From NCBI RefSeq assembly GCF_001412615.1, contig NZ_CP013011.1:1440001-1472000 (forward strand): a DNA stretch of 32,000 bases. The letters are read 5' to 3'. Source of the stretch: Pyrodictium delaneyi (GTDB taxonomy: Archaea > Thermoproteota > Thermoprotei_A > Sulfolobales > Pyrodictiaceae). Below are positions 1-32,000 of the stretch, one piece after another; within the stretch, counting starts at the first letter, position 1; every line of letters starts with the position of its first letter. The notes below the pieces were generated by a model. That model saw nothing but the letters and a program-made list of their open reading frames with translations. It was not told where the DNA came from and did not search any database. The position numbers and the translations under genes are program-made.

Positions 1-324
1 ACATGTAGCCGTGTGTAGGCTGCCAACCCGGCACCCAAGAGGCAGCTGCCACGACGCCTAGGCCCGGAGCTTGTAGCCGCCGCTGGCGGCCAAGGCCTAT
101 AGCATGGCTGCTGAGGCTCTGGGCCCCAGGGTGTCTTCGAGGCCAGCCTACGGTACTACAGTATTCCCCTCATAGGGTTTTATCCGGAGGCAGCAAACGC
201 GCTAGCTTCATGGCTCCAGTTCCCGGCAATCAAGAAACCAGCACACCTCTATGGTGTTCCCCTTGTAGAACTAGGAGAGCTGGTTCCATGCCGCTTGCAG
301 GACTTTGGCCTGGAGCTTAGGAGC

Positions 325-1605
325 CTAAATGACGAGCTTTTCGTCTTCTATCCGGCGGCTCTTCGTTCCCAGTATGTCTGCGTCTATCTCCTCACCGCCG
401 TAGAGCACAGCCTTCTTCTTGCCCAGGGCGAGGGCTGCAGCTATCCTGCCCACGGCATCAGCCTTCATTATCCCGCTGCCGCTTGTCCCCGCCGCGACGA
501 CTAAGCCGGGCTCGCTGAAGACCACAGGCTGCCCGTCTATCGATATGTCGTAGAAACCCGCCCAGGCCGCAGCGGGCCGGGCACCATTGAACGCTGGGAG
601 GTAGCTGCGTAGGATGGGGTAGACCCCGTAGGTGTAGTAGGGCTCCTCGGGCTGGGGATCCGGCTCCCAGGCGAAGGGCCTACCGAGGTGGTCAGAGGCG
701 CCTACCCAGAACGCGTTCTCCTCGGGGGCTGGGCGTACGTACACCCCCTTGGGCAGGAGGATGAACGGCATTACGCCGTACGGATTAAAGCCCTCTGCGT
801 GAAGAAGCCTCTGGAGCCCAGGAGTATTGGCGCGGAGCACGAAGACCTGCCTCTTCTTCGGCTTGGCGTGAACATCTACGCCTATCGGGTCGAGGAGCAT
901 GGGCGACTCGGCGCCAGCAGCTATTATCGTCACGTCTGCCCGTATCTCGCCATGTTGAGTGACGGCGCCGGCTACTCGGGCCCGCTGCCAGGGGAGGGGC
1001 TCATAGGCTAGGCCAAGAGGCTCCTCGGGCTCTACTATGAGCCGCTCGACCCGGGTGTTGTAGATGGTCTCGACCCCCATTTCCCTTATCCTAGTGTGGT
1101 AGTACTCGACGAGCCTCTCCGGCCTCATTATCCCAGCGTTCTCGGCGAGGATACCGACCTCTATGTCCTCGAGCCCCATGAGCTCCGCCTCCTCATCACC
1201 CCGAACACGCGTCCGTAGCCCCAGTCTCTCCTCTAACTCCCCGGCGTCAATGACCCGGTAGCCTAGGCCGCGGCGCCGCAGCTCCTGGAGCACCGGCTCC
1301 AGCGCCCCATACTTCTCCTCGCTGAGGAGAAAGAGGTAGCCGATGAACTTCATGCCAAGGTCGAAGTTCTCCCTCTCCTGTATGCTCCGGTAGAACGCGA
1401 TACTTGTGGCGGCGAGCGCCATGTTGGTACGCGAGTAGAAGAAGGCGCGGAAAGCCGCTGCACTCCTCCCCGTATCCCCGTGACCGGGGCCGGGGTGTTT
1501 GTCCACCAGGGCTATACTACAGCTGGGGCACTGCTGTTTCACGTGGAAGGCTGTTGCGAGGCCTATTACGCCGGCGCCCACGACTAGCACGTCTACCCTA
1601 GTCAT
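325..1605 (-). CDS. FAD-dependent oxidoreductase (DAO / glycine-sarcosine-D-amino-acid oxidase-like family)
   Basis: ORF 325..1677. The Rossmann dinucleotide motif VLVVGAGVIGLATA begins 5 aa after Met25 (ATG at 1603-1605), so I prefer the 1605 start. The length (~425 aa) and the C-terminal GTSGSGIM-like segment fit the DAO family. Confidence 0.8.
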   Translation of the reverse strand: MTRVDVLVVGAGVIGLATAFHVKQQCPSCSIALVDKHPGPGHGDTGRSAAAFRAFFYSRTNMALAATSIAFYRSIQERENFDLGMKFIGYLFLLSEEKYGALEPVLQELRRRGLGYRVIDAGELEERLGLRTRVRGDEEAELMGLEDIEVGILAENAGIMRPERLVEYYHTRIREMGVETIYNTRVERLIVEPEEPLGLAYEPLPWQRARVAGAVTQHGEIRADVTIIAAGAESPMLLDPIGVDVHAKPKKRQVFVLRANTPGLQRLLHAEGFNPYGVMPFILLPKGVYVRPAPEENAFWVGASDHLGRPFAWEPDPQPEEPYYTYGVYPILRSYLPAFNGARPAAAWAGFYDISIDGQPVVFSEPGLVVAAGTSGSGIMKADAVGRIAAALALGKKKAVLYGGEEIDADILGTKSRRIEDEKLVI

Positions 1606-1720
1606 AATCGCGCCTCCGGCACTAGGGGTCTGAGTCCAGCGAGGCTCTACGATGTCCATGTTGTGGCCGATGCACACCTGGAGATAACTGCTACTATGCG
1701 TGGTCTAGCGGTGGGCCAGC

Positions 1721-1728
1721 TATAAATA
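1721..1728 (+). promoter_or_regulatory. Candidate archaeal TATA box (TATAAATA) for the oxidoreductase operon; may also serve the divergent gene
   Basis: TATAAATA lies in the 90-160 bp divergent intergenic region, 39 nt upstream of the TTG at 1767. Confidence 0.5.
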
Positions 1729-1766
1729 TGGAATCCTGCTGAAGGCTCCTCGGGAGTGGCTAGGCC

Positions 1767-2408
1767 TTGGTCCCGCACGCAACTACCGGCGGTGGGCTCC
1801 TCGAGGCTCTAAGAAGCACTGTAGAGTTGAGGTTTCATGGCCGCGGCGGCCAGGGAGCTGTAACCGCGGCTACGCTCCTCGTCCGCGCCGCGCTGCTGGA
1901 GGGCAAGTGGGGCCAGGCTATCCCCAGCTTTGGAGCCGAGAGACGTGGAGCGCACGTGCTTGCATTCGCCCGTGTCGCCGAGAAGCCGGTGCCTATCCAC
2001 AGTATGGTTCGGAGGCCTGACGTTGTTGTGGTACTTGATCCCTCGCTAATCCTGGTTGAAAAGAAGAAGGTACTGCATGGAGTCAAGCCAGGCGCAAAGA
2101 TAGTGGCTAATCTCCCCGAGCCCGTGGACCTAGGAGACTCTAGCGCCAGGCTCTACTGGGTCAACGCTACCCGCATCGCCCAGGAATTAGGGCTGATTGT
2201 GGCAGGCTGGCCCGTGGTTAACACGGCTATGCTAGGAGCTCTCGCCAAGGCTACGGGTCTGGTCTCGATAGACTCTGTGGTTGAGGCCATCAAGGAGCAT
2301 TGGAGCGGTCGACCGCGGGTAGCGGAGTTGAACGCTGAGGCCGCCCGCCGCGCCTACGCTGAGACCCGGGAAGCTGTAGCCAAGCCGGCGGAGGTGGCTC
2401 AGCCGTGA
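1767..2408 (+). CDS. 2-oxoacid (pyruvate/2-ketoisovalerate):ferredoxin oxidoreductase, gamma subunit
   Basis: The motif RFHGRGGQGAVTAATLL is typical of the PorG/VorG N-terminus. An in-frame TTG at 1827 directly precedes RFHGRGGQG and is an alternative start. The stop overlaps the next gene (GTGA at 2405). Confidence 0.85.
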   Translation: MVPHATTGGGLLEALRSTVELRFHGRGGQGAVTAATLLVRAALLEGKWGQAIPSFGAERRGAHVLAFARVAEKPVPIHSMVRRPDVVVVLDPSLILVEKKKVLHGVKPGAKIVANLPEPVDLGDSSARLYWVNATRIAQELGLIVAGWPVVNTAMLGALAKATGLVSIDSVVEAIKEHWSGRPRVAELNAEAARRAYAETREAVAKPAEVAQP

Positions 2409-2758
2409 CAAGAGCCGATAGGCCAGGCCTTGTGGCTCTAGCCGATCCCGCTGGCCATGTACTGCCGCTATCGCTCGCCGACAAGGGCTCGGCAGGGCGT
2501 ACTGGGTTCTGGCGTACCCAGCGACCCGTACTGAACCCTGAGCGGTGCACTGGCTGCTTCATGTGCTGGCTATACTGCCCCGAGGACGTGATAGAGATGA
2601 AGGAGGGCGCTGGACCGCGTGGCCAGGCGATACCGGTGATCGACTACGAATACTGTAAGGGCTGCGGTGTCTGCGCCAACGTCTGCCCCGTCAAGGCTCT
2701 CGAAATGGTCGACGAGGAGAAGTTTCTACACGAGGAGGTAGTACAAAGGGAGGGTTGA
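2405..2758 (+). CDS. 2-oxoacid:ferredoxin oxidoreductase, delta subunit (2x[4Fe-4S] ferredoxin-like)
   Basis: Two Cys clusters are present, CTGCFMCWLYCP and CKGCGVCANVCP. The gene overlaps gamma by 4 nt. Confidence 0.9.
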   Translation: MTRADRPGLVALADPAGHVLPLSLADKGSAGRTGFWRTQRPVLNPERCTGCFMCWLYCPEDVIEMKEGAGPRGQAIPVIDYEYCKGCGVCANVCPVKALEMVDEEKFLHEEVVQREG

Positions 2759-2765
2759 GCAAGCC

Positions 2766-4001
2766 GTGCCCGTGCTCACAAGCATGAGGGGCAATGAAGC
2801 TGTAGCATACGCGGCTAAGCTGGCCCGCGTAGAGGTTGTAGCAGCATATCCGATAACACCACAGACTATCGTCGTGGAGAAAATCGATGAACTGATAGCA
2901 AGCGGCGAAATGAATGCTGAGATGATACATGTAGAGAGCGAGCATAGCGCACTCGCAGCAGCCTATGGTGCTGCCGCCGGCGGAGTGAGAGCCTTCACGG
3001 CTACTAGCAGCCATGGACTCGCCTACATGTATGAGATGCTCTGGTGGACAGCTGCTAGCCGCATACCCCTAGTAATGGCGATAATTACGAGGGCTCTAGG
3101 CCCACCCTGGAATATCCACGTAGAGCATGCAGACCTAATGAGTACCCGTGATACAGGATGGCTAATAGCCATGGCTGAGAACAACCAGGAGGCACTAGAC
3201 CTGACACTAATGATGTTCCGTGTCACCGAGGACCCACGGGTCTACCTACCCGGCATAATCGGACTCGACGGCTTCATCCTCAGCCACACGGTGGAGCCGC
3301 TTGAGCTGCCCGACCAGGAAACTGTGGACGAGTTCCTGCCACCGCGCCGACAGCCCTACGTGATGGAGCCAGGCGAGCCTAAGGCAATGGGCAACCTGGT
3401 GCCAGACGAGTACTTCGAGGAACTCCGCATGGACATGCACCAGAGCCTTGCCAGGGCCCGCCAGGTCATTATGGAGGCTGGCCGCGAGTATGGTAGGCTC
3501 ACGGGCAGGAGCTACGAAAGCCTCGTAGAGTGCTACCGCTGCAACGACGCCGACATAGTGATAGCTGGCATGGGCTCCTGGATGGGCGACGCCAAGATCA
3601 CAGCCGACGTGCTCCGCGAGAAGGGACTACGCACTGGAGTCCTACGCTTACGCTGGGTGAGGCCCTTCCCCTGGGAGGAGATACGGGAAGCCGCCATGGG
3701 CAAGAAACTGTTGGTGGTGCTCGACCGTAGCGTCTCCTTCGGCCACGCTGGGCCACTCTTCCTAGAGATTAGCAGCGCCGTAGAGGCCAAGCCTAGCATG
3801 GTAGGCATCCTGGCTGGAGTCGGCGGAGTTGATATATCGTACGAGGACATAGCTAGGATGGTTGAGCACATCTACGAAATGGTTGAGGAGAGGGGCCGGG
3901 TCTACATACCGGCCTACTGGTACCACCTCGGCAAGTTCCACCCAATGCCCCCATACGAGTCCGTGTTTCTAGCGCCCGAACAAGCCCCTAAGGGTGAGTA
4001 A
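2766..4001 (+). CDS. 2-oxoacid:ferredoxin oxidoreductase, alpha subunit
   Basis: GNEAVAYAAKLARVEVVAAYPITPQT matches the N-terminus of POR/VOR alpha. The protein is 411 aa and the gene order is gamma-delta-alpha-beta. Confidence 0.9.
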   Translation: MPVLTSMRGNEAVAYAAKLARVEVVAAYPITPQTIVVEKIDELIASGEMNAEMIHVESEHSALAAAYGAAAGGVRAFTATSSHGLAYMYEMLWWTAASRIPLVMAIITRALGPPWNIHVEHADLMSTRDTGWLIAMAENNQEALDLTLMMFRVTEDPRVYLPGIIGLDGFILSHTVEPLELPDQETVDEFLPPRRQPYVMEPGEPKAMGNLVPDEYFEELRMDMHQSLARARQVIMEAGREYGRLTGRSYESLVECYRCNDADIVIAGMGSWMGDAKITADVLREKGLRTGVLRLRWVRPFPWEEIREAAMGKKLLVVLDRSVSFGHAGPLFLEISSAVEAKPSMVGILAGVGGVDISYEDIARMVEHIYEMVEERGRVYIPAYWYHLGKFHPMPPYESVFLAPEQAPKGE

Positions 4002-4003
4002 CC

Positions 4004-4924
4004 GTGGCCGTAAACATACGCAAGCTCCCGCGCAAGAAGTACGTGATGCCGGGTAACGCTGCCTGCCCCGGCTGCCCAGAGACCATGGGGTTCCGCTACG
4101 TAGGAATGGCACTCGGCGAGAAGGCAGTGATGGTGATACCCGCCGGCTGTAGCTCTGTGATCCAGGGACTGTGGCCCCGGCAGGGCTGGGGGCTCCCCGT
4201 ACTCAACATAGTGTTCGCTGCAGGTGCCGCTGCTGCCAGCGGGCTCGCCCGCGCCCTACGCCGCCGCGGCATAGACGCGCAGGTCGTGGTATGGGCTGGT
4301 GACGGCGGCACCGCAGATATAGGCCTCCAGGCTCTCAGCGCTGCTGCCGAACGCGGCGAGGACATCATATACATCTGTGTCGACAACGAGGCCTACATGA
4401 ACACGGGTATCCAGAGGAGCGGCCTCACACCTTACGGTGCCTGGACCACGACGACGCACCAGGGCAAGAAGGAGTTCAAGAAGCCACTCCCACAGATAGT
4501 TGCAGCCCACCGCATCCCCTACGTAGCTACTGCAAGCATCGGTTATCCCTGGGACTTCATAGCTAAGCTCCGCAAGGCGGCGAGTATACGGGGCTTCAAG
4601 TACATACACCTTCACGCGCCTTGCCCGGTAGGCTGGAGGTTCGACCCAGGCCTCACAGCGAAGATAGCACAGCTCGCCGTCGAGACCGGTATGTGGATAC
4701 TTTACGAGTACGAGAACGGAAAACTACGGTTAAACCCGCCGAGCAACCGGCTAATAGACCCCTCGAAGAGGAAGCCTATAGAGGAGTACATTAAGCTGCA
4801 GGGTAGGTTCCGGCACCTAAAACCAGAAGACATCGAGAGGCTACGCCAAGAGGTTGAAATGAACTGGCGCGAGATAACAGCGATGCTGAAGCTGCAGGAG
4901 CTGGAGGAGCGGTCAAAGACCTAG
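4004..4924 (+). CDS. 2-oxoacid:ferredoxin oxidoreductase, beta subunit (TPP-binding)
   Basis: N-terminal Cys motif CPGCPE, TPP-binding GDGGTADIG...CVDNEAYMNTG, and a GTG start 2 nt after the alpha stop. Confidence 0.9.
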   Translation: MAVNIRKLPRKKYVMPGNAACPGCPETMGFRYVGMALGEKAVMVIPAGCSSVIQGLWPRQGWGLPVLNIVFAAGAAAASGLARALRRRGIDAQVVVWAGDGGTADIGLQALSAAAERGEDIIYICVDNEAYMNTGIQRSGLTPYGAWTTTTHQGKKEFKKPLPQIVAAHRIPYVATASIGYPWDFIAKLRKAASIRGFKYIHLHAPCPVGWRFDPGLTAKIAQLAVETGMWILYEYENGKLRLNPPSNRLIDPSKRKPIEEYIKLQGRFRHLKPEDIERLRQEVEMNWREITAMLKLQELEERSKT

Positions 4925-4930
4925 CCTCTG

Positions 4931-4971
4931 CTTTACATCCTCACTATCTTGGATCTTTTGTAAGTACTTTC
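4931..4971. terminator. T-rich convergent intergenic region (possible oligo-T terminators)
   Basis: CTTTACATCC...GGATCTTTTGTAAGTACTTTCT lies between the convergent por operon and the ABC-2 permease. Archaeal termination uses oligo-T runs. Confidence 0.35.
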
Positions 4972-5001
4972 TAACTCCCGGCTCTAGTTGGCCGCCCCCG
5001 T

Positions 5002-5757
5002 CTACTCGTGGCCCCACTTTATGGTCCTCGATGCCACTACTAGCGCCGCTATGTTCCACATTACGAGGACTAGGGCTGGTAGCTGAGGCTGATAGACAGC
5101 ATAGTAGCCCGCGAGGCTCCTCGCCAGCTCTGCTGCCGCTGCTGTGGGTACCATGAGTGCTATAGGCTGGAGCATAGCCGGCAGCGCTGCGAGGGGGTAG
5201 AATACTGGCGGCAGCATTATGAGGATCATTGCTATCGGGTTTGTTATAGCTGATATGTTGGTGTGCTTCCGTATCCTCATCGCTAGTGCTAGGCCTAGGA
5301 ACACTGAGCACGGTAGTAGCAGGAGCCCTGCAGCCACGGCAGCCGGTATGAGCCCTAGCGTGTCTAGGGCTGTTGCTATCAGCGATAGGACTGCTATGCT
5401 GAGCGGCATATGTACTGCAAAATGGCTAGCCAGGAGGCCGAGCAGGTAGCCGCGGGGCGTCACGGGCGACGCTATGTACATCTGGAGTTTGCCGTAGACA
5501 CGTGCCCAGGCTATATCCTGTCCGACAAAGTTTATGCCGGTAGACCAGGCGCCCGCGATTATCCATGCTATTATTATGCTCTTCACTGCCTCGGCGCCGC
5601 CCCACGCCCAGAGTATGAGCGCGAACGATAAAGCCATGAACGCGTCTTGTATCAGCCAGCCAGGCTGCCTGGTCACCCACCGGCTCTCCAGAACTGCTAT
5701 ACCTAGGATACTACGGAGAATGCTAGGTCTAATGTCTCGGCCACCGCTACTGCTCAT
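5002..5757 (-). CDS. ABC-2 type transporter permease
   Basis: A 251-aa polytopic hydrophobic protein (about 6 TM segments). It overlaps the upstream ATPase gene by 11 nt. Confidence 0.75.
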   Translation of the reverse strand: MSSSGGRDIRPSILRSILGIAVLESRWVTRQPGWLIQDAFMALSFALILWAWGGAEAVKSIIIAWIIAGAWSTGINFVGQDIAWARVYGKLQMYIASPVTPRGYLLGLLASHFAVHMPLSIAVLSLIATALDTLGLIPAAVAAGLLLLPCSVFLGLALAMRIRKHTNISAITNPIAMILIMLPPVFYPLAALPAMLQPIALMVPTAAAAELARSLAGYYAVYQPQLPALVLVMWNIAALVVASRTIKWGHE

Positions 5758-6670
5758 TAAGTTTCACCTCCTTACGTGCCTCATGCACGTAGTAAAGATA
5801 GACGTCTTCGAACCCCACGGGTTCTACCGTAGCAGATTCTGCCTCAGCATCTTCTGCTATTGCATGAGCCTCGCTACGGGACGAAGCATACGCTATCAAT
5901 GTGTCACCTACGCGTATAATCTTGGCCGCAAGGCCCTGGGGGTCACGGCGTGGCCGGCGGAGCACGACACGGTAGCGGTAGGGCAGCGCCCCTCGGAGCC
6001 TCCTAGGACTCCCCTCCGCCACCACCCGCCCCTTCGATATAAAGACTGCATGGTCGGCTAACATCTCCGCCTCCCTCATATCATGGGTGGTAAATACTAT
6101 GCATCGTCCCTCGGCTGCTGCGCCCCGGACAGCATCCCATACACCATACCGGCTCTCCACGTCCAGCCCCGTGGTGGGTTCGTCAAGGAACACCACCTCA
6201 GCCTCTGTCGCCAGGGCCATGGCAGTCACTGTTTTCCTCTTCTGGCCGCCGCTCAGCCCCCAGCCACTACGGTTCCGTATTTCCCAAAGCCCTAGCTGTT
6301 TGAGCACCTCGCGAGCACGTCTCTCAGCATCACGTATACTCCAGCCTCGGGCTACGAGATACCACTTCACGGCCTCTAGTGGAGTCCAGTTGAGGTCTAT
6401 ACGGGCCTCCTGTGGCACAAGCGCTATGCGGCGTCGGACCTCCCGGGCCTCCCTGACAATGTCGAAACCCGCTACGAAGCCGCGGCCACGGCTGGGCTTG
6501 AGTATGGTAGATACCATCCCTATGGTTGTGGTCTTCCCGGCCCCGTTGGGTCCGAGAAGTACTGTCACACGACCCCAGGGTGAGGAGAAGCTCACGTCGA
6601 CCGCGCCCCAGACGCCCCCTGGGTACCTCTTAGCCAGGCCCTCCGCTACCACTGCATAGCTGCTAGGCAT
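5747..6670 (-). CDS. ABC transporter ATP-binding protein (ABC-2/CcmA-like exporter)
   Basis: Walker A GPNGAGKTT, signature LSGGQKRK, Walker B VVFLDEPTTGLD and H-loop TTHDM. Confidence 0.9.
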   Translation of the reverse strand: MPSSYAVVAEGLAKRYPGGVWGAVDVSFSSPWGRVTVLLGPNGAGKTTTIGMVSTILKPSRGRGFVAGFDIVREAREVRRRIALVPQEARIDLNWTPLEAVKWYLVARGWSIRDAERRAREVLKQLGLWEIRNRSGWGLSGGQKRKTVTAMALATEAEVVFLDEPTTGLDVESRYGVWDAVRGAAAEGRCIVFTTHDMREAEMLADHAVFISKGRVVAEGSPRRLRGALPYRYRVVLRRPRRDPQGLAAKIIRVGDTLIAYASSRSEAHAIAEDAEAESATVEPVGFEDVYLYYVHEARKEVKLNEQ

Positions 6671-6709
6671 GGTACGCGCCAGCCCGAGTCAAGGTCTCGA
6701 CCAGCAGTT

Positions 6710-6717
6710 CTATATAA
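6710..6717 (-). promoter_or_regulatory. Candidate TATA box (TTTATATA on the minus strand) for the ABC-2 operon
   Basis: The plus strand reads TATATAAA; its reverse complement TTTATATA is the canonical archaeal TATA. It lies 40 nt upstream of the ATG at 6670. Confidence 0.55.
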
Positions 6718-6992
6718 ACCGGCTGTGGATAACGCTCGGCCGAGAAGAGTGGAGCAGTCTCCACACATAGTTCTGAGAGCTTGTGGTCTTAAGGTAAAGT
6801 GGGCCAGGAAGAGCGTAGCCTCGTTAGGGACTATATCGTCACCAATACAACTAGCTAGCTGTGGCGGCTGCTAGTGTTATCTCTTGGCTAAGAGCCGAAG
6901 ACATTAAAACGTAAGACTATGTACTTCATGGATACTATACTGGATTCCTAGCACTAAGGAGTGGGCCACAGACTCCATTGAGGTGAGGAATA

Positions 6993-7325
6993 GTGGGCGG
7001 CGAGATGGTTCGCGCGTACCTCCGCATCTATGGGCTTGTACAAGGCGTGTTCTTCCGGGCCACTATGAGGGACGTGGCGCGCCGGCTCGGAGTAACGGGC
7101 TGGGTGCGCAATATGCCGGATGGCAGCGTGGAGGCCGTCGTTGAGGGACCCCGGGAGGCAGTCGAGAAGGTCATACAGTGGGCGCACCGCGGACCCCCGG
7201 CCGCTCGGGTGGAGCGTGTAGAGGTCATCTGGGAGCCCTACCGGGGCGAGTTCCGGGACTTCACTATACGTTACGACCTAGAACCCTACACACCGAGGCC
7301 CATCAAGCAGAGCGGGGAAGGCTAG
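6993..7325 (+). CDS. acyP: Acylphosphatase
   Basis: [40 protein letters not shown] is the classic acylphosphatase signature. The GTG start at 6993 is preceded by the SD-like GAGGTGA at 6980-6986; an ATG at 7005 is an alternative. There is a ~20-aa C-terminal extension. Confidence 0.9.
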
Positions 7326-8506
7326 AGACCACGGCTGGCAGCTAACGCGACTGTCTCCACTATCTCCTCCACATCACTCCTCGTATGACACCACTTCGCC
7401 ACGTACCTCAGTACACCGGGTAGCCGGGAGGGATAGAGTATCCAGCCCTGCCTCCTCAGTGCCTCTGCCACGCTGTCCGCCCTACGCCCCACGTTGAAGG
7501 CTACGAGGGGCGTCGAGGGCCCACCCTGGACCGGGATCCCGGCTGCGCGTAGCCCCTCCGCCACGCGTTCTGCTAGTTCGTAGAGGTGCTGGGCTAGCTT
7601 CTCTACGCCGTCTTGCCCAAGTGCTTCTAGCGCCGCCACCGCGGCAGCGAGCCCGGCTGCTGTACGGGTCCATGGCAGGCCCTGTTGCCTCCCGGAGGGC
7701 ATGTAGGGCGCCTGGTACTCCACTACGTCGAGGAGTTCCGGCGTGTTTGCGAGGAGGACACCGCTAGGTGGCGGTGTTATGTGCTTGTGGAAGTCTATCC
7801 CCACGAGGGCTGGACCACTCCTCGGGAGGATCATGCCCCGAGCCGCTGGGCGGCCTAGAAGGGGGAACCCGCCCCACGCCGCGTCCACGTATAGTACTGC
7901 ACCGCTCTCCCACGCCGCCTCGGCAGCCTCCAGGATTGGGTCAATGGCCCCGTTGTCGGTTACTCCTAGCGTTACAACTACTACTGCTACGCGGCCCTGA
8001 TGGGCACGGAGAAGCCTGCGGAGCGAATCCACGTCCAGGCGGAGGTCGTAGTCCACGGGGGCCTCTATGAGCCTCATGCCGAGTATCCTAGCAGCCTTGG
8101 CTATGCTCGCGTGGGCTGCGCGGCTAGCCATTACGATGTTTCGGCCTGTTGCCTCCCTAGCTATGTAGAGCCCCGTCAAGGCGGATTCACTGCCGCCGCT
8201 CGTGGGCAGCATGCCTAGCTCTGGGCCTAGCAACTCCTCTAGAAGCCGGCGTAACCGCTTCATTAATGTCTCGACACTGTACCACGTCGTGGGGTCGTTG
8301 AGATTCACTCTAGCGTATAGCGTGTAGGCCTCGAGCGCTACGGGGAGGGGTTCAGCCGTCATTCCTCCCGCAACACGGCATGGTGGTGGATCTTCGTCTC
8401 TCAGCCTCTGTAGGTCTTCGAGTATCTTCTCCGCCCTCGCCGGGTCCAGCAACCAGTCGACCCTGTTGCGCAAGCCTAGGTCATGCCCCCGATGCCCGGC
8501 CAACAT
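7322..8506 (-). CDS. Group II PLP-dependent decarboxylase (MfnA-like tyrosine/aspartate/glutamate decarboxylase)
   Basis: [17 protein letters not shown] and [16 protein letters not shown] (PLP-lysine D-x-HK motif) resemble archaeal MfnA-type decarboxylases. Its stop overlaps the acyP stop (CTAG). Confidence 0.8.
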
Positions 8507-8519
8507 GGTCCGCCCAGCG

Positions 8520-8527
8520 TAAATAGA
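8520..8527 (+). promoter_or_regulatory. Candidate TATA-like element (TAAATAGA) in the divergent intergenic region
   Basis: It is the only A/T-rich octamer in the 130-bp region between 8506 and 8637. Confidence 0.3.
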
Positions 8528-8610
8528 TCTGGTATGCGCCTCTGGGGTGCTACCCGGGTAGTACGAGCCCGGCGGCCCGGCGCGGTGGGTGTGGCTGTAT
8601 GAGTGTTACC

Positions 8611-8631
8611 GTGCCCCCTACTAGGGGGCAC
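8611..8631 (+). promoter_or_regulatory. Perfect 9-bp GC-rich hairpin/palindrome 5 nt upstream of the ATG of the giant ORF
   Basis: GTGCCCCCT-ACT-AGGGGGCAC. A second 12-nt perfect palindrome, CTACCCGGGTAG, lies at 8550-8561. Confidence 0.5.
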
Positions 8632-8636
8632 CCACT

Positions 8637-11600
8637 ATGCCGCCAGAGACTAGGCCACGTTGTGGGCCACCGCCTAGCCGTCTCCCGAGCCTGACTGGTA
8701 CTGACGCCCGGCTCCTTGACGAGTACCTGCCGCCGTTGCCTAGTAGGCAGAGGGTCTACCAGCAAGTCGCCGAAGCGCTCAACGAGATGGAGAAGAGCCA
8801 GGACCCGGTGCTAGTGCTCCTCGTGGCCGAGTGGGGCGAGGGGAAGACGAGCATCTACAATGCGCGGGTGAAGCCCTGGCTGGAGGAGAGGGGCTGGAGG
8901 AGCCTAGAAGCCCGCGCTGCCACGGTAATGGCTCATCTCGCCTCGCTGAGGAGCCGTAGCGAGCGCGACCCAGCGTACCGGCTTATGGCCGCGCTGCTCG
9001 CCGCCGGACTCGAGCAGGAGGGCATGCTGGCAGAGCACGGGGCTCCCGATGCTGCTGGGAGCCTCCGGGAATACGTGGATCGTGTCCTCCGCAGCCTCGT
9101 TCCCCGTGGTGGGAAGCTGATAGTCTTCATCGACGAGCTGGAGGACCTCGTGGCCTCGGCCCGGGAGGAGGAGCTAGCAGAGCTAGTCGCCGGGCTCGTT
9201 GGGATACTCAATGGGGACGTCGAGACCGTCTCTGCCCAGTGCCGTGGAGAGGGCTGCATGCCCGGCTCCTTCCATATAGTGGCTAGCCTCACGCCGCCGG
9301 CCTACAGCAGGCTCATGGGTCTCCGCGACTTCGCCACCGTGGCAGCGAGGCTGCGGAGGAGGATACGCAGCGTCTGGATACAGCCACTACCCCGCCGTGA
9401 GGCTTTCGCCTTCCTCGAGAGCCTCGCCCGCTACACGCTCGGCCGGGGGCTCGACGGGCTACTCGAAGACCATAGCCTCGCCCACGCCGTGGTCTCTGGC
9501 ACCCTGGGGAACATGGGGGCGCTCGTCTCGGCGTTCAGGTACCTCGTCTCCTGGGCCCGCGGCCGTGGAGGCTGCGGCGACGGCGTAGCAGTGCTCTCGA
9601 CTGGCGATCTACTCGAGGCATTGCAGGGACTCACTCTGAGCGTTGGGGGCGCCGAGCTGCCAGCCCTCAACAGCGAGGCCTACGCACGGCTAGCCGAGGG
9701 CTGGGGGGCGCGGGCCCGGCTAGCAGGCTTCGACACTGCCGCCGCCCGGAGGCTGCTAGACGAGCTAGTCGCGCGGGGCACTGTCCCTGTCGAGGAGCTG
9801 GCCGTAGCCATTGGGACCCGACTGAGCGTCGTGGCCGAGATGGTGCAAGAGCTCAACGTGTACGGTGAGCAGTCATGGCCGCGCCGGGAGCTAGGCGTAC
9901 AGAGGCTCGTCCATGAGGTCGTGGAGGCTCCAGCAGTCGAAGACGCGTTCAAGCTGCTAAGGGCCGTGGAGCCGGAGGCTGTTAAGCTCCTCCCCCAGCT
10001 GGCTGGAAGGGAGGAGCAGAAGCCGCTAGAGCAGCTACTCGACTCCCTCGTGTACCTCGACTCGGCTGGCCGGCTCGTAGTAGCGGTGCCCGCTGACGAG
10101 CGCATGGCAGCCGACCTAGTGGCGGACGCGTCGCCGCTAGAGCTGAGCCGCGCAGAGGCCGAGAGGCTCGCTGCGCTGCTGTGGGAGGGCATCTTCTCCA
10201 GGTTGCTGGGCTCCGGTGGTGCCCGGGCCTACATGCTCTCGCCGAGGCTCCAGCGTCTACTCTACGTGAGCCCCGAGCTGAGCTACCTAGACTTCATAGC
10301 TGACCGTGTCGAAAGGCTGCAAGTGATACGCCGCGTCTACACCGAGGCAGGCCGAGGCCACCTAGCAGTAGGTGTCTCAGCCCTCCTTGCTGCAGAGGGG
10401 CTGCTGGCAGAGCCGCCAGCACTGCAGGGCGAGGGCGTCGCACGCGCTGAGCTAGTCCTCCAGGGTGGTGCCCGGGCCAGAGTACTCGTCTATGCTGTGC
10501 CGGGCGAGGTAACCGCCGCGGAGGCCCGTAGACTAGAAAGCCAGGTCATGGCTGCACTCATGAGCGGGTGGCGGCCGCACGCGATACTACTAGTACACCA
10601 TGGCGGAGTGGAGCCGCAGGCAAGGCGGCTCCTAGACGCGCTGGAGGGCAAACTCTTCCTAAAGGTGGTAGAGGCCCCGATAGAGTCAATGGTGTCCCGT
10701 GCCCGGCTCCAGGCTCTGGGCGTCAAGCTCGCCGACGAGGCTGGCGGCGTAGAGGAGGCCCTCCGTGCCGCGGTCGAGGCGGCGAGGGACCCGGGGAGGG
10801 CCGAGGAGTTCGGCTTCGACCCGTTGAGGCTCCACTCGCTGCTACGGGAGCTGGCTGAGGAGATACGGCCCCGGGAGAGGCTGGAAAGAGCGCTAGAGGA
10901 GGGCATAGACGGCGCGCCACTAGTGGTGCGGGACCCCCGCCTAGGCTATGACGTGGAGAGGCCTACCGAGCTTAGCGGCGCACTCCGCTACTTCCTCGTA
11001 GTGCCTAGCACCCGTGCATCGGCTCGGGAAGCGCTCCACGCTGCCTACGAATACGTGATGCGGTATCATCTCTACCGGGGCCCCGGCGGCGAGGGCCGGG
11101 GCCTACTAAGCCCGGACATTGACCGCGGCGAGACACAGACCCTGGAGAAGTATATGCTTCTACTAGCCGCCAACGGGTTCCTCGAGAAGAGCAACGGCAC
11201 AGCGAGAATAGACACGTTGAGCCCTATGGAGCGTAGCGTGCTCCGGGCACTGGAGCAGCTCGGCGCCCGTAGCCAAGAGGTCCCCGCATCCAGGGTCTGG
11301 GAGCTGCTGGTAGTGGAAGCACGTAACCCGGGCACTCGGAGGATGCTGCTACAGGCGCTGGCCCACCGCGGCCTCGTGTCCGCTGCCGCCTCGCGGAGGA
11401 TAGACCCGGAGCGCTCCCGGCTAAGGCTACGTGACGGCGAGGAAGCCGCCTGGCAGCTAATACGCGAGGCCCGGGCCATTGTAGAGGAGATCGAGAACGA
11501 CCCCGAGGCAGCCTCCTGGGGCTATGTGGTCTCCGCTAAGGCCCGCGACTACCGCGCCGGCAGCCTAGAGGAGTTCACCCGGAAGATGTACAGCTTGCTA

Positions 11601-13067
11601 GACACAGCCGAGGAGGCCCTAAAGGCTGGCAATACACTGATGGCGCTGAGGCTTGCCCGCACAGTGCTAGACACCGCGGAGTACGTCAGGGACGAGGTCC
11701 TCCGGGGACACGTGAAGCCCGCCGCCGCCGAGGCCAGGAGGTTACGGAGCCTCCTAGAGGACTATGCGGAGAGGATAGAGGAAGCGCGCCGGGCAGCCGA
11801 AAGGATGCTCGAACAGCTGACCGGTAGCCGTGTACAGCTAGAGGTCGAGGGCTTTGAGAGGCTCCAGGAGGCCCTCCACGCGATAGAAGAGATCGAGGAG
11901 TTGCGGCTCAGCGAGAAGCAGCTAGAGGAGGAGGTGCAACAGCTCTGGGAGGAGGCCCGGCGCCGCCACCCCCGCGACCCAGGGCGCCACCTACCATTCT
12001 ACGTCGGTGGCACTGGCCCCGTGCTACACTTCAACTACAAGCTCTGGCTGCTGGCCAAGAGGCTTGAGGAGCTGGGGCTAGCACGGCTAGGCGAGTCTGG
12101 GCTCGAGGAGGGAGAGTGGCTACGCCGCACAATGCAGGCCCTGGAGACGCTGGTCAGCGAGGCCCGGAGGCTGCTAGAAGAGAGTGCTGAGCTACGCCGC
12201 CGCGCTGAGAGGCTAGCCGAGCGGCTGAGGAGGCTCGGCGTAGAGGCCCCCGCGCCGCAGAGCATCGTGCTGCAGGGGCTAAGCGCGCCCGAGAAGCTTG
12301 GCCTCGGCGAGGCCGAGCAGCTGCTCCAGGAGGCCCGGCGCCAGCTAGAGGAGGGGCGGCGCCCGCTACTGGAGCTCGAGGAGCAGGTGGACCGGCTCCT
12401 AGGCGAACTCGAGCAGCTGGAAGAGCTAGCCGCTGAGGCCGAGAGCTGGATACATGGGCTAGAAGAGGCGGCCGAGCGCGCCAGGGCAGCAGGGCTAGCT
12501 GCTAGCCAGAGGCTGCGCGAGGCCCTAGAGGACCTAGCACTGGCACTCGACCAGGCCCAGGCCATGAAGGGCAAGGCCCAGGCAGTGCTACAGCAGCCCG
12601 GCAGACTGCTAGACGCGCTCAGGGATGCCCGCAGCCTTGTCGAGAGCGCGCTCACCCTGCTACGCGACAGTCTAGAGAGGAGCAAGAGGATACACGCGGA
12701 CGCGGTAGCGGAGGCCGAGAGGCAGCGCCAGGCCCTAGAGGCCGAGGCCCAGGCGCTCCGCGAGGCGCTGGAGAGGACCGGGGCAAGGGCGCCACAGCCG
12801 CCACGCAGCAGCGACCCGTTCACCGCTATAGCTGGGCTCCACGAGTACATCGAGAAGCTGCGACGCATGGCGGCTGAGGCGGGGGTACTATCGCAGATGG
12901 AGATGGAGGCCTACCGGGTGGTGGCCCTTGAGCGTAGGAGGCGCGGCGAGCTGCTGCTACGAGAAGCAGCCGAGCTAGTAGCGGAGAGCCTCGGCATAGA
13001 CCTCGAGGAGGCTCGCCGTATACTCATAGCCCTCATCGAGAAGGAGATACTCGAGCCAAGGCTATAG
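8637..13067 (+). CDS. Very large P-loop NTPase (KAP/ORC-like AAA-type N-domain) with winged-helix-like segments and a long C-terminal coiled coil; function unknown
   Basis: Walker A VAEWGEGKTS (nt 8835-8852) and Walker B KLIVFIDELED (nt 9117-9146). An AAA-lid-like segment reads IRSVWIQPLPRREAFAFLESL. HTH-like segments include LLDELVARGTVPVEELAVAIG, SVLRALEQLGARSQEVPAS and the C-terminal LVAESLGIDLEEARRILIALIEK. Residues from about 950 to 1400 are E/R/L/A heptad-rich. Continuous codon-like coding runs over 4.4 kb. The true start could be downstream (in-frame TTG in PPLPS, or the ATG in NEMEKS). Confidence 0.8.
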   Translation: MPPETRPRCGPPPSRLPSLTGTDARLLDEYLPPLPSRQRVYQQVAEALNEMEKSQDPVLVLLVAEWGEGKTSIYNARVKPWLEERGWRSLEARAATVMAHLASLRSRSERDPAYRLMAALLAAGLEQEGMLAEHGAPDAAGSLREYVDRVLRSLVPRGGKLIVFIDELEDLVASAREEELAELVAGLVGILNGDVETVSAQCRGEGCMPGSFHIVASLTPPAYSRLMGLRDFATVAARLRRRIRSVWIQPLPRREAFAFLESLARYTLGRGLDGLLEDHSLAHAVVSGTLGNMGALVSAFRYLVSWARGRGGCGDGVAVLSTGDLLEALQGLTLSVGGAELPALNSEAYARLAEGWGARARLAGFDTAAARRLLDELVARGTVPVEELAVAIGTRLSVVAEMVQELNVYGEQSWPRRELGVQRLVHEVVEAPAVEDAFKLLRAVEPEAVKLLPQLAGREEQKPLEQLLDSLVYLDSAGRLVVAVPADERMAADLVADASPLELSRAEAERLAALLWEGIFSRLLGSGGARAYMLSPRLQRLLYVSPELSYLDFIADRVERLQVIRRVYTEAGRGHLAVGVSALLAAEGLLAEPPALQGEGVARAELVLQGGARARVLVYAVPGEVTAAEARRLESQVMAALMSGWRPHAILLVHHGGVEPQARRLLDALEGKLFLKVVEAPIESMVSRARLQALGVKLADEAGGVEEALRAAVEAARDPGRAEEFGFDPLRLHSLLRELAEEIRPRERLERALEEGIDGAPLVVRDPRLGYDVERPTELSGALRYFLVVPSTRASAREALHAAYEYVMRYHLYRGPGGEGRGLLSPDIDRGETQTLEKYMLLLAANGFLEKSNGTARIDTLSPMERSVLRALEQLGARSQEVPASRVWELLVVEARNPGTRRMLLQALAHRGLVSAAASRRIDPERSRLRLRDGEEAAWQLIREARAIVEEIENDPEAASWGYVVSAKARDYRAGSLEEFTRKMYSLLDTAEEALKAGNTLMALRLARTVLDTAEYVRDEVLRGHVKPAAAEARRLRSLLEDYAERIEEARRAAERMLEQLTGSRVQLEVEGFERLQEALHAIEEIEELRLSEKQLEEEVQQLWEEARRRHPRDPGRHLPFYVGGTGPVLHFNYKLWLLAKRLEELGLARLGESGLEEGEWLRRTMQALETLVSEARRLLEESAELRRRAERLAERLRRLGVEAPAPQSIVLQGLSAPEKLGLGEAEQLLQEARRQLEEGRRPLLELEEQVDRLLGELEQLEELAAEAESWIHGLEEAAERARAAGLAASQRLREALEDLALALDQAQAMKGKAQAVLQQPGRLLDALRDARSLVESALTLLRDSLERSKRIHADAVAEAERQRQALEAEAQALREALERTGARAPQPPRSSDPFTAIAGLHEYIEKLRRMAAEAGVLSQMEMEAYRVVALERRRRGELLLREAAELVAESLGIDLEEARRILIALIEKEILEPRL

Positions 13068-13110
13068 CCAAGCCCTAAGCCACAGCAGTCTCCCACGGTT
13101 CTTACGATCC

Positions 13111-13125
13111 CTCGGGTTTTCTCGC
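13111..13125 (+). terminator. Possible oligo-T terminator after the giant ORF
   Basis: CTCGGGTTTTCTCGC lies about 45 nt after the stop at 13067. Confidence 0.3.
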
Positions 13126-13347
13126 CCCAGCTCCGGGAGCCTAGTCTCCTGGTCTTACACTGCAGCCCCGCGTCCACTAGCCGTGCTGGCCTAGAGGCAC
13201 GGGGAGCGAGTAGATTCGGCCATGTGTAGCTAAGGCTATAGATTAGTGTCCGGGTTCCTGTGGTACCAGGGTGTGTCTCTACCCGTGTTCTCCGGCTCAG
13301 AGGCAGCCAGCAGCCAAGGAGCCTGGTAGACTGGGGCCTGGATAGTA

Positions 13348-14046
13348 TTGCGGGGTAGCCGTAGGCTTGACGAGTATCTGCGTGAGCTCGGCAGCGCTGT
13401 AAGGAACAGACAGGTGGATGTAGAGGCACTCGTGCGACGCATAGTCGAGGAGGCTGTACGGGAGGCCGGCTGCAGCACAGTCGCTTCTCCGGATCCTGGC
13501 CTCCTGGAGAGGCTAGAGCGTATCGAGCAGCGGCTAGAGAATATTGAGAAGAGGCTTGAGCGGCTAGAGCGCCAGGGCAGCGGGGGCTTCTCGAGGAGGG
13601 ATATCGAGGAGCTCGCCCGAGCTATAGCATCCGCCGTAGCTGCTGCCGTCAAGCCCCCAGGAGCCCAGCAGAGCCGGAGAGACGAGCCACGCTGGCTACG
13701 CGCCGTCGTGGAGCGGCTCCGGGGCCGTGGCTATGTTGTTCTCCGCGAGCTTCCGCCGGAGATCCGGGAGGGCTTCGACCCCGAGGATGCCCGGAGACGC
13801 GGCCTAGTAGTAGCCAGTATCGGGGGCGAGACCGTCGTATTCACCAGGCAAGGGCTCCGTGACTTCTTGGAGCGGCTCCGGGGGCTTCGTGCGAGCGACG
13901 AGTATGAGGCAGAGGCTCAGCTGGGCCGGTACAAGCTGCTATTCCGCCTCCTCCGGGAGGAGGGCCTCGTCTACTACGCTGGGCCGGGTCGCGGCTGGGT
14001 GCTCCAAGGCCAGCTAGAGAGACTAGCCCATGAGGAGCTTGTATAG
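13348..14046 (+). CDS. Hypothetical coiled-coil protein (possible partner of the giant NTPase)
   Basis: A 232-aa ORF with no internal Met codon, so it must start at TTG 13348 or GTG 13414. It carries the perfect heptad stretch LLERLERIEQRLENIEKRLERLERQ. The C-terminal half (RGYVVLRELPPEI...VVFTRQGLRDFLERL) looks globular. Confidence 0.55.
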   Translation: MRGSRRLDEYLRELGSAVRNRQVDVEALVRRIVEEAVREAGCSTVASPDPGLLERLERIEQRLENIEKRLERLERQGSGGFSRRDIEELARAIASAVAAAVKPPGAQQSRRDEPRWLRAVVERLRGRGYVVLRELPPEIREGFDPEDARRRGLVVASIGGETVVFTRQGLRDFLERLRGLRASDEYEAEAQLGRYKLLFRLLREEGLVYYAGPGRGWVLQGQLERLAHEELV

Positions 14047-14553
14047 CAGGAGGCCGGCCACCGTCTTCCCGTCCCGTATCTCGCCCCGCCTTATCATCTC
14101 CAGGGCCTCGTCCATGGAGACCCAGAGGGTCTCTATCAGCTCGTCCTCCTCGGGCCTGGCCCCGGCCTCGCGCAGGTCACCAGCCGCGTAGATGTACATC
14201 ACCTCCGTCGAGATCCCAGGGCTAGTATAGAACCTGGCCAGTAGCCGGAGCCAGCCCGGCTCGTAGCCTGTCTCCTCCACCAGCTCCCGGCGCGCTGTCT
14301 CCTCCGGCGACTCTCCCGGCTCAAGGGTGCCGGCGGGTATCTCGTAGAGCCACTCTCCCACACTAGGACGATACTGGCGCTCCAGCAGCACCCTTCCAGA
14401 ACCGTCGACAGCCACTATCGCCACTGCGCCGGGATGACGCAGCGTATCATAGACCTGCCTTCGGCCGCGTATGACCGCCTCTACTTGGCCGAATACAAAG
14501 CGCCTGCCACGGCAAAGCTCGCGAAACCCCAGGATACGCGGCTCTACCTCCAC
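14023..14553 (-). CDS. Nudix hydrolase (ADP-ribose pyrophosphatase-like)
   Basis: The Nudix box GTLEPGESPEETARRELVEETGY matches GX5EX7REUXEEXGU. It has a convergent 24-nt 3' overlap with the previous gene. Confidence 0.9.
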   Translation of the reverse strand: MEVEPRILGFRELCRGRRFVFGQVEAVIRGRRQVYDTLRHPGAVAIVAVDGSGRVLLERQYRPSVGEWLYEIPAGTLEPGESPEETARRELVEETGYEPGWLRLLARFYTSPGISTEVMYIYAAGDLREAGARPEEDELIETLWVSMDEALEMIRRGEIRDGKTVAGLLLYKLLMG

Positions 14554-15041
14554 ACCCAGAACACCCTGGCCCTATCCGCTCCGCAGACTAGATAGAGGTT
14601 AGCACGCTAGCAGGCATTAGCTGCAACATAATCATCACATGCTCCCGCACCGATTATCTAACGACAGGAAGAATAGAATTTTAGGGTGAACGAGCAACTA
14701 ACCCCCGCTCCCAGTGACTAGTTATGTTGCTTCGAATCCCGATTCACAATCCTTGACACCGGGCAGCTAAACGGCCGAAAGCAATAGAGCATGCCAGTAT
14801 CACAAACCCCTCTATGACGCGAGTCAATCCACTGTCCTAGCAATTACTGTGCTGGTTACACTGTCATACCCTACCATTTACAATTCAACTCCCTAAGGCT
14901 AATACGCGGGGACAGGGCAGCATACCAACCCGATGTACTAGCTACACTCTGCTACCTGACACACAAATCTATTTATCATTATTTATAACTTGGATAGCCG
15001 AATGTCGTATATACCTGGAACGCTAAACTATATTGAATACC

Positions 15042-15056
15042 TATATATATATATAT
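15042..15056. repeat. (TA)7.5 microsatellite; also the probable TATA region of the 15100 gene
   Basis: TATATATATATATAT lies 44 nt upstream of GTG 15100. The SD-like GGGGTGAT at 15084-15091 lies between them. Confidence 0.7.
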
Positions 15057-15099
15057 CAACATCATGTATAGTTCACCCGCGCCGGGGTGATACAGCCTG

Positions 15100-16719
15100 G
15101 TGCTCCTACACGGCTCAAAAACTGCAGCAATGCTAACTATAGCACTGATACTAGCCGCGTCATCAACTATGCTTGTAAAGCATTACACTACAGCAACCAT
15201 CTACGAGGATAGGTCTACTATTGTTACGGCAACTCGGCCTCTGATATCGAGAGGCCCACCGGTACTAACGATAGAGGTTAGCGACCAACAAGGAAGACCA
15301 GTAGACTTCTACGCTACGATAAGCATGCCTGCTGCCAACGGCAGTCTCATACACAGTAAGCCAGTGCGCGGTCATGGTCAAGCCACGATAGAGCTAACGA
15401 AGTACGCCGAGGAGCTATCAAGGCTGTTAGACTCGATAAACGCGGCAGGCAAACGGCTCCAAAAGATAGGGATACTAGTACTCCTAACCAGTGTAGAGAT
15501 AGAGAACGGCAAACCAGTAGTAGTCACCGATGCGTTTACCGTACCCATTAGCCTAGACGTGTTGAAGCCAGGCTACCATATAAAGGCAGTACACAAGTTC
15601 ACCCCCAAGGCCAAGACTGAGGCTAAGCAGGCGAAGCCACAGATACAGCTAGCAGCACCAAAACTAGACCTAGCCACGAGCCCCGTAGAGCCCACAGTCA
15701 ACGGACCATGCGTAGACTACGGCTTTAGCGTCACATGCTACTACTGGGAGCTAGACCAGATAGTATACCCTCCAAGCGGCGTAGACAACACCGTAAACAT
15801 GCCCTTCACAATAGTTGATGTAGCCCCAAGCAACGGCATCGACTCGCCAGCACAGAAGACAGAATCTGTGATAGTAAGTAACGTTATACGACTCCAGCTA
15901 TACACTATAGAAGAAGTAGAGATAGGGCTAGTAGTGGACTTCACACTGCTAGGCGGGTCTGTCACGATACCAGGACCAGCATTCGTAGACAGTATAAGAA
16001 ACTATGATACCTCCATCAAGACACTCCTAGACGTACAGTGTACATTCCTGAATACCCTCAACAGCCTGCCTGGGTCAAAGTGCACGCTGAATGGTATCGA
16101 TGCAGCTATCCCCGACTACTATTATGCAGCATACCTGGCTACTGGTGCTGAGGGTAGGCTATGGGTAGCAAAATATAACCTTATAGCTGAGACCTGCGAC
16201 CTGGACGGCATTTGCTACACTGAGAGTATTGGTAGCAACTATGCAGCATACTTTATACCCATCTACAATATCTTCGGGTACTTCGAACCCTACGTGGAGG
16301 TACAGGACGATTACTACAACTATGGTGGCTACCTCTACCGTGTGCTCGACGACTTAAGAAGCAAAATGGAAACAGCCACTATACTGAGCGGATACTATAA
16401 CGATAGACAATTCAACTACTATAGTGTAATCGTTGACGTGAATGGAGAGACGTACATGTCGGTATCTCTCCCCGTAGGCTCCGTAGCGGCTATAGTCTCG
16501 GGACTCAACCTGCCAATGGCTGCTACAACACTCAGCTTTACAGTAACATCTAGCGTGTACTACATTACCGCGTATGAAAGCCTATCGACTGTAACTATAG
16601 ATATAGATACGTCGGTATACCCAGGTATGCAGTATAGCAGTGAAGTCCTGAAGACCGATATGATGGTTGTACCAGATAACGGCGTCTTCACAATCCCGTT
16701 GATGGCCTTAAGACCGTGA
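15100..16719 (+). CDS. Secreted or membrane-anchored hypothetical protein (orphan, Tyr/Asn/Thr-rich)
   Basis: N-terminal hydrophobic anchor AAMLTIALILAASSTMLV. Three closely spaced Cys pairs (CVDYGFSVTC, CTFLNTLNSLPGSKC, CDLDGIC) suggest extracellular disulfides. GC is lower than the flanks. I recognise no family. Confidence 0.65.
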   Translation: MLLHGSKTAAMLTIALILAASSTMLVKHYTTATIYEDRSTIVTATRPLISRGPPVLTIEVSDQQGRPVDFYATISMPAANGSLIHSKPVRGHGQATIELTKYAEELSRLLDSINAAGKRLQKIGILVLLTSVEIENGKPVVVTDAFTVPISLDVLKPGYHIKAVHKFTPKAKTEAKQAKPQIQLAAPKLDLATSPVEPTVNGPCVDYGFSVTCYYWELDQIVYPPSGVDNTVNMPFTIVDVAPSNGIDSPAQKTESVIVSNVIRLQLYTIEEVEIGLVVDFTLLGGSVTIPGPAFVDSIRNYDTSIKTLLDVQCTFLNTLNSLPGSKCTLNGIDAAIPDYYYAAYLATGAEGRLWVAKYNLIAETCDLDGICYTESIGSNYAAYFIPIYNIFGYFEPYVEVQDDYYNYGGYLYRVLDDLRSKMETATILSGYYNDRQFNYYSVIVDVNGETYMSVSLPVGSVAAIVSGLNLPMAATTLSFTVTSSVYYITAYESLSTVTIDIDTSVYPGMQYSSEVLKTDMMVVPDNGVFTIPLMALRP

Positions 16720-16948
16720 CAAGAATAACTTGCTTACACAAAGACATGGCCATCGATGGTACCTAGAACGTAGATGCATACTCTCTTTTTCGCAGCTGTA
16801 TTCCCCGTAAGCCGTTTTGCTTGATGGATAGCTGCCGCGCAGTGAAAGACCGGGCTTATGGCTAGCTAGCCCTATTATCCTGTGCCCATGTTGGAGGACT
16901 GACAAGGATTAATAATATTTAGGCTAATGTGTTAAGCCATTAGTGTGA

Positions 16949-17560
16949 ATGCCTACATGCTCTGAGAGATGTGGCCCCAAGCACCAGCTTAGCGGAGGGT
17001 TGGGTACGATCTTGTCTAGTAGAGTTGTCCTAGTACCGTTCCACCTGGCCAGGCTTGGTAAGAGGATAGTGGGCCTAGACGCGTTCTTCTGGCCAAGCCT
17101 AGAGAAGAGGTACCGGGTAGTTCTCCTAGTACACCCTGCTGAGAGGCTAGGAGAAGCTGCCATAGAAGGCTGTCAACTCCCTGCACAAGTGGATATAGGA
17201 AGTCAAATCGGCGAGATACGGGAAATCGCGCAACGTAAGCCAGAGGGACCTCGGGCACCACGTGCTACTATGCGGCGGAGGTTTGCCTGGTTCCTGTTGC
17301 CACTCAACATGCTCCGCGATATGCTGCGCAGCGAAGCCGAGGAGTTCCAGTTATCGGAGGAGCTGCAAGCTGTGGGCCTTGCCAAGATTCTTAGAGAGTT
17401 GGAGCCTCTCGGGGAGACCCGTTACGCAGTCTTCGAGCCAGTGGAGGAGGATGGCGAGAAGCTGCTCTTACCCGTTGACGATCATATGAGGAGGATATAT
17501 CGGGAGCTAGCACGCCGCGACCAGGGCTATAGAAGGGCAGCAAGCCAGGCAGGATGCTAG
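16949..17560 (+). CDS. Hypothetical protein; only the C-terminal ~97 aa (from ATG 17270) look protein-like
   Basis: MRRRFAWFLLPLNMLRDMLRSEAEEFQLSEELQAVGLAKILRELEPLGETRYAVFEPVEEDGEKLL has ordinary composition. The upstream 107 codons are doubtful. No family recognised. Confidence 0.35.
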   Translation: MPTCSERCGPKHQLSGGLGTILSSRVVLVPFHLARLGKRIVGLDAFFWPSLEKRYRVVLLVHPAERLGEAAIEGCQLPAQVDIGSQIGEIREIAQRKPEGPRAPRATMRRRFAWFLLPLNMLRDMLRSEAEEFQLSEELQAVGLAKILRELEPLGETRYAVFEPVEEDGEKLLLPVDDHMRRIYRELARRDQGYRRAASQAGC

Positions 17561-17580
17561 ACGCATTAGCTTAGGGAGAA

Positions 17581-17685
17581 AGGCGGGTCGGCCAGCAGCC
17601 CCTAGTCGTCATGCCCTGGGGCCCGCAGCCCCCGGGGACCGGCTGCGGAGCCCCTCTGCTTTGCTACATCTCCCCATACCCGCCT
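17581..17685 (+). ncRNA. Candidate structured RNA element or 3' structure (extended GC-rich hairpin, ~105 nt)
   Basis: Nested helices: AGGCGGGT 17581-88 pairs with ACCCGCCT 17678-85; AGCAG 17594-98 pairs with CTGCT 17656-60; GGGGCCCGCAGCC 17618-30 pairs with GGCTGCGG-A-GCCCC 17641-54. It forms a GC-rich patch inside an AT-rich island. Confidence 0.3.
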
Positions 17686-17832
17686 GCCACGGCTAGCACG
17701 TAGTGTGTTGCCGAGGCTATATCTTCTATGCCCGACTGATGGCACCAAACCATTAGGACTCTATTATTGATGGCCTTCTCCTGCGTGCTAACGACGGTCA
17801 CAGCTAATAGTTCTAAGCCTTGAGTAGGCTTC

Positions 17833-17840
17833 CTAAATAT
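17833..17840 (+). promoter_or_regulatory. Candidate TATA box (CTAAATAT) for the GH114-like gene
   Basis: It lies 39 nt upstream of GTG 17879 and 66 nt upstream of ATG 17906. Confidence 0.4.
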
Positions 17841-17878
17841 GCCGCTATCCTTGCCGCACTACCCCTCTGGGTGCTATA

Positions 17879-19028
17879 GTGCGCTATGTTAAAAGACTTA
17901 GAGGCATGAGCGATTTCGCCGTATTCCTCGCCTTGTTAGTGTTGCTCATACTCCTCATCATCCTTGCTTCCCGGGCTAGCCTGCCCTACACCCCTTCTAT
18001 GACTGCCACAGTTACTGTCACCAACACCGCAACATTTGATGAATCTGTAACTAGTACAAGAGCCAATCTGCAGGAGAAAGCTACAACAAAGACGCTAACA
18101 TTTTACAGAGACGCGGACAATGACAGAGACTGTAACAGCTACCGTTACAGTGACAGCCACTATAACGGCTACAAAGATTGCTGCTACTGCCTCCTCCTGG
18201 TGCAGTATCGCTTGCTACTACCTGACAAATATCGAGTCGGAGCCTTTACTGGCCAGGCACTGGACTGTAGCAGTGATAGAGCCAGATGAAGCAAATGACA
18301 CACTGCTAATGGAGGTGAGGAAACGCAGCGACCTGGTTCTCGCCTACCTAAACGCCGGGTATGCCGAGGAGTGGAGGAGCTACTGGGACGTAGTCAAAGA
18401 TAAGCCCTGGATCCACGGCACCACCATGTACGAGGGCGAATACTATGTGGAATATTGGCACACTGAGTGGAGGAAGATACTTGTAGAGTTAGCAACGAGA
18501 TACCTGGCTAGGGGGTTTCAGGGCATCTATCTAGACAACATCGATGCAGCCGAGCTGCTTGCTATAGAGAGACCCTCTTGGGCTCAGGGAGTAGATCCAC
18601 GAGAAGCCATGATAGATCTCGTCTGTAACGTGTCCAATGCCGTCAAAGCCGTAGACCCTAAGGCAAAGGTGTACCTCAATATCGGTGGTGCAGTGAACCT
18701 GCTGTACAATGACCGCCTCCTAGGCTGCATAGATGGGGTGCTACGAGAGGAGCTGTGGAGCCACCCAGGCCCAAGCGGACCCGAGCCACAGGACCCTTGG
18801 GAAACTCTCGCAGCGCTCGACGCGCTAGCCTATGCACACAGCCACGGGAAGACCGTGCTAGTGGCGGATCCCGTGAACGACTTAAAGGAGGCTTGGAGTT
18901 TCTGTGTAAAGGCCTGGAGCCATGGCTTTATTCCAGTTCCGCAGCCAGCCTGGGCTCTTGACTACAGCGCTCCACCTCCACCAGTTTGGTGCAGTTGCAG
19001 CACCTCAATGGTCAAAAGCAACAAGTGA
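17879..19028 (+). pseudogene. Frameshifted gene: signal anchor plus Thr/Val-rich stalk (frame A) joined to a GH114/TM1410-like glycoside-hydrolase TIM-barrel domain (frame B, +1)
   Basis: Frame A (17879..18289) encodes FAVFLALLVLLILLIILA plus TATVTVTNTAT, then degenerates into C/Y/D/R-rich nonsense. Frame B is open from 18099 and continues the stalk (TETVTATVTVTATITATK) into the catalytic domain. The only place to switch is the TTTT run at 18101-18104. Confidence 0.7.
18120..19028 (+). CDS. GH114-like (endo-alpha-1,4-polygalactosaminidase / TM1410-like) hydrolase domain ORF
   Basis: VLAYLNAGYAEEWRSYW, YYVEYWHTEWRKIL and ARGFQGIYLDNIDAAE match my recollection of the GH114 family core (..YlsiGeae.yR.YW.. 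/ ..GfDGvyLDnvD..). There is no signal peptide and no SD before ATG 18120. Confidence 0.7.
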   Translation: MTETVTATVTVTATITATKIAATASSWCSIACYYLTNIESEPLLARHWTVAVIEPDEANDTLLMEVRKRSDLVLAYLNAGYAEEWRSYWDVVKDKPWIHGTTMYEGEYYVEYWHTEWRKILVELATRYLARGFQGIYLDNIDAAELLAIERPSWAQGVDPREAMIDLVCNVSNAVKAVDPKAKVYLNIGGAVNLLYNDRLLGCIDGVLREELWSHPGPSGPEPQDPWETLAALDALAYAHSHGKTVLVADPVNDLKEAWSFCVKAWSHGFIPVPQPAWALDYSAPPPPVWCSCSTSMVKSNK

Positions 19029-19301
19029 GGGTATCATCCGGAGACCATATACCCCGACGCAATATTTATCACTGTTTGATATACTATAGCTAGCTAATTC
19101 GAAACCCTATCTAACTCTAACAAATCCTACTCTAAACGGAATAGAGTTTGTTTTCGCTTTCGCAGGAGCCACGGTGCTTCTTGGCATTTTTGTTTACACG
19201 ACCGTAATACCTCCATACCTTGTACCCTACATAGTTGAGTTGATGTTAAATACTGGACCCCCGGTCCAGGCCCTTCTCCTGCAAGAGGAGGCGAGCAAGC
19301 T

Positions 19302-20438
19302 ATGTGGACTAGCAGGGTAATAGCCATAGCTATAGTTGCTTTCATCGCTATCATAGCTGCCTATATGCTTACAAGCGGAGGGGGAGAACCAGCCTCTACC
19401 GCAACACCTATGACCACCACTATCACAGTCACCAAAACCGCTACGACTACTATGACCACTACCGCGGTCGAGACCACTACAGTGTCAAAGACGGTGACAT
19501 TCACCCAGACTGTGACCCAGACAATACCACAGGTAGAAGAGAAGCTAGTCCTAGTCGATGCGCTAGGCAGAACAGTCGCTGTCGAAAAACCCGCTGAGCG
19601 TGTCGTCGCTCTAGCGCCCTCGATAACCGAGGATATTTGCTCTCTTGGGCTCTGCAGCCGGCTGGTAGGCGTCGACAGCTTCTCCAGGGATGTGCCCGGC
19701 GTCCCCGAGGGCGTCGTGGATGTTGGCGGCTACTGGCAGCCTAGCAGCGAGAAGGTAGCCGAGCTAAAGCCGGACCTAGTACTGGCATGTAGCGGTGTAT
19801 CCGCCCAGGAGCAGATGGCACAGCAGCTCGAGGGGCTCGGTATCCGAGTATTCTTCCTTCGCTGCGACCAGGCCCGGGGCTTCGACGACATCTACTGGGA
19901 TCTACGTGCTATAGCGACACTACTGGGCAAGCCCGAGGCTGCCGATAAGGTGATAGAGCTGATGGAAGAGAGGGTTAGCGCGCTAGAGAAGAAGCTAGCC
20001 AATACTACGAGACCTGGTGTAGCCCTGCTAGTTTACCTCCAGGAGAACGGCGCCTGGGTAGCCGGCGGCGGCACATTCCACGACACAGTGATAGCTGTTG
20101 CTGGCGGCTCTAACGTGTTTCACGGTCTCTACGGCTGGCAGATGGTTGGCTACGAGGAGCTAGTATCCCGGGACCCCGACTACATAATAGTGACCGGTAT
20201 GACTCCTGCTGACTTCAACCGCACGATAGCGCTCGCGGAGAAGACGCCACTACGGGAGACTAAGGCCTTCCAGGAGGGCCATGTATGTGTCCTCTACGGC
20301 GCCGCCACCGACGCGCTTAACAGACCATCACCAGGCGTAGTAGACGCCGCCTATCTGTTGGCCTCGATACTGCACCCCGACCTAGTGGAGCCGCCGGAGA
20401 GGCTAGCCGGCAACTATACTTGTATGCACCAGGGCTAG
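19302..20438 (+). CDS. ABC transporter substrate-binding protein (BtuF/FepB-like, iron-siderophore/cobalamin class), membrane-anchored with a Thr-rich stalk
   Basis: TM anchor VIAIAIVAFIAIIAAYML and stalk TTTITVTKTATTTMTTTAVETTTVSKTVTFTQTVTQT. The binding domain reads RVVALAPSITEDICSLGL...VGVDS...LKPDLVLA. Confidence 0.85.
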   Translation: MWTSRVIAIAIVAFIAIIAAYMLTSGGGEPASTATPMTTTITVTKTATTTMTTTAVETTTVSKTVTFTQTVTQTIPQVEEKLVLVDALGRTVAVEKPAERVVALAPSITEDICSLGLCSRLVGVDSFSRDVPGVPEGVVDVGGYWQPSSEKVAELKPDLVLACSGVSAQEQMAQQLEGLGIRVFFLRCDQARGFDDIYWDLRAIATLLGKPEAADKVIELMEERVSALEKKLANTTRPGVALLVYLQENGAWVAGGGTFHDTVIAVAGGSNVFHGLYGWQMVGYEELVSRDPDYIIVTGMTPADFNRTIALAEKTPLRETKAFQEGHVCVLYGAATDALNRPSPGVVDAAYLLASILHPDLVEPPERLAGNYTCMHQG

Positions 20439-20463
20439 CCCGCGGCAGGGACGTGGCGAAGCC

Positions 20464-21441
20464 TTGCACACGCGGCGTGTTTTTGCAGCACTAGTCGCCT
20501 TGGCGGCACTGCTCTTCCTAGCAGGTCTAGCCGTGGGCCCGGCCGGGTTCCGTAACCCCCTGGACCCTGGGTCCTGGGACCTGGTGCTCAGGCTCCGGCT
20601 GCTCCGGGGTCTTCTCGCTCTAGGCGTGGGAGCGGCGCTGGGGGCGGCCGGGGCCTTCATGCAGTATAGCGTCTCGAACCCATTGGCGAGCCCGAGCATC
20701 CTAGGAGTCTCGCCAGGCGCGCTCGCCGCCAGCGTCCTAGTAATGCTCGCGTGGAGGGGCTCGCCACCGCTCGGAGCCCCTCTCCTTGCCGGGATGCTGG
20801 GAGGCTTCGCTGCCTACGCCGCCTCGGCCGCCCTAGCCGCCCGGCTCGGGTTCACAAGGGTAGGCCTAGTCCTAGCAGGCGTAGCTGTCTCCAGCACACT
20901 CTCCGGCCTCTCGAGCCTTCTCGTTCTCCTGGCTGAGGCGAGGCTCCGTCTACCCGCCTCATTGATGCTTCTCGGCAGCTTCGCCTACGCAACCCCCGAG
21001 ACCGTCTACGTCGCTCTAGCCTCATCTGGTGCCGGCCTAGTCGCGGGACTCGCCCTAGCCCGAGGACTCGACGCAATATCCTACGGAGACGAGACAGCAT
21101 CCGCTATGGGATATAGCCCGGGGCAGATCCGGCTCGCTGCGAGCCTCACCTCAGCCGCCCTGACCTCTGTTTGTGTCTACGCCGCCGGGATAGTGGGGTT
21201 TGTCGGCCTCGTAGCCCCTAACACCGCGCGTCTCCTTGTAGGCGGCCATCCTAGGGCTAGTTTGCCCGCCTCCCTACTCCTCGGCGCAGCCACCACGCTG
21301 GCTGCAGACCTGGCCGGGAGACTCACAGCGCTAGCTCTAGGGCTTGGTGAAGTACCGGCTGGGCTCGTTACAAGCGCCGTGGGGGGTCTGTTCCTGGCCT
21401 ACATGCTCCTTCGGGGAGCCGCTGGGGGAGAAGAACAGTGA
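20464..21441 (+). CDS. FecCD/BtuC-family ABC permease
   Basis: A 325-aa polytopic protein rich in A/L/G, with typical FecCD length and position. It overlaps the ATPase gene by 4 nt. Confidence 0.85.
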   Translation: MHTRRVFAALVALAALLFLAGLAVGPAGFRNPLDPGSWDLVLRLRLLRGLLALGVGAALGAAGAFMQYSVSNPLASPSILGVSPGALAASVLVMLAWRGSPPLGAPLLAGMLGGFAAYAASAALAARLGFTRVGLVLAGVAVSSTLSGLSSLLVLLAEARLRLPASLMLLGSFAYATPETVYVALASSGAGLVAGLALARGLDAISYGDETASAMGYSPGQIRLAASLTSAALTSVCVYAAGIVGFVGLVAPNTARLLVGGHPRASLPASLLLGAATTLAADLAGRLTALALGLGEVPAGLVTSAVGGLFLAYMLLRGAAGGEEQ

Positions 21442-22220
21442 CAGCAGAACTGAAGGCTCTAGGGGTATACGCTAGGCATGGTAGCAAGGTCGTACTGGAA
21501 GACGTCACCATGGAGGCACGGCCCGGCGCAGTCACAGTAGTCCTTGGACCCAACGGTGCGGGGAAGACCACACTCCTCAGAGTGCTTGCTGGCCTCCACG
21601 TCCCGGCCCAGGGCCGTGTCTTCATCGGGAACCGGGACGTCTACAAGCTACCCCGCATGGAGAGAGCCAGGCTTATCGCCTACGTTCCGGCTGTGCTTGA
21701 ATCCCCAGGGCTCGGCCAGACCGTGGAGGAGTTTGTCGCTGCTAGCCGGTACCCGCTCCACCCTGGGCCCCGCCTAGGCCCCCAGCCAGGTGACCTGGAG
21801 GAGGCGCAGAGGCAGCTCCGCCGAGTAGAGGCGGAGAAACTAGCCCAGCAGAGCCTCGGAAAGCTGAGTAGTGGCGAGAAACAACGTACACTCCTAGCCC
21901 ATGCATTAGCCCGTGACGCTGATGTACTGCTCGTAGACGAGCCTACTAGTTTCCTCGACCTGAGGGGCCGGCTGCTCGTCTACAAACTGCTCCACGAGGA
22001 GGCCCGCCGGGGCCGCGTCGTGGTAGCGGCGACCCACGACATGATGCTTGCAGGGCTCTATGCTGACCAGGTGGTTCTCCTTTCCCAGGGCCGGATAGTA
22101 GCCCAGGGACCTCCCAAGGATATACTCCACCCCCGGCTTCTAGAAAGAGTGTTCCAAGTCAAGGTTGAAATGACTAGACTCGGTGACAAGCACATACCGG
22201 TACCTGTAGACATTACATGA
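21438..22220 (+). CDS. ABC transporter ATP-binding protein (FepC/BtuD-like)
   Basis: Walker A GPNGAGKTT, signature LSSGEKQR, Walker B VLLVDEPTSFLD and H-loop ATHDM. Confidence 0.9.
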   Translation: MTAELKALGVYARHGSKVVLEDVTMEARPGAVTVVLGPNGAGKTTLLRVLAGLHVPAQGRVFIGNRDVYKLPRMERARLIAYVPAVLESPGLGQTVEEFVAASRYPLHPGPRLGPQPGDLEEAQRQLRRVEAEKLAQQSLGKLSSGEKQRTLLAHALARDADVLLVDEPTSFLDLRGRLLVYKLLHEEARRGRVVVAATHDMMLAGLYADQVVLLSQGRIVAQGPPKDILHPRLLERVFQVKVEMTRLGDKHIPVPVDIT

Positions 22221-23191
22221 CTGTCGCAACGAGCGTTGCGTGCCCTCGTCGAAGGGGTTCCCGCTTGCCGCGGCTATGTATAGACGTTGCTTGGCTAGAC
22301 CTCGACCTCTCCATGTACCCTAGCTTCGTTTCATCACTCTATAGCTACGCTGAGCCTGGCCGCTGGATAAAGATCCTGGGCTATGGGAGAGGCCACGTTC
22401 TTGTAAAGCGTGGCCCGCTACTATGCTGTGAGGGCCCCGGTTGCGGCACTGAGATGCTCCATTACTTGTCGGGCCGGTGGTGCCTCGACGTTTGCCGCCG
22501 GGGGCTCCTTAGCCGAGCCCTACCGCTGCGGGAGTACTACCTCGGTCTTGTAGTGGCGGCTGCACCGCCCCGGGATCGGCTCCTCGTCGCAGCAGCTGTC
22601 GTGCTGTCGTGGAGGACCCGTTATGCTAGCAATGTTAGGCGCTGGATGCGGATAGTGTTCGACGGGGTCGTTGACGAGGAGACAGGGGAAATAGACTTAG
22701 AGAAAGCCGTGGAGAGGGCCGCGAGGCTCCCGAGTCCACAGCCACGACGGCTAGCCCGGCTTCTACCAGCGCTGGCCAAGGCGCTGGAGGACTTGGACGA
22801 CCCAGTCGCGCTTCGGAGAAAGCTCCTGGAGCTATCCGGCGTGGGGCCAAAGACCGCCGACGCTATACTATTGTTCACCGGTGTCTCGAGCGCAGTAGCG
22901 CCAGGTGATGTGCATCTCCAGCGCTTCGCGGCCAGGGTGCTTGGGCTAGAGAGGCTCCGGCCCGCGTCCAAGGACATGTGCCTGCGCGGGGGCGCCTGGT
23001 GCCCTGAGTGCCCTCTACGCGGCGGCTGTCTCCAGGGACGCATAGTAGAGACATATGGTGGCGCGGCGGGGCTTGTCCAGACCATTGCTTACGTTTATGG
23101 GAGCCTTGGCGGGAAGAGCTGGCGGGAGAAGCTCCCCCGGGTTCTCGAGCAGTTCTACACAAGCTCCGGGGGTACCTCGCCGGGCCGGTAG
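22217..23191 (+). CDS. HhH-GPD superfamily DNA glycosylase with an EndoIII-type [4Fe-4S] cluster loop and a Cys-rich N-terminal extension
   Basis: The helix-hairpin-helix is LSGVGPKTADAILLF, followed by APGDVHLQRF (catalytic Asp). The Fe-S motif CLRGGAWCPECPLRGGC is exactly C-X6-C-X2-C-X5-C. An ATGA overlap joins it to the upstream ABC ATPase. Confidence 0.8.
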   Translation: MTVATSVACPRRRGSRLPRLCIDVAWLDLDLSMYPSFVSSLYSYAEPGRWIKILGYGRGHVLVKRGPLLCCEGPGCGTEMLHYLSGRWCLDVCRRGLLSRALPLREYYLGLVVAAAPPRDRLLVAAAVVLSWRTRYASNVRRWMRIVFDGVVDEETGEIDLEKAVERAARLPSPQPRRLARLLPALAKALEDLDDPVALRRKLLELSGVGPKTADAILLFTGVSSAVAPGDVHLQRFAARVLGLERLRPASKDMCLRGGAWCPECPLRGGCLQGRIVETYGGAAGLVQTIAYVYGSLGGKSWREKLPRVLEQFYTSSGGTSPGR

Positions 23192-23961
23192 GCCTTCCTA
23201 GGCTTCAGCCCAGTACGGCGGAGCAGCTCCTCAACGTGCCGGTATAGGATGACGTACTCGGGGTCAATGTTCTCCGCGAGGGCTGGATGTATGCGGCGCA
23301 GCTTCTCCCGTATCCTCTCGACGCCCTGCTCATCGGTGAAGCTAAGCATGACTGCCGGGTAGACTTCCTCACCCGGCTCGAGCCCGTAGGCGACCAGCAG
23401 CTCTAGGGCTTTTAGCTGGAGCGTCCAGGCCTCTGGCCTGGCCCCCGTCAGCATGGCGAACTCTTCGGGGCTTGTACCCTTAATTGAGACGCGTACCTCT
23501 ATCCCGGCTCCGTGGAAAGAGGCGAGCTTCTGGGCATACTCCTCCCGGGCCCCTATGAGGATCCCGTTAGTCTCCACTACGAAATGAATGCCCTCGGCAG
23601 TTACAGTCTCCATCACCTCGACGAGATGGTCGAAGCCCAGTGTAGGCTCGCCGCCGCTCAGCCTGGCTTGTTTCACGCCGCTCTGCCGGGCCAGCTCGAT
23701 GAGCCTTGACGCCGCCTCGCCTGGCGACAGCAACTTTCCAGCTCTGGGGTTACCCCATGTAAACTTGTGGGCCCAGCAGAACCCACAGCGAAGGATACAG
23801 CCAACCACATCGCCCGTCACTATACCTCCATACCAGCGGTCTCTGCGGAACCGGTAGTAGCGGCGTAGCTGCACCCCGTCTCGTCGTGGCGCCACAACAT
23901 GCTCAAGCCACTCAGCTAGAGCTACAGGGTCATAGCCTCGGCTCCTGCCTTGTTGTACCAT
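23155..23961 (-). CDS. Radical SAM enzyme (unassigned subfamily)
   Basis: The CILRCGFC motif (CX3CX2C) is followed by SGGEPTL (SAM-binding GGE motif). The protein is 268 aa, and its 3' end overlaps the glycosylase gene by 37 nt (convergent). Confidence 0.8.
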   Translation of the reverse strand: MVQQGRSRGYDPVALAEWLEHVVAPRRDGVQLRRYYRFRRDRWYGGIVTGDVVGCILRCGFCWAHKFTWGNPRAGKLLSPGEAASRLIELARQSGVKQARLSGGEPTLGFDHLVEVMETVTAEGIHFVVETNGILIGAREEYAQKLASFHGAGIEVRVSIKGTSPEEFAMLTGARPEAWTLQLKALELLVAYGLEPGEEVYPAVMLSFTDEQGVERIREKLRRIHPALAENIDPEYVILYRHVEELLRRTGLKPRKAYRPGEVPPELV

Positions 23962-24095
23962 ACGGGTCCCAGAGGACTATAGTCGCTGAGAGCCTTTCAT
24001 AATCATCCATAACTGCTATTCCTGCCGGAAGCGACTCTCCTAGAGTATCGCCATGGCTTCTGAACCACGGCAGAGGTCAGTGGAGCGAGGGTCAT

Positions 24096-24103
24096 CTATA
24101 TAG
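24096..24103 (+). promoter_or_regulatory. Candidate TATA box (CTATATAG) driving the structured leader/queDE transcript
   Basis: An A/T octamer 34 nt upstream of the first base of helix P1 (24138). The expected TSS is about 24126-24130. Confidence 0.45.
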
Positions 24104-24137
24104 CGTCTCCCTAGCCCTAAGTAACTCGTTGCTACAT

Positions 24138-24273
24138 GGTGGCGCCCGCTCCCCTCGGGGGCATGAAGACCGGGCTACCAGCCCGCAGGGCCAGAGGCCG
24201 CTTCTCTGGCTCGGCCTCTGGGATGCGGAGGAAACCTCGGGGGCGACCCCCGGGGGCCAGTGCGGGCGCCGCC
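24138..24273 (+). ncRNA. Candidate structured RNA (cis-regulatory leader of queD-queE, or an independent sRNA): closing helix plus four hairpins
   Basis: P1 pairs GGTGGCGCCCGC 24138-49 with GCGGGCGCCGCC 24262-73 (12 bp, one G-U). H1 is 24150-61 (4 bp, CUCG loop). H2 is CGGGC-UACCA-GCCCG at 24171-85. H3 pairs CCAGAGGCCG with CGGCCTCTGG at 24191-24221 (10 perfect bp, 11-nt loop). H4 is 24235-55 (9 bp, one G-U). All G-U pairs become A-C mismatches on the other strand. Confidence 0.45.
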
Positions 24274-24352
24274 TTTATCAACAGTAGAGGCCGCCACTGA
24301 CGCCTTGGCAGAGAAGGAACATCGAGCGCATGCTGCGGGGTGCCACCATAAG

Positions 24353-24709
24353 TTGCCGTTCCGCGTGAAGGCATGCACTATGTTCTCTGCTGCACACCGT
24401 ATCGAGGGACATCCACGCTGTGGAAGGATCCACGGACACAACTACCGTGTATGCATAGTACTCCGCGAGGACAAGCCCATGGGGATAGACCTGGACGAGC
24501 TCGAAGAGTGGCTCCAGGAACACGTCTTCAAGAGGTTCGACCACCAGTACCTCAACAAGCTACTAGCCGAGGACGGAGAGCTACCAACAGTGACCAGCGA
24601 GGACCTCGCCCAGATGATAGCTAGTTGGCTTGAGAAGAGCTACCCGGGGATGGTCGAGCTTGTCGAAGTCTGCGAGACCCCCCAGCTCTGTGTCGAGTAC
24701 ATCCCCTAG
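24353..24709 (+). CDS. queD: 6-carboxy-5,6,7,8-tetrahydropterin synthase (QueD / PTPS family)
   Basis: FSAAHRIEGHPRCGRIHGHNY carries the Cys and His-x-His Zn/catalytic motif. The track ORF starts at 24260, but the conserved fold begins at FRVKACTMFSAAH. An in-frame TTG at 24353 is preceded by the SD-like GGGGTG at 24337-42 and gives a typical ~118-aa QueD. Confidence 0.85.
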   Translation: MPFRVKACTMFSAAHRIEGHPRCGRIHGHNYRVCIVLREDKPMGIDLDELEEWLQEHVFKRFDHQYLNKLLAEDGELPTVTSEDLAQMIASWLEKSYPGMVELVEVCETPQLCVEYIP

Positions 24710-25373
24710 GCTCCGCGTAGTAGAGATCTTCACTAGCCTGCAGGGCGAGGGCCCATTTACGGGTACCCGCAGCGTCTTCGTCCGCCTCGCGGGCTGTGAT
24801 CTACGCTGCCCGTTCTGCGACACCACATACAGCCTAGACCCCCGAACCGGGAAGCCCATAGCCATCGAGGAGATAGCCATTATCGTCGAGAGGGCGCGTC
24901 CTAGCCTGGTCGTAATTACTGGGGGTGAGCCTCTGCTACAGAGGAGAGGGGTCAACGAGCTAGCCAGGCTCCTAACCGAACAGGGGTATAGGATGCAGCT
25001 CGAGACTAATGGCACATTACCCGCACCTAGACCAGGAGAACCCCTCTATGCTGTACACCACGTGGTCTCACCGAAGGATGTACCAGTAGCTGTTGAGGGT
25101 GCGAGGCTCCACCCTTCCTGGGTAGAGGCTTCCCGGGCTACGGGTAGGGTTTGGTTCAAGTTCCTAGCCTCTACGAGGGAGCACGTAGAGGCCATAGCGG
25201 TATACGTGAAGGAGAAAGGTATACCCCGGGACCATGTCTACATTATGCCACTGACAAGGGATGGGATGTCCATGGATGAGCTACTCAAGCTCCACCAGCA
25301 GGTGGCGAAACTGGCACTAGACTATGGGTTCAACTTCAGTCCCCGACTTCACCTCCTTCTCGGACTACGCTAG
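24690..25373 (+). CDS. queE: 7-carboxy-7-deazaguanine synthase (QueE, radical SAM)
   Basis: VEIFTSLQGEGPFTGTRSVFVRLAGCDLRCPFCDT is the QueE N-terminal signature, followed by ITGGEPL. The track ORF begins at 24630. An in-frame GTG at 24690 (overlapping the queD end by 20 nt) is the more plausible start. Confidence 0.85.
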   Translation: MSSTSPRLRVVEIFTSLQGEGPFTGTRSVFVRLAGCDLRCPFCDTTYSLDPRTGKPIAIEEIAIIVERARPSLVVITGGEPLLQRRGVNELARLLTEQGYRMQLETNGTLPAPRPGEPLYAVHHVVSPKDVPVAVEGARLHPSWVEASRATGRVWFKFLASTREHVEAIAVYVKEKGIPRDHVYIMPLTRDGMSMDELLKLHQQVAKLALDYGFNFSPRLHLLLGLR

Positions 25374-26200
25374 CCCCGCTGGACCGGGTAGCTGCCGAGC
25401 ACGTGGATGAACAGACTCCGAGCTGCTGCCTCCTCCAATGCTTCCGCGACGTGCCGGTCGAGCCTACTGCCCTCCAAGTCTATGTAGAAGTTGTAGTGCC
25501 AAGGCTTCCCCGGTATAGGCCGCGAGTATATCATCTTCAAGTTAACGCCGTGACGGGCGAAGGGCTCTAGGAACCGGTATAGGCTGCCCGGCTCGTCGGG
25601 AAACGCTGTTATTATGCTAGTCCTCTCCGCGTTCTCAGGCTGATCGCGCCAGGCTAGAGCTATGAACCTGGTGTAGTTGGGGCCATCCTCTAATCCCTCG
25701 GCTATTATCTCGAGGCCGTATGCCTCGGCCGCACGGCGGCTGCAAACGCAGAGCGCGTCCTCCTCGGCGGCCTGGCGGGCTGCATGGCTAGTGCTAGGCA
25801 CCGGGACTAGCTCAGCTCCGGGCGCCAGCCTCTCAAGGCTCCGGGCTGCCTCGCGGAGCGCATGAGGATGACCATAGATCTTTCCTGCGCCTTTACGGCC
25901 TGCGAGTACAAGGTCTATCCTCATCTCGAGCGCGGCATAGATGTGGAGCATTGTGGTGGCGAGGTTATCTAGGGTCTCGCCAACAGGGCCCTCGAGACTG
26001 TTCTCTATCGGGACGACACCGTAGTCTACCTCGTAACCCTCTACTAGCCGGAACACTTTGGTTATGCTGTTACATGGTACCAGCTCTGCGCCTGGGAAGA
26101 GCTTCTCGGCCGCCATGTGAGTGAAGCTATGCTCGGGGCCTAGGAAGGCAACGCGAACAATCACTCCCACCCCTAGCCCACTCACGCTCCATGCCGTCAC
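25370..26200 (-). CDS. pheA: Prephenate dehydratase
   Basis: VAFLGPEHSFTHMAA at the N-terminus and an ACT-domain signature YSRPIPGKPWHYNFYIDLEG. A GTG at 26164 (giving M-IVRVAFLGP) is a likely alternative start. Confidence 0.85.
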   Translation of the reverse strand: MTAWSVSGLGVGVIVRVAFLGPEHSFTHMAAEKLFPGAELVPCNSITKVFRLVEGYEVDYGVVPIENSLEGPVGETLDNLATTMLHIYAALEMRIDLVLAGRKGAGKIYGHPHALREAARSLERLAPGAELVPVPSTSHAARQAAEEDALCVCSRRAAEAYGLEIIAEGLEDGPNYTRFIALAWRDQPENAERTSIITAFPDEPGSLYRFLEPFARHGVNLKMIYSRPIPGKPWHYNFYIDLEGSRLDRHVAEALEEAAARSLFIHVLGSYPVQRG

Positions 26201-26317
26201 TGCAGCCGATCCCTATAACCCTGCCTCCAGAGGGCTCGTGACACCTCCGGGCCACATTCTATCGGAAAAGGTTTAGCCTGGTGAGACTATTCTCCGAACC
26301 TCCGGGTGTAGACTACT

Positions 26318-27376
26318 ATGTCAACCAATGGGAGGAACCCCAGCAGTGGAGGGGAGCCAGAGAAGCACGAGGTAATCATAGTTGGTGCCGGAATAGCTGG
26401 GCTTACTGCCGCACTCTACCTGGCGCGGCAAGGCGTGGATGTACTAGTTGTGAGCAGGGATCTTGGCGGCCAGTTGCTCCAGGCGACACTGATAGAGAAC
26501 TACCCGGGCATAGAAGCCGTCAAAGGCGTAGACCTAGCCATGAAGGTGGAGAGACAGGCTAAGACCTTCGGCGCTAAGACAAGGTACGGCGAACAGATAG
26601 TCAAGATAGAGAGACTAGAGGACGGCACCTTTCTGCTTGAGAGCAGCCGGGGCCGCCGTTACCACGCCGAGGTCGTGATACTAGCCTTCGGCAAGACTCC
26701 CAGGAGGATGGGTGTACCTGGCGAGGAAGAGTACGATGGCCGTGGCGTGAGCTACTGCACCATATGCGACGGGCCTCTGTACCGGGGCAGGAACACTGCT
26801 GTAGTGGGCATAGGCGACCAAGGCCTAGAGGCTGTAGCATTGCTGGCCGGGCTATGCCCAAAGGTCTACTACGTCACGCCGACCAGGCTCTTCGGTGACC
26901 CTGACCTCGTAGCCAGAGTCAGTGGGGCCGAGAACGTAATAGTACTAGAGAACCACGAGCCTGTACGCGTCCTGGGCGACGGGCGCCGCGTCACCGGCCT
27001 AGTAGTACGGGACAAGAAGACCGGCGAGGAAAAGACCCTCGAGGTTGAAGGCATTTTCGTAGAGCTGGGCTACGAGGCTAAGACCGAGTTCGTCAAGCAC
27101 CTCGTCGACTTAAACGAGAACGGCGAGATAATAGTGGACAAGATAGGGAGAACTAAGACCCCAGGCCTCTTCGCTGCCGGCGATGTGACAGACATACCCT
27201 TCAAGCAGGCAGTAATCTCTGCCGGCGAGGGCGCCAAGGCTGCGCTGGCTGCGTTCAATTACTTGCAGAAGAGGCGCGGAAAGAATGTAGAGATACGTGG
27301 CGACTGGAAGAAAACCGGCGCTGTAAAGCCGAAGACGCAGCTGCGCCTAGGCCTCAAGAAAAGGAAGAACGAGTAG
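26318..27376 (+). CDS. trxB: Thioredoxin reductase-like flavoprotein (low-Mr TrxR family)
   Basis: FAD motif VIIVGAGIAGLTAALYLAR, redox-active CTICDG, and C-terminal GLFAAGDV. The NADPH motif is atypical (see findings). The C-terminal tail is Lys-rich. Confidence 0.8.
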   Translation: MSTNGRNPSSGGEPEKHEVIIVGAGIAGLTAALYLARQGVDVLVVSRDLGGQLLQATLIENYPGIEAVKGVDLAMKVERQAKTFGAKTRYGEQIVKIERLEDGTFLLESSRGRRYHAEVVILAFGKTPRRMGVPGEEEYDGRGVSYCTICDGPLYRGRNTAVVGIGDQGLEAVALLAGLCPKVYYVTPTRLFGDPDLVARVSGAENVIVLENHEPVRVLGDGRRVTGLVVRDKKTGEEKTLEVEGIFVELGYEAKTEFVKHLVDLNENGEIIVDKIGRTKTPGLFAAGDVTDIPFKQAVISAGEGAKAALAAFNYLQKRRGKNVEIRGDWKKTGAVKPKTQLRLGLKKRKNE

Positions 27377-27391
27377 CCCGCGGAGCTGGGG

Positions 27392-27823
27392 CTAGAGGCC
27401 TTCTTCCTTTCGTATCTTTTCCGCGTATCGCTCCGGGGTGAGCAGTTTCTCCAGCTCCTTCTCGTCGCTCATCCTTATCTTGAACATCCAGCCCTCGCCG
27501 TAGGGATCCCTATTCACGAGCTCCGGCTCGTCGTATAGCCTCTCGTTGACTTCGACTACTTCGCCCGAGACCGGGGCGTAGATGTCAGCAGCAGCCTTCA
27601 CGGACTCGATGCTACCAACTGCTTCGCCAGCTTTGACATTGGAGCCAGGCTCTGGGAGCTCTACACCCACAATATCGCGCAGCTTCTTCTGCGCGTAGTC
27701 GGTTATACCGATGACTACCACATCGCCCTCGCGCTTGACCCACTCGTCGCTCTCCGTGTAGAGCCTGTCCTTTAGGATCACGTAGTCGCCTACACGTATC
27801 TCATCCACCAACCCTCTACACAC
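27392..27823 (-). CDS. gcvH: Glycine cleavage system protein H (lipoyl carrier)
   Basis: [18 protein letters not shown] and the lipoyl-lysine motif [24 protein letters not shown]. Confidence 0.9.
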
Positions 27824-27991
27824 CCCGCAGAGAGATAGGCCATGCTTATCTCTCGAGAGCCGGGTGCACTAAAGCCTCCTGGAGATTAACCTGGGTTGTT
27901 CTCTCCTAAACCGTATCGCCAACTAACCGGGAGTTGATGTCAAACACGTGGTCGGCTACGTGGCGGTATGTGATGAAGTAATGCTATTATT

Positions 27992-28759
27992 GTGTCTGTG
28001 TCTTCGAGCCAACGTGGCCTGGGCCTATGCGTCGAGAGGCGGGAGCGGGGCAGCCTGATGAGTAGGAGACTCGAAGTGGGTGGCCCAGAGAATGTGGCTG
28101 GCAGATGTAACGCTCGGCTGGCGTTATTAGCGGTCCTGTTCTCCGCTATATCAGCTGTCTTGACGGTACTAGAGCTCATGGGTCTCACGGATAATCTGAA
28201 CTACTTGATTTTCCACTCTATTCCTCCACAGGGATCAGTATTCGTTAGGCTATTGTCTCTAACGGCAAGCGTTGCTGCATTCATAGTTTATGCCGCTATA
28301 CTTGTAGTTTACGATATTGCTAAGTTTGGTAAATTGAGGCTACAGACAGTTGCGCTAGGCATATCTTTGGCATCCTCTATGATAGTAGTTGCGGTACTGA
28401 AAGCACTATTACAAGTACCTAGACCTGGGGAACAACCTCTACATTACCCATTTCTACAGGCACTCCTAGTCTCTGATTACTACGCATTTCCTTCAGGCCA
28501 TACTGCAAGAGCGGTAGTGGCTGCATACTATATCGGGAAGAGGCAGAAGCCATACTTTAGAGCGGCTTTATGGATCTGGGCATTCAGTGTAGCAGCAAGC
28601 CGAGTACTGCTGGGTGCGCACTGGGTGAGCGATGTCATAGCTTCAACTGCTATAGGTCTCGCCACGGCACTTATAGTAGACTGTACAGCAAGGTACTGGG
28701 TGCGGGTTTACAATAAGTTTCTGGGAAGAATTAAAGTGTTGAGACTTAGCCTAGACTAG
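27992..28759 (+). CDS. PAP2-family (type 2 phosphatidic acid / polyprenyl-diphosphate) phosphatase, membrane protein
   Basis: The three PAP2 motifs are present: KALLQVPRP, PSGH and SRVLLGAHWVSDV. There are several TM segments. The probable true start is ATG 28058 (MSRRLEV...). GC is lower than average. Confidence 0.8.
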   Translation: MSVSSSQRGLGLCVERRERGSLMSRRLEVGGPENVAGRCNARLALLAVLFSAISAVLTVLELMGLTDNLNYLIFHSIPPQGSVFVRLLSLTASVAAFIVYAAILVVYDIAKFGKLRLQTVALGISLASSMIVVAVLKALLQVPRPGEQPLHYPFLQALLVSDYYAFPSGHTARAVVAAYYIGKRQKPYFRAALWIWAFSVAASRVLLGAHWVSDVIASTAIGLATALIVDCTARYWVRVYNKFLGRIKVLRLSLD

Positions 28760-28970
28760 TTCATGCGCGGATAGTTACGGGTGTAGGCCACACCGACCTG
28801 TTTATCGTTAAAGGCTAGAAAATCGTATAGGATTCACGTTTGCTTGACAACGTAGGAGTTGATATGGTGTTTGTTGTTTGCAAACCTACCGGACTCTATG
28901 CCGGGAGGAACACTAATAATCCTCTCAGGGAAGCTATTTGGTGTAGCTGACGTCTAGAGTACACTAGGCC

Positions 28971-28978
28971 TTTAAAGT
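28971..28978 (+). promoter_or_regulatory. Candidate TATA box (TTTAAAGT) for nuoA
   Basis: It lies 26 nt upstream of ATG 29004, consistent with a leaderless or near-leaderless transcript. Confidence 0.45.
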
Positions 28979-29003
28979 ACGTTGGTAAGAGAGGGGCCAG
29001 TTC

Positions 29004-29375
29004 ATGGCGTACGATGCTATAATAGCTGTTGCAGTCGTACTCACAGTTGTGCCCCTCACTTTGCTGCTTGTTTACGCGTTTCTATCCCGGGTTACCCGAG
29101 GCCCGGATCATGTTTACAAGAGACTCCGTTATGAGGCAGGTAATCCACCACGTGGAGCAGCCCGGATACCTACCATATACCAGTACTTCGGCTACATACT
29201 GATATTCGTCGCCCTCGATCCTGTCTTTATGTTGCTCTTCGTCTTGCCCGCCGCTGCAGGAGGTCAATGGCTCAAGGCAGTACTTTTGAGTATGGCATCA
29301 GTAGCCGCTATACTCCCGCCTATAGTATATGCTGCTAGGTATGCCCGCCGCCGTGAGTACTGGAGTCTTCCATAG
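29004..29375 (+). CDS. nuoA: NADH-quinone oxidoreductase subunit A
   Basis: RYEAGNPPRGAARIPTIYQYFGYILIFVALDPVFMLLFVLP matches the NuoA/ND3 core (YECG....yyl.ailFiiFD). Three TM segments. Confidence 0.85.
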   Translation: MAYDAIIAVAVVLTVVPLTLLLVYAFLSRVTRGPDHVYKRLRYEAGNPPRGAARIPTIYQYFGYILIFVALDPVFMLLFVLPAAAGGQWLKAVLLSMASVAAILPPIVYAARYARRREYWSLP

Positions 29376-29391
29376 AAGGGTGAGACGAGCC

Positions 29392-30024
29392 ATGGTTCAT
29401 GGTGACTGGAGGCGCGGGCTCATACTAGTAGGCAATCTCGAGGAAGCCGCTGAGCGGGCCGCACGCTGGCTAGTAGAGAAGACGCCGATAAGAACACTGA
29501 GGGATTGGGCCACTAGCTTTAGTCTCTGGCCCGTCCACCTTACCACGAGCTGCTGTGGAGCAGAATTCGCCGCCCTTTACGCCCCGAAGTACGATGCTGA
29601 GAGGCTTGGTAGCCTCCCCTTTACTCATCCTCGTAACACGAACCTGATGTTGATAGAGGGCACACTAACGCGGAAGATGGCACGGGTTGCCCGTATCACC
29701 TGGGAGCAGATGCCATGGCCTAAGTTCGTCATAGCTATGGGTGCTTGTGCGTTCACTGGAGGCTTATTCTACAATAGCTATAACATCGTCTTGGTACAGG
29801 ACGTGCTTCCCGTCGACTACTACGTGCCCGGCTGCCCCCCACCCCCCGAGGCTGTTGCAGACGCTTTGATAAAGCTTCAGAAGAAGGTCCGGGAAGGCAA
29901 GTGGAGGCCCCGCGACGTAGAGGACAAGGGGAAGCTGGAGGAGCTGATGCAGCCAGTCTACACGAAAGCCGAGCGTTATAGAGAAAGTGTAGTAAGCTGG
30001 AGAAGACTGCTTGAAGGACTTTAG
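29392..30024 (+). CDS. nuoB: NADH-quinone oxidoreductase subunit B
   Basis: SLWPVHLTTSCCGAEF, AMGACAFTGG and VDYYVPGCPPPPEA supply the N2 cluster ligands. The track ORF starts at 29329 inside nuoA. The ATG at 29392 lies 14 nt after the nuoA stop. Confidence 0.85.
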   Translation: MVHGDWRRGLILVGNLEEAAERAARWLVEKTPIRTLRDWATSFSLWPVHLTTSCCGAEFAALYAPKYDAERLGSLPFTHPRNTNLMLIEGTLTRKMARVARITWEQMPWPKFVIAMGACAFTGGLFYNSYNIVLVQDVLPVDYYVPGCPPPPEAVADALIKLQKKVREGKWRPRDVEDKGKLEELMQPVYTKAERYRESVVSWRRLLEGL

Positions 30025-30102
30025 ACTCGCGTTAGCTATTTGTGATTCCGCGAACTACGATGCTAGCTACCTAGCATGTAGCTTATTGGCTGAGCTGTAT
30101 CC

Positions 30103-30630
30103 TTACTCCTTTCCTTGTTCTTCTCTGGGTTTAAGCTCGGGTTTTAGCACCCATATTGGCTTGCTCTGCTTCGTCGTGGTGAAGGGCTCTTCTACTACGC
30201 GGAAGTCCTTGCGGAGTGGATACACGTTCTCCGGCCAGTCCTCGGGCAGTAAGAGGTGGCGTAGATCAGGGTTGCCCTCGAAGATTACTCCTAGCATCTC
30301 GTGCTCTTCTCTCTCCTGGAGCTGCGCCGCCGGGTAGATGTCGGCTATGCTGCTCACGCGGGGATTGTCCCGGGACACGTATACCTCGAGCGCCACTAAA
30401 TCGGATGGGTTGTCTATTCGGGTGAAGTGGTAGACTAGCCTTATCCTGCCCTGCTTGGGCTCGTCTACGGCACTGAGTGACAGGAAGTAGTTGTAGCCTG
30501 CGTCTCTCAGAGCCTCAGCTGCCTCGCGGAGCCGTTCTGGCGGCACAATTGCCGCCCTGTAGGTCTGTTGTTCTCTTACCTCGGATGCTATACCGCGTAG
30601 CAGCTCTTCAAGCTCAGGCAAGGAGAACAC
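30103..30630 (-). CDS. nuoC: NADH-quinone oxidoreductase subunit C (30-kDa subunit), encoded on the opposite strand to nuoA/B/D
   Basis: AAQLQEREEHEMLGVIFEGNPDLRHLLLPEDWPENVYPLRKDF matches the NuoC signature (ERE..dmfGi.F.GHPdlrriL...W.g.PLRKD). The plus-strand ORF 30011..30337 is nonsense. Confidence 0.85.
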   Translation of the reverse strand: MFSLPELEELLRGIASEVREQQTYRAAIVPPERLREAAEALRDAGYNYFLSLSAVDEPKQGRIRLVYHFTRIDNPSDLVALEVYVSRDNPRVSSIADIYPAAQLQEREEHEMLGVIFEGNPDLRHLLLPEDWPENVYPLRKDFRVVEEPFTTTKQSKPIWVLKPELKPREEQGKE

Positions 30631-30802
30631 CCCTAGAAGCGAGGAGACTCCGGACCCTCCCTGTGCCGCTTATTCAGCCGGCCTCTGCATTTCCTGGCGT
30701 CGTGGCAGGGTATAGACTTTAATGCTAGTGCTACGCGGTGCTGTAGCGACGAGAGTCCTCGTACCACAGACGTGTCTACACTTGCTTGATCGAGTATTTA
30801 GT

Positions 30803-30829
30803 GATTTCATCTAAAGATTTCAATCTAAA
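30803..30829 (+). repeat. Tandem imperfect direct repeat GATTTCA(A)TCTAAA x2 in the nuoD promoter region
   Basis: GATTTCATCTAAA at 30803-15 and GATTTCAATCTAAA at 30816-29, lying 26-52 nt upstream of the proposed nuoD start. Confidence 0.6.
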
Positions 30830-30854
30830 CTGAGCCCGGGGGAGTGTATCAGAG

Positions 30855-32000
30855 TTGACGACACTAGAGCTGCCGGGAATTCTAGCAAGAGAGGCTGGTA
30901 CCCGTGAGGGTTACCGTGTAGTAGAATTGTTTATCGGTGCCCAGCACCCGGCTTCAGGGCACATGAGGCTCATTGCATACCTCGACGGCGACATCGTTGT
31001 CCGCGTTGACCCGGATATAGGCTACGTACACCGCACTATGGAGAAGCTTGCCGAACAGAGAGAGTACGTACGCGTCATAAGCCTTCTGGAGCGAATGACT
31101 ATAATAGATGCTTGTAACATTACACTCCCCTACGTGGAGGCTGTAGAAAGGCTCCTCGGAGTAGAGCCTCCACCCCGAGCCAAGTACCTTCGCACGATAC
31201 TCTGCGAGATCAACCGTATCGCAAGCCACCTTTACGGTCTCGGGATAGGCGGTATATTCCTCAACCATTCGACTATGTATATGTGGGCCTTTGGGGACCG
31301 CGAGGTTTTCGTACACCTGGCCTCACTAATTACAGGCTCCAGGCTTACCCACACCTACCCAATACCTGGCGGTGTAAGGCGAGATCTCCCCCAGGTGTTC
31401 CGCGACGAGTTCGAGAAAGCTAAACGCTATATGTTACGTCGCCTCAAGGAGTACGACAAGATATTCTTTAACAATCCTGTTGTACGAGGCCGCCTCGAGA
31501 ACGTAGGTGTGTTGTCGCGGCACCGCGCGATAACGCTTGGAGCTACAGGGCCAAACCTACGTGCTAGCGGTGTACGATACGACGCTCGTCTCCTAGGCTA
31601 CGCGGCCTACGGAGAATTAGGCTACGAGCCTGTAGTGGGAAGCGAGGGTGATGCGCTAGAGCGGGTCTGGGTAAGGCTACGTGAGATAGAGGCAAGTCTC
31701 GAGCTCATAGACCGCGCTCTAAGAGAGATGCCAGAGGGTCCCATACTAGCTGAGCAGTATGTAAGACTCATACCTCCACCAATGAGGAAGAAGTGGCTAG
31801 AAAAGGGCAGAGTAAAGCTACCCGGGAGCTATGTGAGGTTGAAGACTAAGCCGGGTGAGGTGATAACTCGGGGCGAGATGGGCCGCGGAGAGGTCACCTA
31901 CTTCCTCGTCAGCGACGGAGGAGTTAAGCCCTACAGGCTACGTGTAGTAACCCCGAGCGCCCGGAACCTAGTGCTCTTCGACGCACTTGCCAGAGGTCAT
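30855..32000 (+). CDS. nuoD: NADH-quinone oxidoreductase subunit D (49-kDa subunit), 3'-truncated by the window end; not in the ORF track
   Basis: My own translation of the frame containing 30927 gives LFIGAQHPASGHMRLIAYLDGDIVVRVDPDIGYVHRTMEKLAEQREY...ERMTIIDA...RAKYLRTILCEINRIASHL...THTYPIPGGVRRDLP...PNLRASGVRYDAR...PYRLRVVTPSARNL. The frame is open from 30834 to 32000. TTG 30855 is the first in-frame start, preceded by the SD-like GGGGAGTG. Confidence 0.85.
   Translation, partial: MTTLELPGILAREAGTREGYRVVELFIGAQHPASGHMRLIAYLDGDIVVRVDPDIGYVHRTMEKLAEQREYVRVISLLERMTIIDACNITLPYVEAVERLLGVEPPPRAKYLRTILCEINRIASHLYGLGIGGIFLNHSTMYMWAFGDREVFVHLASLITGSRLTHTYPIPGGVRRDLPQVFRDEFEKAKRYMLRRLKEYDKIFFNNPVVRGRLENVGVLSRHRAITLGATGPNLRASGVRYDARLLGYAAYGELGYEPVVGSEGDALERVWVRLREIEASLELIDRALREMPEGPILAEQYVRLIPPPMRKKWLEKGRVKLPGSYVRLKTKPGEVITRGEMGRGEVTYFLVSDGGVKPYRLRVVTPSARNLVLFDALARGH

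What the first reader, a model, noticed from the sequence alone, without database searches (positions are those of the whole stretch)
8520..8636. Two perfect palindromes in the short control region of the giant NTPase gene
CTACCCGGGTAG (8550-8561, a 12-nt perfect palindrome) lies about where a TSS would be expected from the TAAATAGA element at 8520-27. GTGCCCCCT-ACT-AGGGGGCAC (8611-8631, 9-bp arms) ends 5 nt before the ATG at 8637. Such dyads are typical operator sites for dimeric archaeal regulators. As RNA, the second would form a very stable hairpin that occludes the translation start. Either way the giant gene looks tightly regulated, which fits a conditionally deployed system.
Basis: seen in the sequence. 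Interest (0 to 1): 0.35.

Follow-up and report, generated by a model that had tools for sequence, protein, structure and literature searches.

The report
Conserved promoter boxes, one lineage-specific hairpin
Both palindromes are really there, but what is conserved upstream of this giant archaeal ATPase gene is a pair of GTGYTAC boxes exactly 56 bp apart: the first palindrome is the core of one box, and the second, stronger palindrome exists only in two sister Pyrodictium genomes and is probably not the main control element.

Summary
Both dyads sit exactly where reported, in a 130-bp divergent intergenic region of a Pyrodictium genome. ATG 8637 is the true start: there is an in-frame TAG at 8622-24 and the N-terminus is conserved.

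Dyad 1 (8550-61) is chance-level as a bare 12-mer. It is, however, the core of an 18-bp pseudo-palindrome, GTGCTACCCGGGTAGTAC (8547-64). This 'distal box' is conserved upstream of 15 orthologues, down to 43% protein identity.

A second GTGYTAC box (8603-09, inside GCTGTATGAGTGTTAC 8594-8609) lies 56-57 bp downstream in every orthologue and usually 32-34 nt before the start codon. GTGYTAC occurs 24 times in these upstream regions against 0.18 expected.

Dyad 2 (8611-31) has 10-bp arms and is the strongest dyad in the window. P. abyssi keeps it with one change; the other 13 orthologues lack it. RNAalifold finds no consensus structure. It looks like a lineage-specific perfecting of complementarity between a pyrimidine tract and a conserved SD-like G-run.

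The TAAATAGA element is not conserved. No further copies of the dyads or boxes were found. The transcription start is unknown, so whether the hairpin is ever transcribed is open.

Modest interest.

The parts
8520..8527 (.). TAAATAGA (TCTATTTA on the minus strand), a TATA-like octamer. It is specific to this genome and more likely belongs to the divergent decarboxylase gene, if it is functional at all.
   Evidence: Sequence. P. abyssi has GTGGATGG at the aligned position. Other window promoters have canonical TATA boxes.
8547..8564 (+). Distal conserved box GTGCTAC-CCGG-GTAGTAC: an A unit GTGYTAC plus a B unit GTwnYAC, forming an 18-bp pseudo-palindrome.
   Evidence: I6. Conserved at about -90 in 15 orthologues. 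The pattern GTGYTACNNNNGTNNNAC occurs in the fetched loci only at this position.
8594..8609 (+). Proximal conserved box GCTGTATGAGTGTTAC: a TGTAT TATA-like C unit at 8596-8602 plus a GTGTTAC D unit at 8603-8609.
   Evidence: Identical in the window, L001 and L002, and GCTGTAkGrGTGTTAC in most orthologues. The D unit lies 32-34 nt before the start in 12 of 15 and 56-57 nt after the A unit in 15 of 15.
8611..8631 (+). Dyad 2, GTGCCCCCTA-C-TAGGGGGCAC. The left arm is the pyrimidine tract and the right arm contains the SD-like AGGGGG (8623-8628). It is lineage-specific.
   Evidence: P. abyssi has one C>T change. Absent from the other orthologues.
8622..8628 (+). T(A/T)GGGG G-run, 9-15 nt before the start codon. 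It is conserved in 14 of 15 orthologues and is either SD-like or the initiator region.
   Evidence: table. The SD motifs of other window genes (GGAGGTGA, GGGTGA) lie at the same distance from their starts.
8637..13067 (+). Giant 1476-aa P-loop (Walker A GEGKTS) and coiled-coil protein. This is the controlled gene.
7322..8506 (-). Divergent PLP-dependent decarboxylase gene (MfnA-like). Its real start is possibly TTG 8473.
   Evidence: The P. abyssi homologue is called at 383 aa.
13348..14046 (+). Conserved downstream partner gene (about 230-280 aa, no family hit). It has its own canonical TATA (GCTATAGATTAG, 13235-13246) and no GTGYTAC boxes.

Best explanation
The spacer carries the gene-specific control region of the giant ATPase gene. 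Its functional core is not the two palindromes. It is a bipartite DNA architecture conserved across Pyrodictiaceae-like archaea:
- a distal 18-bp pseudo-palindromic box, GTGYTAC-N4-GTwnYAC, at 8547-8564;
- a proximal box, TGTAT-N1-2-GTGTTAC, at 8596-8609, held at a rigid 56-57 bp from the distal box and about 33 nt from the start codon;
- a pyrimidine tract followed by a T(A/T)GGGG run 9-15 nt before the start.

Inferred mechanism: the TGTAT and GTGTTAC elements form a weak, non-canonical core promoter. One sequence-specific factor, probably dimeric or oligomeric, reads the two GTGYTAC boxes and either represses or recruits TBP/TFB. Transcription most likely starts at or just before the G-run, giving a short SD-bearing leader.

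Dyad 1 is the centre of the distal box, so it is real as part of a larger site. Dyad 2 is a young feature of the window/P. abyssi lineage. There, the conserved pyrimidine tract and the conserved G-run happen to have become perfectly complementary. It spans the likely initiation region and is probably not an independent regulatory element.

Shown: conservation, spacing, specificity and lack of RNA covariation. Inferred: protein binding, promoter assignment and TSS.
For: - GTGYTAC occurs 24 times on the + strand within -120..0 of 15 orthologous starts, against 0.18 expected from the rest of the same loci.
- A-to-D spacing is 56 nt in 12 of 15 orthologues and 57 nt in 3 of 15. The D box lies at -32 to -34 in 12 of 15.
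- The invariant alignment columns fall in the two boxes.
- A sequence-only model of the region hits only these upstream regions in 400 kb. It also finds a held-out orthologue at the expected place, E=1.8e-6.
- The boxes persist although the upstream neighbours differ: decarboxylase, acylphosphatase, AA kinase, MazE, CoA-binding and PIN genes. They therefore belong to the giant gene.
- RNAalifold predicts no consensus structure. The outer helix seen in the window fold is not kept in orthologues.
- Dyad 2 is absent from 13 of 15 orthologues.
- The G-run is conserved in 14 of 15 orthologues and lies where other window genes have GGAGGTGA-type SD motifs.
- In other window promoters the TATA 3' end lies 25-26 nt upstream of the G-rich SD-like motif. 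Here TGTATGA ends 21-22 nt before the G-run.
Against: - There are no TSS or binding data, so the promoter assignment is geometric only.
- TGTATGA and GTGTTAC are poor TATA sequences, and even AT-rich relatives keep them rather than a canonical TATA. The boxes could therefore be pure operator or activator sites with the real TATA elsewhere. In L006, L067 and L068 the distal B unit reads GTATATAC or GTATTAC, which suggests a distal promoter and a leader of about 50 nt that would contain dyad 2.
- Independent strong hairpins covering the G-run also occur in L069 (-18.6 kcal/mol, different sequence) and L008 (-20.6). This hints at recurrent selection for SD pairing.
- The one change in P. abyssi (C>T) keeps RNA pairing as G.U.
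- The boxes match no transcription-factor motif known to me, and the literature search found nothing.
Confidence: 0.5

Rival explanations
1. RNA reading. The mRNA starts upstream of 8611, for example from a distal promoter using the B unit at 8558-8565 as TATA, which gives a leader of about 50 nt. Dyad 2 then folds into a 9-bp G+C-rich hairpin that sequesters the SD-like AGGGGG 9-14 nt before the AUG. Translation of the giant ATPase is gated by temperature or by a helicase or other protein.
For: - Hairpin -18.2 kcal/mol, z=-3.85. It persists in an 86-nt context.
- The right arm contains the conserved SD-like G-run.
- The P. abyssi change keeps pairing as G.U.
- Unrelated sequences form strong hairpins over the G-run in L069 and L008, and weak Y-tract:G-run pairings occur in L004, L067, L070, L072 and L073.
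- Predicted dG falls to about 0 near 105 C in the window and near 97 C in P. abyssi.
- The distal B unit is TATA-like in AT-richer relatives.
Against: - No consensus structure or covariation in 15 orthologues.
- Only 4 of 15 sequences (3 independent lineages) have z<-2, against a background of 2 of 27 other genes in the window with z<-2.5. The enrichment is not significant.
- No hairpin at all in L002 (82% identity), L005, L068 or L071.
- The TSS is unknown. The geometry of other window promoters favours a start at the G-run, which would leave the left arm untranscribed.
- The AUG itself is outside the stem.
- Energy parameters extrapolated to about 100 C are unreliable.
Confidence: 0.2
2. Dyad 2, and dyad 1 as a separate 12-mer, are operators for dimeric archaeal regulators. 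A repressor bound at 8611-8631 blocks RNA polymerase at the initiation region.
For: - Near-perfect 21-bp symmetry, the best in the window. P=0.0036 for such an arm length in this spacer.
- It lies between the proximal box and the start codon, where archaeal repressors typically act (established knowledge for Phr, LrpA, MDR1 and TrmB-type repressors).
- L069 has a Watson-Crick dyad, CTCCCC-N5-GGGGAG, at the same place.
Against: - The arms are not conserved in sequence beyond the sister species, whereas the flanking boxes are. A conserved regulator should keep its site.
- P. abyssi already breaks the DNA symmetry with a G:T change.
- No further copies with up to 3 mismatches in the window.
- No perfect or Y-variant copy in any Pyrodictiaceae genome of the genome collection: all 23 hits are in unrelated organisms (22 bacteria, one Methanobacteriota MAG), about the number expected by chance by my own estimate.
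- The bare 12-mer dyad 1 is at chance level.
Confidence: 0.12
3. Dyad 2 has no function of its own. It is a chance palindrome in a G+C-rich spacer, helped by the juxtaposed C-rich and G-rich tracts.
For: - 23% of whole-window shuffles contain an arm of 10 nt or more.
- Not conserved.
- The pyrimidine tract and G-run are each conserved for their own reasons, so partial complementarity is built in.
Against: - The position-specific probability is low, 0.36%.
- It is retained in P. abyssi with one pairing-compatible change, while the spacer overall has diverged by about 10%.
Confidence: 0.18

Closest known systems
Archaeal transcription-factor operators that overlap or flank the core promoter. From my own knowledge: Pyrococcus Phr and LrpA, Archaeoglobus MDR1, TrmB-family sites, the three regularly spaced Ss-LrpB boxes, and the Ptr2 upstream activating sites in Methanocaldococcus.
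   Same: - Short pseudo-palindromic boxes with half-sites about one helical turn apart.
- Two sites at a fixed distance, close to or overlapping the TATA/TSS region.
- Gene-specific and conserved with the target gene.
   Different: - The GTGYTAC motif matches none of the published consensus sequences that I know.
- The binding protein is unknown.
- A rigid 56-57 bp spacing is not a described feature of those systems.
- No binding or TSS data exist.
Canonical archaeal BRE/TATA core promoter
   Same: The proximal box sits 26-28 nt (its 3' end) before the start codon. That is where the TATA boxes of apparently leaderless window genes lie, for example TTTAAAGT before 29004. The TGTAT unit sits where a TATA for a short-leader transcript would be.
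   Different: The sequence is not A+T-rich. It is conserved as a specific word even in relatives at 40-50% G+C. Other promoters in the same window use ordinary TTTATA or TATAAA boxes.
SD-sequestering RNA hairpins and RNA thermometers of bacteria (ROSE, fourU)
   Same: A stable stem whose 3' arm contains the SD-like purine run just upstream of the AUG. Predicted melting is near the growth temperature.
   Different: No match to any Rfam family. No structural conservation among orthologues. It is not known whether the stem is transcribed. To my knowledge no such element is established in hyperthermophilic Thermoproteota.

Membership tests
Palindromic operator of a dimeric archaeal regulator | Dyad symmetry of the site | tested here: met
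   Dyad 2 has 10-nt arms at 100% complementarity. The distal box has 9-nt arms at 89%.
Palindromic operator of a dimeric archaeal regulator | The site sequence is conserved upstream of orthologues | tested here: inconclusive
   Met for the distal box that contains dyad 1: 15 of 15 orthologues have a GTGYTAC-like A unit, and TAC-N4-GTA is kept in about 10 of 15. Not met for dyad 2, which is found only in the window and P. abyssi.
Palindromic operator of a dimeric archaeal regulator | Further copies define a regulon | tested here: inconclusive
   No extra copies in the window or in about 400 kb of related loci. The genome-collection scan for dyad 2 gave only unrelated organisms (22 bacteria and one Methanobacteriota MAG) and did not even return the source genome or P. 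abyssi, so whole-genome uniqueness could not be established.
Palindromic operator of a dimeric archaeal regulator | Bound by a protein, with an effect on transcription | not testable with these tools
   Needs EMSA or footprinting and in vitro transcription.
SD-occluding RNA hairpin / RNA thermometer | The stem contains the SD and/or start codon | tested here: met
   The 3' arm AGGGGGCAC includes the G-run at -14 to -9. The AUG lies 5 nt outside the stem.
SD-occluding RNA hairpin / RNA thermometer | The structure is conserved, with compensatory changes, among orthologues | tested here: not met
   RNAalifold predicts 0 pairs. Individually, only 4 of 15 sequences fold with z<-2. The background is 2 of 27 other genes.
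SD-occluding RNA hairpin / RNA thermometer | The stem lies within the transcript (TSS upstream of it) | not testable with these tools
   No TSS data. The geometric arguments conflict.
SD-occluding RNA hairpin / RNA thermometer | Melts within the physiological temperature range | tested here: inconclusive
   Predicted dG is -3.0 kcal/mol at 95 C and -0.4 at 105 C. These are extrapolated parameters with no correction for salt or polyamines.
Canonical archaeal TATA box for the giant gene (TAAATAGA 8520-27) | An A+T-rich octamer conserved at a fixed distance upstream of the gene | tested here: not met
   P. abyssi has GTGGATGG and L002 has no equivalent.
Known RNA families (Rfam) and C/D box sRNA | A match to a covariance model, or C (RUGAUGA) and D (CUGA) boxes | tested here: not met
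   No Rfam hit up to E=10 in 8300-8800 and none at gathering score in the whole window. No UGAUGA or CUGA boxes in the spacer (read).

The most novel reading that the evidence does not exclude
The 9-10-bp G+C-rich hairpin is a translational thermosensor working at around 100 C. It would keep the SD of the giant Orc1-like/coiled-coil ATPase mRNA closed below the growth optimum. The predicted dG reaches 0 near 105 C in this genome, and the single C>U change in P. abyssi lowers this to about 97 C. The hairpin would open only at optimal or heat-stress temperature. The conserved GTGYTAC boxes, 56 bp apart, would be an autoregulatory operator pair read by the ATPase's own winged-helix-like domains.
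Probability: 0.07. Interest if true: 0.65.

Novelty: new member of a known kind. Interest (0 to 1): 0.3.

Why it matters
Cis-regulatory elements of hyperthermophilic Thermoproteota outside Sulfolobales are almost unmapped. A gene-specific pair of boxes with rigid spacing gives three things:
- a concrete bait for identifying a transcription factor;
- a handle on when an uncharacterized, widely conserved giant ATPase is expressed, a protein often paired with a NurA nuclease;
- a cautionary example that the most eye-catching palindrome in a promoter is not necessarily the conserved element.

If the hairpin were transcribed, it would be a rare candidate for RNA-based translational control near 100 C.

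Tried and rejected
- **Conserved RNA structure over the whole leader.** RNAalifold gave 0 pairs. The outer helix that pairs GCUGUAUGAGUG with the AUG region is 12/12 pairs in the window but only 2-10/12 in orthologues, with no compensation.
- **Upstream ORF.** An ORF starting at ATG 8599 is rejected because that ATG is absent in L004, L006, L067 and others.
- **C/D-box sRNA, suggested by the fixed 56-nt spacing.** No C or D boxes are present and there is no Rfam hit.
- **Alternative start at TTG 8736.** Rejected because residues 9-35 are conserved in 20 homologues and the substitutions against P. abyssi are synonymous.
- **TAAATAGA as the gene's TATA.** Not conserved.
- **GTGYTAC as a general promoter word.** Only chance numbers occur elsewhere.
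- **Boxes upstream of the partner gene.** Not present. The partner has its own canonical TATA.
- **Boxes in distant homologues at 22-31% identity.** No enrichment.
- **Regulon search in public genomes with the dyad 2 pattern.** It returned only unrelated organisms (22 bacteria and one Methanobacteriota MAG), about the number I estimate by chance. It missed the source genome and P. abyssi, so it does not settle uniqueness.
- **Exact-sequence look-ups.** The window protein and the Hyperthermus protein are not on record.
- **Literature search** for Pyrodictium promoters, GTGTTAC, or the giant ATPase with NurA: nothing relevant.
- **Long-range 9-nt complementarity** between 8617-25 and 8739-47 (I5). 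The second site is constrained by the conserved PLPSR codons and the match is weakened in P. abyssi, so it is treated as coincidence.

Full report
**1. Observation.**
The sequence at 8520-8640 reads exactly as reported:
- TAAATAGA at 8520-27;
- CTACCCGGGTAG at 8550-61;
- GTGCCCCCT-ACT-AGGGGGCAC at 8611-31;
- ATG at 8637.

The repeat finder shows dyad 2 as 10-nt arms around one central base. It also shows that dyad 1 extends to 9-nt arms at 89% complementarity: GTGCTACCC/GGGTAGTAC, 8547-8564.

The 130-bp spacer (8507-8636) is divergent. A PLP-dependent decarboxylase gene runs leftward from 8506 and the 1476-aa P-loop gene runs rightward from 8637.

**2. Chance.**
- Twelve-nt perfect palindromes are as frequent as in shuffles: 13 observed against 11.4 expected, and P=0.076 within the spacer.
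- The 18-nt form of dyad 1 is also unremarkable window-wide: 4 observed against 4.3 expected, and P=0.022 for the spacer.
- Dyad 2 is the best dyad in the window. An arm of that length appears in 23% of whole-window shuffles but in only 0.36% of spacer shuffles.
- As RNA, dyad 2 folds at -18.2 kcal/mol with z=-3.85.
- Two of 27 other genes in the window also have a z<-2.5 hairpin in the -34..+3 segment. Such hairpins are not exceptional in this genome.

**3. Start codon.**
TAG at 8622-24 is in frame, so 8637 is the first possible start. The only plausible alternative is TTG 8736. It is excluded because residues 9-35 (C9, L16, P17, S18, G21, D23, A24, L27, P32, L34, P35) are conserved in 20 homologues down to 42% identity. 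In addition, the differences between the window and P. abyssi in this stretch are synonymous or in-frame.

**4. Organism and gene.**
- The protein is 92% identical to a Pyrodictium abyssi protein and 65% identical to one from Hyperthermus butylicus.
- It has only sub-threshold similarity to KAP NTPase, to the Orc1/Cdc6 AAA+ domain and to SMC coiled coil.
- It has no PADLOC hit and no relative in the PDB.
- Relatives at 22-31% identity are widespread in hot-environment metagenomes.
- A conserved gene of about 230-280 aa follows it. In L070 and L071 a NurA-domain gene is also present, directly after the giant gene in L071 and after the 284-aa gene in L070.
- The neighbourhood in the window is housekeeping: 2-oxoacid:ferredoxin oxidoreductase, ABC transporters, NUDIX and acylphosphatase genes.

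**5. Comparative analysis of the upstream region.**
Fifteen orthologous upstream regions were collected: the window, L001, L002, L004-L008 and L067-L073.

- *Dyad 2.* P. abyssi has GTGCCTCCTACTAGGGGGCAC, with one C>T change. The element is already gone in L002 at 82% protein identity, where the sequence is TCATGCCTCTACACCCGGGTTTCGG. It is absent in all more distant orthologues.
- *TAAATAGA.* It is replaced by GTGGATGG in P. abyssi.
- *What is conserved: two blocks*.
  - The proximal block is GCTGTAkGrGTGTTAC (window 8594-8609). Its GTGYTAC word starts 32-34 nt before the start codon in 12 of 15 orthologues.
  - The distal block is GTGYTAC-YGGK-GTwnYAC (window 8547-8564). It lies 56 nt upstream in 12 of 15 orthologues and 57 nt upstream in 3 of 15, although the intervening sequence is free to vary.
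- *Enrichment.* GTGYTAC occurs 24 times in the fifteen -120..0 segments against 0.18 expected from the rest of the same loci.
- *Specificity.*
  - The 18-nt distal pattern occurs in the fetched loci only at this position.
  - A sequence-only profile of the region hits nothing else in 400 kb.
  - The same profile finds a held-out orthologue at the right place, E=1.8e-6.
  - The word is not a general promoter feature of the window.
  - It is absent from distant homologues.
- *Ownership.* The upstream neighbour differs between loci, so the boxes belong to the giant gene.
- *G-run.* A T(A/T)GGGG run 9-15 nt before the start is present in 14 of 15 orthologues. It lies where other window genes carry GGAGGTGA or GGGTGA Shine-Dalgarno-like motifs. 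Between the proximal box and this run most orthologues have a pyrimidine tract.

**6. RNA or DNA?**
- RNAalifold on the 15-sequence alignment predicts no pair at all.
- A longer helix in the window's own fold pairs the proximal block with the AUG region. It is not maintained in orthologues.
- Folded individually, strong hairpins over the G-run occur only in four sequences, which represent three independent lineages:
  - the window and P. abyssi, counted as one lineage;
  - L069, with a different sequence (CUUCUCCCC/GGGGGAGGAG, -18.6 kcal/mol);
  - L008 (-20.6 kcal/mol).
- Five other orthologues show weak 4-7-bp pairings rich in G.U. Four show none.
- Against the roughly 7% background, this recurrence is suggestive but not significant.
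- The conserved blocks are therefore DNA-level signals, and the hairpin is at best a lineage-specific addition.

**7. Where does transcription start?**
This cannot be settled here.
- *Short-leader model.* Other promoters in the window have canonical TATA boxes. The TATA 3' end lies either about 26-28 nt before the ATG (leaderless geometry, 29004 and 16949) or about 40 nt before it. In the second case that is 25-26 nt before a G-rich SD-like motif (5747-, 1767+). By analogy, TGTATGA (8596-8602) as a weak TATA would place the start at about 8623-8627. That is at the T|AGGGGG junction in the middle of dyad 2, so the left arm would not be transcribed.
- *Distal-promoter model.* In the AT-richer relatives the distal B unit reads GTATATAC (L006, L067) or GTATTAC (L068). 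This suggests a distal TATA, a leader of about 50 nt and a transcribed hairpin.
- My estimates are about 0.55 for the proximal or short-leader models, 0.3 for the distal promoter and 0.1 for the TAAATAGA model.

**8. Interpretation.**
- The best-supported account is a gene-specific, non-canonical promoter whose two GTGYTAC boxes are read by one sequence-specific factor.
- The distal box is an 18-bp pseudo-palindrome with half-sites 11 bp apart. This is what a dimeric winged-helix or HTH protein would use.
To that extent the 'operator' idea is right.
- Dyad 2 is best explained as complementarity between two independently conserved tracts (pyrimidine tract and G-run) that became perfect in one young lineage.
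- The RNA-hairpin reading is not excluded. Predicted stability is -3.0 kcal/mol at 95 C and -0.4 at 105 C; for the P. abyssi variant it is -0.6 at 95 C and 0 at 105 C. These values lie near the growth temperatures reported for Pyrodictium species (my own knowledge). Extrapolated parameters are unreliable, and the species of the window is not known.

**9. Copies elsewhere.**
No further copy of dyad 2 (up to 3 mismatches), dyad 1 (above chance) or the proximal block exists in the window. A scan of the species-representative genome collection for GTGCCYCCTNNNAGGGGGCAC returned 23 sites, 22 in unrelated bacteria and one in a Methanobacteriota MAG. That is about the number I expect by chance (my own estimate). 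The scan returned neither the source genome nor P. abyssi. It therefore shows only that no other represented Pyrodictiaceae genome has a perfect copy. It does not prove uniqueness in the source genome.

**10. Verdict.**
- The region is a real and conserved control region, but its conserved elements are the two GTGYTAC boxes and the G-run, not the palindromes as such.
- It is a new example of a familiar kind of thing, an archaeal promoter/operator architecture, upstream of an uncharacterized but widely conserved giant ATPase.
- Interest is modest (0.3). It would rise if the hairpin proved to be a transcribed thermosensor or if the boxes proved to be an autoregulatory site.

Noticed in passing
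window 8637-14046; L070 4001-10192; L071 4001-10107; L009-L043: The giant P-loop/coiled-coil protein (about 1430-1500 aa) forms a family spread through hot-environment Thermoproteota metagenomes, with relatives at 22-31% identity. It is followed by a conserved gene of about 230-320 aa, and in L070 and L071 a NurA-domain nuclease gene lies just downstream. The family has no Pfam hit above cut-off, no PADLOC hit and no PDB relative. It looks like an uncharacterized ATPase-nuclease module.
   Followed up: partly
window 15001-17600: A low-G+C patch (47-49% against about 60% elsewhere) contains a (TA)7 run at 15042-15056. It carries two ORFs without any Pfam or NCBIfam hit (15100-16719, 16949-17560). 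The syntenic stretch of P. abyssi carries different genes. This may be a foreign insertion.
   Followed up: no
window 7322-8506 (minus strand): The decarboxylase ORF probably starts at TTG 8473 (383 aa, the length called in P. abyssi) rather than ATG 8506. TCTATTTA (8527-8520) lies only 14 nt from ATG 8506, too close for a TATA box.
   Followed up: partly
L002 398-850 and L003: In the lineage at 82% identity the decarboxylase gene is missing and the acylphosphatase gene directly precedes the giant gene on the same strand. The database gene call for that giant gene starts at GTG 799. By homology this is 16 codons too far upstream, because the conserved ATG is at 847.
   Followed up: partly
window 5758-5791 (minus strand) and 16915-16951: Two other genes have unusually stable hairpins just upstream of their start codons: z=-3.1 before the ABC-2 permease gene and z=-4.9 before ORF 16949.
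   Followed up: no
window 8617-8625 and 8739-8747: CCTACTAGG at the centre of dyad 2 is perfectly complementary to CCTAGTAGG in codons 35-37 of the giant gene. In a long transcript this pairing would compete with the hairpin. It is weakened in P. abyssi (CCTAGCAGG).
   Followed up: partly
L001 2570-3237; L068 2677-3814; L070 3034-3730; L072 1831-2681: Toxin-antitoxin-type pairs lie just upstream of the giant gene in several orthologous loci: PIN with a small ORF, MazE-like, and HepT with a nucleotidyltransferase. None is present in the window.
   Followed up: no
L069 2090-3298: An Orc1/Cdc6 gene lies two genes upstream of the giant gene in this MAG. The giant protein itself has weak N-terminal similarity to Orc1/Cdc6.
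   Followed up: no
window 8611-8631 versus L001 4976-4996: The single C>T difference lowers the predicted temperature at which the hairpin dG reaches 0 from about 105 C in the window to about 97 C in P. abyssi. This may be coincidence, and the thermodynamic parameters are extrapolated.
   Followed up: partly

Follow-up and report, generated by a model that had tools for sequence, protein, structure and literature searches.

The locus analysed here raises the question of what a giant archaeal P-loop ATPase does and what it works with. The window (the whole stretch of DNA, 32,000 nt of the Pyrodictium delaneyi contig NZ_CP013011.1) carries a gene for such a protein, ORF A, followed by a small gene, ORF B. 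The two had been proposed in a first-pass annotation to form an uncharacterised two-gene module.

The locus and its reading frames

The positions, lengths and start codons first assigned to the two ORFs hold (Table 1), as do the 280-nt spacer between them, the 24-nt overlap of the Nudix gene with ORF B and the lack of an internal Met codon in the latter. The T-run said to follow ORF A is TTTT only. With 22 homologues (42-92% identity), nearly all of them full-length, ORF A is a real gene, and so is ORF B, which has 20 homologues with N-termini that fit its TTG start. Domains of the nuclease, HEPN, methylase or protease kind were searched for and not found, in keeping with the first reading.

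Table 1. Features of the giant-gene locus, numbered from the first position of the window
Feature	Position	Strand	Basis
ORF A, giant ATPase, 1476 aa, ATG start	8637..13067	+	intact full-length family member
AAA+ alpha/beta base, residues ~58-250, helical insert after strand 2	8808..9386	+	AF2, Foldseek
Walker A AEWGEGKTS, residues 64-72	8826..8852	+	invariant in A1
Walker B strand LIVFIDELED, residues 161-170	9117..9146	+	D166, E167 invariant in A1
Arginines R238, R241, R242, R244 at strand 5 base	9348..9368	+	invariant in A1
AAA+ lid helical bundle, residues 253-308, conserved GNMGAL…R301	9393..9560	+	AF2, conservation
Winged-helix-rich region, residues 320-600, end of module 1	9594..10436	+	AF2, Foldseek, gene splits
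Module 2, first alpha/beta domain, residues 601-682	10437..10682	+	AF2 pLDDT ~90
Module 2, remainder, residues 683-1000	10683..11636	+	AF2 pLDDT 88, pTM 0.83
Helical arm 1, residues 1000-1110: long helix 1000-1062 and return helices	11634..11966	+	AF2
Pro/Gly-rich insert, residues 1112-1137, PRDPGRxxPFYxxGxGPxxHFNYKLW	11970..12047	+	conservation, AF2
Helical arm 2, residues 1141-1400, E/R/L/A-rich, poorly conserved	12057..12836	+	conserved Pro/Gly breaks
Conserved C-terminal domain, residues 1406-1476, helical, HTH-like	12852..13064	+	conservation rises again
Spacer block between ORF A and ORF B, contains GGCTATAG	13201..13246	+	kept in three Pyrodictium species
ORF B, 232 aa, TTG start, leucine zipper and conserved C-terminal domain	13348..14046	+	conserved homologues
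Nudix ORF	14023..14553	-	convergent with ORF B

Module 1: an AAA+ ATPase with winged helices

ORF A was modelled with AF2 over residues 1-1145, the models being built from 17 fairly similar sequences only. The model of residues 1-600 (module 1) is confident, with a pLDDT of 86.3 and a pTM of 0.82, and shows helix-helix-helix-hairpin patterns in residues 320-600. About 96 residues separate Walker A (VAEWGEGKTS, with K70) from Walker B (LIVFIDELED, with D166) at the N-terminus, as first described, and both motifs belong to an AAA+ fold, which bears out the earlier view that this is not a split ATPase of the SMC/Rad50 type. K70, T71, D166, E167, R238 and R241-244 are invariant in A1, and distant members keep K70/T71, D166/E167, R238 and R242. 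Nearly all distant members, those of Thermococcus and Ignicoccus among them, have (A/G)EWGEGKT(S/T) as Walker A, while Walker B (hhhF(I/V/L)DE(F/L)E) and the sensor-1 region are conserved family-wide. By likeness to the ORC/Cdc6 clade, R238, R241, R242 and R244 are a candidate arginine finger (PMC12839542).

Foldseek placed archaeal Cdc6/Orc1 first (2qby_A, 3e-8; 1w5t, 2v1u and 1fnn), followed by PAB2304 (2qen), with values from 3e-8 to 5e-6, TM scores of up to 0.60 on the target (residues ~58-430) and alignments reaching across the Cdc6 winged-helix domain. The top 14 matches are all ORC/Cdc6 or PAB2304, and ORC4, DnaA and TnsC are also found among the top matches. The AF2 model and Foldseek thus back the suggestion of an N-terminal P-loop of the ORC/Cdc6-STAND type with winged helices behind it: the protein has the AAA+ base, lid, winged helix and strand-2 insert of that assemblage, together with its intact Walker A (GKT/S), Walker B (hhhhDE) and arginines at the base of strand 5.

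The KAP_NTPase and Orc1/Cdc6 flavour ascribed to the N-terminus is present in profile searches, where it is weak. Against TIGR02928 (Orc1/Cdc6 initiators) ORF A scores 22 bits for a cutoff of 181.3, at 1476 aa compared with ~400 aa, and against the KAP family (PF07693) it scores 18.1 bits for a cutoff of 20, over profile positions 2-44 of 293 only. Partial KAP matches of a similar kind occur in 7 of 20 family members, and AAA_16, KAP_NTPase and nSTAND_NTPase5 of Pfam each match subsets of the family. The KAP family is typified by an insert inside the P-loop domain.

Such weak KAP_NTPase and nSTAND_NTPase5 matches could point to a STAND/KAP-type (Avs-like) signalling NTPase, which would sense a viral protein or nucleic acid, oligomerise and activate an effector; the large multi-domain C-terminal region could be the sensor, and the nuclease encoded beside the giant gene in relatives (see below) the effector. 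This is improbable, since the matches of the window protein all fall under the curated cutoffs and the leading Foldseek matches are not STAND proteins of the Apaf-1/NLR/MalT type. Moreover, no TPR, WD40 or LRR repeat sensor domains were found with Pfam, no KAP-typical transmembrane insert was detected (the Pfam KAP match ends at position 44), and neither Avs nor any other defence model was matched in PADLOC.

Module 2 and the helical tail

In four loci (L018, L021, L022, L023) the gene is split at residues ~590-608, right after the winged-helix region, and this split marks the boundary between modules 1 and 2. Module 2 was modelled with similar confidence (pLDDT 88.2, pTM 0.83). Its first domain gave local weak Foldseek matches to Rpb5, EndoMS, AF1548 and viral Rpb5/REase, all with E of at least 0.04; in the model it has a weak likeness to the Rpb5-N/restriction-endonuclease-like fold that is suggestive only, and it carries no catalytic motif. 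Residues 683-1000 form a helical region with a highly conserved ELSGALRY/YEYVMRYH/SPDID segment and two winged-helix units (~833-931). For residues 601-1145, Foldseek with the AF2 model returned no PDB or BFVD match and Pfam no match. Module 2 is present in only 46 clusters of 1.84 billion representative proteins, always within the same architecture.

The tail (~1000-1405), which had been read as an uninterrupted heptad region of some 450-500 aa, is in fact segmented. It is broken by the conserved Pro/Gly insert at 1112-1137, in which P1115, G1116, P1120, F1121, Y1122, G1127 and N1133 are invariant in A1 and which forms two short bridge strands in the AF2 model, and it is cut further by family-conserved Pro/Gly near 1147-1155, 1201-1214, 1243, 1286, 1321 and 1382-1389. 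Arm 2 yielded coiled-coil noise only, in both the PDB and SMC profiles; coiled-coil profile matches are confined to residues 1140-1470 and are compositional noise. Assignment of ORF A to the SMC proteins was rejected, the SMC match scoring 17 bits over the tail only. The C-terminal domain is predicted to be HTH-like.

Family membership, distribution and inheritance

ORF A is intact and belongs to an archaeal family that is rare and unnamed and consists of Orc1/Cdc6-like, putatively DNA-binding ATPases. As had been supposed, it falls in no described family by profile, PADLOC or structure searches. PADLOC-DB v2 gave no significant defence model, the best being JetA (E = 0.015) over ~57 helical residues (1053-1109). 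With regard to BREX, no BrxC model of PADLOC matched ORF A at E <= 1, no DUF499 or DUF6079 match was given by Pfam in ORF A or family members, and the family profile, when compared with E. coli HS BrxC in hhalign, gave a probability of 0.1-0.2%. Genes for PglZ, the PglX/BrxX methyltransferase, BrxA, BrxB and BrxL were absent from ~25 giant-gene loci. A canonical Orc1/Cdc6 gene is present separately in one relative (L005).

The giant gene is single-copy in every locus seen. Within the Pyrodictiaceae its identity follows taxonomy (92, 82, 65 and 42-62%), its flanks are housekeeping genes, its GC content is at least that of its surroundings and no mobile-element genes lie nearby, so that it looks vertically inherited in this family. 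No member was found in plasmid, phage or IMG/VR collections. Elsewhere its occurrence is sporadic, with two Thermococcus genomes found together with MAGs labelled bacterial. All carriers named to genus are hyperthermophiles.

ORF B is a neighbour of the giant gene

The proposal of a dedicated module, in which the small protein would dock on the giant ATPase through coiled coils, draws on the adjacency of the two genes on the same strand in the window, in P. abyssi (L004) and in P. occultum (L033), on heptad-like helices in both proteins and on the limitation of both families to roughly the same lineage. Synteny largely refutes it. Nowhere but in these three Pyrodictium genomes does ORF B come after the giant gene, and the pairing is lost outside the genus: one ORF B homologue (L031) has a convergent Nudix gene beside it and, within 8 kb, no giant gene, while that of Pyrofollis (L032) has neither neighbour. 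In seven other Pyrodictiaceae loci a different gene (MatE or other uncharacterised genes) follows the giant gene, and none of these showed homology to ORF B by HMM or hhalign. As the pairing is restricted to Pyrodictium, the gene order is not conserved in relatives beyond this one genus, an outcome that the first-pass annotation had listed as contrary to a module. The spacer block, kept in all three species, suggests a promoter for ORF B separate from ORF A, and the lasting association of ORF B is its convergent overlap with the Nudix gene. A dedicated pairing is thus very unlikely, and ORF B is on this comparison a real, conserved gene that is a neighbour rather than a conserved partner of ORF A; in the mechanism favoured below it would be unrelated.

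NurA and HerA are encoded beside the giant gene in relatives

Gene order across other archaea indicates that the conserved partner of the giant family is instead a NurA nuclease, often accompanied by a HerA motor. In 10 independent loci (L001, L003, L013, L014, L016, L017, L018, L021, L022, L023) nurA lies -48 to +78 nt downstream of the giant gene, and in L006 it is one gene further downstream. The partner NurAs pass the Pfam NurA profile (PF09376) with 24-50 bits for a cutoff of 21, and all keep D58, E117, D133 and H282 of the catalytic Asp-Glu-Asp-His set as well as K175, in agreement with the residues found by experiment to be essential in Pf NurA (PMC3300031) and S. islandicus NurA (PMC4351679); they are, as far as these residues tell, catalytically intact. 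The gene order is HerA-giant-NurA in the two Thermococcus genomes, NurA-HerA-giant in a deep-branching MAG (L024) and HerA-giant in L029. The HerA central domain (PF01935, DUF87) passes its cutoff in L024 (8e-29) and L029 (3e-26), while HerA in L005, L034 and L035 is taken from precomputed annotation. Across phyla the linked HerAs share 45-51% identity; that of Thermococcus (L034) bears a weak likeness to solved HerAs, and the Thermococcus NurA had no match among solved NurAs. The linked HerA and NurA appear to be divergent paralogues acting as dedicated partners.

Neither a nuclease partner nor HerA was found in the 32-kb window, nor at the loci of P. abyssi and P. occultum, the Hyperthermus-like loci or those of Ignicoccus, so the proposed NurA/HerA machine draws on the loci of relatives and not on that of this organism. 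The earlier statement that no nuclease is present is therefore correct for the window, while the NurA partner conserved elsewhere in the family had been missed. Gene content varies among loci, which may have or lack HerA and NurA and may carry a fused or a split giant gene. Other neighbours include DUF5591-TGT-DUF6884 genes (in Thermococcus) and AAA_21 with PIN. A DNA ligase gene lies near the giant gene in L001 and L034, and cdvABC are located ~5 kb upstream of it in L003, in one lineage only.

The long helical tail with its weak SMC and EzrA coiled-coil matches, and the position of cdvABC in L003, could be taken to indicate a scaffold that has no link to nucleases and serves chromatin, segregation or membrane remodelling, as the first-pass annotation had also suggested. 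This is most improbable, given that the coiled-coil matches are noise, that proximity to cdv is limited to a single lineage, that the partners found repeatedly are a nuclease and a DNA translocase and that no membrane segments were noted.

Likeness to known systems

ORF A shares with Orc1/Cdc6 and PAB2304 (PF01637) the AAA+ base, strand-2 helical insert, lid and following winged helix (residues ~58-430), as well as the Walker motifs and strand-5-base arginines. However, it is only 13-16% identical to Orc1/Cdc6, is four times longer (~1,050 extra residues) and does not lie at an origin.

BrxC/PglY, a DUF499-like ATPase that anchors BREX, consists of an ORC/Cdc6-clade ATPase, a helical bundle, a wHTH/alpha+beta/wHTH arrangement and a long C-terminal helical extension with a small subdomain that contains strands (PMC12839542). 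The parts of ORF A follow the same order, a likeness of architecture with no sequence relationship. Like BrxC/PglY, the giant protein is single-copy and very large and would serve as the 'anchor' of a DNA-targeting system made up of several genes, but its partner is NurA, with or without HerA, and BREX genes are absent.

In the 'capture systems' predicted by comparative genomics, a single operon encodes a translocase of the HerA/FtsK type, an ATPase of the ORC/Cdc6 family with wHTH domains and an effector nuclease (PMC10853773). Giant-gene operons of relatives combine the same three kinds of component, again a likeness of architecture only. An inactive REase-like domain is tied to the ATPase in capture systems, where it sits between ATPase and wHTH; the corresponding weak structural suggestion in ORF A comes after the winged helices. 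The published nucleases are of the REase fold, NurA being unmentioned in PMC12839542 and PMC10853773, and the 400-residue module 2 and long tail of ORF A are not described there.

A further likeness is to Mre11-Rad50-HerA-NurA. The canonical archaeal end-resection operon has the order herA-mre11-rad50-nurA (PMC4351679), and the giant gene, being flanked by homologues of herA and of nurA with its catalytic residues kept, occupies the Mre11-Rad50 slot with a large ATPase that has a long helical tail. Unlike Rad50, the giant protein has its AAA+ ATPase in one piece (Walker A and B 96 residues apart) and not as a split ABC head, and no helical apex with a zinc hook (CxxC) was seen. Giant-gene operons also lack the Mre11 phosphoesterase, and the linked HerA and NurA diverge from the canonical ones.

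A probable anchor ATPase for DNA degradation

On balance, the giant protein is probably an anchor ATPase that recognises DNA on behalf of a NurA (and HerA) degradation machine, and the subunit that characterises a rare archaeal system. On this reading ORF A would be an active, oligomerising Orc1/Cdc6-type AAA+ ATPase, fused to several winged-helix domains, a family-specific module of ~400 residues and the segmented helical tail. Its partner subunit would be a dedicated 5'-3' nuclease of the NurA family, joined in the deepest branches by a HerA translocase that is likewise dedicated. The winged helices may bind DNA, ATP binding and hydrolysis together with the helical tail may let the protein assemble on or bridge its target, and NurA, driven by HerA where present, would thereby be positioned for degrading it. 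Such an anchor or sensor role would resemble that of BrxC in BREX or of Rad50 in end resection.

As to which DNA is degraded, the likeliest role is the destruction of invader DNA, which we regard as about evenly balanced. It is supported by the sporadic occurrence in Thermococcus and in MAGs labelled bacterial, by the DUF5591-TGT-DUF6884 and AAA_21/PIN neighbours, and by the published capture systems (PMC10853773) and BrxC architecture (PMC12839542). Within the Pyrodictiaceae, the apparently vertical inheritance, the housekeeping flanks and the absence from plasmid, phage and IMG/VR collections are explained by a housekeeping role no less readily than by defence.

The main, though less likely, alternative is that the giant protein is a tether or sensor analogous to Rad50 in a second, lineage-specific pathway for resecting the ends of DNA double-strand breaks (HerA2-X-NurA2), kept in hyperthermophiles for genome repair and not for immunity. 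The Mre11-Rad50 slot, the ATPase head with its long helical tail and the nearby DNA ligase gene (L001, L034) are consistent with this, as are the apparently vertical descent, strong purifying selection and housekeeping surroundings in the Desulfurococcales and the hyperthermophily of the carriers named to genus. Homologous-recombination genes are essential in hyperthermophiles (PMC4351679). The finding of only two Thermococcus genomes, the variable gene content and the TGT/DUF5591/DUF6884 and AAA_21/PIN neighbours, which are typical of conflict systems, argue against it, as do the lack of an Mre11-like nuclease/phosphoesterase partner and an ATPase class that is AAA+ and not ABC.

The proposal of invader destruction can be extended to a complete, undescribed archaeal DNA-targeting immune system, HerA-giant-NurA, which with its anchor, modification and reduction steps is possible, if rather unlikely in full. 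The anchor ATPase, BrxC-like although unrelated to BrxC and of the Orc1/Cdc6 clade, would detect foreign or unmodified DNA and pass it to the dedicated HerA-NurA translocase-nuclease for destruction. Thermococcus would couple to this a 7-deazaguanine-type DNA modification (DUF5591-TGT-DUF6884) that marks self, the Desulfurococcales would be reduced to the giant protein and NurA, and Pyrodictium would have kept the anchor ATPase only, possibly re-using its essential housekeeping HerA-NurA. For the DNA-recognising anchor in general, since nuclease and translocase are unlinked in Pyrodictium, its partners would in this genus be encoded elsewhere, or the protein may act there as a stand-alone DNA-binding ATPase.

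The giant ATPase gene

ORF A codes for a protein of 1476 aa with an ATG start and ORF B, which begins at TTG and lacks any internal Met, for one of 232 aa, both located where the first-pass annotation had read them. Both are real genes because homologs were identified, with ORF A showing 92% identity to a hypothetical protein of P. abyssi and 65% identity to one of Hyperthermus butylicus, and ORF B 81 and 75% identity to its homologs in P. abyssi and P. occultum, respectively.

The Walker A (AEWGEGKTS, K70) and Walker B (VFIDELED, D166) motifs of ORF A are 96 residues apart, in agreement with the close spacing noticed initially. Both are conserved family-wide, the Thermococcus, Ignicoccus and split forms included, as are a TPPAY segment past strand 4, arginines at the base of strand 5 and a GN.GA lid motif; with these motifs the ATPase should be active and is probably oligomeric. 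Its AAA+ head is contiguous and the protein is therefore not of the SMC/Rad50 type, as had been concluded. The E/R/L/A-rich tail had been described as uninterrupted. It is in fact broken by a conserved Pro/Gly-rich insert (residues 1112-1137) and by family-conserved Pro/Gly sites, and is composed of separate helices of ~30-65 residues each. The T-run reported past the gene amounts to TTTT only.

Positions of features in the window and in loci compared with it (L-numbers)
Sequence	Feature	Position	Strand	Remark
Window	ORF A	8637-13067	+	giant ATPase gene
Window	Inverted repeat	13182-13204		CCGTGC...GCACGG, ORF A-ORF B spacer
Window	Conserved spacer block	13201-13246		includes GGCTATAG
Window	ORF B	13348-14046	+
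Window	Nudix ORF	14023-14553	-
Window	539-aa ORF	15100-16719	+	GC 0.47-0.49, ~0.62 around
Window	PAP2-family phosphatase ORF	27992-28759
Window	Second low-GC patch	28001-29000		GC 0.483
L001	Toxin-antitoxin-type genes	7831-8681
L004 (P. abyssi)	Toxin-antitoxin-type genes	7809-8237
L006	Toxin-antitoxin-type genes	9311-9730 and 1450-1941
L024	AAA_21/AAA_15 ATPase and PIN_3 genes	8908-10579
L029	DUF5591 gene	5489-6256
L031 (Pyrodictiaceae MAG)	ORF B homolog and Nudix gene	8001-9409
L033 (P. occultum)	ORF B homolog and Nudix gene	8001-9215
L034 (Thermococcus)	DUF5591, TGT-family, DUF6884 genes	15821-18137
L035 (Thermococcus)	DUF5591, TGT-family, DUF6884 genes	15904-18211

Family placement and modular structure

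Neither ORF A nor ORF B gave a match above cutoff in Pfam, NCBIfam or PADLOC. The KAP-family flavor suggested earlier for ORF A is echoed in a weak Pfam match to KAP_NTPase (18.1 bits), which lies under the cutoff of 20 and covers the first 44 profile positions only, while the NCBIfam Orc1/Cdc6 model scored 22 bits against a cutoff of 181. With both scores under cutoff, ORF A was rejected as a KAP NTPase and as an Orc1/Cdc6 initiator. Among 20 family members, weak matches recurred to AAA_16 (8/20), KAP_NTPase (7/20) and nSTAND_NTPase5 (4/20). BrxC was also rejected as an identity, there being no credible PADLOC match and no Pfam match, and an hhalign probability below 1% to BrxC of E. coli HS; unlike BrxC systems, the ORF A family has no BREX partner genes around it. 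A whole-family profile returned coiled-coil noise only from PDB sequences, and a homolog search with a profile including divergent members added no further distant relatives; close members and coiled-coil matches had probably swamped the step in which its candidates were picked by words.

Four deep-branching loci, L018 of Ignisphaera and L021-L023 of Desulfurococcaceae, have the giant gene divided at one common point into a ~600-aa ORF (profile positions 3-589) and a ~884-892-aa ORF (607-1473), which lie 1-3 nt apart. This split is a real case of gene fission or fusion. Another split, into 1003 and 493 aa in L012 (MAG coverage 1.9x), looks like a sequencing error. The common split was taken as a module boundary and residues 1-600 and 601-1145 were modeled separately, from 17 sequences of 45-95% identity.

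The model of the first module (pLDDT 86.3, pTM 0.82) bears out the earlier impression of an ORC-like ATPase, its PDB matches being led by archaeal Cdc6/Orc1 structures 2qby_A (3e-8), then 1w5t, 2v1u and 1fnn (TM 0.60), followed by the Pyrococcus Arch_ATPase PAB2304 and then by ORC subunits, TnsC, MuB and DnaA. With these matches in the lead, the module is assigned to the ORC/Cdc6 clade as an AAA+ base with its lid, past which come winged helices. By modeled fold and motifs, the ORF A protein is accordingly placed in the ORC/Cdc6-STAND AAA+ assemblage.

The second module was also modeled with confidence (pLDDT 88.2, pTM 0.83), and the secondary structure of the model has two winged-helix units at ~residues 833-931. 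No match was found among PDB and BFVD structures; the best E-values, 0.12 and 0.04, came from short, local alignments in which the first alpha/beta domain was paired with Rpb5-N, EndoMS, AF1548 and restriction-endonuclease-like folds. The PD-(D/E)XK catalytic motif (D...(D/E)xK) is absent from the invariant residues of this restriction-endonuclease-like domain (601-682). When 1.84 billion representative proteins were scanned exhaustively by HMMER with the profile of module 2, only 46 matched at E ≤ 1e-3, these being either of ~1,400-1,770 aa (or truncated fragments), with the match at a similar position starting near residue 540-750, or split C-modules of ~850-915 aa. The module is thus confined to the giant-ATPase architecture and the family is rare. 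A module of ~400 residues with a confident fold and no relative in the PDB, or outside its family among those 1.84 billion proteins, offers a clean opening for structural discovery.

NurA and HerA partners in relatives

The neighbor that is conserved is a NurA nuclease gene. In ten loci (L001, L003, L013, L014, L016, L017, L018, L021, L022, and L023) a NurA gene, called on passing the Pfam gathering score, is located -48 to +78 nt past the giant gene, and in L006 it lies one gene further downstream. The giant proteins so linked are between 26 and 50% identical to that of the window. Residues D58, E117, D133, K175 and H282 are kept in all partner NurA proteins. As the partner profile had no match to PDB sequences even at E = 10, catalytic residues were assigned by spacing and with the help of published work; the conserved residues correspond to Asp51/Glu105/Asp126/His411 of P. 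furiosus NurA, which are experimentally essential (PMC3300031), and to D58/E116/D133 of S. islandicus NurA (PMC4351679).

HerA is present in the operons of the most divergent branches, in the order NurA-HerA-giant in L024, HerA-giant in L029, and HerA-giant-NurA in Thermococcus argininiproducens and a second Thermococcus, where the gaps are 0-26 nt. The canonical archaeal operon is herA-mre11-rad50-nurA (PMC4351679) and the giant gene therefore sits in the Mre11-Rad50 slot. The giant-linked HerAs share 45-51% mutual identity across phyla; that of Thermococcus L034 shows weak similarity to solved HerAs and the Thermococcus NurA no match to solved NurAs, so these proteins are dedicated paralogs. 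In L005, whose giant protein is 54% identical, a pair of the same HerA clade precedes the giant gene at a distance of 5 kb. No NurA or HerA gene was found in the window, in the other Pyrodictium loci, or in the Hyperthermus-like and Ignicoccus loci.

Several neighboring genes deserve mention. In both Thermococcus loci the HerA-giant-NurA operon is followed by genes for DUF5591, a TGT-family transglycosylase and DUF6884, and in L029 a DUF5591 gene lies ahead of HerA. These resemble ArcS/DpdA-type 7-deazaguanine modification genes, and the nuclease system would then have a modification module linked to it. Directly past the giant gene of L024 are genes for an ATPase of the AbiEii/OLD-like type and for a PIN_3 protein, both typical of conflict islands. 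This contig, labeled Crocinitomicaceae (bacterial), carries archaeal-type genes and so may be mis-binned; the two carriers labeled as bacteria may both be mis-binned contigs. In several relatives, toxin-antitoxin-type genes (HepT/MNT, PIN, PaREP1/HEPN) precede the giant gene at distances of 0.3-8.5 kb, the PIN and HepT/MNT genes at 0.3-2.2 kb. Hyperthermophile genomes are generally rich in genes of this kind.

ORF B

ORF B had been proposed to dock onto ORF A by coiled coil in a two-gene module. Comparison with relatives went against this, as the giant gene has ORF B behind it in the window, P. abyssi and P. occultum only; elsewhere the two genes are not paired, and the downstream genes, a MatE transporter or an unrelated unknown in other Pyrodictiaceae loci, have no homology to it. 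The ORF B homolog of Pyrodictiaceae MAG L031 retains its convergent, overlapping Nudix gene with no giant gene within 8 kb, and that of Pyrofollis japonicus has neither gene beside it. Small downstream genes in L003, L005 and L006 were rejected as remote homologs by profile comparison. Searches of Pfam and PDB with ORF B gave coiled-coil noise only and no recognizable family. The 280-nt spacer between the two ORFs contains a block common to three Pyrodictium species, consistent with a candidate separate promoter of ORF B. With the pairing confined to three Pyrodictium loci, this conserved block, and no recognizable family for ORF B, the two-gene module is not supported and ORF B should not be labeled as the partner of ORF A. 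An inverted repeat is also found in the spacer, which matched no Rfam family.

A longer ORF B, called as 256 aa in P. abyssi, was rejected for the window, where there is no start codon upstream of the TTG, and homolog N-termini (MRGSRRLDEY...) fit the latter. The Nudix gene converges on ORF B with the 24-nt overlap read at first, and overlapping 3′ ends also occur in P. occultum and in the unrelated MAG L031; Nudix is the more persistent association of ORF B.

Other features of the window

The 539-aa ORF lies in a low-GC patch and has an N-terminal hydrophobic segment. It drew no Pfam match, and P. abyssi has nothing equivalent at the syntenic site; the ORF probably codes for a secreted or surface protein and was probably acquired horizontally. 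A PAP2-family phosphatase ORF is located at a second such patch. Scans of the window for tRNA genes and Rfam families found nothing.

Possible role of the giant ATPase system

What is known of NurA and HerA concerns almost exclusively their work as an archaeal pair, essential and acting with Mre11-Rad50 in end resection. More recently, HerA by itself has turned out to be a hub of anti-phage systems in bacteria. An AAA+ winged-helix protein with a tail, encoded beside a dedicated nuclease and translocase, would most simply be a DNA-recognizing anchor. The giant protein, predicted to be ATP-dependent and rich in winged helices, with a long helical tail, would assemble on its DNA target and recruit NurA, and the target DNA would then be degraded in a HerA-driven manner.

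A role in anti-invader defense is given roughly even chances. It is favored by sporadic occurrence in Thermococcus and in MAGs labeled bacterial, by variable operon composition, and by the neighbors DUF5591-TGT-DUF6884 and AAA_21 with PIN. It is also favored by the prediction from comparative genomics of HerA/FtsK, ORC/Cdc6 and nuclease ‘capture systems’ (PMC10853773) and by the architecture of BrxC, an ORC/Cdc6 ATPase followed by wHTH, alpha+beta and wHTH domains and a 250-500-residue coiled coil with a small strand-bearing subdomain (PMC12839542). Housekeeping repair, considered somewhat less likely, would fit a gene which is apparently vertical and single-copy within Desulfurococcales, which has housekeeping flanks and native GC content, and for which searches of plasmid, phage and IMG/VR collections were empty.

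NurA is mentioned in neither PMC10853773 nor PMC12839542, the two papers nearest in theme. Being of the ORC/Cdc6-STAND type by fold and motifs, and neither initiator, KAP, SMC nor BrxC, the giant system is therefore classed as an ORC/Cdc6-anchored translocase-nuclease system, in which the nuclease class and the family-specific middle module are new. In annotation, ‘hypothetical protein’ for ORF A could be replaced by predicted Orc1/Cdc6-like AAA+ DNA-binding ATPase, NurA-associated family. The herA-giant-nurA operon, with a giant Orc1/Cdc6-like AAA+ protein replacing Mre11-Rad50, would be either a new archaeal immune system, which matters as archaeal defense is far less charted than bacterial, or a second, AAA+-based answer to DNA-end tethering/sensing in hyperthermophiles.

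What the first reader, a model, noticed from the sequence alone, without database searches (positions are those of the whole stretch)
14554..19301. AT-rich compositional island carrying orphan surface-protein genes
The flanking genes run at roughly 60-70% GC by hand count of sample lines (for example, line 9001 is about 70%). From 14554 to about 19300 the composition drops sharply: line 14941 is about 37% and line 16141 about 48%.
The island contains:
- a 546-bp non-coding stretch;
- an orphan 539-aa secreted protein;
- about 1.1 kb with only doubtful ORFs (16720-17878), including a GC-rich structured patch;
- the frameshifted GH114-like gene.
Gene density and codon usage both differ from the rest of the window. 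This pattern is typical of horizontally acquired or rapidly evolving cell-envelope/exopolysaccharide loci. I found no integrase, tRNA or clear direct repeats at the borders, so a classical integrated element is not supported.
Basis: partly seen in the sequence, partly recalled or inferred. Interest (0 to 1): 0.5.

Follow-up and report, generated by a model that had tools for sequence, protein, structure and literature searches.

The report
Two variable gene slots, not one island
The AT-richer stretch in this Pyrodictium delaneyi window is a conserved backbone with two swap-prone slots, one holding an uncharacterised cell-surface gene exchanged between species and the other a decaying sugar-hydrolase gene, plus a conserved candidate small RNA nobody has described.

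Summary
The GC drop is real inside the window: 14554-19301 is 50.5% GC against 60.3% elsewhere. But the genome averages 53.9%, so the flanks are GC-rich rather than the stretch being strongly AT-rich.

It is not one acquired element. Relatives share a backbone: NUDIX(-), a conserved 182-aa gene (17012-17560), a conserved structured element (17582-17684), then a BtuF/FhuD-like ABC operon. Two slots vary between lineages.

- **Slot A** holds the 539-aa gene. It is not an orphan. It belongs to a small Thermoprotei family (PAE1478-like) with an N-terminal anchor, four invariant cysteines and no known fold match.
- Its synonymous divergence contradicts its flanks (pS 0.27/0.31/0.15 against 0.57/0.11/0.58). 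That indicates exchange between Pyrodictium lineages under purifying selection (dN/dS 0.08).
- **Slot B** holds a GH114-like gene being lost. It is frameshifted at a T4 run here, riddled with indels in a close relative, truncated in P. abyssi and absent elsewhere.

No integrase, tRNA, border repeats, or virus or plasmid links were found.

The "GC-rich patch" is a candidate novel sRNA with compensatory base changes in seven lineages and no Rfam match.

Overall this is an ordinary kind of locus, a flexible hotspot, with two modestly novel components.

The parts
14023..14553 (-). NUDIX hydrolase gene; left anchor of the conserved backbone
   Evidence: Pfam NUDIX E = 1e-23. It is adjacent to the 182-family gene region in L014, L016 and Pyrofollis L009.
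14554..15099 (.). 546-bp AT-rich non-coding spacer (46% GC) holding the divergent NUDIX and 539-aa gene promoter region. There is a TATA-like (TA)n at about 15043-15056 and GGTGAT at 15088-15093, ahead of GTG 15100.
   Evidence: It is homologous but diverged, with many indels, in L004/L005/L006/L010, so it is non-coding. Identity to L010 is only 0.55-0.71, like neutral flanks.
15100..16719 (+). Slot A cargo: the 539-aa gene (Pyrde_1457), or 529 aa if translation starts at ATG 15130. It encodes a membrane-anchored, beta-rich extracellular protein of the PAE1478-like Thermoprotei family.
   Evidence: - HMMER found 27 cluster representatives.
- The family alignment is colinear, with an N-terminal hydrophobic helix and invariant C204/C213/C314/C328.
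- AF2 with the alignment gave pLDDT 74.9 and pTM 0.78. There is no whole-fold match in PDB or BFVD.
- dN/dS is 0.08 and pS is incongruent with the flanks.
16720..17011 (.). Intergenic spacer (45% GC for 16720-16948) with the presumed promoter of the 182-aa gene
   Evidence: 70-82% identity to relatives, with gaps.
17012..17560 (+). Conserved 182-aa cytoplasmic protein gene (Pyrde_1458); core backbone gene, function unknown
   Evidence: - There are 12 homologue clusters at 46-91% identity, including Pyrofollis japonicus PYJP_06900. P. abyssi PABY_14250 and P. occultum CF15_04765 are members of two of these clusters.
- The alignment has 35 invariant columns.
- It lies near the SBP-FecCD-ABC operon in five of the six lineages with sequenced context. 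L015 has no SBP.
17582..17684 (+). Candidate structured small RNA (the 'GC-rich patch'). It has closing helix P1, a 13-bp hairpin P2, and a large internal loop whose 3' strand, GCUUUGCUACAU-UCCYCA, is nearly invariant.
   Evidence: - A covariance model finds it in 7 lineages. In L015 it is on the opposite strand relative to the 182-family gene. In L016 it is separated from that gene.
- 92.6% of cells are paired against 77% in shuffles (0/500). Nine pairs show double changes. Slid controls give 43-57%.
- There is no Rfam match.
17879..18104 (+). Slot B cargo, 5' part: the N-terminal membrane anchor and Thr-rich linker of the GH114-like gene, ending at the T4 run 18101-18104 where the frame is lost
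   Evidence: - ORF 17879-18289.
- L012 has TTT at this site.
- The repaired reading aligns in one HSP with P. abyssi PABY_14260 across the junction.
18105..19028 (+). Slot B cargo, 3' part: the GH114-like catalytic domain in the other frame (annotated ORF 18120-19028, Pyrde_1459, 302 aa, no signal sequence)
   Evidence: Pfam GH114 scores 52.7 bits against a cutoff of 27. TIGR01370 E = 9e-28, below its cutoff. All full-length homologues carry an N-terminal hydrophobic segment.
17741..19246 (.). Extent of slot B. This segment is missing from L010/L011, where about 1 kb of decayed amino-acid permease gene lies instead.
   Evidence: blastn breakpoints at 17740/17746 and 19247. tblastn of the L014 permease against L010 slot B gave E = 1e-26 in several frames.
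19247..19272 (+). Promoter/operator of the ABC operon: TAAATA followed by the palindrome CTGGACC-ccc-GGTCCAG. It marks the right border of the variable region.
   Evidence: It is 100% identical in L010/L011 although the flanks are diverged. The same TATA-plus-palindrome arrangement is present in L012, L016 and Pyrofollis L009.
19302..20438 (+). Substrate-binding protein (Peripla_BP_2, BtuF/FhuD-like), the first gene of the conserved ABC operon; right anchor of the backbone
   Evidence: Pfam E = 2e-35, NCBIfam hits, synteny.

Best explanation
The low-GC stretch is a composite, not one element.

**Backbone.** Pyrodictiaceae share this order: NUDIX(-), 182-aa gene, a roughly 100-nt structured element, then the SBP-FecCD-ABC operon. 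Two positions act as variable slots: slot A between NUDIX and the 182-aa gene, and slot B between the element and the operon promoter.

**Slot A.** In P. delaneyi it carries a PAE1478-family gene for a membrane-anchored extracellular protein. This gene has been exchanged between Pyrodictium lineages, most likely by homologous recombination through the conserved flanks (inferred). It is kept under strong purifying selection. It retains AT-richer codons (GC3 about 0.52-0.55) in every genomic background.

**Slot B.** It carries a GH114-like secreted glycoside hydrolase gene that is being lost. A 1-nt insertion in a T run separates its membrane anchor from the catalytic domain.

**Causes of the local GC dip** (shown by computation):
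1. 30% of the stretch is non-coding DNA.
2. The amino-acid composition of the envelope protein accounts for about half of that gene's deficit.
3. Codon choice in the two accessory genes is AT-shifted.
4. The neighbouring flanks are unusually GC-rich relative to a 53.9% genome.
For: **Identity and conservation**
- The window is P. delaneyi. The five proteins looked up across the stretch and the GH114 ORF are identical in strains Su06 and Hulk.

**Backbone and slots**
- Pyrofollis L009 has NUDIX, five other genes, the 182-family gene, the element, then SBP.
- L014 (P. occultum-like) has the 1493-aa gene, the 231-aa gene, NUDIX, a 262-aa gene, the 177-aa 182-family gene, the element, an amino-acid permease, then SBP.
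- L016 has NUDIX, a 286-bp gap, the 184-aa 182-family gene, a 504-aa gene on the minus strand, the element, then SBP.
- L010/L011 carry the 539-family gene but have permease remnants in place of GH114.
- In P. abyssi the locus tags run PABY_14230 (NUDIX), 14250 (182-family) and 14260 (GH114).

**Exchange of the 539-aa gene**
- For the 539-aa gene, pS is 0.267±0.023 (window-L010), 0.310±0.024 (window-L012) and 0.150±0.019 (L010-L012).
- For four concatenated flank genes, pS is 0.571±0.016, 0.106±0.010 and 0.581±0.016 for the same pairs.
- dN/dS is 0.08.
- Linkage of this allele to P. abyssi-like flanks is seen directly on contig L010. Cluster listings suggest two further assemblies: contig lengths 6993 and 1799 each recur for a 539-family and a 182-family member.

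**Composition**
- GC3 of the 539-family gene is 0.54 in L010, where neighbouring genes are 0.75-0.79.
- The amino-acid-based expectation is 53.4% GC against 48.3% observed.
- Genome GC is 53.88%.

**GH114 decay**.
Against: - Only three lineages have enough sequence for the divergence test, and two of them are metagenome contigs. A chimeric assembly is unlikely but not formally excluded.
- The DNA of P. abyssi and of strain Su06 could not be read, so gene order and the frameshift there are inferred from protein records and locus tags.
- The mechanism of exchange (recombination against a vector) was not observed.
- The genome-wide GC distribution of P. delaneyi was not available. 'Near the genome mean' rests on one published number.
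- The frameshift could be a homopolymer sequencing error. However, the same 302-aa ORF is annotated in two independent assemblies, and relatives show further decay.
Confidence: 0.72

Rival explanations
1. The stretch is a single horizontally acquired genomic island. The whole 14.5-19.3 kb block arrived together from an AT-richer donor, and its mobility genes have since been lost.
For: It has the lowest GC and the lowest tetranucleotide correlation in the window. All three of its genes have GC3 below expectation (z = -7.4, -3.7, -3.7). It holds surface-related genes and a pseudogene.
Against: - The middle gene (182 aa) and the adjacent element are conserved in synteny with the ABC operon out to another genus.
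- The two cargo genes have different distributions. L010 has the 539-family gene but no GH114. L014, L016 and L009 have neither.
- Divergence differs sharply between the 539-aa gene and the 182-aa gene in the same pair of lineages (dS 0.33 against 0.97).
- No integrase, tRNA or border repeats were found.
Confidence: 0.08
2. There has been no horizontal transfer at all. The locus is vertically inherited, and its composition reflects only amino-acid bias of envelope proteins, relaxed selection on a pseudogene and abundant non-coding DNA. The low divergence of the 539-aa gene reflects constraint.
For: - Amino-acid composition alone lowers the expected GC of the 539-aa gene to 53.4%.
- 30% of the stretch is non-coding.
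- Ordinary genes such as nuoA show equally low GC3.
- Genome GC is 53.9%.
- Order is conserved within the genus.
Against: - Constraint cannot make the 539-aa gene about three times less diverged than its flanks at synonymous sites in one pair (dS 0.33 against 1.07) and about four times more diverged in another (0.40 against 0.11).
- Observed GC3 (0.526) is far below the value expected from amino-acid content (0.668, z = -7.4).
- The slot contents differ between lineages.
Confidence: 0.12
3. The stretch is a remnant of an integrated archaeal virus or plasmid, and the 539-aa protein is a virion or envelope protein.
For: - It is a membrane-anchored, cysteine-paired, beta-rich protein with no known fold.
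- One family member (P0047, L008) lies 640 bp from a tyrosine recombinase gene.
- The weak top BFVD hit is a phage minor tail protein (E = 7e-5, TM 0.10-0.17).
Against: - There are no hits in PHROGs, GenBank phages, PLSDB plasmids or IMG/VR.
- The structural hits have TM-scores of 0.17 or less and are not meaningful.
- No other virus-like genes are in or beside the slot.
- The recombinase in L008 sits near topoisomerase VI genes and may be the chromosomal XerA (inference).
Confidence: 0.03

Closest known systems
Flexible genomic islets / hypervariable hotspots carrying cell-surface genes between conserved core genes (as described in many bacterial and archaeal populations; from general knowledge)
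   Same: Conserved flanking genes, cargo that differs between lineages, cargo encoding envelope proteins, atypical composition, evidence of allele exchange by recombination, and no dedicated mobility genes.
   Different: Very small: one gene per slot. Two independent slots are separated by a core gene and an RNA-like element. One cargo gene is under strong purifying selection rather than diversifying.
GH114 glycoside hydrolases (Pfam PF03537; endo-alpha-1,4-polygalactosaminidase, PelA/Ega3-type) and the MJ1477/TM1410 family TIGR01370
   Same: The catalytic-domain ORF matches PF03537 above the gathering score. It aligns with archaeal homologues of about 300 aa, sharing motifs such as YLDN(I/V)DA and IDGVLREE(L/V)W.
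   Different: The reading frame is broken between the membrane anchor and the domain, and a Thr-rich linker is inserted. It falls below the TIGR01370 cutoff (97 against 181 bits). Its substrate in a hyperthermophilic archaeon is unknown.
PAE1478 (Pyrobaculum aerophilum) and unnamed hypothetical proteins of Desulfurococcales/Thermoprotei MAGs
   Same: Full-length colinear homology at 24-30% identity, an N-terminal hydrophobic helix, four invariant cysteines, and a hydrophobic segment near residues 450-500 in most members.
   Different: No member has a described function, Pfam family or solved structure. The P. delaneyi protein's C-terminal hydrophobic segment is weaker.
Archaeal small non-coding RNAs (C/D-box and H/ACA guide RNAs, SRP RNA, RNase P RNA; compared from general knowledge and through Rfam)
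   Same: Similar size (about 75-105 nt), GC-rich helices typical of hyperthermophile RNAs, a terminal closing stem, and orientation independent of neighbouring genes.
   Different: There are no C/D boxes, no ACA box after the closing stem and no K-turn signature. No Rfam family matches, even at E of 10 or less.

Membership tests
Classical integrated genomic island / integrative element | Integrase or other recombinase gene inside or at the border | tested here: not met
   Pfam found none among the nine proteins scanned (five inside or adjacent to 14554-19301 plus four flank genes); PHROGs and NCBIfam scans of subsets of these also found none.
Classical integrated genomic island / integrative element | Insertion at a tRNA gene, or flanking direct repeats (att sites) | tested here: not met
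   ARAGORN found no tRNA in the window. Only short, chance-level repeats were found, and none is at the borders.
Classical integrated genomic island / integrative element | Present or absent as one block between close relatives | tested here: not met
   The block is split by a conserved gene and element, and the two cargo genes have different distributions.
Classical integrated genomic island / integrative element | Composition atypical for the host genome | tested here: inconclusive
   It is atypical for the window, but 50.5% is close to the published genome mean of 53.88%. The genome-wide distribution was not available.
GH114 (PF03537) | Domain match above the curated threshold | tested here: met
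   52.7 bits against a gathering score of 27, covering profile positions 17-221 of 231.
GH114 (PF03537) | Intact gene encoding an exported enzyme (signal or anchor joined to the domain, as in the full-length homologues read) | tested here: not met
   The anchor and linker are in frame 2 and the domain is in frame 3, with the break at T4 18101-18104. P. abyssi reads through in one frame.
GH114 (PF03537) | Catalytic acidic residues and polygalactosaminidase activity | not testable with these tools
   Conserved motifs are retained in the alignment by eye. No residue-level mapping to a solved GH114 structure and no assay were done.
PAE1478-like Thermoprotei envelope protein family (unnamed) | Full-length homology with the shared architecture: N-terminal hydrophobic helix and four conserved cysteines | tested here: met
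   phmmer E-values range from 6e-23 to 1e-12 for 15 of the 16 full-length members used. Alignment A1 has invariant C204, C213, C314 and C328. Hydropathy analysis.
Any Rfam RNA family | Covariance-model score at or above the gathering threshold | tested here: not met
   There were 0 hits at gathering threshold for the whole window. Only sub-threshold chance hits were found on 17540-17740.
Structured non-coding RNA (generic) | Conserved secondary structure supported by compensatory changes | tested here: met
   Nine of 20 pairs show double changes. 92.6% of cells are paired against 77% in shuffles (0/500) and 43-57% in slid controls. Caveats: only 7 sequences, and the alignment was fitted to the model.
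Structured non-coding RNA (generic) | Evidence of transcription as a discrete RNA | not testable with these tools
   No transcriptome data were available.

The most novel reading that the evidence does not exclude
Window 17582-17684 encodes a previously undescribed structured small RNA conserved across Pyrodictiaceae (Pyrodictium, Pyrofollis and uncultured relatives). Its invariant 12-nt single-stranded motif, GCUUUGCUACAU, would act as a guide or antisense or protein-binding site. Separately, the neighbouring 539-aa gene represents a new-fold envelope protein family that moves between hyperthermophile species, for example as an adhesin or a virus receptor under population-level selection.
Probability: 0.4. 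Interest if true: 0.55.

Novelty: new member of a known kind. Interest (0 to 1): 0.38.

Why it matters
- A compositional 'island' seen in one window can be an artefact of its unusually GC-rich neighbours. Here it resolves into independent pieces with different histories.
- The clear synonymous-site incongruence is direct evidence of gene flow between Pyrodictium species living above 90 °C, where recombination is little documented.
- The locus also yields concrete targets. One is an uncharacterised, structurally novel envelope protein family of Thermoprotei. Another is a GH114-type hydrolase caught at several stages of loss. The third is a candidate new archaeal sRNA with a sharply conserved motif, testable by RNA-seq or Northern blot.

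Tried and rejected
- **tRNA and Rfam scans**: no hits.
- **Single-sequence AF2 of the 539-aa protein**: unusable, pLDDT 35.6. The alignment-based model was used instead.
- **Foldseek against PDB and BFVD**: no whole-fold match. Only small-domain beta-sandwich matches appeared (a transglutaminase-family fragment and transthyretin). The SlaB hit had probability 0.2 and TM 0.13-0.15, so it was rejected.
- **Pfam, NCBIfam, PHROGs, PADLOC and a PDB sequence search**: run for the 539-aa protein, and all but PHROGs and PADLOC also for the 182-aa family. Nothing found.
- **Phage, plasmid and IMG/VR searches for the 539-aa protein**: nothing. The family alignment was too divergent for a viral-contig scan.
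- **Genome-contig scan with NUDIX**: returned only a distant MAG (L002, with TatA/TatC upstream) and an unrelated bacterium. It did not return P. delaneyi or P. abyssi.
- **P. abyssi DNA**: could not be fetched.
- **Metagenome scan for the RNA motif**: gave one chance hit inside a phage gene (L013).
- **Identities considered for the element and rejected by inspection**: tRNA with intron, H/ACA RNA, C/D RNA and cobalamin riboswitch. It lacks a T-arm, an ACA box and C/D boxes, and there is no Rfam Cobalamin hit.
- **Thermodynamic stability**: z-scores of the element are not significant (-0.5 to -2.7). The case for structure rests on covariation.
- **Bacterial-type promoter/terminator scan**: not informative for an archaeon.
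- **Proteome tables of PMC8105010**: the held text contains none of Pyrde_145x-146x. The file may be incomplete, so this is not counted as evidence.
- **Programmed +1 frameshifting at UUU-U**: considered, but L012 has TTT there and P. abyssi is in frame. A mutational origin is favoured.

Full report
**Source and observation**

An exact look-up of the 539-aa product places the window on Pyrodictium delaneyi strain Hulk, contig NCQP01000003.1. The five proteins looked up across the stretch (232-aa, NUDIX, 539-aa, 182-aa and SBP) are also identical in the complete genome of strain Su06, where three carry the tags Pyrde_1455, 1457 and 1458. The GH114 ORF is likewise identical there, as Pyrde_1459.

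The GC drop is real within the window.
- 14554-19301 is 50.5% GC against 60.3% for the rest.
- It is the lowest-GC 4748-bp window of the 32 kb.
- It has the lowest tetranucleotide-usage correlation with the remainder, 0.786 against 0.81-0.91.
- About 1.4 kb of it (30%) is non-coding.

However, the published genome GC for this strain is 53.88% (PMC5556600). The stretch is therefore only about 3 points below the genome mean, and the 60-69% flanks are the GC-rich part.

Synonymous AT shifts of the same size occur in ordinary genes elsewhere in the window:
- the PAP2 gene at 27992-28759, GC3 z = -8.0;
- nuoA, z = -4.6;
- the 539-aa gene, z = -7.4.

**What the genes are**

*The 539-aa gene (15100-16719; ATG 15130 gives the 529-aa form seen in relatives).*
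- It has no Pfam, NCBIfam, PHROG, PADLOC or PDB sequence match.
- A word-indexed search found only its own 90% cluster.
- A full HMMER scan of 1.84 billion cluster representatives found 27 relatives, mostly 506-577 aa at 24-30% identity.
- These include Pyrobaculum aerophilum PAE1478 and hypothetical proteins of Desulfurococcales and Thermoprotei MAGs.
- The family aligns colinearly. It shares an N-terminal hydrophobic helix and four invariant cysteines, and most members have a hydrophobic segment near residues 450-500.
- AlphaFold2 with this alignment gives a confident beta-rich model (pLDDT 74.9, pTM 0.78).
- Foldseek finds no whole-fold analogue in PDB or BFVD. Only small-domain beta-sandwich matches (a transglutaminase-family fragment and transthyretin) appear.
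- It is therefore a membrane-anchored extracellular protein of an uncharacterised family, not an orphan.

*The 'doubtful ORF' region.*
- It contains a real gene, 17012-17560 (182 aa).
- There are 12 homologue clusters at 46-91% identity and 35 invariant alignment columns.
- Members occur in P. abyssi (PABY_14250), P. occultum (CF15_04765) and Pyrofollis japonicus (PYJP_06900).

- The membrane anchor and Thr-rich linker (from 17879) are in one frame, and the catalytic domain (annotated ORF 18120-19028) is in another.
- Removing one T from the T4 run at 18101-18104 restores a reading that aligns in a single HSP with P. abyssi PABY_14260 across the junction.
- The close relative L012 has TTT at that site.
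- L012 itself carries at least eight further frame-breaking indels.
- PABY_14260 is truncated at 224 aa.
- L010/L011 lack the gene altogether.
- The gene is evidently being lost across the lineage.

**Synteny**

Contexts of homologues show a conserved backbone: NUDIX(-), the 182-aa gene, a conserved element, then the SBP-FecCD-ABC operon.
- **Pyrofollis japonicus (L009):** five unrelated genes lie between NUDIX and the 182-family gene, and nothing lies between the element and SBP.
- **L014 (P. occultum-like):** a 262-aa gene occupies slot A and an intact amino-acid permease occupies slot B. Its left flank matches the window's 1476-aa and 232-aa genes at 81% and 75% identity.
- **L016:** slot A is empty (a 286-bp gap), and a 504-aa gene on the minus strand lies after the 182-family gene.
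- **L010/L011 (P. abyssi-like):** slot A holds the 539-family gene and slot B holds remnants of the permease.
- **L012:** colinear with the window at about 90-95% identity.

Slot B in the window spans 17741-19246. Homology with L010 resumes exactly at a 26-bp block. This block consists of a TATA box and the palindrome CTGGACC-N3-GGTCCAG upstream of SBP. The same arrangement is present in L012, L016 and Pyrofollis.

The stretch is therefore two independent variable slots around a core gene, not one island. No integrase, tRNA or border repeats exist.

**History of the 539-aa gene**

| Pair | pS, four concatenated flank genes | pS, 539-aa gene |
|---|---|---|
| window-L012 | 0.106±0.010 | 0.310±0.024 |
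| window-L010 | 0.571±0.016 | 0.267±0.023 |
| L010-L012 | 0.581±0.016 | 0.150±0.019 |

- The gene is about three times less diverged than its flanks between distant lineages (dS 0.33 against 1.07). It is about four times more diverged than its flanks between close ones (dS 0.40 against 0.11).
- Uniform constraint cannot produce this pattern. Allelic exchange between lineages can.
- dN/dS is about 0.08, so the protein is functional and conserved rather than rapidly evolving.
- High identity begins and ends near the ends of the coding sequence.
- The same allele appears in four metagenome assemblies.
- Its linkage to P. abyssi-like flanks is seen directly on L010. This argues against chimeric assembly.
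- The gene keeps GC3 of 0.52-0.55 in every background, including L010, whose neighbouring genes have GC3 of 0.75-0.79.
- Amino-acid composition explains about half of its GC deficit (expected 53.4%, observed 48.3%). Codon choice explains the rest.

**The GC-rich patch**

Downstream of the 182-aa gene, 17582-17684 is more conserved than the adjacent coding sequence.
- The motif GCTTTGCTACAT-TCC-CA is nearly invariant from Pyrodictium to Pyrofollis.
- A covariance model built from five sequences also recovers the Pyrofollis and L016 copies, at E = 0.006-0.04.
- In L015 the element lies on the opposite strand relative to the 182-family gene. In L016 it is separated from that gene and sits just upstream of SBP. 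It therefore behaves as an independent unit.
- Two helices are supported by compensatory changes. 92.6% of cells are paired against 77% in shuffles (0/500). Nine of 20 pairs show double changes. Slid controls give 43-57%.
- Caveats: there are only seven sequences, the alignment was fitted to the model, and folding-energy z-scores are not significant.
- No Rfam family matches, and C/D, H/ACA, tRNA and riboswitch features are absent by inspection.
- I treat it as a candidate new sRNA.

**Verdict**

There is no classical element, and one component has moved horizontally.
- It is wrong in treating the stretch as one island of orphan, fast-evolving genes.
- The locus is an ordinary kind of thing, a small flexible hotspot with envelope-related cargo.
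- Its modestly novel parts are an unclassified envelope protein family with evidence of inter-species exchange in a hyperthermophile, a staged example of GH114 gene loss, and a candidate undescribed structured RNA.

Noticed in passing
window 17582-17684 (+); L012 2417-2520; L010 2885-2989; L014 6543-6647; L015 1065-973 (-); L009 10601-10676; L016 4479-4559: A conserved structured element (candidate sRNA) with the invariant motif GCUUUGCUACAU and covarying helices. It has no Rfam match, and its orientation and position relative to neighbouring genes vary.
   Followed up: yes
window 19247-19272: A TATA box followed by the palindrome CTGGACC-ccc-GGTCCAG upstream of the SBP-FecCD-ABC operon. It is identical in L010/L011 and recognisable in L012, L016 and Pyrofollis. 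It is probably a repressor operator for the iron- or cobalamin-type transporter.
   Followed up: partly
window 27992-29375: A second low-GC patch (46-52% GC) covers a PAP2 phosphatase gene (GC3 0.46) and nuoA (GC3 0.48). The PAP2 gene is absent between GCV_H and nuoA in Pyrofollis L009, so it may be another inserted gene.
   Followed up: partly
window 8637-13067 (+): A very GC-rich (66.6%, GC3 0.77) 1476-aa ORF with a weak Orc1/Cdc6-like or KAP P-loop N-terminus and a weak SMC-like C-terminal region. It is conserved at 81% identity in L014 together with the 232-aa neighbour. It is the main reason the left flank looks so GC-rich.
   Followed up: partly
L010 2990-4062: In the P. abyssi-like lineage, the slot that holds GH114 in P. 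delaneyi contains a decayed amino-acid permease gene. tblastn hits fall in several frames against the intact L014 permease.
   Followed up: yes
window 15088-15132: The start codon of the 539-aa gene is ambiguous. GTG 15100 is preceded by a GGTGAT Shine-Dalgarno-like motif. Relatives lack that start and begin at the ATG equivalent to 15130, giving a 529-aa product.
   Followed up: partly
window 18098-18107: The frameshift site reads ACA-UUU-U-ACA, which could in principle allow +1 ribosomal slippage on UUU-U. Relatives with TTT or an in-frame reading favour a simple insertion mutation.
   Followed up: partly
L008 842-4158: A distant member of the 539-aa family (P0047, 562 aa) lies 640 bp from a tyrosine recombinase gene, with three small unannotated ORFs between that gene and the topoisomerase VI genes. 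It is unclear whether this is XerA or part of a mobile element.
   Followed up: no
L015 386-4000: In a Crenarchaeota MAG, the 182-family gene and the inverted RNA-like element sit beside an 896-aa multihaem cytochrome gene instead of the ABC transporter.
   Followed up: no
L002 1217-2597: In a more distant Pyrodictiaceae MAG (NUDIX 70% identical), the genes next to the NUDIX start are TatC and TatA, so even the backbone is not conserved family-wide.
   Followed up: no

Follow-up and report, generated by a model that had tools for sequence, protein, structure and literature searches.

Apart from S-layers, pili, threads and cannulae, little has been described of the cell envelope in hyperthermophilic Thermoprotei, and the cannula genes are absent from Pyrodictium delaneyi (PMC12518558). 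We have analysed a window of 32,000 nucleotides of P. delaneyi DNA (contig NZ_CP013011.1), which carries Pyrde_1457, a gene annotated in databases as 'hypothetical protein'. Among described envelope proteins, SlaB of Sulfolobus, an organism of the same class, is exported, beta-sandwich-rich and membrane-tethered, as is predicted for Pyrde_1457, and it was weakly matched by Foldseek (8qox_B, probability 0.20). However, the TM-scores were 0.13-0.15, and SlaB carries its anchoring helix at the C-terminus, behind a coiled coil, and its gene adjoins slaA, whereas Pyrde_1457 has a predicted N-terminal anchor, no coiled coil and no partner gene. The archaeal fusexins, or class II fusogens, are likewise exported and rich in beta structure, their hairpin tips are locked by disulfides, and they occur on horizontally mobile archaeal DNA. 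A fusexin identity was rejected, such proteins being absent from the PDB matches of either model of Pyrde_1457 (full-length or truncated) and from the BFVD matches; unlike fusexins, Pyrde_1457 has no C-terminal transmembrane helices and no mobile-element context.

A true homologue of Pyrde_1457 is PAE1478 of Pyrobaculum aerophilum (UniProt Q8ZX42; phmmer E 4e-13 for the cluster representative, P0016). PAE1478 and its relatives share with Pyrde_1457 the length, the N-terminal helix, the first domain, the linker, two invariant cysteine pairs, a facultative third pair and the C-terminal 'vPl...P' ending. Pyrde_1457 differs from them in its sequence (24-30% identity), in having neither their N-x-T sequon nor their strongly hydrophobic C-proximal hairpin, and in reading QDDYYNYGG in place of their DDxPxDGxG motif.

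The gene and its family

Pyrde_1457 (15100..16719, + strand) is an uninterrupted ORF of 539 amino acids, as described in a first-pass annotation of the window; it starts with GTG15100 and matches exactly ALL01500.1 / WP_055409526.1. It is a real gene under purifying selection, as judged from its full-length homologues and from the dN/dS ratio of 0.094 (100 synonymous and 36 non-synonymous differences) with the 93%-identical homologue borne by an 85%-identical hydrothermal-vent metagenome contig (L001). In this contig the codon at GTG15100 is GTC, and the sole canonical start is the ATG equivalent to position 15130; it is thus uncertain whether translation begins at GTG15100 (539 aa) or at the conserved ATG15130 (529 aa). 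Upstream, a (TA)n run (15042..15056, + strand), lying about 44 nt before GTG15100, is a candidate archaeal TATA box from the usual geometry of archaeal promoters. The Shine-Dalgarno-like motif GGGGTGAT (15084..15091, + strand; GGTGAT) lies 8 nt before GTG15100 and is kept in the metagenome contig as GGGGGGGTGAT. Downstream, a TTTTT run (16786..16790, + strand), 67 nt past the stop codon, is a candidate archaeal termination signal. The one published whole-cell proteome of P. delaneyi, with 939 of 2,037 proteins detected, does not include Pyrde_1457 in its supplementary tables (PMC8105010), and a literature search found no papers for PAE1478, Pyrde_1457 or the accession numbers.

The protein had been regarded as an orphan. 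This view does not hold, as 27 relatives were recovered when phmmer was run exhaustively, and 17 of these reach E <= 1e-10. For 15 proteins of 506-731 amino acids the E-values ranged from 6e-23 to 1e-12, and the best stretches jointly span residues ~11-539. About 17 relatives are full-length proteins of 500-580 amino acids, 24-30% identical and of the same co-linear architecture, which originate from Pyrobaculum, Desulfurococcales and other Thermoprotei MAGs, and all of them are annotated 'hypothetical'. Paralogues occur, with five copies in one MAG and three in another. The members are unnamed, no Pfam or NCBIfam model covers them, and none is the subject of a paper. From these comparisons, Pyrde_1457 is a divergent member of an unnamed, undescribed and paralogue-forming family limited to hyperthermophilic Thermoprotei.

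A word-indexed homology search matched only the 93%-identical homologue, even with the family alignment as the query, and a scan of a genome collection with the Pyrde_1457 protein gave no match although the P. delaneyi genome is public, this region being seemingly missing from that collection. In a pattern scan of the collection, the alignment of the whole family diverged too much to be usable, and a subgroup alignment succeeded. Pyrde_1457 has no match in Pfam, NCBIfam, PHROGs or PADLOC, and in a Pfam search with 23 family members none matched at E < 0.1 except for four scattered single-member chance matches. The PDB sequences, searched with the single protein and with the family profile, returned nothing, the best match being a collagen adhesin at E 0.11. 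Hence, the earlier remark that the protein has no recognisable family motif is true for the curated libraries and the PDB sequences, but a family does exist by phmmer; no clear homology match to a characterised family was found.

Domain architecture, cysteine pairs and predicted fold

Pyrde_1457 begins with a hydrophobic helix (AF2 residues 6-25; 15115..15174, + strand; mean Kyte-Doolittle hydropathy of 1.97 over residues 8-27), which fits the signal peptide or signal anchor proposed previously. A similar segment, beginning at residue 1-11, is present in 17 of the 18 full-length members, namely all those with a complete N-terminus, and in the alignment of full-length members it is preceded by basic residues. 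A type IV pilin (class III) signal was rejected by eye against the published motif, as GSKTAAMLTIAL has no K/R-G/A before the hydrophobic stretch; only some homologues read K-A-L ahead of it.

The next region, domain 1 (residues ~53-175; 15256..15624, + strand), is predicted as a beta-sandwich with one inserted helix (100-113), its strands lying between residues 55 and 174 with AF2 pLDDT values above 90, mostly 90-95. No other part of the family alignment is conserved so well, the mean pairwise identity being 35% here versus 19-30% elsewhere. The sole reasonable small-domain Foldseek matches were transthyretin-like or carboxypeptidase-regulatory-like sandwiches (3e8v, probability 0.91 and TM 0.53; 1tlm, probability 0.66 and TM 0.41), which vanish once the N-terminal 195 residues are removed. 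By eye, 'LTIEVSDQQGRPV', which forms the first strand, looks like the typical opening of a transthyretin-like domain. The assignment of these matches to domain 1 is indirect, because the Foldseek output does not give the matched query residues, and, unlike transthyretin-like domains, domain 1 has the inserted helix and no family member has such a Pfam match. The strands and these matches agree with the first-pass annotation, which had seen a beta-sandwich in the N-terminal ~170 residues.

Domain 1 is followed by a K/A/P/Q-rich linker (residues 176-198; 15625..15693, + strand), predicted to be disordered, where the pLDDT falls below 50 (residues 181-195) and the family identity reaches its minimum of 19%. 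The remainder of the protein is a large body (residues 199-539; 15694..16716, + strand), predicted by AF2 to be all-beta. It comprises a 24+16-residue beta-hairpin (344-367 / 372-387), and its second half is Tyr-rich (12.6% Tyr at residues 341-539 versus 2-5% in the first 340), with the previously reported runs DYYYAAY, DDYYNYGGYLY and YYNDRQFNYYS all present. In agreement with the reported lack of a C-terminal transmembrane segment, the C-terminal hydropathy of Pyrde_1457 peaks at 1.53 near residue 453, below the transmembrane level. This peak falls in a weakly hydrophobic segment, SLPVGSVAAIVSGLNLPMAATTLSF (residues ~451-485; 16450..16554, + strand), where AF2 places short helices at 459-467 and 473-476 (pLDDT 53-80). 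In the alignment, this segment corresponds, in degenerate form, to a hairpin-like and strongly hydrophobic stretch of 30-45 residues found in most homologues. The latter lies ~60-80 residues before the C-terminus, shows the motif IPVGAL...L.VGI and exceeds a hydropathy of 1.6 in 11 of the 18 members; it does not do so in Pyrde_1457 or the Pyrobaculum copies, and is a majority trait rather than a universal one. An archaeosortase substrate was also rejected as a candidate, as another 55-80 structured residues come after the hydrophobic segment and no NCBIfam CTERM model (PGF-CTERM and similar) was matched.

The six cysteines of Pyrde_1457 form three close pairs, as noted before, though the spacing had been given correctly for C-X8-C only, the supposed C-X14-C and C-X6-C being in fact C-X13-C and C-X5-C. 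The first putative disulfide, Cys204...Cys213 (C-X8-C; 15709..15738, + strand), has both cysteines in 17 of the 18 full-length members and neither in the eighteenth. The second, Cys314...Cys328 (C-X13-C; 16039..16083, + strand), is invariant (18/18). The third, Cys366...Cys372 (C-X5-C; 16195..16215, + strand), is a putative facultative disulfide at the predicted tip of the long hairpin; both cysteines are present in eight members and missing in ten, and a lone cysteine never occurs, though one of the eight (P0004) has a third cysteine in that stretch. Disulfides are also found inside the cells of hyperthermophilic Crenarchaeota, including Pyrobaculum and Aeropyrum, so export does not follow from the cysteine pairs by themselves. 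In the family as a whole, sequons exceed expectation (70 observed versus 47 expected), and where domain 1 begins, an N-x-T is positionally conserved in 13 of 21 homologues; Pyrde_1457 itself is sequon-poor (1 versus 3.3 expected) and has no such N-x-T.

The AF2 model of full-length Pyrde_1457 is confident (pLDDT 82.6, pTM 0.84). Foldseek found for it no PDB match with E < 1e-3, and the three BFVD matches below 1e-3, all with TM <= 0.17, were not convincing. The fold, as modelled, thus matches no solved structure. A model truncated to residues 196-539 was worse than the full-length one (pLDDT 66, pTM 0.64, implausible 30-residue strands), which suggests that the N-terminal part may be needed for the fold.

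A lineage-specific segment beside the NUDIX gene

Pyrde_1457 lies within a lineage-specific segment of 2,470 bp and 47.7% GC (14557..17026), delimited by blastn and tblastn against P. abyssi. The synteny of the window with the P. abyssi locus breaks exactly at 14557 and 17026, and the flanks align with 83% identity on the NUDIX side and 72% on the downstream side. At the syntenic P. abyssi site, the segment with Pyrde_1457 is absent and there are 1,017 bp of 63.3% GC with an unrelated 264-aa gene, the product of which looks like a type IV pilin. The gene had been placed at the start of an AT-rich island, and indeed the GC content falls from ~0.65 to 0.47-0.49 exactly at Pyrde_1457, in a neighbourhood of roughly 62-65% GC; its GC3 is 0.52 versus 0.63-0.77 in the flanking genes. 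Composition alone is no proof of a foreign origin, because GC3 is also low in core membrane genes of the window (0.46 for PAP2 and 0.48 for the nuoA-like gene). The window has no tRNA, Rfam match or integrase, and no direct or inverted repeats stand at the ends of the segment.

The next ORF (~180 aa; 17015..17560, + strand), which has no match in Pfam, NCBIfam, PHROGs or PADLOC, is conserved; P. abyssi has it with an amino-acid identity of 63%, and the loci of two close relatives (L013 and L014) with about 70%. It accompanies Pyrde_1457 in Pyrodictium, yet it is present in P. abyssi without Pyrde_1457. No recurrent neighbour emerged from the all-versus-all BLAST of the ORFs of loci L001-L010 and the window, or from Pfam searches there and in further loci; the neighbours differ each time and are housekeeping genes, such as those for AcnX, aaRS, IDH, ABCE1 and PNP. 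LysE or Lys_export genes adjoin three of the ~12 family loci, which we judged to be due to chance.

A probable envelope protein and the alternatives

From these data and the following lines of evidence, we lean, somewhat beyond an even balance, towards the proposal that Pyrde_1457 is a Sec-targeted, membrane-anchored envelope protein, which belongs as a divergent member to the PAE1478-like family and occupies a replaceable surface-protein slot. First, the N-terminal helix preceded by basic residues, the cysteine pairs and the sequons make a secreted or membrane-anchored surface protein, as suggested in the first-pass annotation, the best reading. Second, the positive charges before the first hydrophobic helix predict that the bulk of the protein is outside the cell. 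Third, the body is all-beta, Tyr/Thr/Asn-rich and low in Lys/Arg, a composition typical of archaeal exoproteins.

It is unlikely, in comparison, that Pyrde_1457 is tethered to the membrane and faces the cytoplasm, or is monotopic, with an intracellular or lipid-related role and disulfides of the intracellular type. Such a location would suit the scarcity of sequons in Pyrde_1457 and the intracellular disulfides of Pyrobaculum and Aeropyrum, and in the homologues the hydrophobic hairpin may act as a monotopic anchor. However, the charge distribution and the body composition both argue against it, as do the family-wide sequon enrichment and the conserved N-x-T.

A viral or mobile-element origin, Pyrde_1457 being a remnant or a cargo, such as a receptor-binding or membrane-fusion protein brought by the AT-rich segment, is quite improbable in our view. 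The low-GC segment absent from P. abyssi, the patchy distribution and variable copy number of the family, and a tyrosine recombinase gene 0.6 kb downstream of one paralogue (L004) are what such an origin could produce. Against it, tblastn on 50,697 phage and virus genomes gave no match, nothing was found in IMG/VR contigs (two scans) or PHROGs, BFVD gave no convincing match (TM <= 0.17), and the Foldseek matches include no class II fusogen. Moreover, the window has neither integrase, tRNA nor flanking repeats, the homologues sit singly among housekeeping genes, and Pyrde_1457 is under strong purifying selection. The virus-derived protein that the earlier annotation had entertained thus finds no backing in these collections.

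Secretins and aerolysin-like pore formers share long beta-hairpins with Pyrde_1457, and an oligomeric beta-barrel former can be imagined, either an aerolysin-type pore-forming toxin or a secretin-like envelope channel, in which the long hairpins would build the barrel, with the hydrophobic helical hairpin as its membrane-inserting loop. We regard it as very improbable. The 24+16-residue hairpin is robust, appearing in both the full-length and the truncated models, and a hydrophobic hairpin stands between beta segments in most homologues. Also, the full-length model weakly matches the aerolysin-like Dln1, the lamprey LIP and 3kog (E 4e-3 to 6e-2), and the top 32 matches of the truncated model (196-539) are all secretins (E 7e-5 to 1e-2, probability up to 0.98). 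However, across all secretin and aerolysin matches the TM-score stays at 0.07-0.18 and the rmsd at 18-43 A, the matches to Dln1, LIP and 3kog having probabilities <= 0.12 and TM <= 0.16, and the secretins were matched by the poor model (pLDDT 66), unlike the confident full-length one, which yields no secretin match. In addition, the hairpin tip is polar and locked by a putative disulfide, and no member matches the secretin (PF00263) or pore-forming-toxin (aerolysin / ETX-MTX2) Pfam families. These archaea are not known to have an outer membrane, which we counted against a barrel former. An identity with the secretins GspD, PilQ, InvG or phage pIV was rejected on the TM-scores of 0.08-0.18, the rmsd of ~20 A, the missing Pfam match and the hhalign probability of 0.1% between the family profile and a six-member alignment of phage pIV secretins. 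A bolder variant, which we consider more doubtful still, is that a new fold oligomerises through its disulfide-tipped hairpins and the hydrophobic hairpin into a crenarchaeal envelope channel or pore, the P. delaneyi copy having been acquired horizontally; if true, it would be a functional analogue of secretins or beta-pore-formers in organisms from which neither of the two is known.

The least credible reading makes Pyrde_1457 a partner, for example a carbohydrate-binding one, of the polysaccharide-hydrolase-like gene indeed found 1.4 kb downstream on the same strand and within the same low-GC stretch (GH114 / TM1410-like, 18120-19028, Pfam E 4e-14), in the building or trimming of an exopolysaccharide matrix, and it appears largely refuted by comparative genomics, as the L013 and L014 loci keep Pyrde_1457 and the next ORF with unrelated DNA replacing the GH114 region (17747-19246), P. 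abyssi retains the GH114-like gene without a Pyrde_1457 homologue, GH114 genes are missing from all other family loci, the two genes are set apart by a T-run and by an AT-rich, promoter-like stretch of its own, and the GH114-like ORF is apparently frameshifted.

Returning to the preferred envelope protein, we propose that the basic N-terminus and the hydrophobic helix would send the chain across the membrane, leaving the N-terminus inside, and that the helix would afterwards be kept as an anchor or cleaved. The beta-sandwich (residues ~53-175) and the flexible linker would then bear the large, rigid, all-beta body outside the membrane, where the two invariant disulfides and the facultative one would pin it and so fit it for extracellular temperatures of about 90-100 C. 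Near the C-terminus of most homologues, the hydrophobic helical hairpin, an element that is degenerate in the P. delaneyi protein, would provide a second membrane contact. Pyrde_1457 would occupy a replaceable slot adjoining the NUDIX gene, where P. abyssi has a different, pilin-like gene. Such a slot, together with the paralogues scattered elsewhere, fits a variable, environment-facing component of the surface, structural or adhesive, better than it fits an enzyme or a subunit tied to an operon; as to its specific role, one can guess at an adhesin, a matrix, S-layer or other structural component, or a receptor.

The family delimited here is one of many uncharacterised exoprotein families, and its value is in this respect moderate. 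It comprises ~17 full-length proteins, unnamed and not in Pfam, with a confident model without a solved relative, and it is also marked by its putative disulfide signature, its paralogue expansion and a Pyrodictium site with differing putative surface genes. It offers a tractable structural target, possibly a new fold that withstands about 100 C. As a candidate variable component of the cell surface, Pyrde_1457 may bear on attachment or virus recognition.

Pyrde_1457 and its protein family

Exact-sequence look-ups placed the window in the Pyrodictium delaneyi Su06 chromosome and showed that the 539-aa product of 15100..16719(+) is Pyrde_1457 (ALL01500.1 / WP_055409526.1; pI 4.8), which GenBank already lists as a "hypothetical protein" and which has the same sequence in strain Hulk. 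As read from the sequence, a (TA)n run (15042-15056) and a GGGGTGAT motif (15084-15091) lie ahead of GTG15100 at positions that fit an archaeal promoter and a Shine-Dalgarno site, respectively. The first ten residues are uncertain, because the 85%-identical vent-metagenome contig L001 has GTC at the counterpart of GTG15100, and the sole start available there is the ATG equivalent to 15130. Pyrde_1457 is a real gene under purifying selection, with 100 synonymous and 36 non-synonymous differences from L001 (dN/dS 0.094). Its absence from the supplementary tables of the sole P. delaneyi whole-cell proteome (939 of 2,037 proteins detected; PMC8105010) is weak negative evidence on expression, given the predicted membrane or extracellular nature of the protein and the use of only two growth conditions.

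The first-pass annotation regarded the protein as an orphan. It has no match in Pfam, NCBIfam, PHROGs, PADLOC or the PDB sequences, and a word-indexed protein search returned a single match, at 93% identity, to a deep-sea vent metagenome protein. The orphan label was overturned by an exhaustive phmmer search over 1.84 billion cluster representatives, which retrieved 27 proteins at E ≤ 1e-3 (17 at E ≤ 1e-10). About 17 of them are full-length (506-577 aa, plus one of 731 aa), 24-30% identical to Pyrde_1457 and co-linear with it nearly end to end in the protein alignment A1. The named sources are Pyrobaculum aerophilum (PAE1478 / Q8ZX42 and a second paralogue, WP_116420434), a Pyrobaculum MAG, several Desulfurococcales/Desulfurococcaceae MAGs and "Thermoprotei archaeon" MAGs; every named member is annotated "hypothetical protein". 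When species-representative genomes were scanned with an alignment of a family subgroup, five copies appeared in one "Sulfolobales" MAG, two of them in tandem, and three in one Thermoprotei MAG. No member matched a Pfam model, the family profile matched no PDB sequence, and we found no paper on the family locus tags or accessions. The 731-aa member (P0011, Desulfurococcales MAG) carries an extra C-terminal extension of ~190 residues, rich in Tyr/Asn/Gly, with no Pfam match. No described family includes Pyrde_1457, although it probably belongs to a well-known kind of protein, the archaeal exoproteins.

At the N-terminus of each full-length member, a few basic residues lead into a hydrophobic helix; in Pyrde_1457 the hydrophobic stretch at residues 8-27 (mean Kyte-Doolittle hydropathy 1.97) bears out the N-terminal anchor or signal noticed earlier. 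In the family alignment, two short conserved strands follow the helix. Next come domain 1 (residues ~53-175 of Pyrde_1457), which is the best conserved region (mean pairwise identity 35%), a disordered, poorly conserved linker (176-198) and a body of ~340 residues. The three tight cysteine pairs of the first-pass annotation are present at 204/213, 314/328 and 366/372; their spacings are X8, as claimed, and X13 and X5, each of which had been miscounted by one. C204 and C213 are both present in 17 of the 18 members and both missing in the remaining one, C314/C328 is invariant among the 18, and C366/C372 is complete in 8 and wholly missing in 10, a lone cysteine never being seen. The family cysteines behave as putative disulfide partners. 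N-glycosylation sequons are commoner across the family than in shuffled sequences (70 observed versus 47 expected), and an N-x-T directly ahead of the first domain 1 strand is kept in 13 of 21 sequences; it is missing from the P. delaneyi protein, which contains a single sequon. The C-terminal half of Pyrde_1457 is Tyr-rich, as described (12.6% in the last 200 residues, with all quoted runs found), and none of its C-terminal segments reaches TM-level hydropathy, again as claimed. A strongly hydrophobic segment of 30-45 residues, with the motif IPVGAL...L.VGI and a Pro/Gly-rich centre, lies ~60-80 residues from the C-terminus in 11 of the 18 members; it is much weaker in the P. delaneyi and Pyrobaculum proteins. 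Set beside the basic residues ahead of the N-terminal helix and the excess of sequons, a cytoplasm-facing protein appears improbable.

Genomic setting in Pyrodictium and elsewhere

The low-GC stretch begins with Pyrde_1457 (GC 0.48, GC3 0.52; flanking genes, GC3 0.63-0.77), in keeping with its description as the first gene of an AT-rich island. Homology with the syntenic P. abyssi locus (AP028907.1) spans the NUDIX gene to 14556 and restarts at 17027; the intervening 2,470 bp (47.7% GC), on which Pyrde_1457 and its promoter and terminator regions lie, are unmatched at that locus. P. abyssi has at this site 1,017 bp (63.3% GC) and an unrelated 264-aa gene of normal GC (9100-9894, minus strand, of locus L024), whose product has no Pfam match. 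Because the N-terminus of this product (VRGLSQTTAVALLTLIAVVSAG...) looks like a class III (type IV pilin-type) signal, the site suggests a swappable surface-protein slot.

For a foreign origin, this synteny break is a stronger argument than composition. A second low-GC stretch (27500-29500; 0.48-0.52) holds, at 28-29.4 kb, two genes, one for a PAP2 phosphatase (GC3 0.46) and one that is nuoA-like (GC3 0.48). Since both are core membrane-protein genes, GC heterogeneity in P. delaneyi is not confined to foreign DNA, and composition alone is no proof. Neither repeats nor a tRNA or integrase gene were seen at the segment junctions, and 50,697 phage genomes searched by tblastn gave no match. We consider a viral or mobile origin of Pyrde_1457 quite unlikely.

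In other genomes, family genes stand alone among housekeeping genes (AcnX subunits, aminoacyl-tRNA synthetases, isocitrate dehydrogenase, ABCE1, PNP, MatE and others), and no neighbour was judged to recur across the compared loci. In two related MAGs (L007 7619-14449; L006 8670-12521), the family gene lies between the AcnX large and swivel subunit genes; in one of these MAGs the gene is present twice in tandem, with a coiled-coil protein gene between the copies, and this coiled-coil gene is seen again upstream of another paralogue (L004 34-432). At locus L010 the copy is broken into two ORFs that overlap. In 3 of ~12 contexts (L015 5263-5922, L017 7790-8545, L011 6576-7295), the family gene has an amino-acid exporter gene beside it (LysE in two lineages, Lys_export in Pyrobaculum), probably by coincidence.

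Predicted structure

The full-length AlphaFold2 model, built with a 23-sequence alignment (mean pLDDT 82.6, pTM 0.84, 437/539 residues at pLDDT ≥ 70), is almost wholly beta; the exceptions are the N-terminal helix (6-25) and some short helices. One predicted hairpin has 24+16 residues (344-367 / 372-387), with C366 and C372 at the turn. Foldseek against the PDB gave no match at E < 1e-3 (whole-chain TM-scores 0.04-0.15), and a BFVD search gave three below 1e-3, all with TM ≤ 0.17. The only geometrically reasonable Foldseek matches were small transthyretin-like sandwiches, 3e8v (prob 0.91, TM 0.53) and 1tlm (prob 0.66, TM 0.41). Both were lost once residues 1-195 were taken off the model, as would be expected if domain 1 were a sandwich of this type; the loss lends model-based support to the earlier guess of an N-terminal beta-sandwich.

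Residues 196-539 modelled alone yielded a worse and different model (pLDDT 66, pTM 0.64, strands of 25-33 residues), the best 32 PDB matches of which were all secretins (E 7e-5 to 1e-2, TM 0.08-0.18, rmsd ~20 Å). An alignment of six diverse filamentous-phage pIV secretins, compared with the family profiles by hhalign, gave a probability of 0.1%, and a secretin relationship was rejected. We attribute the resemblance to the long hairpins of a low-confidence model and consider a pore or secretin-like channel very unlikely.

Neighbouring genes and proposed role

Pyrde_1457 and the next ORF are retained in L013 and L014, two vent-metagenome relatives (82-83% nucleotide identity). This basic, conserved ORF of ~180 aa (~17015-17560; ~70% identical in both relatives, 63% in P. 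abyssi) is unmatched in Pfam, NCBIfam, PHROGs and PADLOC, and occurs both with and without the target gene. The hydrolase-like gene that the first-pass annotation had noted downstream of Pyrde_1457 can hardly be its partner, because the region that carries this GH114-like gene (17747-19246) is swapped for unrelated DNA in L013 and L014, which keep Pyrde_1457, and P. abyssi retains the GH114-like gene but lacks Pyrde_1457 at this site.

The GH114 / TM1410-like ORF (18120-19028) begins within a Thr-rich stretch, and because a different frame immediately upstream (17879 to ~18100) encodes a typical N-terminal membrane helix and Thr-rich linker, the gene (17879-19028) looks frameshifted or N-terminally truncated; its P. 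abyssi homologue is also split (233 + 133 aa), and the vent-metagenome relatives lack it. After the island comes an iron-siderophore-type ABC transporter operon (19302-22220; Peripla_BP_2, FecCD, ABC_tran), whose binding protein shows the combination of membrane helix and Thr-rich linker that typifies crenarchaeal exoproteins. In P. abyssi, an additional amino-acid permease gene separates this operon from the GH114-like gene. Upstream, a 1,476-aa protein (8637-13067) combines a weak Orc1/Cdc6-like P-loop N-terminus with a long SMC-like coiled coil; PADLOC gave no match for it, and no Pfam match is on record for its P. abyssi orthologue (1,479 aa). It is followed by a 232-aa coiled-coil protein (13348-14046).

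The new elements are the delimitation of the family, the definition of its signature in disulfides and architecture, a confident model that has no structural relatives, and the demonstration that Pyrde_1457 lies in a replaceable slot. The most economical reading, towards which we lean, is that Pyrde_1457 is an exported, membrane-tethered envelope protein. An N-in helix would target and anchor it, and a putative transthyretin-like sandwich and a flexible linker would hold outside the cell a rigid beta body pinned by disulfides; near the C-terminus, most relatives may make a second hydrophobic contact. A variable structural or adhesive component that faces the environment would agree with the stand-alone gene, the paralogue expansion, the fast sequence divergence and the slot, in which the sister species has another putative surface gene.

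Follow-up and report, generated by a model that had tools for sequence, protein, structure and literature searches.

The locus and the question it raises

The window, as the whole 32,000-nt stretch of Pyrodictium delaneyi DNA analysed here will be called, is a segment of archaeal chromosome that carries a NUDIX hydrolase, a putative GH114-type glycoside hydrolase and a Peripla_BP_2/FecCD transporter. Within a gap between its genes, at positions 17581-17685, lies a GC-rich patch that can be folded into an extended hairpin, and this raises the question of what kind of element such a patch represents and from which strand it is to be read. The gene that ends just before it, referred to here as ORF18x and belonging to the Hbut_0170 family, encodes on the plus strand a conserved hypothetical protein of ~183 aa (17012-17560), with its stop 20 nt before the element; the listed ORF starts at 16949, and the homologues begin about 21 codons later. 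A preliminary description of the locus favoured an mRNA 3′ stabiliser, and named an sRNA and a protein-binding palindrome as further options.

Comparison with related loci and with published guide RNAs suggests that the element is a minus-strand gene for a box C/D methylation-guide sRNA, the archaeal counterpart of the C/D snoRNAs, a reading to which we assign a probability of about 0.88. The gene would be convergent with ORF18x, which is not part of the RNA. The observations behind this reading are the anatomy of the minus strand, its conservation and covariation in relatives, its independence from the neighbouring ORF, the identity of its spacers to published guides and their complementarity to published crenarchaeal 23S rRNA sequences. 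The preliminary description was right in taking a local GC spike as the mark of a structured small RNA and in listing an sRNA among the options.

Composition, folding and database searches

The patch is GC-rich, as had been reported, with 72% GC over its 105 nt, which places it in the top 2.6% of the 105-nt windows within the window. The accompanying remark that its surroundings are AT-rich overstates the contrast, given that the window as a whole has 58.9% GC and that the local dip, to 47-56%, is limited to the stretch between 15 and 19 kb. The gap around the element, previously estimated at ~320 nt without a credible ORF, measures 318 nt and contains only ORFs of 45-48 aa; analysis of coding potential in six frames across these 318 nt revealed no credible ORF, and indels between relatives disrupt every reading frame of the gap.

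Three helices had been drawn by hand, two of which reappear in the minimum free energy folds. On either strand RNAfold pairs 17581-88 with 17678-85, which gives the basal helix of 8 bp, and 17618-30 with 17641-54, which gives the upper helix of 13 bp and its single bulged base. The third, a 5-bp helix (17594-98 with 17656-60), is not conserved, and shows uncompensated changes in L001, L007 and Hyperthermus butylicus (related loci are numbered here with the prefix L, H. butylicus being L005). The folding energy of the element is not above that of dinucleotide shuffles (z = -1.07 for the plus strand and -0.91 for the minus strand), so that the case for the hairpin rests on conservation and covariation in relatives.

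A scan with Rfam had been proposed as a check, and no family was found in the element at its gathering threshold. When Rfam 15 was run at gathering thresholds on the window and 13 related loci, the only match was one tRNA elsewhere, and relaxing the search of the window to E values of up to 10 gave only mir-4429 (E 5.7). The archaeal C/D family sR43 aligned with the L004 copy on the same strand at E = 1, its 11 bits lying below the gathering threshold of 45 and the match not being significant. ARAGORN returned nothing at 17581-17685, and no similarity of the element was found in the phage database. The element is single-copy, and the sole related stretch in the window is a 22-nt inverse match of 91% inside a 1476-aa ORF, judged to be due to chance; a repeat or mobile element was discarded on these grounds. 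An H/ACA sRNA was also considered and rejected. In agreement with what had been remarked before, neither strand has a conserved ACA after the basal stem, and the upper stem contains neither a GA.AG motif nor a kink-turn.

Relatives of the element and the neighbouring gene

ORF18x has 16 homologues, including Hbut_0170 of H. butylicus, and examination of their contigs revealed a copy of the element near the gene in almost every lineage. Two stretches are invariant across these loci, one of them GGTCGGCCAGCAGCCCC-like and the other GCTTTGCTACAT, and the stems differ. A CM built from the copies of the window and L001 detected exactly one copy per locus in 13 related loci that had been fetched via the neighbour gene or via a DNA motif, the short variant of L004 included; the same kind of search did not find the element in L020 and L021, where the ORF is present. 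Scans of 185,579 genomes and a metagenome collection with the DNA motif added just two Pyrodictiaceae loci, with one hit of each scan being the same contig, and five chance bacterial matches. One of the motif-scan loci again lies directly after a homologue of ORF18x.

The position of the element with respect to the gene is variable. It points the same way as the ORF in the window, L001, L002/3, L005, L013 and L014, it is inverted in L015, L016 (on the same contig as L007) and L017-19, and in L004 a 504-aa gene stands between the two. The occurrence of both orientations and the separation in L004 indicate that the element is an independent gene and not a 3′ UTR. Throughout three different gene neighbourhoods, and in both orientations, it stays beside the 3′ end of ORF18x. 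The ORF18x protein has an AF2 model with a pLDDT of 83 (confident), and no match to it was found in Pfam, NCBIfam, the PDB sequences or the PDB folds. In H. butylicus the element is located 95 nt upstream of the operon of the Peripla_BP_2/FecCD/ABC transporter, and a riboswitch controlling this downstream transporter was therefore considered; it was ruled out because the element accompanies the other neighbour, because its orientation is reversed in some lineages, and because it lies upstream of the TATA-like box of the transporter.

Box anatomy of the minus strand

The preliminary description had stated that the element lacks C/D boxes and had for that reason excluded a C/D guide sRNA. The statement holds for the plus strand, the only one that had been read. 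The GA/UGA box motifs are confined to the minus strand, on which C, D′, C′ and D boxes are found in canonical order and spacing. According to the box parse of the reverse complement, the predicted gene occupies 17581-17685 on the minus strand, and is 105 nt long when measured between the outermost bases of the terminal stem. All features of the RNA described below are on this strand.

The parse opens with the 5′ strand of the terminal stem P1, AGGCGGG (17679-17685), whose partner is 17581-17587. It is followed by a 3-nt kink-turn bulge (U-A-U), the first base of which is the U at 17678, and by the C box AUGGGGA (17671-17677), which departs from the family form RUGAnGA by having G and not A at position 4. 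The D′ guide GAUGUAGCAAAG, of 12 nt (17659-17670), contains AUGUAGCAAAG, invariant in 10/10 copies, and leads to the D′ box CAGA (17655-17658), which reads CNGA in nine family copies and GCGA in L015. Between D′ and C′ a hairpin is inserted, P3 (17618-17654), made of 13 bp with one bulged U at 17649 (the bulged A of the plus-strand description) and the loop GGUCCCCGGG, within which the palindrome CCCCGGGG (17630-17637) is kept in 9/10 copies. The linker AGGGC (17613-17617) connects P3 to the C′ box AUGACGA (17606-17612; RUGAnGA in 8/10 of the family). Next comes the D guide CUAGGGGCUGCUGG, of 14 nt (17592-17605), in which GGGGCUGCUG is invariant in nine copies, L004 having CGCCGGCGACA instead. 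The D box CCGA (17588-17591; CUGA in L015) ends the series, and the 3′ strand of P1, CCCGCCU (17581-17587), stands directly after its GA.

All 10 distinct copies can be parsed in the same manner, as a stem, a 3-nt bulge ending in U,.UG..G., exactly 12 nt, ..GA, a hairpin, a linker, a C′ box of the form RUG(A/G)nnn, 11-15 nt, C(C/U)GA and a stem. The terminal stem varies across the family from 4 to 9 bp (7 bp in the window), and the D′-C′ insert from 22 to 44 nt (42 nt in the window, of which the hairpin itself takes 37 nt). The D′ spacer is exactly 12 nt in 10/10 copies; the D spacer ranges from 11 to 15 nt and is slightly long in the window, at 14 nt. If the RU of the C′ box is included, the bulge of the internal kink-turn measures 7 nt in the window; L004 and L009 have 3 nt there, and most other copies 7-11 nt. 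A relaxed box pattern combined with a terminal stem of at least 5 bp, drawn up after the family had been seen, has one match on both strands of the 32-kb window and none in 100 dinucleotide shuffles.

Boxes for both kink motifs of a C/D RNA can be assigned. At the terminal stem, box C (AUGGGGA) and box D (CCGA) are juxtaposed; they are degenerate, and box variants of the family are shared with verified sRNAs of Ignicoccus hospitalis, among which AUGGGGA (IHOsR202), GUGUGGA (IHOsR205) and CCGA D boxes occur. The second motif consists of the D′ and C′ boxes and is closed by a helix, not by a loop. A candidate promoter, the TATA-like GATATAG preceded by a purine-rich AGAA, is located at 17717-17723 on the minus strand, 31 nt upstream of P1. 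Motifs of the type (A/T)ATAG or TATTAG are found 30-36 nt upstream of the element in L001, L002, L005, L014, L016 and L017, which makes seven lineages with the window; no TATA-like motif was found upstream of the element in L015 and L013. No T-rich terminator follows the predicted gene in the window.

Conservation and covariation

When MAFFT and RNAalifold were applied to the raw sequences, the basal stem alone was recovered, because the hairpin is not alignable by sequence, and the CM and a box-anchored alignment were then used. In this alignment (A7), assembled from the box parse of the 10 distinct copies and for that reason leaning towards the structure, 91.3% of the cells are paired, compared with 69.1% in column shuffles (none of 500 was as high) and 36-54% when the partners are slid along. 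Double-sided changes are present in 10/15 pairs, including C′6-D′1 and C′5-D′2, in 4/5 basal pairs of P3 and in 4/6 counted pairs of P1 (10 sequences). The self-complementarity of P3 within each lineage is independent of A7: the sequence of this stem is wholly different from lineage to lineage, yet it is always paired (6-14 bp). The covariation analysis of homologous regions, which had been put forward as a way of checking the hairpin, thus bears out its 8-bp basal and 13-bp upper helices, both of them kept by compensatory changes across 10 related Pyrodictiaceae loci. The two spacers behave in the opposite way, remaining invariant while the stem sequences turn over between lineages and while the neighbour proteins are 44-92% identical.

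The L004 copy is informative about the relationship between the two spacers. It keeps the boxes, both kink-turn motifs and guide 1, and it has a different 8-bp hairpin, a canonical 3-nt bulge before C′ and the unrelated guide 2. This replacement of guide 2 rules out that the spacers are held by mutual pairing, which eliminates the hand-drawn 5-bp helix and also a conserved inner helix GUAGC/GCUGC between the spacers, another candidate that was tried and of which L004 replaces one side entirely. Guide replacement with the boxes kept is the usual mode of C/D sRNA evolution.

[quoted passage not shown] The pair C6-D1 is G-C in all ten, and C5-D2 is G-C in eight copies, U.U in L015 (the sole copy with a CUGA D box) and C.C in L009. 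Position 4 of the C box is A in 6/10 copies, while the window and L001 have G there and L007 and L017 have U; with its G4, the second sheared pair of the C/D kink-turn in the window is not standard. No U.U pair occurs in the boxes of the window, whose D box is CCGA and not CUGA. In the internal motif, C′6-D′1 is C-G in the nine copies other than L015, where it is G-C, and C′5-D′2 takes the forms C-G, G-C, U-A and U.G, with A.C in the window and L009; GA is present on both sides of this motif in 9/10 copies, the C′ box of L009 having GG. The G.U pairs of L002, L007, L017 and H. butylicus would become A.C if read on the plus strand, but counts of G.U versus A.C do not by themselves settle the strand, as the A.C at D′2-C′5 in the window and L009 illustrates.

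Guides and predicted rRNA targets

A literature search of main texts for the guide sequences gave nothing relevant. They were matched in Additional file 1 of Dennis et al. 2015 (PMC4644070), a supplementary table of the C/D sRNAs identified by RNA-seq in I. hospitalis (Desulfurococcales). One of these, IHOsR132, contains ...GAGGTAGCAAAGCTGA... (in a longer stretch, ...ATGAGCGGAGGTAGCAAAGCTGA...), and its D′ guide, GAGGUAGCAAAG followed by CUGA, matches the D′ guide of the window in 11/12 nt. Another, IHOsR06, contains ...GTGAGGAGAAGGGGCTGCTGGCCGA... (in a longer stretch, ...CTGAGGGGTGAGGAGAAGGGGCTGCTGGCCGATCC...); the core of the D guide of the window together with its CCGA D box is identical to the D guide of this sRNA, GAAGGGGCUGCUGG followed by CCGA, the shared core being GGGGCUGCUGG. 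The 23S targets reported for sR6 are C2807 (D guide) and C2880 (D′ guide), and those reported for sR132 are U2734 and G2768 (PMC4644070). Of these positions, which follow the numbering of the archaeal alignment in that paper, G2768 corresponds to E. coli G2494 and C2807 to E. coli 2533.

Target complementarity rests on the 23S sequences of I. hospitalis and Sulfolobus acidocaldarius. The D′ guide is complementary to 23S UUUGCUACAUC as it stands in S. acidocaldarius, with 11 contiguous pairs formed by GAUGUAGCAAA(G). In the 23S alignment of PMC4644070, the region of E. coli 2488-2504 reads GGUUUGCUACCUCGAUG in I. hospitalis and GGUUUGCUACAUCGAUG in S. acidocaldarius, and the one difference between the D′ guide and sR132, U for G, suits A and not C at E. 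coli 2499, a position that is A in S. acidocaldarius and C in I. hospitalis. For its part, the D guide GGGGCUGCUG forms 10 bp with I. hospitalis 23S CAGCAGCCCC, inside GUGCAGCAGCCCCCAAGG (E. coli 2527-2544). Following the N+5 geometry, the fifth base upstream of D′ lies opposite G2494 and its counterpart upstream of D opposite position 2533, both in Watson-Crick pairs with the published targets.

The predicted targets in the host are thus 23S G2494 and position 2533 in E. coli numbering. Both sites are in domain V, near the peptidyl transferase centre and ~40 nt apart, and this proximity within one domain fits the 'double guide' class that was described by Dennis et al. 2015 (PMC4644070). A pairing of guide 2 with the 530 loop of 16S rRNA (GCCAGCAGCC) had also been considered, and was dropped for the 10-bp 23S match at the published sR6 site. 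The guide 2 of L004 agrees in 9/11 nt of our own alignment with the sR132 D-guide target region near E. coli 2460, where a shared target is only possible.

Alternative explanations

Other readings of the element differ from a box C/D guide sRNA either in the function of the minus-strand RNA or in the strand and the molecule that matter. Closest to it is the view of the element as a minus-strand kink-turn RNA that binds L7Ae without guiding, whether as a decayed C/D sRNA, as an rRNA folding chaperone or in some other regulatory use. The window copy offers several features that such a view would predict, namely the AUGGGGA C box, the CCGA D box, the 14-nt D spacer and the 7-nt linker at the internal kink-turn, and double guides that pair without methylation are documented (Dennis et al. 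2015, PMC4644070). The same box variants, however, belong to abundant and verified sRNAs of I. hospitalis, the N+5 positions are Watson-Crick to the published target sequences, and the guides have not changed between lineages whose neighbour proteins share only 44-92% identity, which is why we regard loss of guiding as unlikely. Less probable still is the explanation that had been the leading suggestion, a plus-strand 3′-UTR hairpin of the gene at 16949/17012-17560 that would serve as mRNA stabiliser or terminator. The arrangement in the window, L001, L002, L005, L013 and L014, where the element lies 7-35 nt past the stop on the same strand as the ORF and with no promoter between, would suit this function. 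It is contradicted by the inversion of the element in L015, L016 and L017-19, by the 504-aa gene inserted between in L004 and by the absence of the element from L020 and L021 despite the presence of the ORF; on the plus strand, moreover, the invariant spacers have no explanation and the helix between them is not conserved.

The palindromic character of the sequence leaves a reading at the level of DNA, as a protein binding site, a recombination site or the remnant of a mobile element. An inverted repeat centred on the conserved CCCCGGGG and the inversion of the gene in evolution can both be cited in its favour, but there is one copy per locus and no repeat elsewhere in the window, and the compensatory changes of the arms, the G.U pairs and the bulges are what an RNA would be expected to show, unlike a protein site. 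The conserved loops, asymmetric and matching known guide RNAs, point in the same direction. A protein-binding palindrome, the non-RNA option raised at the outset, would leave the strand-specific GA/UGA boxes, the G.U pairs and the 23S-complementary guides unexplained, and among the explanations weighed here we find the DNA-level one the least credible.

Proposed mechanism and wider meaning

For the preferred reading as a box C/D guide sRNA, the following mechanism can be proposed by analogy with established members of the class. Transcription would most likely start from the TATA-like GATATAG 31 nt upstream and proceed convergently with the neighbour gene. In the transcript, a kink-turn would form where the terminal stem joins the C box (AUGGGGA) to the D box (CCGA), and a second one where the GC hairpin P3 joins the D′ box (CAGA) to the C′ box (AUGACGA). 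L7Ae would bind the two kink-turns, after which a Nop5 dimer and two fibrillarins would assemble, leaving two single-stranded spacers that may pair with 23S rRNA. Fibrillarin would then 2′-O-methylate the nucleotide opposite guide position five, counted upstream from D′ or D, and the RNA could act as a 'double guide' that also aids local rRNA folding. We infer from what is known of the family that this organism expresses the element as RNA, that L7Ae, Nop5 and fibrillarin bind it and that both sites are methylated. The long stems (the 37-nt hairpin and the 7-bp terminal stem) probably give the RNA and its RNP extra stability at the growth temperatures of the Pyrodictiaceae. The departures from the textbook form, that is, the degenerate boxes, the length, the insert, the long spacer and the 7-nt strand, slightly lower our confidence that both halves are fully active, and they also account for the gene having been missed by Rfam and by box rules applied by eye.

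The apex of P3 deserves separate consideration. The 8-nt CCCCGGGG is found at the exact centre of the apex in 9/10 lineages, although the stem below it has been completely replaced. It could be imagined that the inserted hairpin is a functional module and not a passive clamp, either through loop-loop pairing of two sRNAs that sets a dimeric sRNP near 100 °C or through recruitment of an extra protein, a proposal to which we attach only a slim chance; the thought that the apex might pair the two sRNAs of a di-sRNP is speculative and was prompted by Yip et al. 2016. Were the hairpin functional in one of these ways, the archaeal C/D RNP would here possess an extra internal domain of a eukaryote-like kind. 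As a side observation, the uncharacterised Hbut_0170-family neighbour would be a candidate for a recruited protein.

On the preferred reading, the element would add to the Pyrodictiaceae an unannotated family of C/D guide RNAs that matches no Rfam family; no report of a C/D sRNA from the Pyrodictiaceae was found in the literature that was searched. It also illustrates how strand choice and degenerate boxes (AUGGGGA, CCGA) can conceal such genes from by-eye rules and from Rfam. The family offers a clean natural example of guide modules that have been re-paired, with an sR132-type D′ guide and an sR6-type D guide in most lineages and another D guide in L004. Re-pairing of guide modules is a topic in reviews of archaeal sRNA evolution. 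Furthermore, the stem-closed internal kink-turn and the size of 105 nt would widen the known structural range of archaeal C/D sRNAs, and such a structure may bear on the stability of the RNP at extreme temperature.

Comparison with known systems

The element resembles two different sRNAs of I. hospitalis. Its 3′ half is nearly the same as that of sR6, with a D guide ending in GGGGCUGCUGG and the non-consensus D box CCGA in both; the C′ box of sR6, GUGAGGA, is that of H. butylicus, L007 and L017, the window having AUGACGA. On the other hand, sR6 is only ~60 nt long, with a 3-nt D′-C′ loop (GGG) and a short terminal stem, and its D′ guide AGAGUCCGACCC (target C2880) is unrelated to that of the window element. 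The resemblance to sR132 concerns the D′ guide, which is GAGGUAGCAAAG followed by CUGA in that sRNA and is close to GAUGUAGCAAAG followed by CNGA, whereas sR132 is also ~60 nt long, has a 2-nt D′-C′ loop and carries a D guide unlike that of the window.

Canonical archaeal box C/D sRNAs have 50-70 nt, a K-turn and a K-loop, and spacers that are typically of 10-12 nt (Breuer et al. 2021, PMC7994747). The element shares with them the order C-guide-D′-C′-guide-D, the 12-nt D′ spacer, the terminal stem, the N+5 geometry, the GA in each D/D′ box, the UGA in most C/C′ boxes (the C box of the window being AUGGGGA) and a location that adjoins the 3′ end of an ORF. It differs in that an insert of 22-44 nt, containing a GC helix of 6-14 bp, takes the place of the short K-loop and brings the total to ~105 nt, in that position 5 of C/C′ forms mostly Watson-Crick pairs and not U.U with position 2 of D/D′, and in its terminal stem of 7-9 bp (7 bp in the window), its 14-nt D spacer and the 7-nt strand before C′, as against 3 nt. 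At 105 nt, the element falls outside the size of 50-70 nt with a short D′-C′ loop, which is a typical property of the class and not a mechanistic requirement.

An internal stem between D′ and C′ occurs in eukaryotic C/D snoRNAs. The element is like them in that an internal helix, and not a short loop, joins the C′ and D′ boxes, and a length of more than 70 nt is normal among them, their reported range being 50-300 nt (Breuer et al. 2021, PMC7994747). Shared ancestry of the insert is not claimed, and the C′/D′ boxes of the window family are well conserved, unlike most eukaryotic ones. Our understanding of the C/D mechanism is left unchanged by these comparisons, from which the element would emerge as a structurally atypical representative of a well-known class.

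Genes around the predicted sRNA gene

The constant neighbour of the predicted box C/D methylation-guide sRNA gene (17581-17685, reverse strand) is a gene of the Hbut_0170 family, located on the forward strand at 17012-17560 in the window. Proteins of this family (homologues P0001-P0016) are approximately 180-190 aa long and were observed only in Pyrodictiaceae-like contigs. The AlphaFold model is confident (pLDDT 83, pTM 0.75) and predicts two lobes rich in beta-hairpins, together with helices. No significant match was obtained in the PDB by either fold or sequence, and no family is assigned in Pfam or NCBIfam.

Between this gene and a NUDIX gene lies a forward-strand ORF call of 539 aa (15100-16719, within the stretch 14554-16948), for which Pfam and NCBIfam return no match. 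The GC content of this stretch is 47-49%, compared with 59% for the window. In Hyperthermus butylicus and in L004, a related locus, the NUDIX and Hbut_0170-family genes directly adjoin, and two other related loci, L001 and L002, carry an ORF of 516-517 aa at the same place. The 539-aa ORF looks like a lineage-specific insertion.

Downstream of the sRNA gene, a putative glycoside hydrolase gene of the GH114/TIGR01370 type (17879-19028, forward strand) is spread over two frames overlapping by approximately 170 nt. One frame encodes a signal-peptide-like N-terminus followed by a Thr/Val-rich linker (17879/17908-18289), and the other a second Thr/Val-rich stretch and the GH114 domain (18120-19028), so that the gene looks frameshifted. 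As the equivalent region of L001, a locus 92% related, yields ORF calls of only 41 and 157 aa, a decaying gene is suggested.

Farther upstream, a very large forward-strand ORF of 1476 aa (8637-13067) gives only a weak N-terminal hint of a KAP/P-loop NTPase, and its GC-rich internal direct repeats (e.g., 12508-12561 and 12718-12771) suggest coiled-coil repeats. Within this ORF, positions 10396-10417 (forward strand) form a 22-nt inverse match (20/22) with 17582-17603, a part of the sRNA gene comprising portions of the D guide, the D box and the stem. At this site, the mRNA and the sRNA agree in sense, and the match, one among 140 inverted pairs, was judged to be due to chance.

Apex palindrome and a short variant of the predicted sRNA

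The exact apex of the hairpin inserted between the D' and C' boxes is occupied by the palindrome CCCCGGGG (17630-17637), which occurs only twice across the whole 32-kb window. It is present at the same point in eight lineages (the window, L001, L002, L007, L009, L014, L015 and L017), and with the CCCGGGG apex of H. butylicus an apex palindrome is found in 9/10 lineages altogether. The stem sequences differ between lineages sharing it.

L004 harbors a short sRNA variant of approximately 86 nt (4477-4562, reverse strand), in which C' is preceded by a canonical 3-nt bulge and the D guide, CGCCGGCGACA, is a different one. This guide aligns at 9/11 nt with 23S rRNA around E. coli positions 2458-2468, a short distance from the site that the D guide of Ignicoccus hospitalis sR132 targets. 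The L004 copy may represent the more ancestral, sR132-like arrangement.

Follow-up and report, generated by a model that had tools for sequence, protein, structure and literature searches.

A predicted surface glycosidase gene of Pyrodictium delaneyi is spread over two reading frames that meet at a TTTT run

The closest described relatives of the enzyme considered here belong to glycoside hydrolase family GH191. TmGH191 and Env-GH191 are endo-alpha-1,4-galactosaminidases, and the putative catalytic pair of TmGH191 consists of Asp156 (nucleophile) and Glu225 (acid/base); TM1410 carries an N-terminal signal peptide, and its own activity could not be measured (PMC12054363).

In the stretch of P. 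delaneyi DNA analyzed here (contig NZ_CP013011.1; 32,000 nucleotides, referred to below as the window), a gene for a predicted glycosidase of this kind occupies two reading frames. GenBank and RefSeq annotate only positions 18120-19028, as a 302-residue ‘endo alpha-1,4 polygalactosaminidase’ (Pyrde_1459 / WP_055409530.1), and this deposited product begins exactly at the first ATG past the upstream stop codon of its frame. The original prediction, made from the letters of the window, had read the region as one surface glycosidase gene, split by a +1 shift at a TTTT run within a Thr-rich stalk. Our analysis bears this out: the orthologues are single ORFs, and one polypeptide of P. abyssi spans both frames.

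Two reading frames and their junction

The predicted arrangement of frames A and B is present in the sequence (Table 1). Frame A runs from GTG 17879 or ATG 17906 to a TGA at 18287-89. Its 5′ part encodes a basic N-terminal region, a hydrophobic anchor (hydropathy maximum 3.79; Kyte-Doolittle, 15-residue window) and the first half of a Thr/Val-rich stalk, the last residues of which are ...KTLTF. The product reads MRYVKRLRGMSDFAVFLALLVLLILLIILASRAS...TATVTVTNTAT...KATTKTLTF and then YRDADNDRDCNSYRY..., and the tail encoded by 18104-18289 is homologous to nothing that we found. GTG 17879 is probably the start codon, rather than ATG 17906, because the N-terminus of the P. abyssi RefSeq protein, MHYARRPGGMSNY, aligns with VRYVKRLRGMSDF. 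Frame B, which is +1 relative to frame A, is open from 18099 (HFTETRTMTETVTATVTVTATITATK...) to a TGA at 19026-28.

Table 1. Features of the glycosidase locus and its neighbours, numbered by position in the window
Feature	Position	Strand	Basis
5′ gene part, frame A	17879..18103	+	P. abyssi residues 1-70 align
Predicted signal anchor / signal-peptide core, hydrophobic, FAVFLALLVLLILLIILA	17915..17968	+	Kyte-Doolittle; equivalent in 24/24 full-length homologues
Frame-B stop TAA, upstream limit of possible junction	18096..18098	+	Sequence
TTTT run, most probable extra-nucleotide site (T3 to T4)	18101..18104	+	Paralogue stalk and P. abyssi
Out-of-frame tail of frame A (YRDADNDRDCNSYRY...RAR, TGA 18287-89)	18104..18289	+	Reading frame
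3′ gene part, frame B: second stalk half (TETRTMTETVTATVTVTATITATK), then catalytic domain	18105..19028	+	P. abyssi residues 75-233 align
TIM-barrel glycosidase domain (Pfam Glyco_hydro_114), closest to TM1410 / CAZy GH191	18261..18938	+	Pfam, profile vs PDB, AF2 model, Foldseek
GAC, Asp139 of ORF B, aligned to putative nucleophile Asp156 of TmGH191	18534..18536	+	HMMER alignment
GAG, Glu210 of ORF B, aligned to putative acid/base Glu225 of TmGH191	18747..18749	+	HMMER alignment; nearly invariant column
Peripla_BP_2 substrate-binding protein, intact anchor-stalk-domain	19302..20438	+	Pfam; stalk about 19401-19530 paralogous to glycosidase stalk
FecCD permease, after binding protein	20464-21441		
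ABC ATPase, after FecCD permease	21438-22220		

Anchor and barrel lie in one ORF in all 24 full-length homologues and in the P. abyssi orthologue. In P. delaneyi, unlike in the full-length archaeal homologues, frame A supplies the anchor and frame B the barrel, and the N-terminus of ORF B alone reaches a Kyte-Doolittle value of 1.13, versus at least 1.92 in the homologues. Whether relatives carry a single ORF had been proposed as a check on the prediction, and the answer is yes, with P. abyssi reading straight through. Residues 1-70 of its protein are 55% identical to frame A at 17879-18091, and residues 75-233 are 65% identical to frame B at 18117-18590. Between these blocks, the P. abyssi segment QEKTAARAPGVTETRT is equal in length to the fused QEKATTKTLTF-TETRT, and the protein stays in frame across the junction (...APGVTETRT...), with Val in place of Phe. 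As for orthologous DNA of P. abyssi, P. occultum and P. delaneyi strain Hulk, a scan of genome contigs gave 23 loci, none of them from a named Pyrodictium species. Exact-product look-ups (P0001, P0010 and the neighbouring binding protein) returned no matching record, and no deposited protein corresponded to ORF A in any of the five start variants tried.

The gene that follows, for a substrate-binding protein, had been singled out as an intact example of the same architecture, and an anchor, a stalk and a domain are indeed seen there in one frame. The stalk match of 17/20 nt between the two genes also holds up (0 expected in 100 shuffles), and it widens to 78% over 37 nt. A second stalk block, ungapped and matching at 14 of 16 nt (18087-18102 versus 19486-19501; AAGACG..ACATT), supports frame A through ACA-TT, to 18102. 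At the protein level, the binding-protein stalk KTVTF-TQTVTQT corresponds to KTLTF-TETRTMT in the fused glycosidase.

By these alignments, the junction is within the T run at 18101-18104, with the extra base at its end, because P. abyssi TETRT fits frame B from 18105 and the paralogue keeps frame A through 18102. The original prediction held that the frames could be joined only within 18099-18107. A site in the T run agrees with this, but frames A and B are both open over 18096-18287, where removal of almost any one base produces a single ORF; mechanically the frames can be joined throughout that interval, and it is homology that narrows the junction. The same run provides the sole slippery-site candidate (UUU to UUU). 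The candidate shift-site context is ACAUUUUACAGAG, and the trans-frame peptide that it implies is ...ATTKTLTFTETR.

Elsewhere in the window, the overlapping ORFs 24260-24709 and 24630-25373, the only pair tested with Pfam for signs of homopolymer error, are two distinct genes (PTPS-family QueD-like and radical-SAM QueE-like) rather than a second broken one. Rfam and tRNA scans of the window gave no non-coding RNAs.

The catalytic domain and its family

Frame B matches PF03537 (Glyco_hydro_114) with E = 4.7e-14 over profile positions 17-221 of 231, and its 52.6 bits exceed the curated gathering score of 27 by which Pfam defines membership. Matches of our family profile (A1) in the PDB were TM1410 (E = 2.6e-37), Env-GH191 (2.2e-26), PelA (2e-7) and Ega3 (8e-7). 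The AF2 model of ORF B has a mean pLDDT of 94.3 and a pTM of 0.88, and the top Foldseek matches of this predicted structure are 2AAM, 9EUX, 9EUZ and 9EP5 (TM-score 0.71-0.81, probability 1.00). On the basis of sequence profiles and the predicted fold, the barrel is nearer to TM1410/GH191, a sister of GH114, than to GH114 proper. Ega3 (GH114) and the hydrolase domain of PelA (GH166) have the PF03537 family and fold in common with it, but the match is much weaker (profile E about 1e-6 to 1e-7, TM-score 0.59-0.66). Because of this difference, the earlier label ‘GH114-like’ is right at the superfamily level only, that of Pfam PF03537; the closest defined family is GH191.

TM1410, TmGH191 and Env-GH191 (PDB 2AAM, 9EUX, 9EUZ, 9EP5) are the best matches by both sequence and structure, with TM-scores of 0.71-0.78 to TM1410/GH191; the modified (beta/alpha)8 barrel is common to both sides, and the Asp/Glu pair aligns. 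The P. delaneyi protein, a predicted glycosidase by sequence, differs from them in belonging to an archaeal clade at ~24% identity (23-25% in the structure matches) that has its own conserved motifs, ACYYL and PQPAW..DY..PP..WC. Further differences are the Thr-rich stalk of Pyrodictium and, in P. delaneyi, the placement of the signal in another reading frame. Of the family positions, all 20 invariant ones and 28 nearly invariant ones are retained in ORF B, as are both putative catalytic residues, and the column of Asp139 is invariant (alignments A1 and A3).

Two features of the models and alignments were set aside. AF2 places a helix at ORF B residues 2-26, within the Thr-rich stalk, which is probably an artefact of aligning to the transmembrane helices of the homologues. 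Conserved N- and C-terminal cysteines occur in the protein family; we do not take them as a sign of extracellular location, because intracellular disulfides also occur in hyperthermophilic crenarchaea.

Explanations for the change of frame

The explanation that we favour, and consider likely, is a young, lineage-specific 1-nt insertion in one ancestral gene, by which the gene was most likely inactivated and became a pseudogene. An insertion in a T homopolymer leading to a recent pseudogene was among the explanations originally offered, and both the single-ORF homologues and the two accessions described below favour it. The ancestral gene would have encoded an exported, membrane-anchored or secreted TIM-barrel glycosidase of GH191/GH114 type, in which a signal anchor was joined through a Thr-rich stalk to the catalytic domain. 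In the lineage of P. delaneyi, the T run within the stalk would have grown by one T (TTT to TTTT), for which replication slippage is the simplest mechanism; a deletion of 2 or 5 nt would have been equivalent, but we infer the insertion. Initiation at GTG 17879 or ATG 17906 would now give the anchor and half of the stalk, followed by 62 nonsense codons and the stop at 18289, and the frame-B catalytic domain would be separated from its export signal. Only two routes to that domain would be left: initiation at the internal ATG 18120, which would give a product lacking the signal and presumably mislocalised, or rare spontaneous +1 slippage. Loss of the signal would be expected to abolish function. 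The lesion appears to be young, because ORF B keeps all conserved positions and the catalytic residues and gives a model with pLDDT 94.3; no further decay is seen at the conserved family positions. One caveat here is that a catalytic domain free of decay would fit just as well if the gene still functioned, by way of a start at 18120 or of frameshifting.

That the lesion is real is suggested by deposited records. The identical 302-residue ORF B stands under two GenBank accessions, ALL01502.1, attributed to strain Su06, and OWJ54591.1, attributed to strain Hulk, whose genome is a de novo assembly of Illumina MiSeq reads (380x). From the identical proteins and the attribution of OWJ54591.1 to Hulk, we infer a real mutation common to both sequenced strains. 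Homologues intact across the lesion are observed directly; reproducibility of the lesion in independent sequencing would follow from the two accessions and the Hulk assembly. A sequencing or assembly error in the homopolymer, with TTT in the true genome and one intact ORF of 382 codons, was part of the original prediction. The lesion does lie within a homopolymer, the domain is wholly undegraded, and the platform used for the Su06 genome could not be established. Such an error is nonetheless very unlikely, because the same ORF is found under both accessions, taken as Su06 and Hulk. Moreover, Illumina reads are not prone to error at a run as short as T4, and no intact version (373/382 residues) occurs among 5.8 billion protein clusters. 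Run length also bears on a phase-variable contingency locus, switched ON and OFF by the number of Ts, which had likewise been suggested. A frameshift in a homopolymer of a surface-enzyme gene is what this would look like, and in P. abyssi, too, the orthologue seems to be frameshifted, at a different place and probably in a C run; its protein ends in ...HPPGPRG, where a −1 frameshift is predicted, with CC-TGG-GCC-CAG-GGG-GTA-GA (WAQGVD) as the predicted reading. However, the run has only four nucleotides, where contingency tracts typically have 7-8 or more, both deposited records hold the same ORF B and are in the same OFF state, and metagenome scans with the fused protein and with junction DNA carrying 0-3 extra bases gave no hits and hence no variant. 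We give phase variation next to no likelihood. Transcriptional slippage was rejected because T4 is far shorter than the tracts at which it is known.

The remaining explanations assume that the catalytic domain is still used. A functional split gene, in which ORF B is translated alone from ATG 18120 and works without an anchor (e.g. in the cytoplasm) and ORF A is a by-product, seems unlikely to us. It would account for an ORF B that is fully intact in its conserved positions, both putative catalytic residues and its model (pLDDT 94.3). ATG 18120 is the first start past the frame-B stop, and the A/T-rich AACATTTTAC, about 20-27 nt upstream of it, is a putative weak TATA-like element. On the other hand, every full-length homologue, and TM1410 too, is exported or anchored, and the first 20 residues of the product would be orphan Thr-rich stalk. 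A GGAGG-like Shine-Dalgarno (SD) motif is lacking ahead of 18120, as had been noted originally; the next gene carries GAGGAGG 10 nt before its start codon ATG. In favour of the split gene, an SD is not always required in crenarchaea. A P. delaneyi proteomics supplement tabulates about 940 Pyrde_ entries, and Pyrde_1459 is not among them. This absence counts weakly against the split gene and weakly for the pseudogene, a single proteome saying little about a surface protein.

Programmed +1 frameshifting, in which tRNA-Phe would move from UUU (18101-03) to UUU (18102-04) and yield a regulated, full-length anchored enzyme, has only a slight chance of being correct. Perfect re-pairing is possible at the shift site, UUU is rare (15% of Phe codons in the 6306 codons of the window that we counted), and a −1 frameshift reportedly operates in the fucA1 glycosidase gene of Sulfolobus solfataricus, a precedent among archaea. 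But the codon in the 0-frame A site is not a stop; it is UAC, the preferred Tyr codon in the same count (78%; 26.6 per 1000). The downstream RNA (18105-18204) folds no better than shuffled sequences (z = −0.61, with 50 of 200 folding at least as well), no GGAGG-like motif occurs upstream in 18080-18100, and the orthologues do not share the site, P. abyssi being in frame and the 24 full-length homologues plain single ORFs. The lesion is apparently kept in two strains with the downstream domain intact, but this shared presence carries no weight, because Su06 and Hulk are 99.77% identical, too alike to gauge relaxed selection. Three of the four testable features of the programmed shift put forward in the original prediction (slow A-site codon, stimulator, site conservation) therefore fail, and re-pairing alone stands.

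Significance and comparison with known systems

The main value of the recent-insertion reading is a correction of annotation: Pyrde_1459 / WP_055409530.1 would not be a complete protein but the 3′ piece of a frameshifted gene whose anchored product had about 382 residues. Pyrodictiaceae and relatives possess a small clade of exported archaeal glycosidases similar to TM1410/GH191, and the gene belongs to it. This clade may be decaying in cultured Pyrodictium species, and it is of possible interest for work on the Pyrodictium extracellular matrix. A programmed frameshift would bear on archaeal recoding, although the present evidence speaks against one. It is highly improbable that the T4 site supports a low-level, biologically used +1 shift that supplies small, possibly condition-dependent amounts of a full-length anchored GH191-like enzyme. 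We know of no earlier case of +1 recoding in a crenarchaeal gene; were the shift genuine, it would be the first, and the gene the second recoded archaeal glycosidase after fucA1.

The likeness to bacterial prfB (+1) and to fucA1 (−1) is that the slippery codon re-pairs in the new frame, and fucA1, too, is an archaeal glycosidase gene. In contrast to both, the site here has neither a stop nor a rare codon in the A site, has no stimulatory element and is absent in a sister species. The locus resembles more closely the ordinary frameshift pseudogenes and split genes that are annotated short, with a 1-base indel in a short homopolymer, intact orthologues, no recoding signals and a downstream ORF whose annotated start is simply the first ATG that the frame offers. 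It differs from these in that the lesion falls in a linker, so that both halves remain recognisable modules, and in that the catalytic part is still pristine; otherwise, nothing about it is unusual for that class.

One gene in two reading frames

The annotated 302-aa protein Pyrde_1459 (WP_055409530.1), matched at 100% in the window, is the second part of a two-frame structure, which the sequence and a Pfam match confirm as the original prediction had it (table). The upstream frame (frame A) has a basic N-terminus, a hydrophobic core (Kyte-Doolittle 15-residue maximum 3.79) and a Thr/Val-rich stretch ending in ...KATTKTLTF. Past KTLTF follow 62 Cys/Tyr/Asp/Arg-rich codons, a tail without homologue, and then a stop. 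The +1 frame (ORF B) scores 52.6 bits with Pfam Glyco_hydro_114 (cut-off 27; E = 4.7e-14).

Features of the window, in coordinates counted from its start
Feature	Position	Strand	Remarks
Frame A start	GTG 17879; ATG 17906	+	basic N-terminus follows
Hydrophobic core, frame A	17915-17968	+	18 residues, FAVFLALLVLLILLIILA
Frame A stop	TGA 18287-89	+
Frame B stop	TAA 18096-98	+	one base further than frame A
Frame B, open	18099-19028	+	begins HFTETRTMTETVTATVTVTATITATK...
Adjacent binding protein	19302-20438	+	Peripla_BP_2; intact anchor, stalk and domain
1476-aa ORF	8637-13067	+	most GC-rich part of window (64-68% GC); no Pfam match
539-aa ORF	15100-16719	+	47-49% GC, about 60% elsewhere; no Pfam match
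Overlapping unsupported ORFs only	16720-17880		about 1.1 kb; no Rfam or tRNA match
ORF within this stretch	16949-17560		no Pfam match
PTPS-family (QueD-like) ORF	24260-24709	+
Radical-SAM (QueE-like) ORF	24630-25373	+	80-nt overlap with the QueD-like ORF, different frame

A search with the two frames conceptually fused, run against 5.8 billion protein clusters, found 26 relatives. The single ORF looked for in orthologues is present in 24 of 24 full-length relatives (about 36-58% identity), each joining an anchor-like N-terminal hydrophobic segment to the barrel; their Kyte-Doolittle maxima are 1.92-3.79, compared to 1.13 for ORF B alone. In the nearest relative, the P. abyssi orthologue PABY_14260 (224 aa; 233 aa in RefSeq), anchor, Thr-rich stalk and barrel share one frame. 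By tblastn, its residues 1-70 map to the frame of 17879-18091 and residues 75-233 to the frame of 18117-18590, and the junction is of equal length in the two species (QEKTAARAPGVTETRT in P. abyssi, QEKATTKTLTF/TETRT in the fused P. delaneyi protein). These data argue that the two frames are parts of one gene. Its true start is probably GTG 17879, since the RefSeq N-terminus from P. abyssi, MHYARRPGGMSNY, aligns with VRYVKRLRGMSDF.

Position and nature of the frameshift

The two frames had been thought joinable only within 18099-18107. Stop codons alone do not impose this limit, as both frames stay open from 18096 to 18287, where removal of nearly any single base yields one ORF, but homology does narrow the junction to the T run at 18101-18104. 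Frame A is backed up to ACA-TT by the neighbouring binding-protein stalk, which matches it without gaps at 14/16 nt (18087-18102 versus 19486-19501) and in which KTVTF-TQTVTQT corresponds to KTLTF-TETRTMT of the fused glycosidase; frame B is correct from ACA 18105 onward, TETRT being common to P. abyssi. The extra base would therefore sit where the T run ends, although loss of 2 or 5 nt there would give the same frame relation.

A sequencing error in the homopolymer is very unlikely. The 302-aa product of ORF B has three database entries (ALL01502.1, OWJ54591.1 and WP_055409530.1) and is present on two contigs; OWJ54591.1 is attributed to strain Hulk (NCQP01), which was sequenced independently (Illumina MiSeq, 380x) and assembled de novo. 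No intact 373/382-aa version occurs in the protein database, and the same internal ATG would hardly have been chosen by a gene caller if the 382-codon ORF were intact. We infer from these records that the lesion is present in strains Su06 and Hulk alike and is neither a homopolymer sequencing error nor a laboratory mutation. Among the explanations originally offered, the 1-nt insertion in a T homopolymer is favoured. Public records mis-annotate ORF B of this frameshifted gene as a complete protein.

Biologically used +1 recoding at the T run has only a slim chance of being correct. Re-pairing of tRNA-Phe from UUU to UUU is possible, as proposed, but little else fits a programmed shift. The next 0-frame codon, UAC, is no stop; it is the codon most used for Tyr, with a share of 78% and a frequency of 26.6 per 1000 (6306 codons of the window counted). 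The 100 nt downstream fold like shuffled controls or worse (z = -0.61), and no SD-like motif was found just upstream of the run. Nor is the site conserved: in P. abyssi the reading frame runs on through it, with Val in place of Phe, and the other homologues are plain ORFs. The presence of the lesion in both P. delaneyi strains carries little weight, since their identity is 99.77%. Phase variation by T-run length, also suggested originally, is the least credible reading, given a tract of only four bases and the same state in both deposited records.

The P. abyssi orthologue seems, from its protein sequence, to have a frameshift of its own, of opposite sign and within the barrel, probably in a stretch of Cs. 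Its C-terminal end, ...AEKHPPGPRG*, is the counterpart of window ~18570-18600; one base back, PPGPRG* (CCn CCT GGG CCC AGG GGG TAG) becomes TGG GCC CAG GGG GTA G.., or WAQGV, matching P. delaneyi PSWAQGVD. RefSeq names the 233-aa fragment as an enzyme. This shift could be a second independent inactivation, or the P. abyssi assembly may have an error in the homopolymer. It hints that cultured Pyrodictium can do without the gene and, as a separate shift, argues further against a conserved recoding site.

Surroundings of the gene

The stalks of the glycosidase and the binding protein are 78% identical in DNA over 37 nt (17997-18033 versus 19408-19444, encoding PSMTATVTVTNTAT and TPMTTTITVTKTAT, respectively), and the 14/16-nt match encodes KTLTF versus KTVTF. 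This suggests that an anchor-stalk module has been shared or exchanged between neighbouring surface-protein genes. The glycosidase gene sits at the edge of a compositionally atypical low-GC region, perhaps an acquired island, and the 1476-aa ORF may encode a large surface protein. The next-closest full-length homologue (57% identity; 4001-4948 of locus L024 on JBPKUZ010000007.1, GCA_054042505.1) is an intact single ORF with an anchor. It lies amid MazE/PIN toxin-antitoxin pairs with no adjoining ABC transporter, so the gene neighbourhood is not conserved. Elsewhere, the QueD-like and QueE-like ORFs were considered as one frameshifted gene and rejected, as they belong to different Pfam families; their overlap is probably long because the TTG start of the second ORF was called too far upstream.

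The enzyme and its export

The barrel had been called GH114-like. The Pfam match bears this out, but the nearest profiles and structures are those of TM1410/GH191, a family separated from GH114 in 2025 (PMC12054363). With the family profile, TM1410 scores E = 2.6e-37 and Env-GH191 2.2e-26, with PelA (GH166) and Ega3 (GH114) far weaker (about 1e-7 to 1e-6). In structure, the closest fits to an AlphaFold2 model of ORF B (mean pLDDT 94.3) are those of TM1410/GH191 (TM-score 0.71-0.78), followed by PelA and, after it, Ega3. The putative catalytic pair of TmGH191, Asp156/Glu225 (PMC12054363), aligns with ORF B Asp139 (18534-36; invariant YLDNIDA motif) and Glu210 (18747-49; nearly invariant LREE motif). 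ORF B retains every one of the 20 invariant and 28 nearly invariant family positions; the catalytic half is therefore undegraded, and either the lesion is young or this half is still used.

We consider independent translation of a still useful ORF B unlikely. The product of ATG 18120 would lack the signal and carry an orphan piece of stalk, and no recognisable SD precedes this ATG, as originally noted, whereas GAGGAGG stands 10 nt ahead of the next gene's ATG. Most likely, slippage lengthened the run from T3 to T4, a mutation that became fixed before Su06 and Hulk parted and that split the export signal from the enzyme: the natural start would yield a 136-residue anchored stub, and the barrel could be obtained only from ATG 18120 or by rare spontaneous slippage. 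Pyrde_1459 is not among the roughly 940 Pyrde_ entries tabulated in a proteomics supplement on P. delaneyi, which is consistent with inactivation but weak evidence. TM1410 is exported, as is every full-length relative, presumably to act on extracellular polysaccharide, whereas in P. delaneyi the export signal lies in frame A; on this basis the glycosidase gene is probably functionally inactivated. The lesion is real but ordinary, a frameshift in a short homopolymer, and as such a kind of feature already known.

Follow-up and report, generated by a model that had tools for sequence, protein, structure and literature searches.

Reviews divide the 8-oxoguanine glycosylases into the three subfamilies OGG1, OGG2 and AGOG, none of which, to our knowledge, carries a metal cluster. 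Within the HhH-GPD superfamily, Fe-S loops are regarded as characteristic of the Nth/MutY side, and the monofunctional AlkA has an N-terminal beta domain but no catalytic lysine. In human OGG1 (hOGG1), roles have been described for the residues K249, D268, H270, Q315 and F319, and Gly42 in the alphaA-alphaB loop serves as the strictly conserved sensor of the N7-H of 8-oxoguanine (PMC3397491). The Ogg2 and AGOG enzymes possess neither an A-domain nor a Cys4 motif (PMC3397491). SiRe_0278 of Saccharolobus islandicus (Sis-HhH-GPD) was recently described as a crenarchaeal Fe-S alkyl-base glycosylase (PMC11754123).

The window analysed here, a DNA stretch of 32,000 nucleotides from Pyrodictium delaneyi, contains an open frame at positions 22217-23191 of the plus strand that represents a real gene with 21 close homologues. 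The sequence data support the assignment of its product to the HhH-GPD-type DNA glycosylases; it carries the Lys/Asp pair seen in bifunctional members together with an Fe-S-type Cys4 motif. The protein is likely to act as a stand-alone base-excision DNA glycosylase/AP lyase that belongs to an uncharacterised HhH-GPD family with named members from the Thermoproteota and whose gene would have come to lie behind btuFCD by accident. The relevant features are given below, with residue numbers counted from the ATG at 22217.

19302..22220 (19302-20438, 20464-21441 and 21438-22220), plus strand: genes of a BtuF/BtuC/BtuD-like importer (Pfam Peripla_BP_2, FecCD and ABC_tran; NCBIfam)
22217..22264, plus strand: upstream in-frame extension from the ATG, open in the window and in locus L012 only
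22265..23191, plus strand: likely glycosylase coding sequence, TTG start, 308 aa, TAG stop at 23189-23191
22265..22552, plus strand: predicted N-terminal beta-sheet/helix domain (residues 17-112), OGG1 A-domain-like, with the near-invariant DLDLSMYPSF at 22298-22327
22424..22495, plus strand: N-domain cysteines C70, C71, C76, C89 and C93, candidate second metal site of the Pyrodictiaceae-like clade
22832-22876, plus strand: HhH motif LSGVGPKTADAILLF with Lys212 at 22850-22852 (Pfam HHH, 23.5 bits)
22898-22915, plus strand: APGDVH loop with Asp231 at 22907-22909 and His233
22979-23029, plus strand: internal Cys4 motif CLRGGAWCPECPLRGGC, C255-X6-C262-X2-C265-X5-C271
23069..23092, plus strand: G285-L-V-Q288-T-I-A-Y292, matching the hOGG1 pocket helix
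23155..23191, no strand assigned: 37 nt shared with the convergent radical SAM gene, encoding the tail SSGGTSPGR
23155..23961, minus strand: radical SAM gene, 268 aa, CX3CX2C, Pfam Radical_SAM

The first-pass annotation had placed the translation start at the ATG overlapping the btuD stop codon, which arises from the last threonine codon of btuD and its stop (ACA TGA). The N-termini of the orthologous proteins map instead to the TTG at 22265. Five orthologous loci have an in-frame stop codon 14-21 codons 5' of the DLDLSMYPSF motif, and their sole candidate starts lie 8-12 codons ahead of it; the distances in the window are 11 codons for TTG 22265 and 27 codons for ATG 22217, and the gene call in a 93%-identical relative (locus L012) uses the equivalent TTG. 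Residues 1-17 of the long form are devoid of conservation in the alignment of close homologues and appear disordered, with low pLDDT, in the AlphaFold model. When the DNA sequences of the window and L012 were aligned and read by hand, 3 of the 16 codons in 22217-22264 differed, all of them non-synonymously, in contrast to a protein identity of 93% over the whole gene, and this segment is probably an untranslated spacer. Translation most probably starts at TTG 22265, 44 nt past the btuD stop, as judged from the orthologous sequences, which makes translational coupling to btuD unlikely. Met33 (ATG 22313) was rejected as a start, since the near-invariant L-D-L-S and a confidently modelled strand stand 5' of it. 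The first-pass annotation had named, as an outcome that would refute it, a downstream start abolishing both the overlap and the N-terminal extension; with TTG 22265 the overlap would be lost, but the N-terminal domain from residue 17 would stay. The C-terminal tail SSGGTSPGR occurs only in loci having the 37-nt overlap and is modelled as disordered (pLDDT < 50).

The same annotation regarded the gene as the fourth cistron, coupled in translation, of a metal-chelate/cobalamin-class importer operon. The encoded EndoIII-type enzyme might then share its regulation with the iron supply for its cluster, or serve a purpose other than repair that could relate to the substrate taken up. This proposal is consistent with the ATGA at 22217-22220, with the strand shared with btuFCD, with a 44-nt spacer lacking an obvious AT-rich promoter box, so that co-transcription with btuFCD is conceivable here, with the repetition of the arrangement in L012 and with the presence of btuFCD near the glycosylase gene in Hyperthermus. 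Among the loci examined, however, the importer adjoins the glycosylase gene in the window and in L012 only. In Hyperthermus, btuD and the glycosylase gene are about 700 nt apart with a Robl_LC7 gene between them, the importer is 8 kb away in L001, and none is present at the locus in L022, L023, L020, L002, L013, L025 and all distant members; the complete set of loci with a separated or absent importer comprises L011, L001, L002, L003, L013, L020, L022-L025, L004, L005 and L015-L018. The neighbours of the glycosylase gene vary and include NUDIX with a 185-aa gene, TIM, ROK/EMG1, HD protein/ETF and MFS. In L022 and L023 the 185-aa gene is directly followed by the glycosylase gene, and its homologue in the window lies at about 17009-17560, so that the importer sits in a lineage-specific block between the two. 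That the gene follows btuFCD is most likely an accident of gene order confined to this lineage. The operon proposal, against which the unconserved and disordered 16 residues ahead of the family N-terminus at TTG 22265 also speak, is very improbable and largely refuted because the junction is not conserved in relatives, the outcome that its authors had themselves named as decisive; for the same reason, the originally proposed link to the importer would not matter.

Counted as representatives of clusters formed at 50% identity, the family to which the protein belongs has at least 138 members at E<=1e-10, nearly all of them about 300 aa in length with full-length matches; at E<=1e-3 the number of representatives is 467. 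These numbers were obtained by an exhaustive profile search, which was the informative one; a word-indexed homologue search with the family profile was limited by its prefilter and yielded 30 proteins. All named members are Thermoproteota and stem from the Pyrodictiaceae, Desulfurococcales, Ignisphaera, Thermofilum, Fervidicoccaceae and Methanomethylicota. A literature search covering Fe-S OGG1-like archaeal enzymes, the glycosylases of Hyperthermus and Thermofilum and HhH-GPD surveys revealed neither a description of the family nor a studied member. A family alignment of 103 representatives was used to determine residue conservation.

Searches of the PDB with the family profile detected EndoIII (6e-9), MBOgg1 (8.5e-9) and hOGG1 (4.7e-8), and hhalign yielded probabilities of 96.5% for hOGG1 and 97.0% for E. 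coli Nth; the C-terminal half of the hOGG1 sequence used agreed with the PDB alignment. By these sequence profiles, the distances to EndoIII and to OGG1 are equal; the comparison suggested earlier for a subfamily assignment favoured neither. No Pfam or NCBIfam model reached its threshold with the window protein. PF00730 (HhH-GPD) was not reported for it and was detected in 4 of the 103 members at E<=0.1 (best 0.016), and the Pfam matches of the members are scattered, sub-threshold hits to HHH, Ogg-HhH, HhH-GPD and EndIII_4Fe-2S, the last three being found in 4-5 members each at E<=0.1 and none below 4.6e-4. The diagnostic features of the superfamily, an HhH motif and a Gly/Pro-rich loop with an aspartate, are present, as seen in the LxGVGxK...PxD alignments. 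AlkA chains were missing from the top 50 fold matches, and the invariance of Lys212 in the family does not agree with membership in the AlkA type.

The HhH motif with its lysine, the aspartate in APGDVH and the exact C-X6-C-X2-C-X5-C pattern noted in the first-pass annotation were all recovered at their sites. Lys212 is invariant (103/103 representatives) and aligns to K249 of hOGG1 and K120 of EndoIII. Asp231 is likewise invariant and His233 is conserved in 77% of the representatives; A-P-G-D-V-H aligns to P-V-D268-V-H270 of hOGG1 in both hmmsearch and hhalign. Lys212 and Asp231 are spaced by 19 residues and align to K120 and D138 of E. coli Nth. Additionally, both programs matched G285-L-V-Q288-T-I-A-Y292 to the pocket helix G312-W-A-Q315-A-V-L-F319 of hOGG1, with Gln288 being invariant and Tyr292 being 96% conserved. 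The hOGG1 residues K249, D268, H270, Q315 and F319 therefore occupy positions aligned with K212, D231, H233, Q288 and Y292, and the exchange of F319 for Y292 is a conservative change.

The four cysteines C255, C262, C265 and C271 are invariant in all 103 representatives, with a family spacing of 4/6-2-5. They begin 24 residues past Asp231 (family range 22-28), ahead of the last core helix that carries Q288 and Y292. By its spacing the motif has the pattern of an Fe-S loop, but at a non-canonical position: the cluster of E. coli Nth aligns in hhalign to an optional C-terminal cysteine motif of the family that is absent here. The cluster pattern noted for this protein is exact, but it stands elsewhere than in EndoIII. 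The internal Cys4 motif (C255-C271) is predicted, most likely, to hold a [4Fe-4S] cluster. The N-terminal cysteine-rich patch was also confirmed and is conserved in the Pyrodictiaceae, each residue of the set being at least 90% conserved among close homologues. The complete set is found in only 10 of the 103 representatives, none of which also has the C-terminal Cys4 motif. These distributions suggest that in the Pyrodictiaceae a putative second metal site in the A-domain probably replaces the canonical C-terminal cluster loop of most other members.

The N-terminal domain comprises about 95 residues of beta/alpha structure and is conserved through the 103 representatives. The AlphaFold model of the whole protein (pLDDT 90.7, pTM 0.89) found its top PDB fold matches in mouse and human OGG1, MBOgg1 (4ejy) and CacOgg (3i0x), over 311-342 columns with TM values of 0.52-0.65. 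Modelling of the N-terminal domain, a check already advised in the first-pass annotation, also returned OGG1-type matches: the domain modelled alone (pLDDT 83) had only OGG1 among its top 50 PDB matches, with probabilities of 0.75-0.98 and Foldseek E-values of 0.02-0.1. The relationship did not appear in sequence comparisons. A pairwise alignment with the hOGG1 N-terminus scored 30 versus a shuffle mean of 25 +/- 4, with 75 of 500 shuffles scoring as high, hhalign left the A-domain unaligned, and OGG_N was absent from the Pfam list of the 103 family members. According to this confident model, the N-terminal region would be a domain present throughout the family, with the shape of the A-domain of OGG1, and no novel extension; the earlier statement that it has no EndoIII counterpart stands, while its designation as an extension does not. 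A viral structure library gave no meaningful match for the protein, so nothing points to a phage or defence origin.

The radical SAM gene is the neighbour most often kept in the Pyrodictiaceae: of the 12 distinct loci examined in this clade, 9 have an orthologue with 66-77% identity directly beside the glycosylase gene, oriented either convergently or in tandem. It is still adjacent in L020 despite different outer flanks, QueD and QueE come next after it in L011, L001, L025 and the window, and P0019, the sole close homologue without any N-domain cysteine, is also without a radical SAM neighbour. Such an arrangement might indicate that the glycosylase acts together with the radical SAM protein and QueD/QueE on DNA or tRNA, excising or exchanging a modified base, for example one of the 7-deazaguanine type, a scenario to which we attach a very low probability. 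All loci belong to one family-level clade in which NUDIX, TrxR and GCV_H are syntenic too, and the in-place inversion of one gene explains the tandem form. L023 combines the glycosylase and the Cys patch with the absence of a radical SAM gene, the radical SAM protein is widespread in Thermoproteota (983 matches), and in Ignisphaera sp. MAGs its orthologue is located away from the examined glycosylase locus. The NCBIfam and PDB matches that might have identified the radical SAM protein as the archaeosine enzyme RaSEA were weak and generic (MoaA-like), and its homologues across Thermoproteota are annotated as 'radical SAM protein' only; a publication on RaSEA (PMC11298593) offers no sequence feature for comparison. 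We know of no HhH-GPD enzyme that exchanges bases, which likewise counts against such a function. A tRNA scan of the window detected no tRNA genes. L020 and L022 have no QueD/QueE at this locus, and the suspected link to 7-deazaguanine genes reduces to local synteny.

With respect to a repair enzyme acting on its own, a mechanism can be proposed by analogy with the aligned residues. The HhH hairpin and the loop held by the Cys4 motif would grip the DNA backbone, and the damaged base would swing out into a pocket that the OGG1-like A-domain closes and whose lining includes Gln288 and Tyr292. Asp231 would activate Lys212, which would attack C1' to form a Schiff base, and base release and beta-elimination would follow. 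Because of the OGG1-like pocket residues we favour a damaged purine of the 8-oxoG or Fapy type as the putative substrate; a simple OGG1 specificity is argued against by the lack of Gly42 and of the opposite-base arginines.

On the evolutionary side, it is possible, though rather doubtful, that the family represents an unrecognised branch of the HhH-GPD superfamily that would combine an OGG1/AlkA-type A-domain with Nth-type Fe-S loops, with two clusters in most members and a rebuilt second site in the Pyrodictiaceae. In that case the family would represent a living intermediate linking Fe-S Nth-like with cluster-free OGG1-like glycosylases and could provide the main purine-lesion glycosylase in many hyperthermophilic Thermoproteota. 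An OGG1 layout with invariant catalytic residues, OGG1 pocket residues and one or two Cys4 motifs of the Fe-S type would blur the division between Nth/MutY and OGG1. The family would offer a testable case of how a cluster loop is gained, duplicated, moved or lost, of what an Fe-S cluster contributes to the search for damage in hyperthermophiles, and of how damaged purines are removed in Thermoproteota lineages whose repair is poorly charted. Cultured hosts, namely Hyperthermus butylicus, Pyrofollis japonicus and Thermofilum pendens, make the protein open to experiment.

A comparison with known glycosylases indicated partial likenesses to several groups. Sis-HhH-GPD shares the crenarchaeal origin, the HhH-GPD type, a four-cysteine Fe-S loop and bifunctionality (PMC11754123). 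Its Cys4 motif is located at residues 203-219, the protein is apparently shorter and the paper mentions no N-terminal domain, Ser152 replaces the catalytic aspartate, and it groups with HP0602/MagIII-like families (PMC11754123), whereas the window family has the invariant Asp and Lys and the predicted A-domain. Ogg2 and AGOG resemble the protein in that they are bifunctional glycosylases of the HhH type from archaea and have a Lys/Asp dyad, and Ogg2 chains (3fhg, 9o00) were among the weak matches of the family profile; they differ in that N7-H is read by the C-terminal Lys carboxylate (Ogg2) or by other pocket residues (AGOG).

The two closest groups raise the question of whether the protein could be a strongly diverged orthologue of a canonical Nth acting on oxidised pyrimidines or of a canonical Ogg1 acting on 8-oxoG opposite C. 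In comparison with Nth (E. coli Nth, Geobacillus EndoIII 1p59/1orn), the core aligns from the LS-x-x-TD helix to the GPD loop, the catalytic Lys and Asp are shared, and the C-X4/6-C-X2-C-X5-C pattern, often C-x-x-C-P-L, resembles the FCL-type motif; however, Nth is a two-domain protein of about 210 aa without an N-terminal beta domain, as opposed to 308 aa here, and its cluster loop follows the last helix, whereas the invariant family motif is internal. The EndoIII-type label previously attached to the protein is too narrow, although the HhH-GPD assignment with Lys/Asp and Cys4 is retained, and the fold and layout agree best with OGG1. An orthology to either group is improbable: TIGR00588 (ogg) scored 27.5 bits against a cut-off of 397.85, over residues 199-246 only, no nth model matched in the NCBIfam scan of the window protein, and the HhH-GPD, Ogg-HhH and EndIII_4Fe-2S models and OGG_N behaved in the family as described above, despite the name 'N-glycosylase/DNA lyase' in the database record of the Thermofilum pendens member.

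The protein also differs in several respects from OGG1 (human/mouse, C. acetobutylicum Ogg, Thermoanaerobacter MBOgg1 4ejy). The strictly conserved Gly42 loop (PMC3397491) corresponds to residues 34-36 between the first two helices, where, with a residue equivalence that is approximate, the family and the surrounding positions show Y-P-S-F-x-x-x-L without a conserved glycine. The opposite-base contacts R154 and R204 are not kept, a variable residue and Gln175, respectively, taking their places in hhalign; the NNN motif aligns to R-T-R in the window protein and to n-T-D in the family, and Y203 is retained by most members but is Pro in the window protein. The A-domain of the family is undetectable by sequence, and OGG1 has a cysteine-free loop at the place of the invariant Cys4 motif, to which the family often adds a second one. 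The protein resembles OGG1 in its length of about 300 aa, in a fold match of about 315 columns, in the Lys/Asp dyad with a histidine at Asp+2 and in the C-terminal G-x-x-Q-x-x-x-aromatic pocket helix, the G-W-x-Q-x-x-x-F of OGG1 reading G-L-V-Q-T-I-A-Y in the window protein, and the models predict for it the three-part layout of OGG1, in which an N-terminal beta-sheet A-domain precedes the HhH-GPD core.

The open frame 22217-23191 (+) contains every motif that the first-pass annotation had listed for this HhH-GPD-type glycosylase (residues are numbered from ATG 22217):

22424-22495, +, cysteine patch LLCCEGPGCGTEMLHYLSGRWCLDVC with C70, C71, C76, C89 and C93
22832-22876, +, HhH motif LSGVGPKTADAILLF, containing Lys212
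22898-22915, +, APGDVH, containing Asp231
22979-23029, +, Cys4 motif CLRGGAWCPECPLRGGC

According to Pfam and NCBIfam, the gene is preceded by genes for a BtuF-like binding protein, a FecCD-type permease and an ABC ATPase (btuFCD) and followed by a convergent radical SAM gene, beyond which lie the genes for QueD, QueE, a prephenate dehydratase and a thioredoxin-reductase-like protein.

The TGA of the ABC ATPase gene shares bases with the ATG at 22217, and this overlap had been read as translational coupling of the glycosylase gene to the importer. The N-termini of the orthologues map instead to TTG 22265. All 21 close homologues (45-93% identity) start about 16 residues inside the long ORF, and five orthologous loci (L003, L013, L023, L024 and L025) contain an in-frame stop 14-21 codons 5' of the nearly invariant DLDLSMYPSF, with the sole start codons 8-12 codons 5' of it. 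In the window, DLDLSMYPSF lies 11 codons from TTG 22265 and 27 codons from ATG 22217, and TTG is also used at the equivalent position in Hyperthermus butylicus and in a 93%-identical metagenomic relative. The 16 extra residues of the long ORF are unconserved and of low AlphaFold confidence; in the DNA alignment with the 93%-identical relative, three of these 16 codons are changed, all non-synonymously. The last codons of btuD, ACA-TGA, generate this ATG incidentally. On these grounds the gene is taken as 22265-23191, predicted to encode 308 aa, with TTG 22265 as the most probable start, and the ATGA overlap and translational coupling are unlikely. Since the gap to btuD comprises 44 nt on the same strand, and a search of this spacer for an AT-rich box revealed none, co-transcription with btuFCD is possible in the genome of P. 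delaneyi.

The link between importer and glycosylase is not conserved. Among the loci examined, the order btuFCD-glycosylase occurs only in the window and in L012, the locus of the 93%-identical metagenomic relative; elsewhere the importer is absent or parted from the glycosylase gene. In Hyperthermus, about 700 nt and a Roadblock/LC7 gene come between btuD and the glycosylase gene, and in L001 the importer is 8 kb away. The glycosylase gene is preceded by TIM in L020, accompanied by unrelated genes in L013, and located 3' of a ROK kinase gene and facing EMG1 in Ignisphaera, 3' of an HD protein gene and facing ETF in L005, and 3' of an MFS gene in L004. The loci L022 and L023 show the order NUDIX(-)/185-aa gene/glycosylase without an importer; as the window retains the 185-aa gene (about 17009-17560) and the NUDIX gene (14026-14553), GH114 and btuFCD are, relative to L022 and L023, part of a lineage-specific block between the 185-aa and glycosylase genes, the btuFCD part being common to Hyperthermus. 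The operon arrangement is ordinary and not conserved, and an importer-coupled or iron-co-regulated enzyme has a low probability. The first-pass annotation had itself named missing linkage in other genomes as refuting its proposal, and for the linkage this is what the loci show.

Several further observations concern these regions. The L004 gene (7012-7938, Pyrodictium MAG) encodes a family member with 35% identity, and its longest ORF shares 4 nt with the end of the MFS transporter gene. The juxtaposition is probably coincidental because the transporter class differs from btuFCD. The btuD orthologue of H. butylicus (L011, 5914-6697) was called as two overlapping ORFs of 54 aa and 225 aa, which suggests a frameshift or sequencing error in that genome. 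The BtuF-like (19302-20438) and GH114-like (18120-19028) proteins contain long Thr/Val-rich stretches past an N-terminal hydrophobic segment that look like surface-linker regions. No Pfam match was obtained for the 1476-aa ORF 8637-13067 (+) at E<=1e-3, nor for the ORFs 15100-16719 (+) and 16949-17560 (+). The latter, whose true start is probably near 17009, is a homologue of the conserved 185-aa protein, the gene of which is located directly 5' of the glycosylase gene in L022 and L023 and before btuFCD in Hyperthermus.

A radical SAM orthologue (66-77% identity) adjoins the glycosylase gene in nine of the twelve distinct loci examined from the Pyrodictiaceae clade, in convergent or tandem orientation, and does so in L020 and L022 even where QueD/QueE are missing. 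These data would favour a joint role of the glycosylase with the radical SAM and 7-deazaguanine gene products, but all adjacent loci belong to one family-level clade in which other neighbours are also syntenic, the tandem form is explicable by in-place inversion alone, and L023 lacks the radical SAM gene. Moreover, the protein is widespread in Thermoproteota (983 matches at E<=1e-10), and the orthologue of Ignisphaera sp. MAGs is away from the glycosylase locus examined. We therefore assign this partnership a low probability and treat the adjacency as synteny. The radical SAM protein (23155-23961, -; 268 aa, CX3CX2C) is a widely conserved crenarchaeal enzyme without an assigned function: no functional name was obtained, the MoaA/QueE-like matches were weak, and orthologues with about 50% identity are present in Sulfolobales, Desulfurococcales, Ignisphaera and Fervidicoccaceae, the gene often being located beside QueD/QueE. 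The glycosylase tail SSGGTSPGR (23155-23191) is the antisense of the conserved radical SAM C-terminus (..RPGEVPPELV). As only the loci with the 37-nt overlap (L011, L012, L022 and L024) have this tail, and non-overlapping ones (L001, L025, L002, L020 and L023) lack it, its apparent conservation is probably imposed by the opposite strand. The longest QueD (24260-24709) and QueE (24630-25373) ORFs overlap by 80 nt (70 nt in Hyperthermus), and the PTPS domain of QueD begins at residue 40; the starts GTG 24260 and TTG 24630 are probably too far 5'.

None of the curated Pfam and NCBIfam models captures the glycosylase. The Pfam scan yielded an HHH match alone, below threshold, and the NCBIfam scan ogg with 27.5 bits (cut-off 397.85). 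Among 103 family representatives, HhH-GPD, Ogg-HhH and EndIII_4Fe-2S were sporadic and weak (4-5 members each at E<=0.1), and OGG_N was not among the Pfam families listed. Of the 467 cluster representatives that an exhaustive profile search detected at E<=1e-3, 138 also passed E<=1e-10; nearly all have about 300 aa and are matched over their full length. Named members belong to Pyrodictiaceae, Desulfurococcales, Ignisphaera, Thermofilum pendens, Fervidicoccaceae, Thermoprotei MAGs and Methanomethylicota. Their database labels read 'hypothetical', 'HhH-GPD domain' or 'endonuclease III', with a single 'N-glycosylase/DNA lyase'.

The AlphaFold model (pLDDT 90.7, pTM 0.89) matched best mouse and human OGG1, MBOgg1 (4ejy) and Clostridium Ogg (3i0x) in the PDB, with TM 0.52-0.65; since 311-342 columns were aligned, the match covers the N-terminal third. 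Modelled alone (pLDDT 83), the N-terminal domain had only OGG1 among its top 50 PDB matches (probability 0.75-0.98, E 0.02-0.1, TM about 0.47), and relatedness to OGG1 was not detectable in its sequence by hhalign or pairwise alignment. The family profile is equidistant from EndoIII (6e-9) and OGG1 (MBOgg1 8.5e-9, hOGG1 4.7e-8), with hhalign probabilities of 97.0% for E. coli Nth and 96.5% for hOGG1. Profile and hhalign alignments yielded the following correspondences with hOGG1:

K212: K249
D231: D268
H233: H270
G285-L-V-Q288-T-I-A-Y292: G312-W-A-Q315-A-V-L-F319

Q315 and F319 of hOGG1 read and stack on 8-oxoG (PMC3397491). Invariant in the 103 representatives are K212, D231, four Cys, W143, G55 and Q288. 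In contrast to OGG1, with its strictly conserved Gly42 in the alphaA-alphaB loop, the glycosylase has Y-P-S-F without Gly; R154 and R204 of OGG1 are not conserved in the family, and an Nth-like LS-x-x-TD stands in place of the NNN motif.

The placement of the invariant Cys4 (C255-C271; spacing 4 or 6, then 2, then 5) is the least expected result of the analysis. It is located 22-28 residues past the Asp, in a loop between the post-GPD helix and the OGG1 alphaN/alphaO-like helix that is Cys-free in hOGG1, whereas the canonical cluster loop of Nth comes after the last helix. With the latter, hhalign pairs a second, C-terminal motif, C-X4/6-C-X2-C-X5-C, present in 57 of the 103 representatives. 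In ten others, among them the window protein and its Pyrodictiaceae-like relatives, the Cys set of the N-terminal A-domain is complete instead; 36 have neither, and none has both. We infer that the Cys4 and the A-domain set probably bind metal and that the latter takes the place of the C-terminal site. The pattern C-x-x-C-P-L shared by both Cys4 motifs suggests that the cluster loop was duplicated within the protein. In the family alignment, most members carry two Fe-S-type Cys4 motifs of the same spacing (e.g. P0077 of Thermofilum pendens and P0115 of Ignisphaera), the internal one invariant and the C-terminal one where Nth has its canonical loop. Two clusters may be bound by such members, an arrangement of which we have met no description for an HhH-GPD glycosylase.

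The glycosylase most likely acts on its own as a bifunctional base-excision glycosylase/AP lyase, in which Lys212, activated by Asp231, would serve as Schiff-base nucleophile, and the HhH and the Cys4-held loop would bind the DNA backbone. Judged by its OGG1-like pocket, the substrate would be a damaged purine, but with Gly42 and the opposite-base arginines missing, the specificity is uncertain. Overall, what the first-pass annotation observed is confirmed in part, and its interpretation is likewise supported in part. A merely diverged Nth or Ogg1 is improbable. Literature searches for any family member found no paper, and the recently described crenarchaeal Sis-HhH-GPD (PMC11754123) is a different protein that appears shorter and has Ser where the glycosylase has Asp. 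Within a known class of enzymes, the glycosylase represents an uncharacterised variant whose modules are combined and placed in an unusual way.
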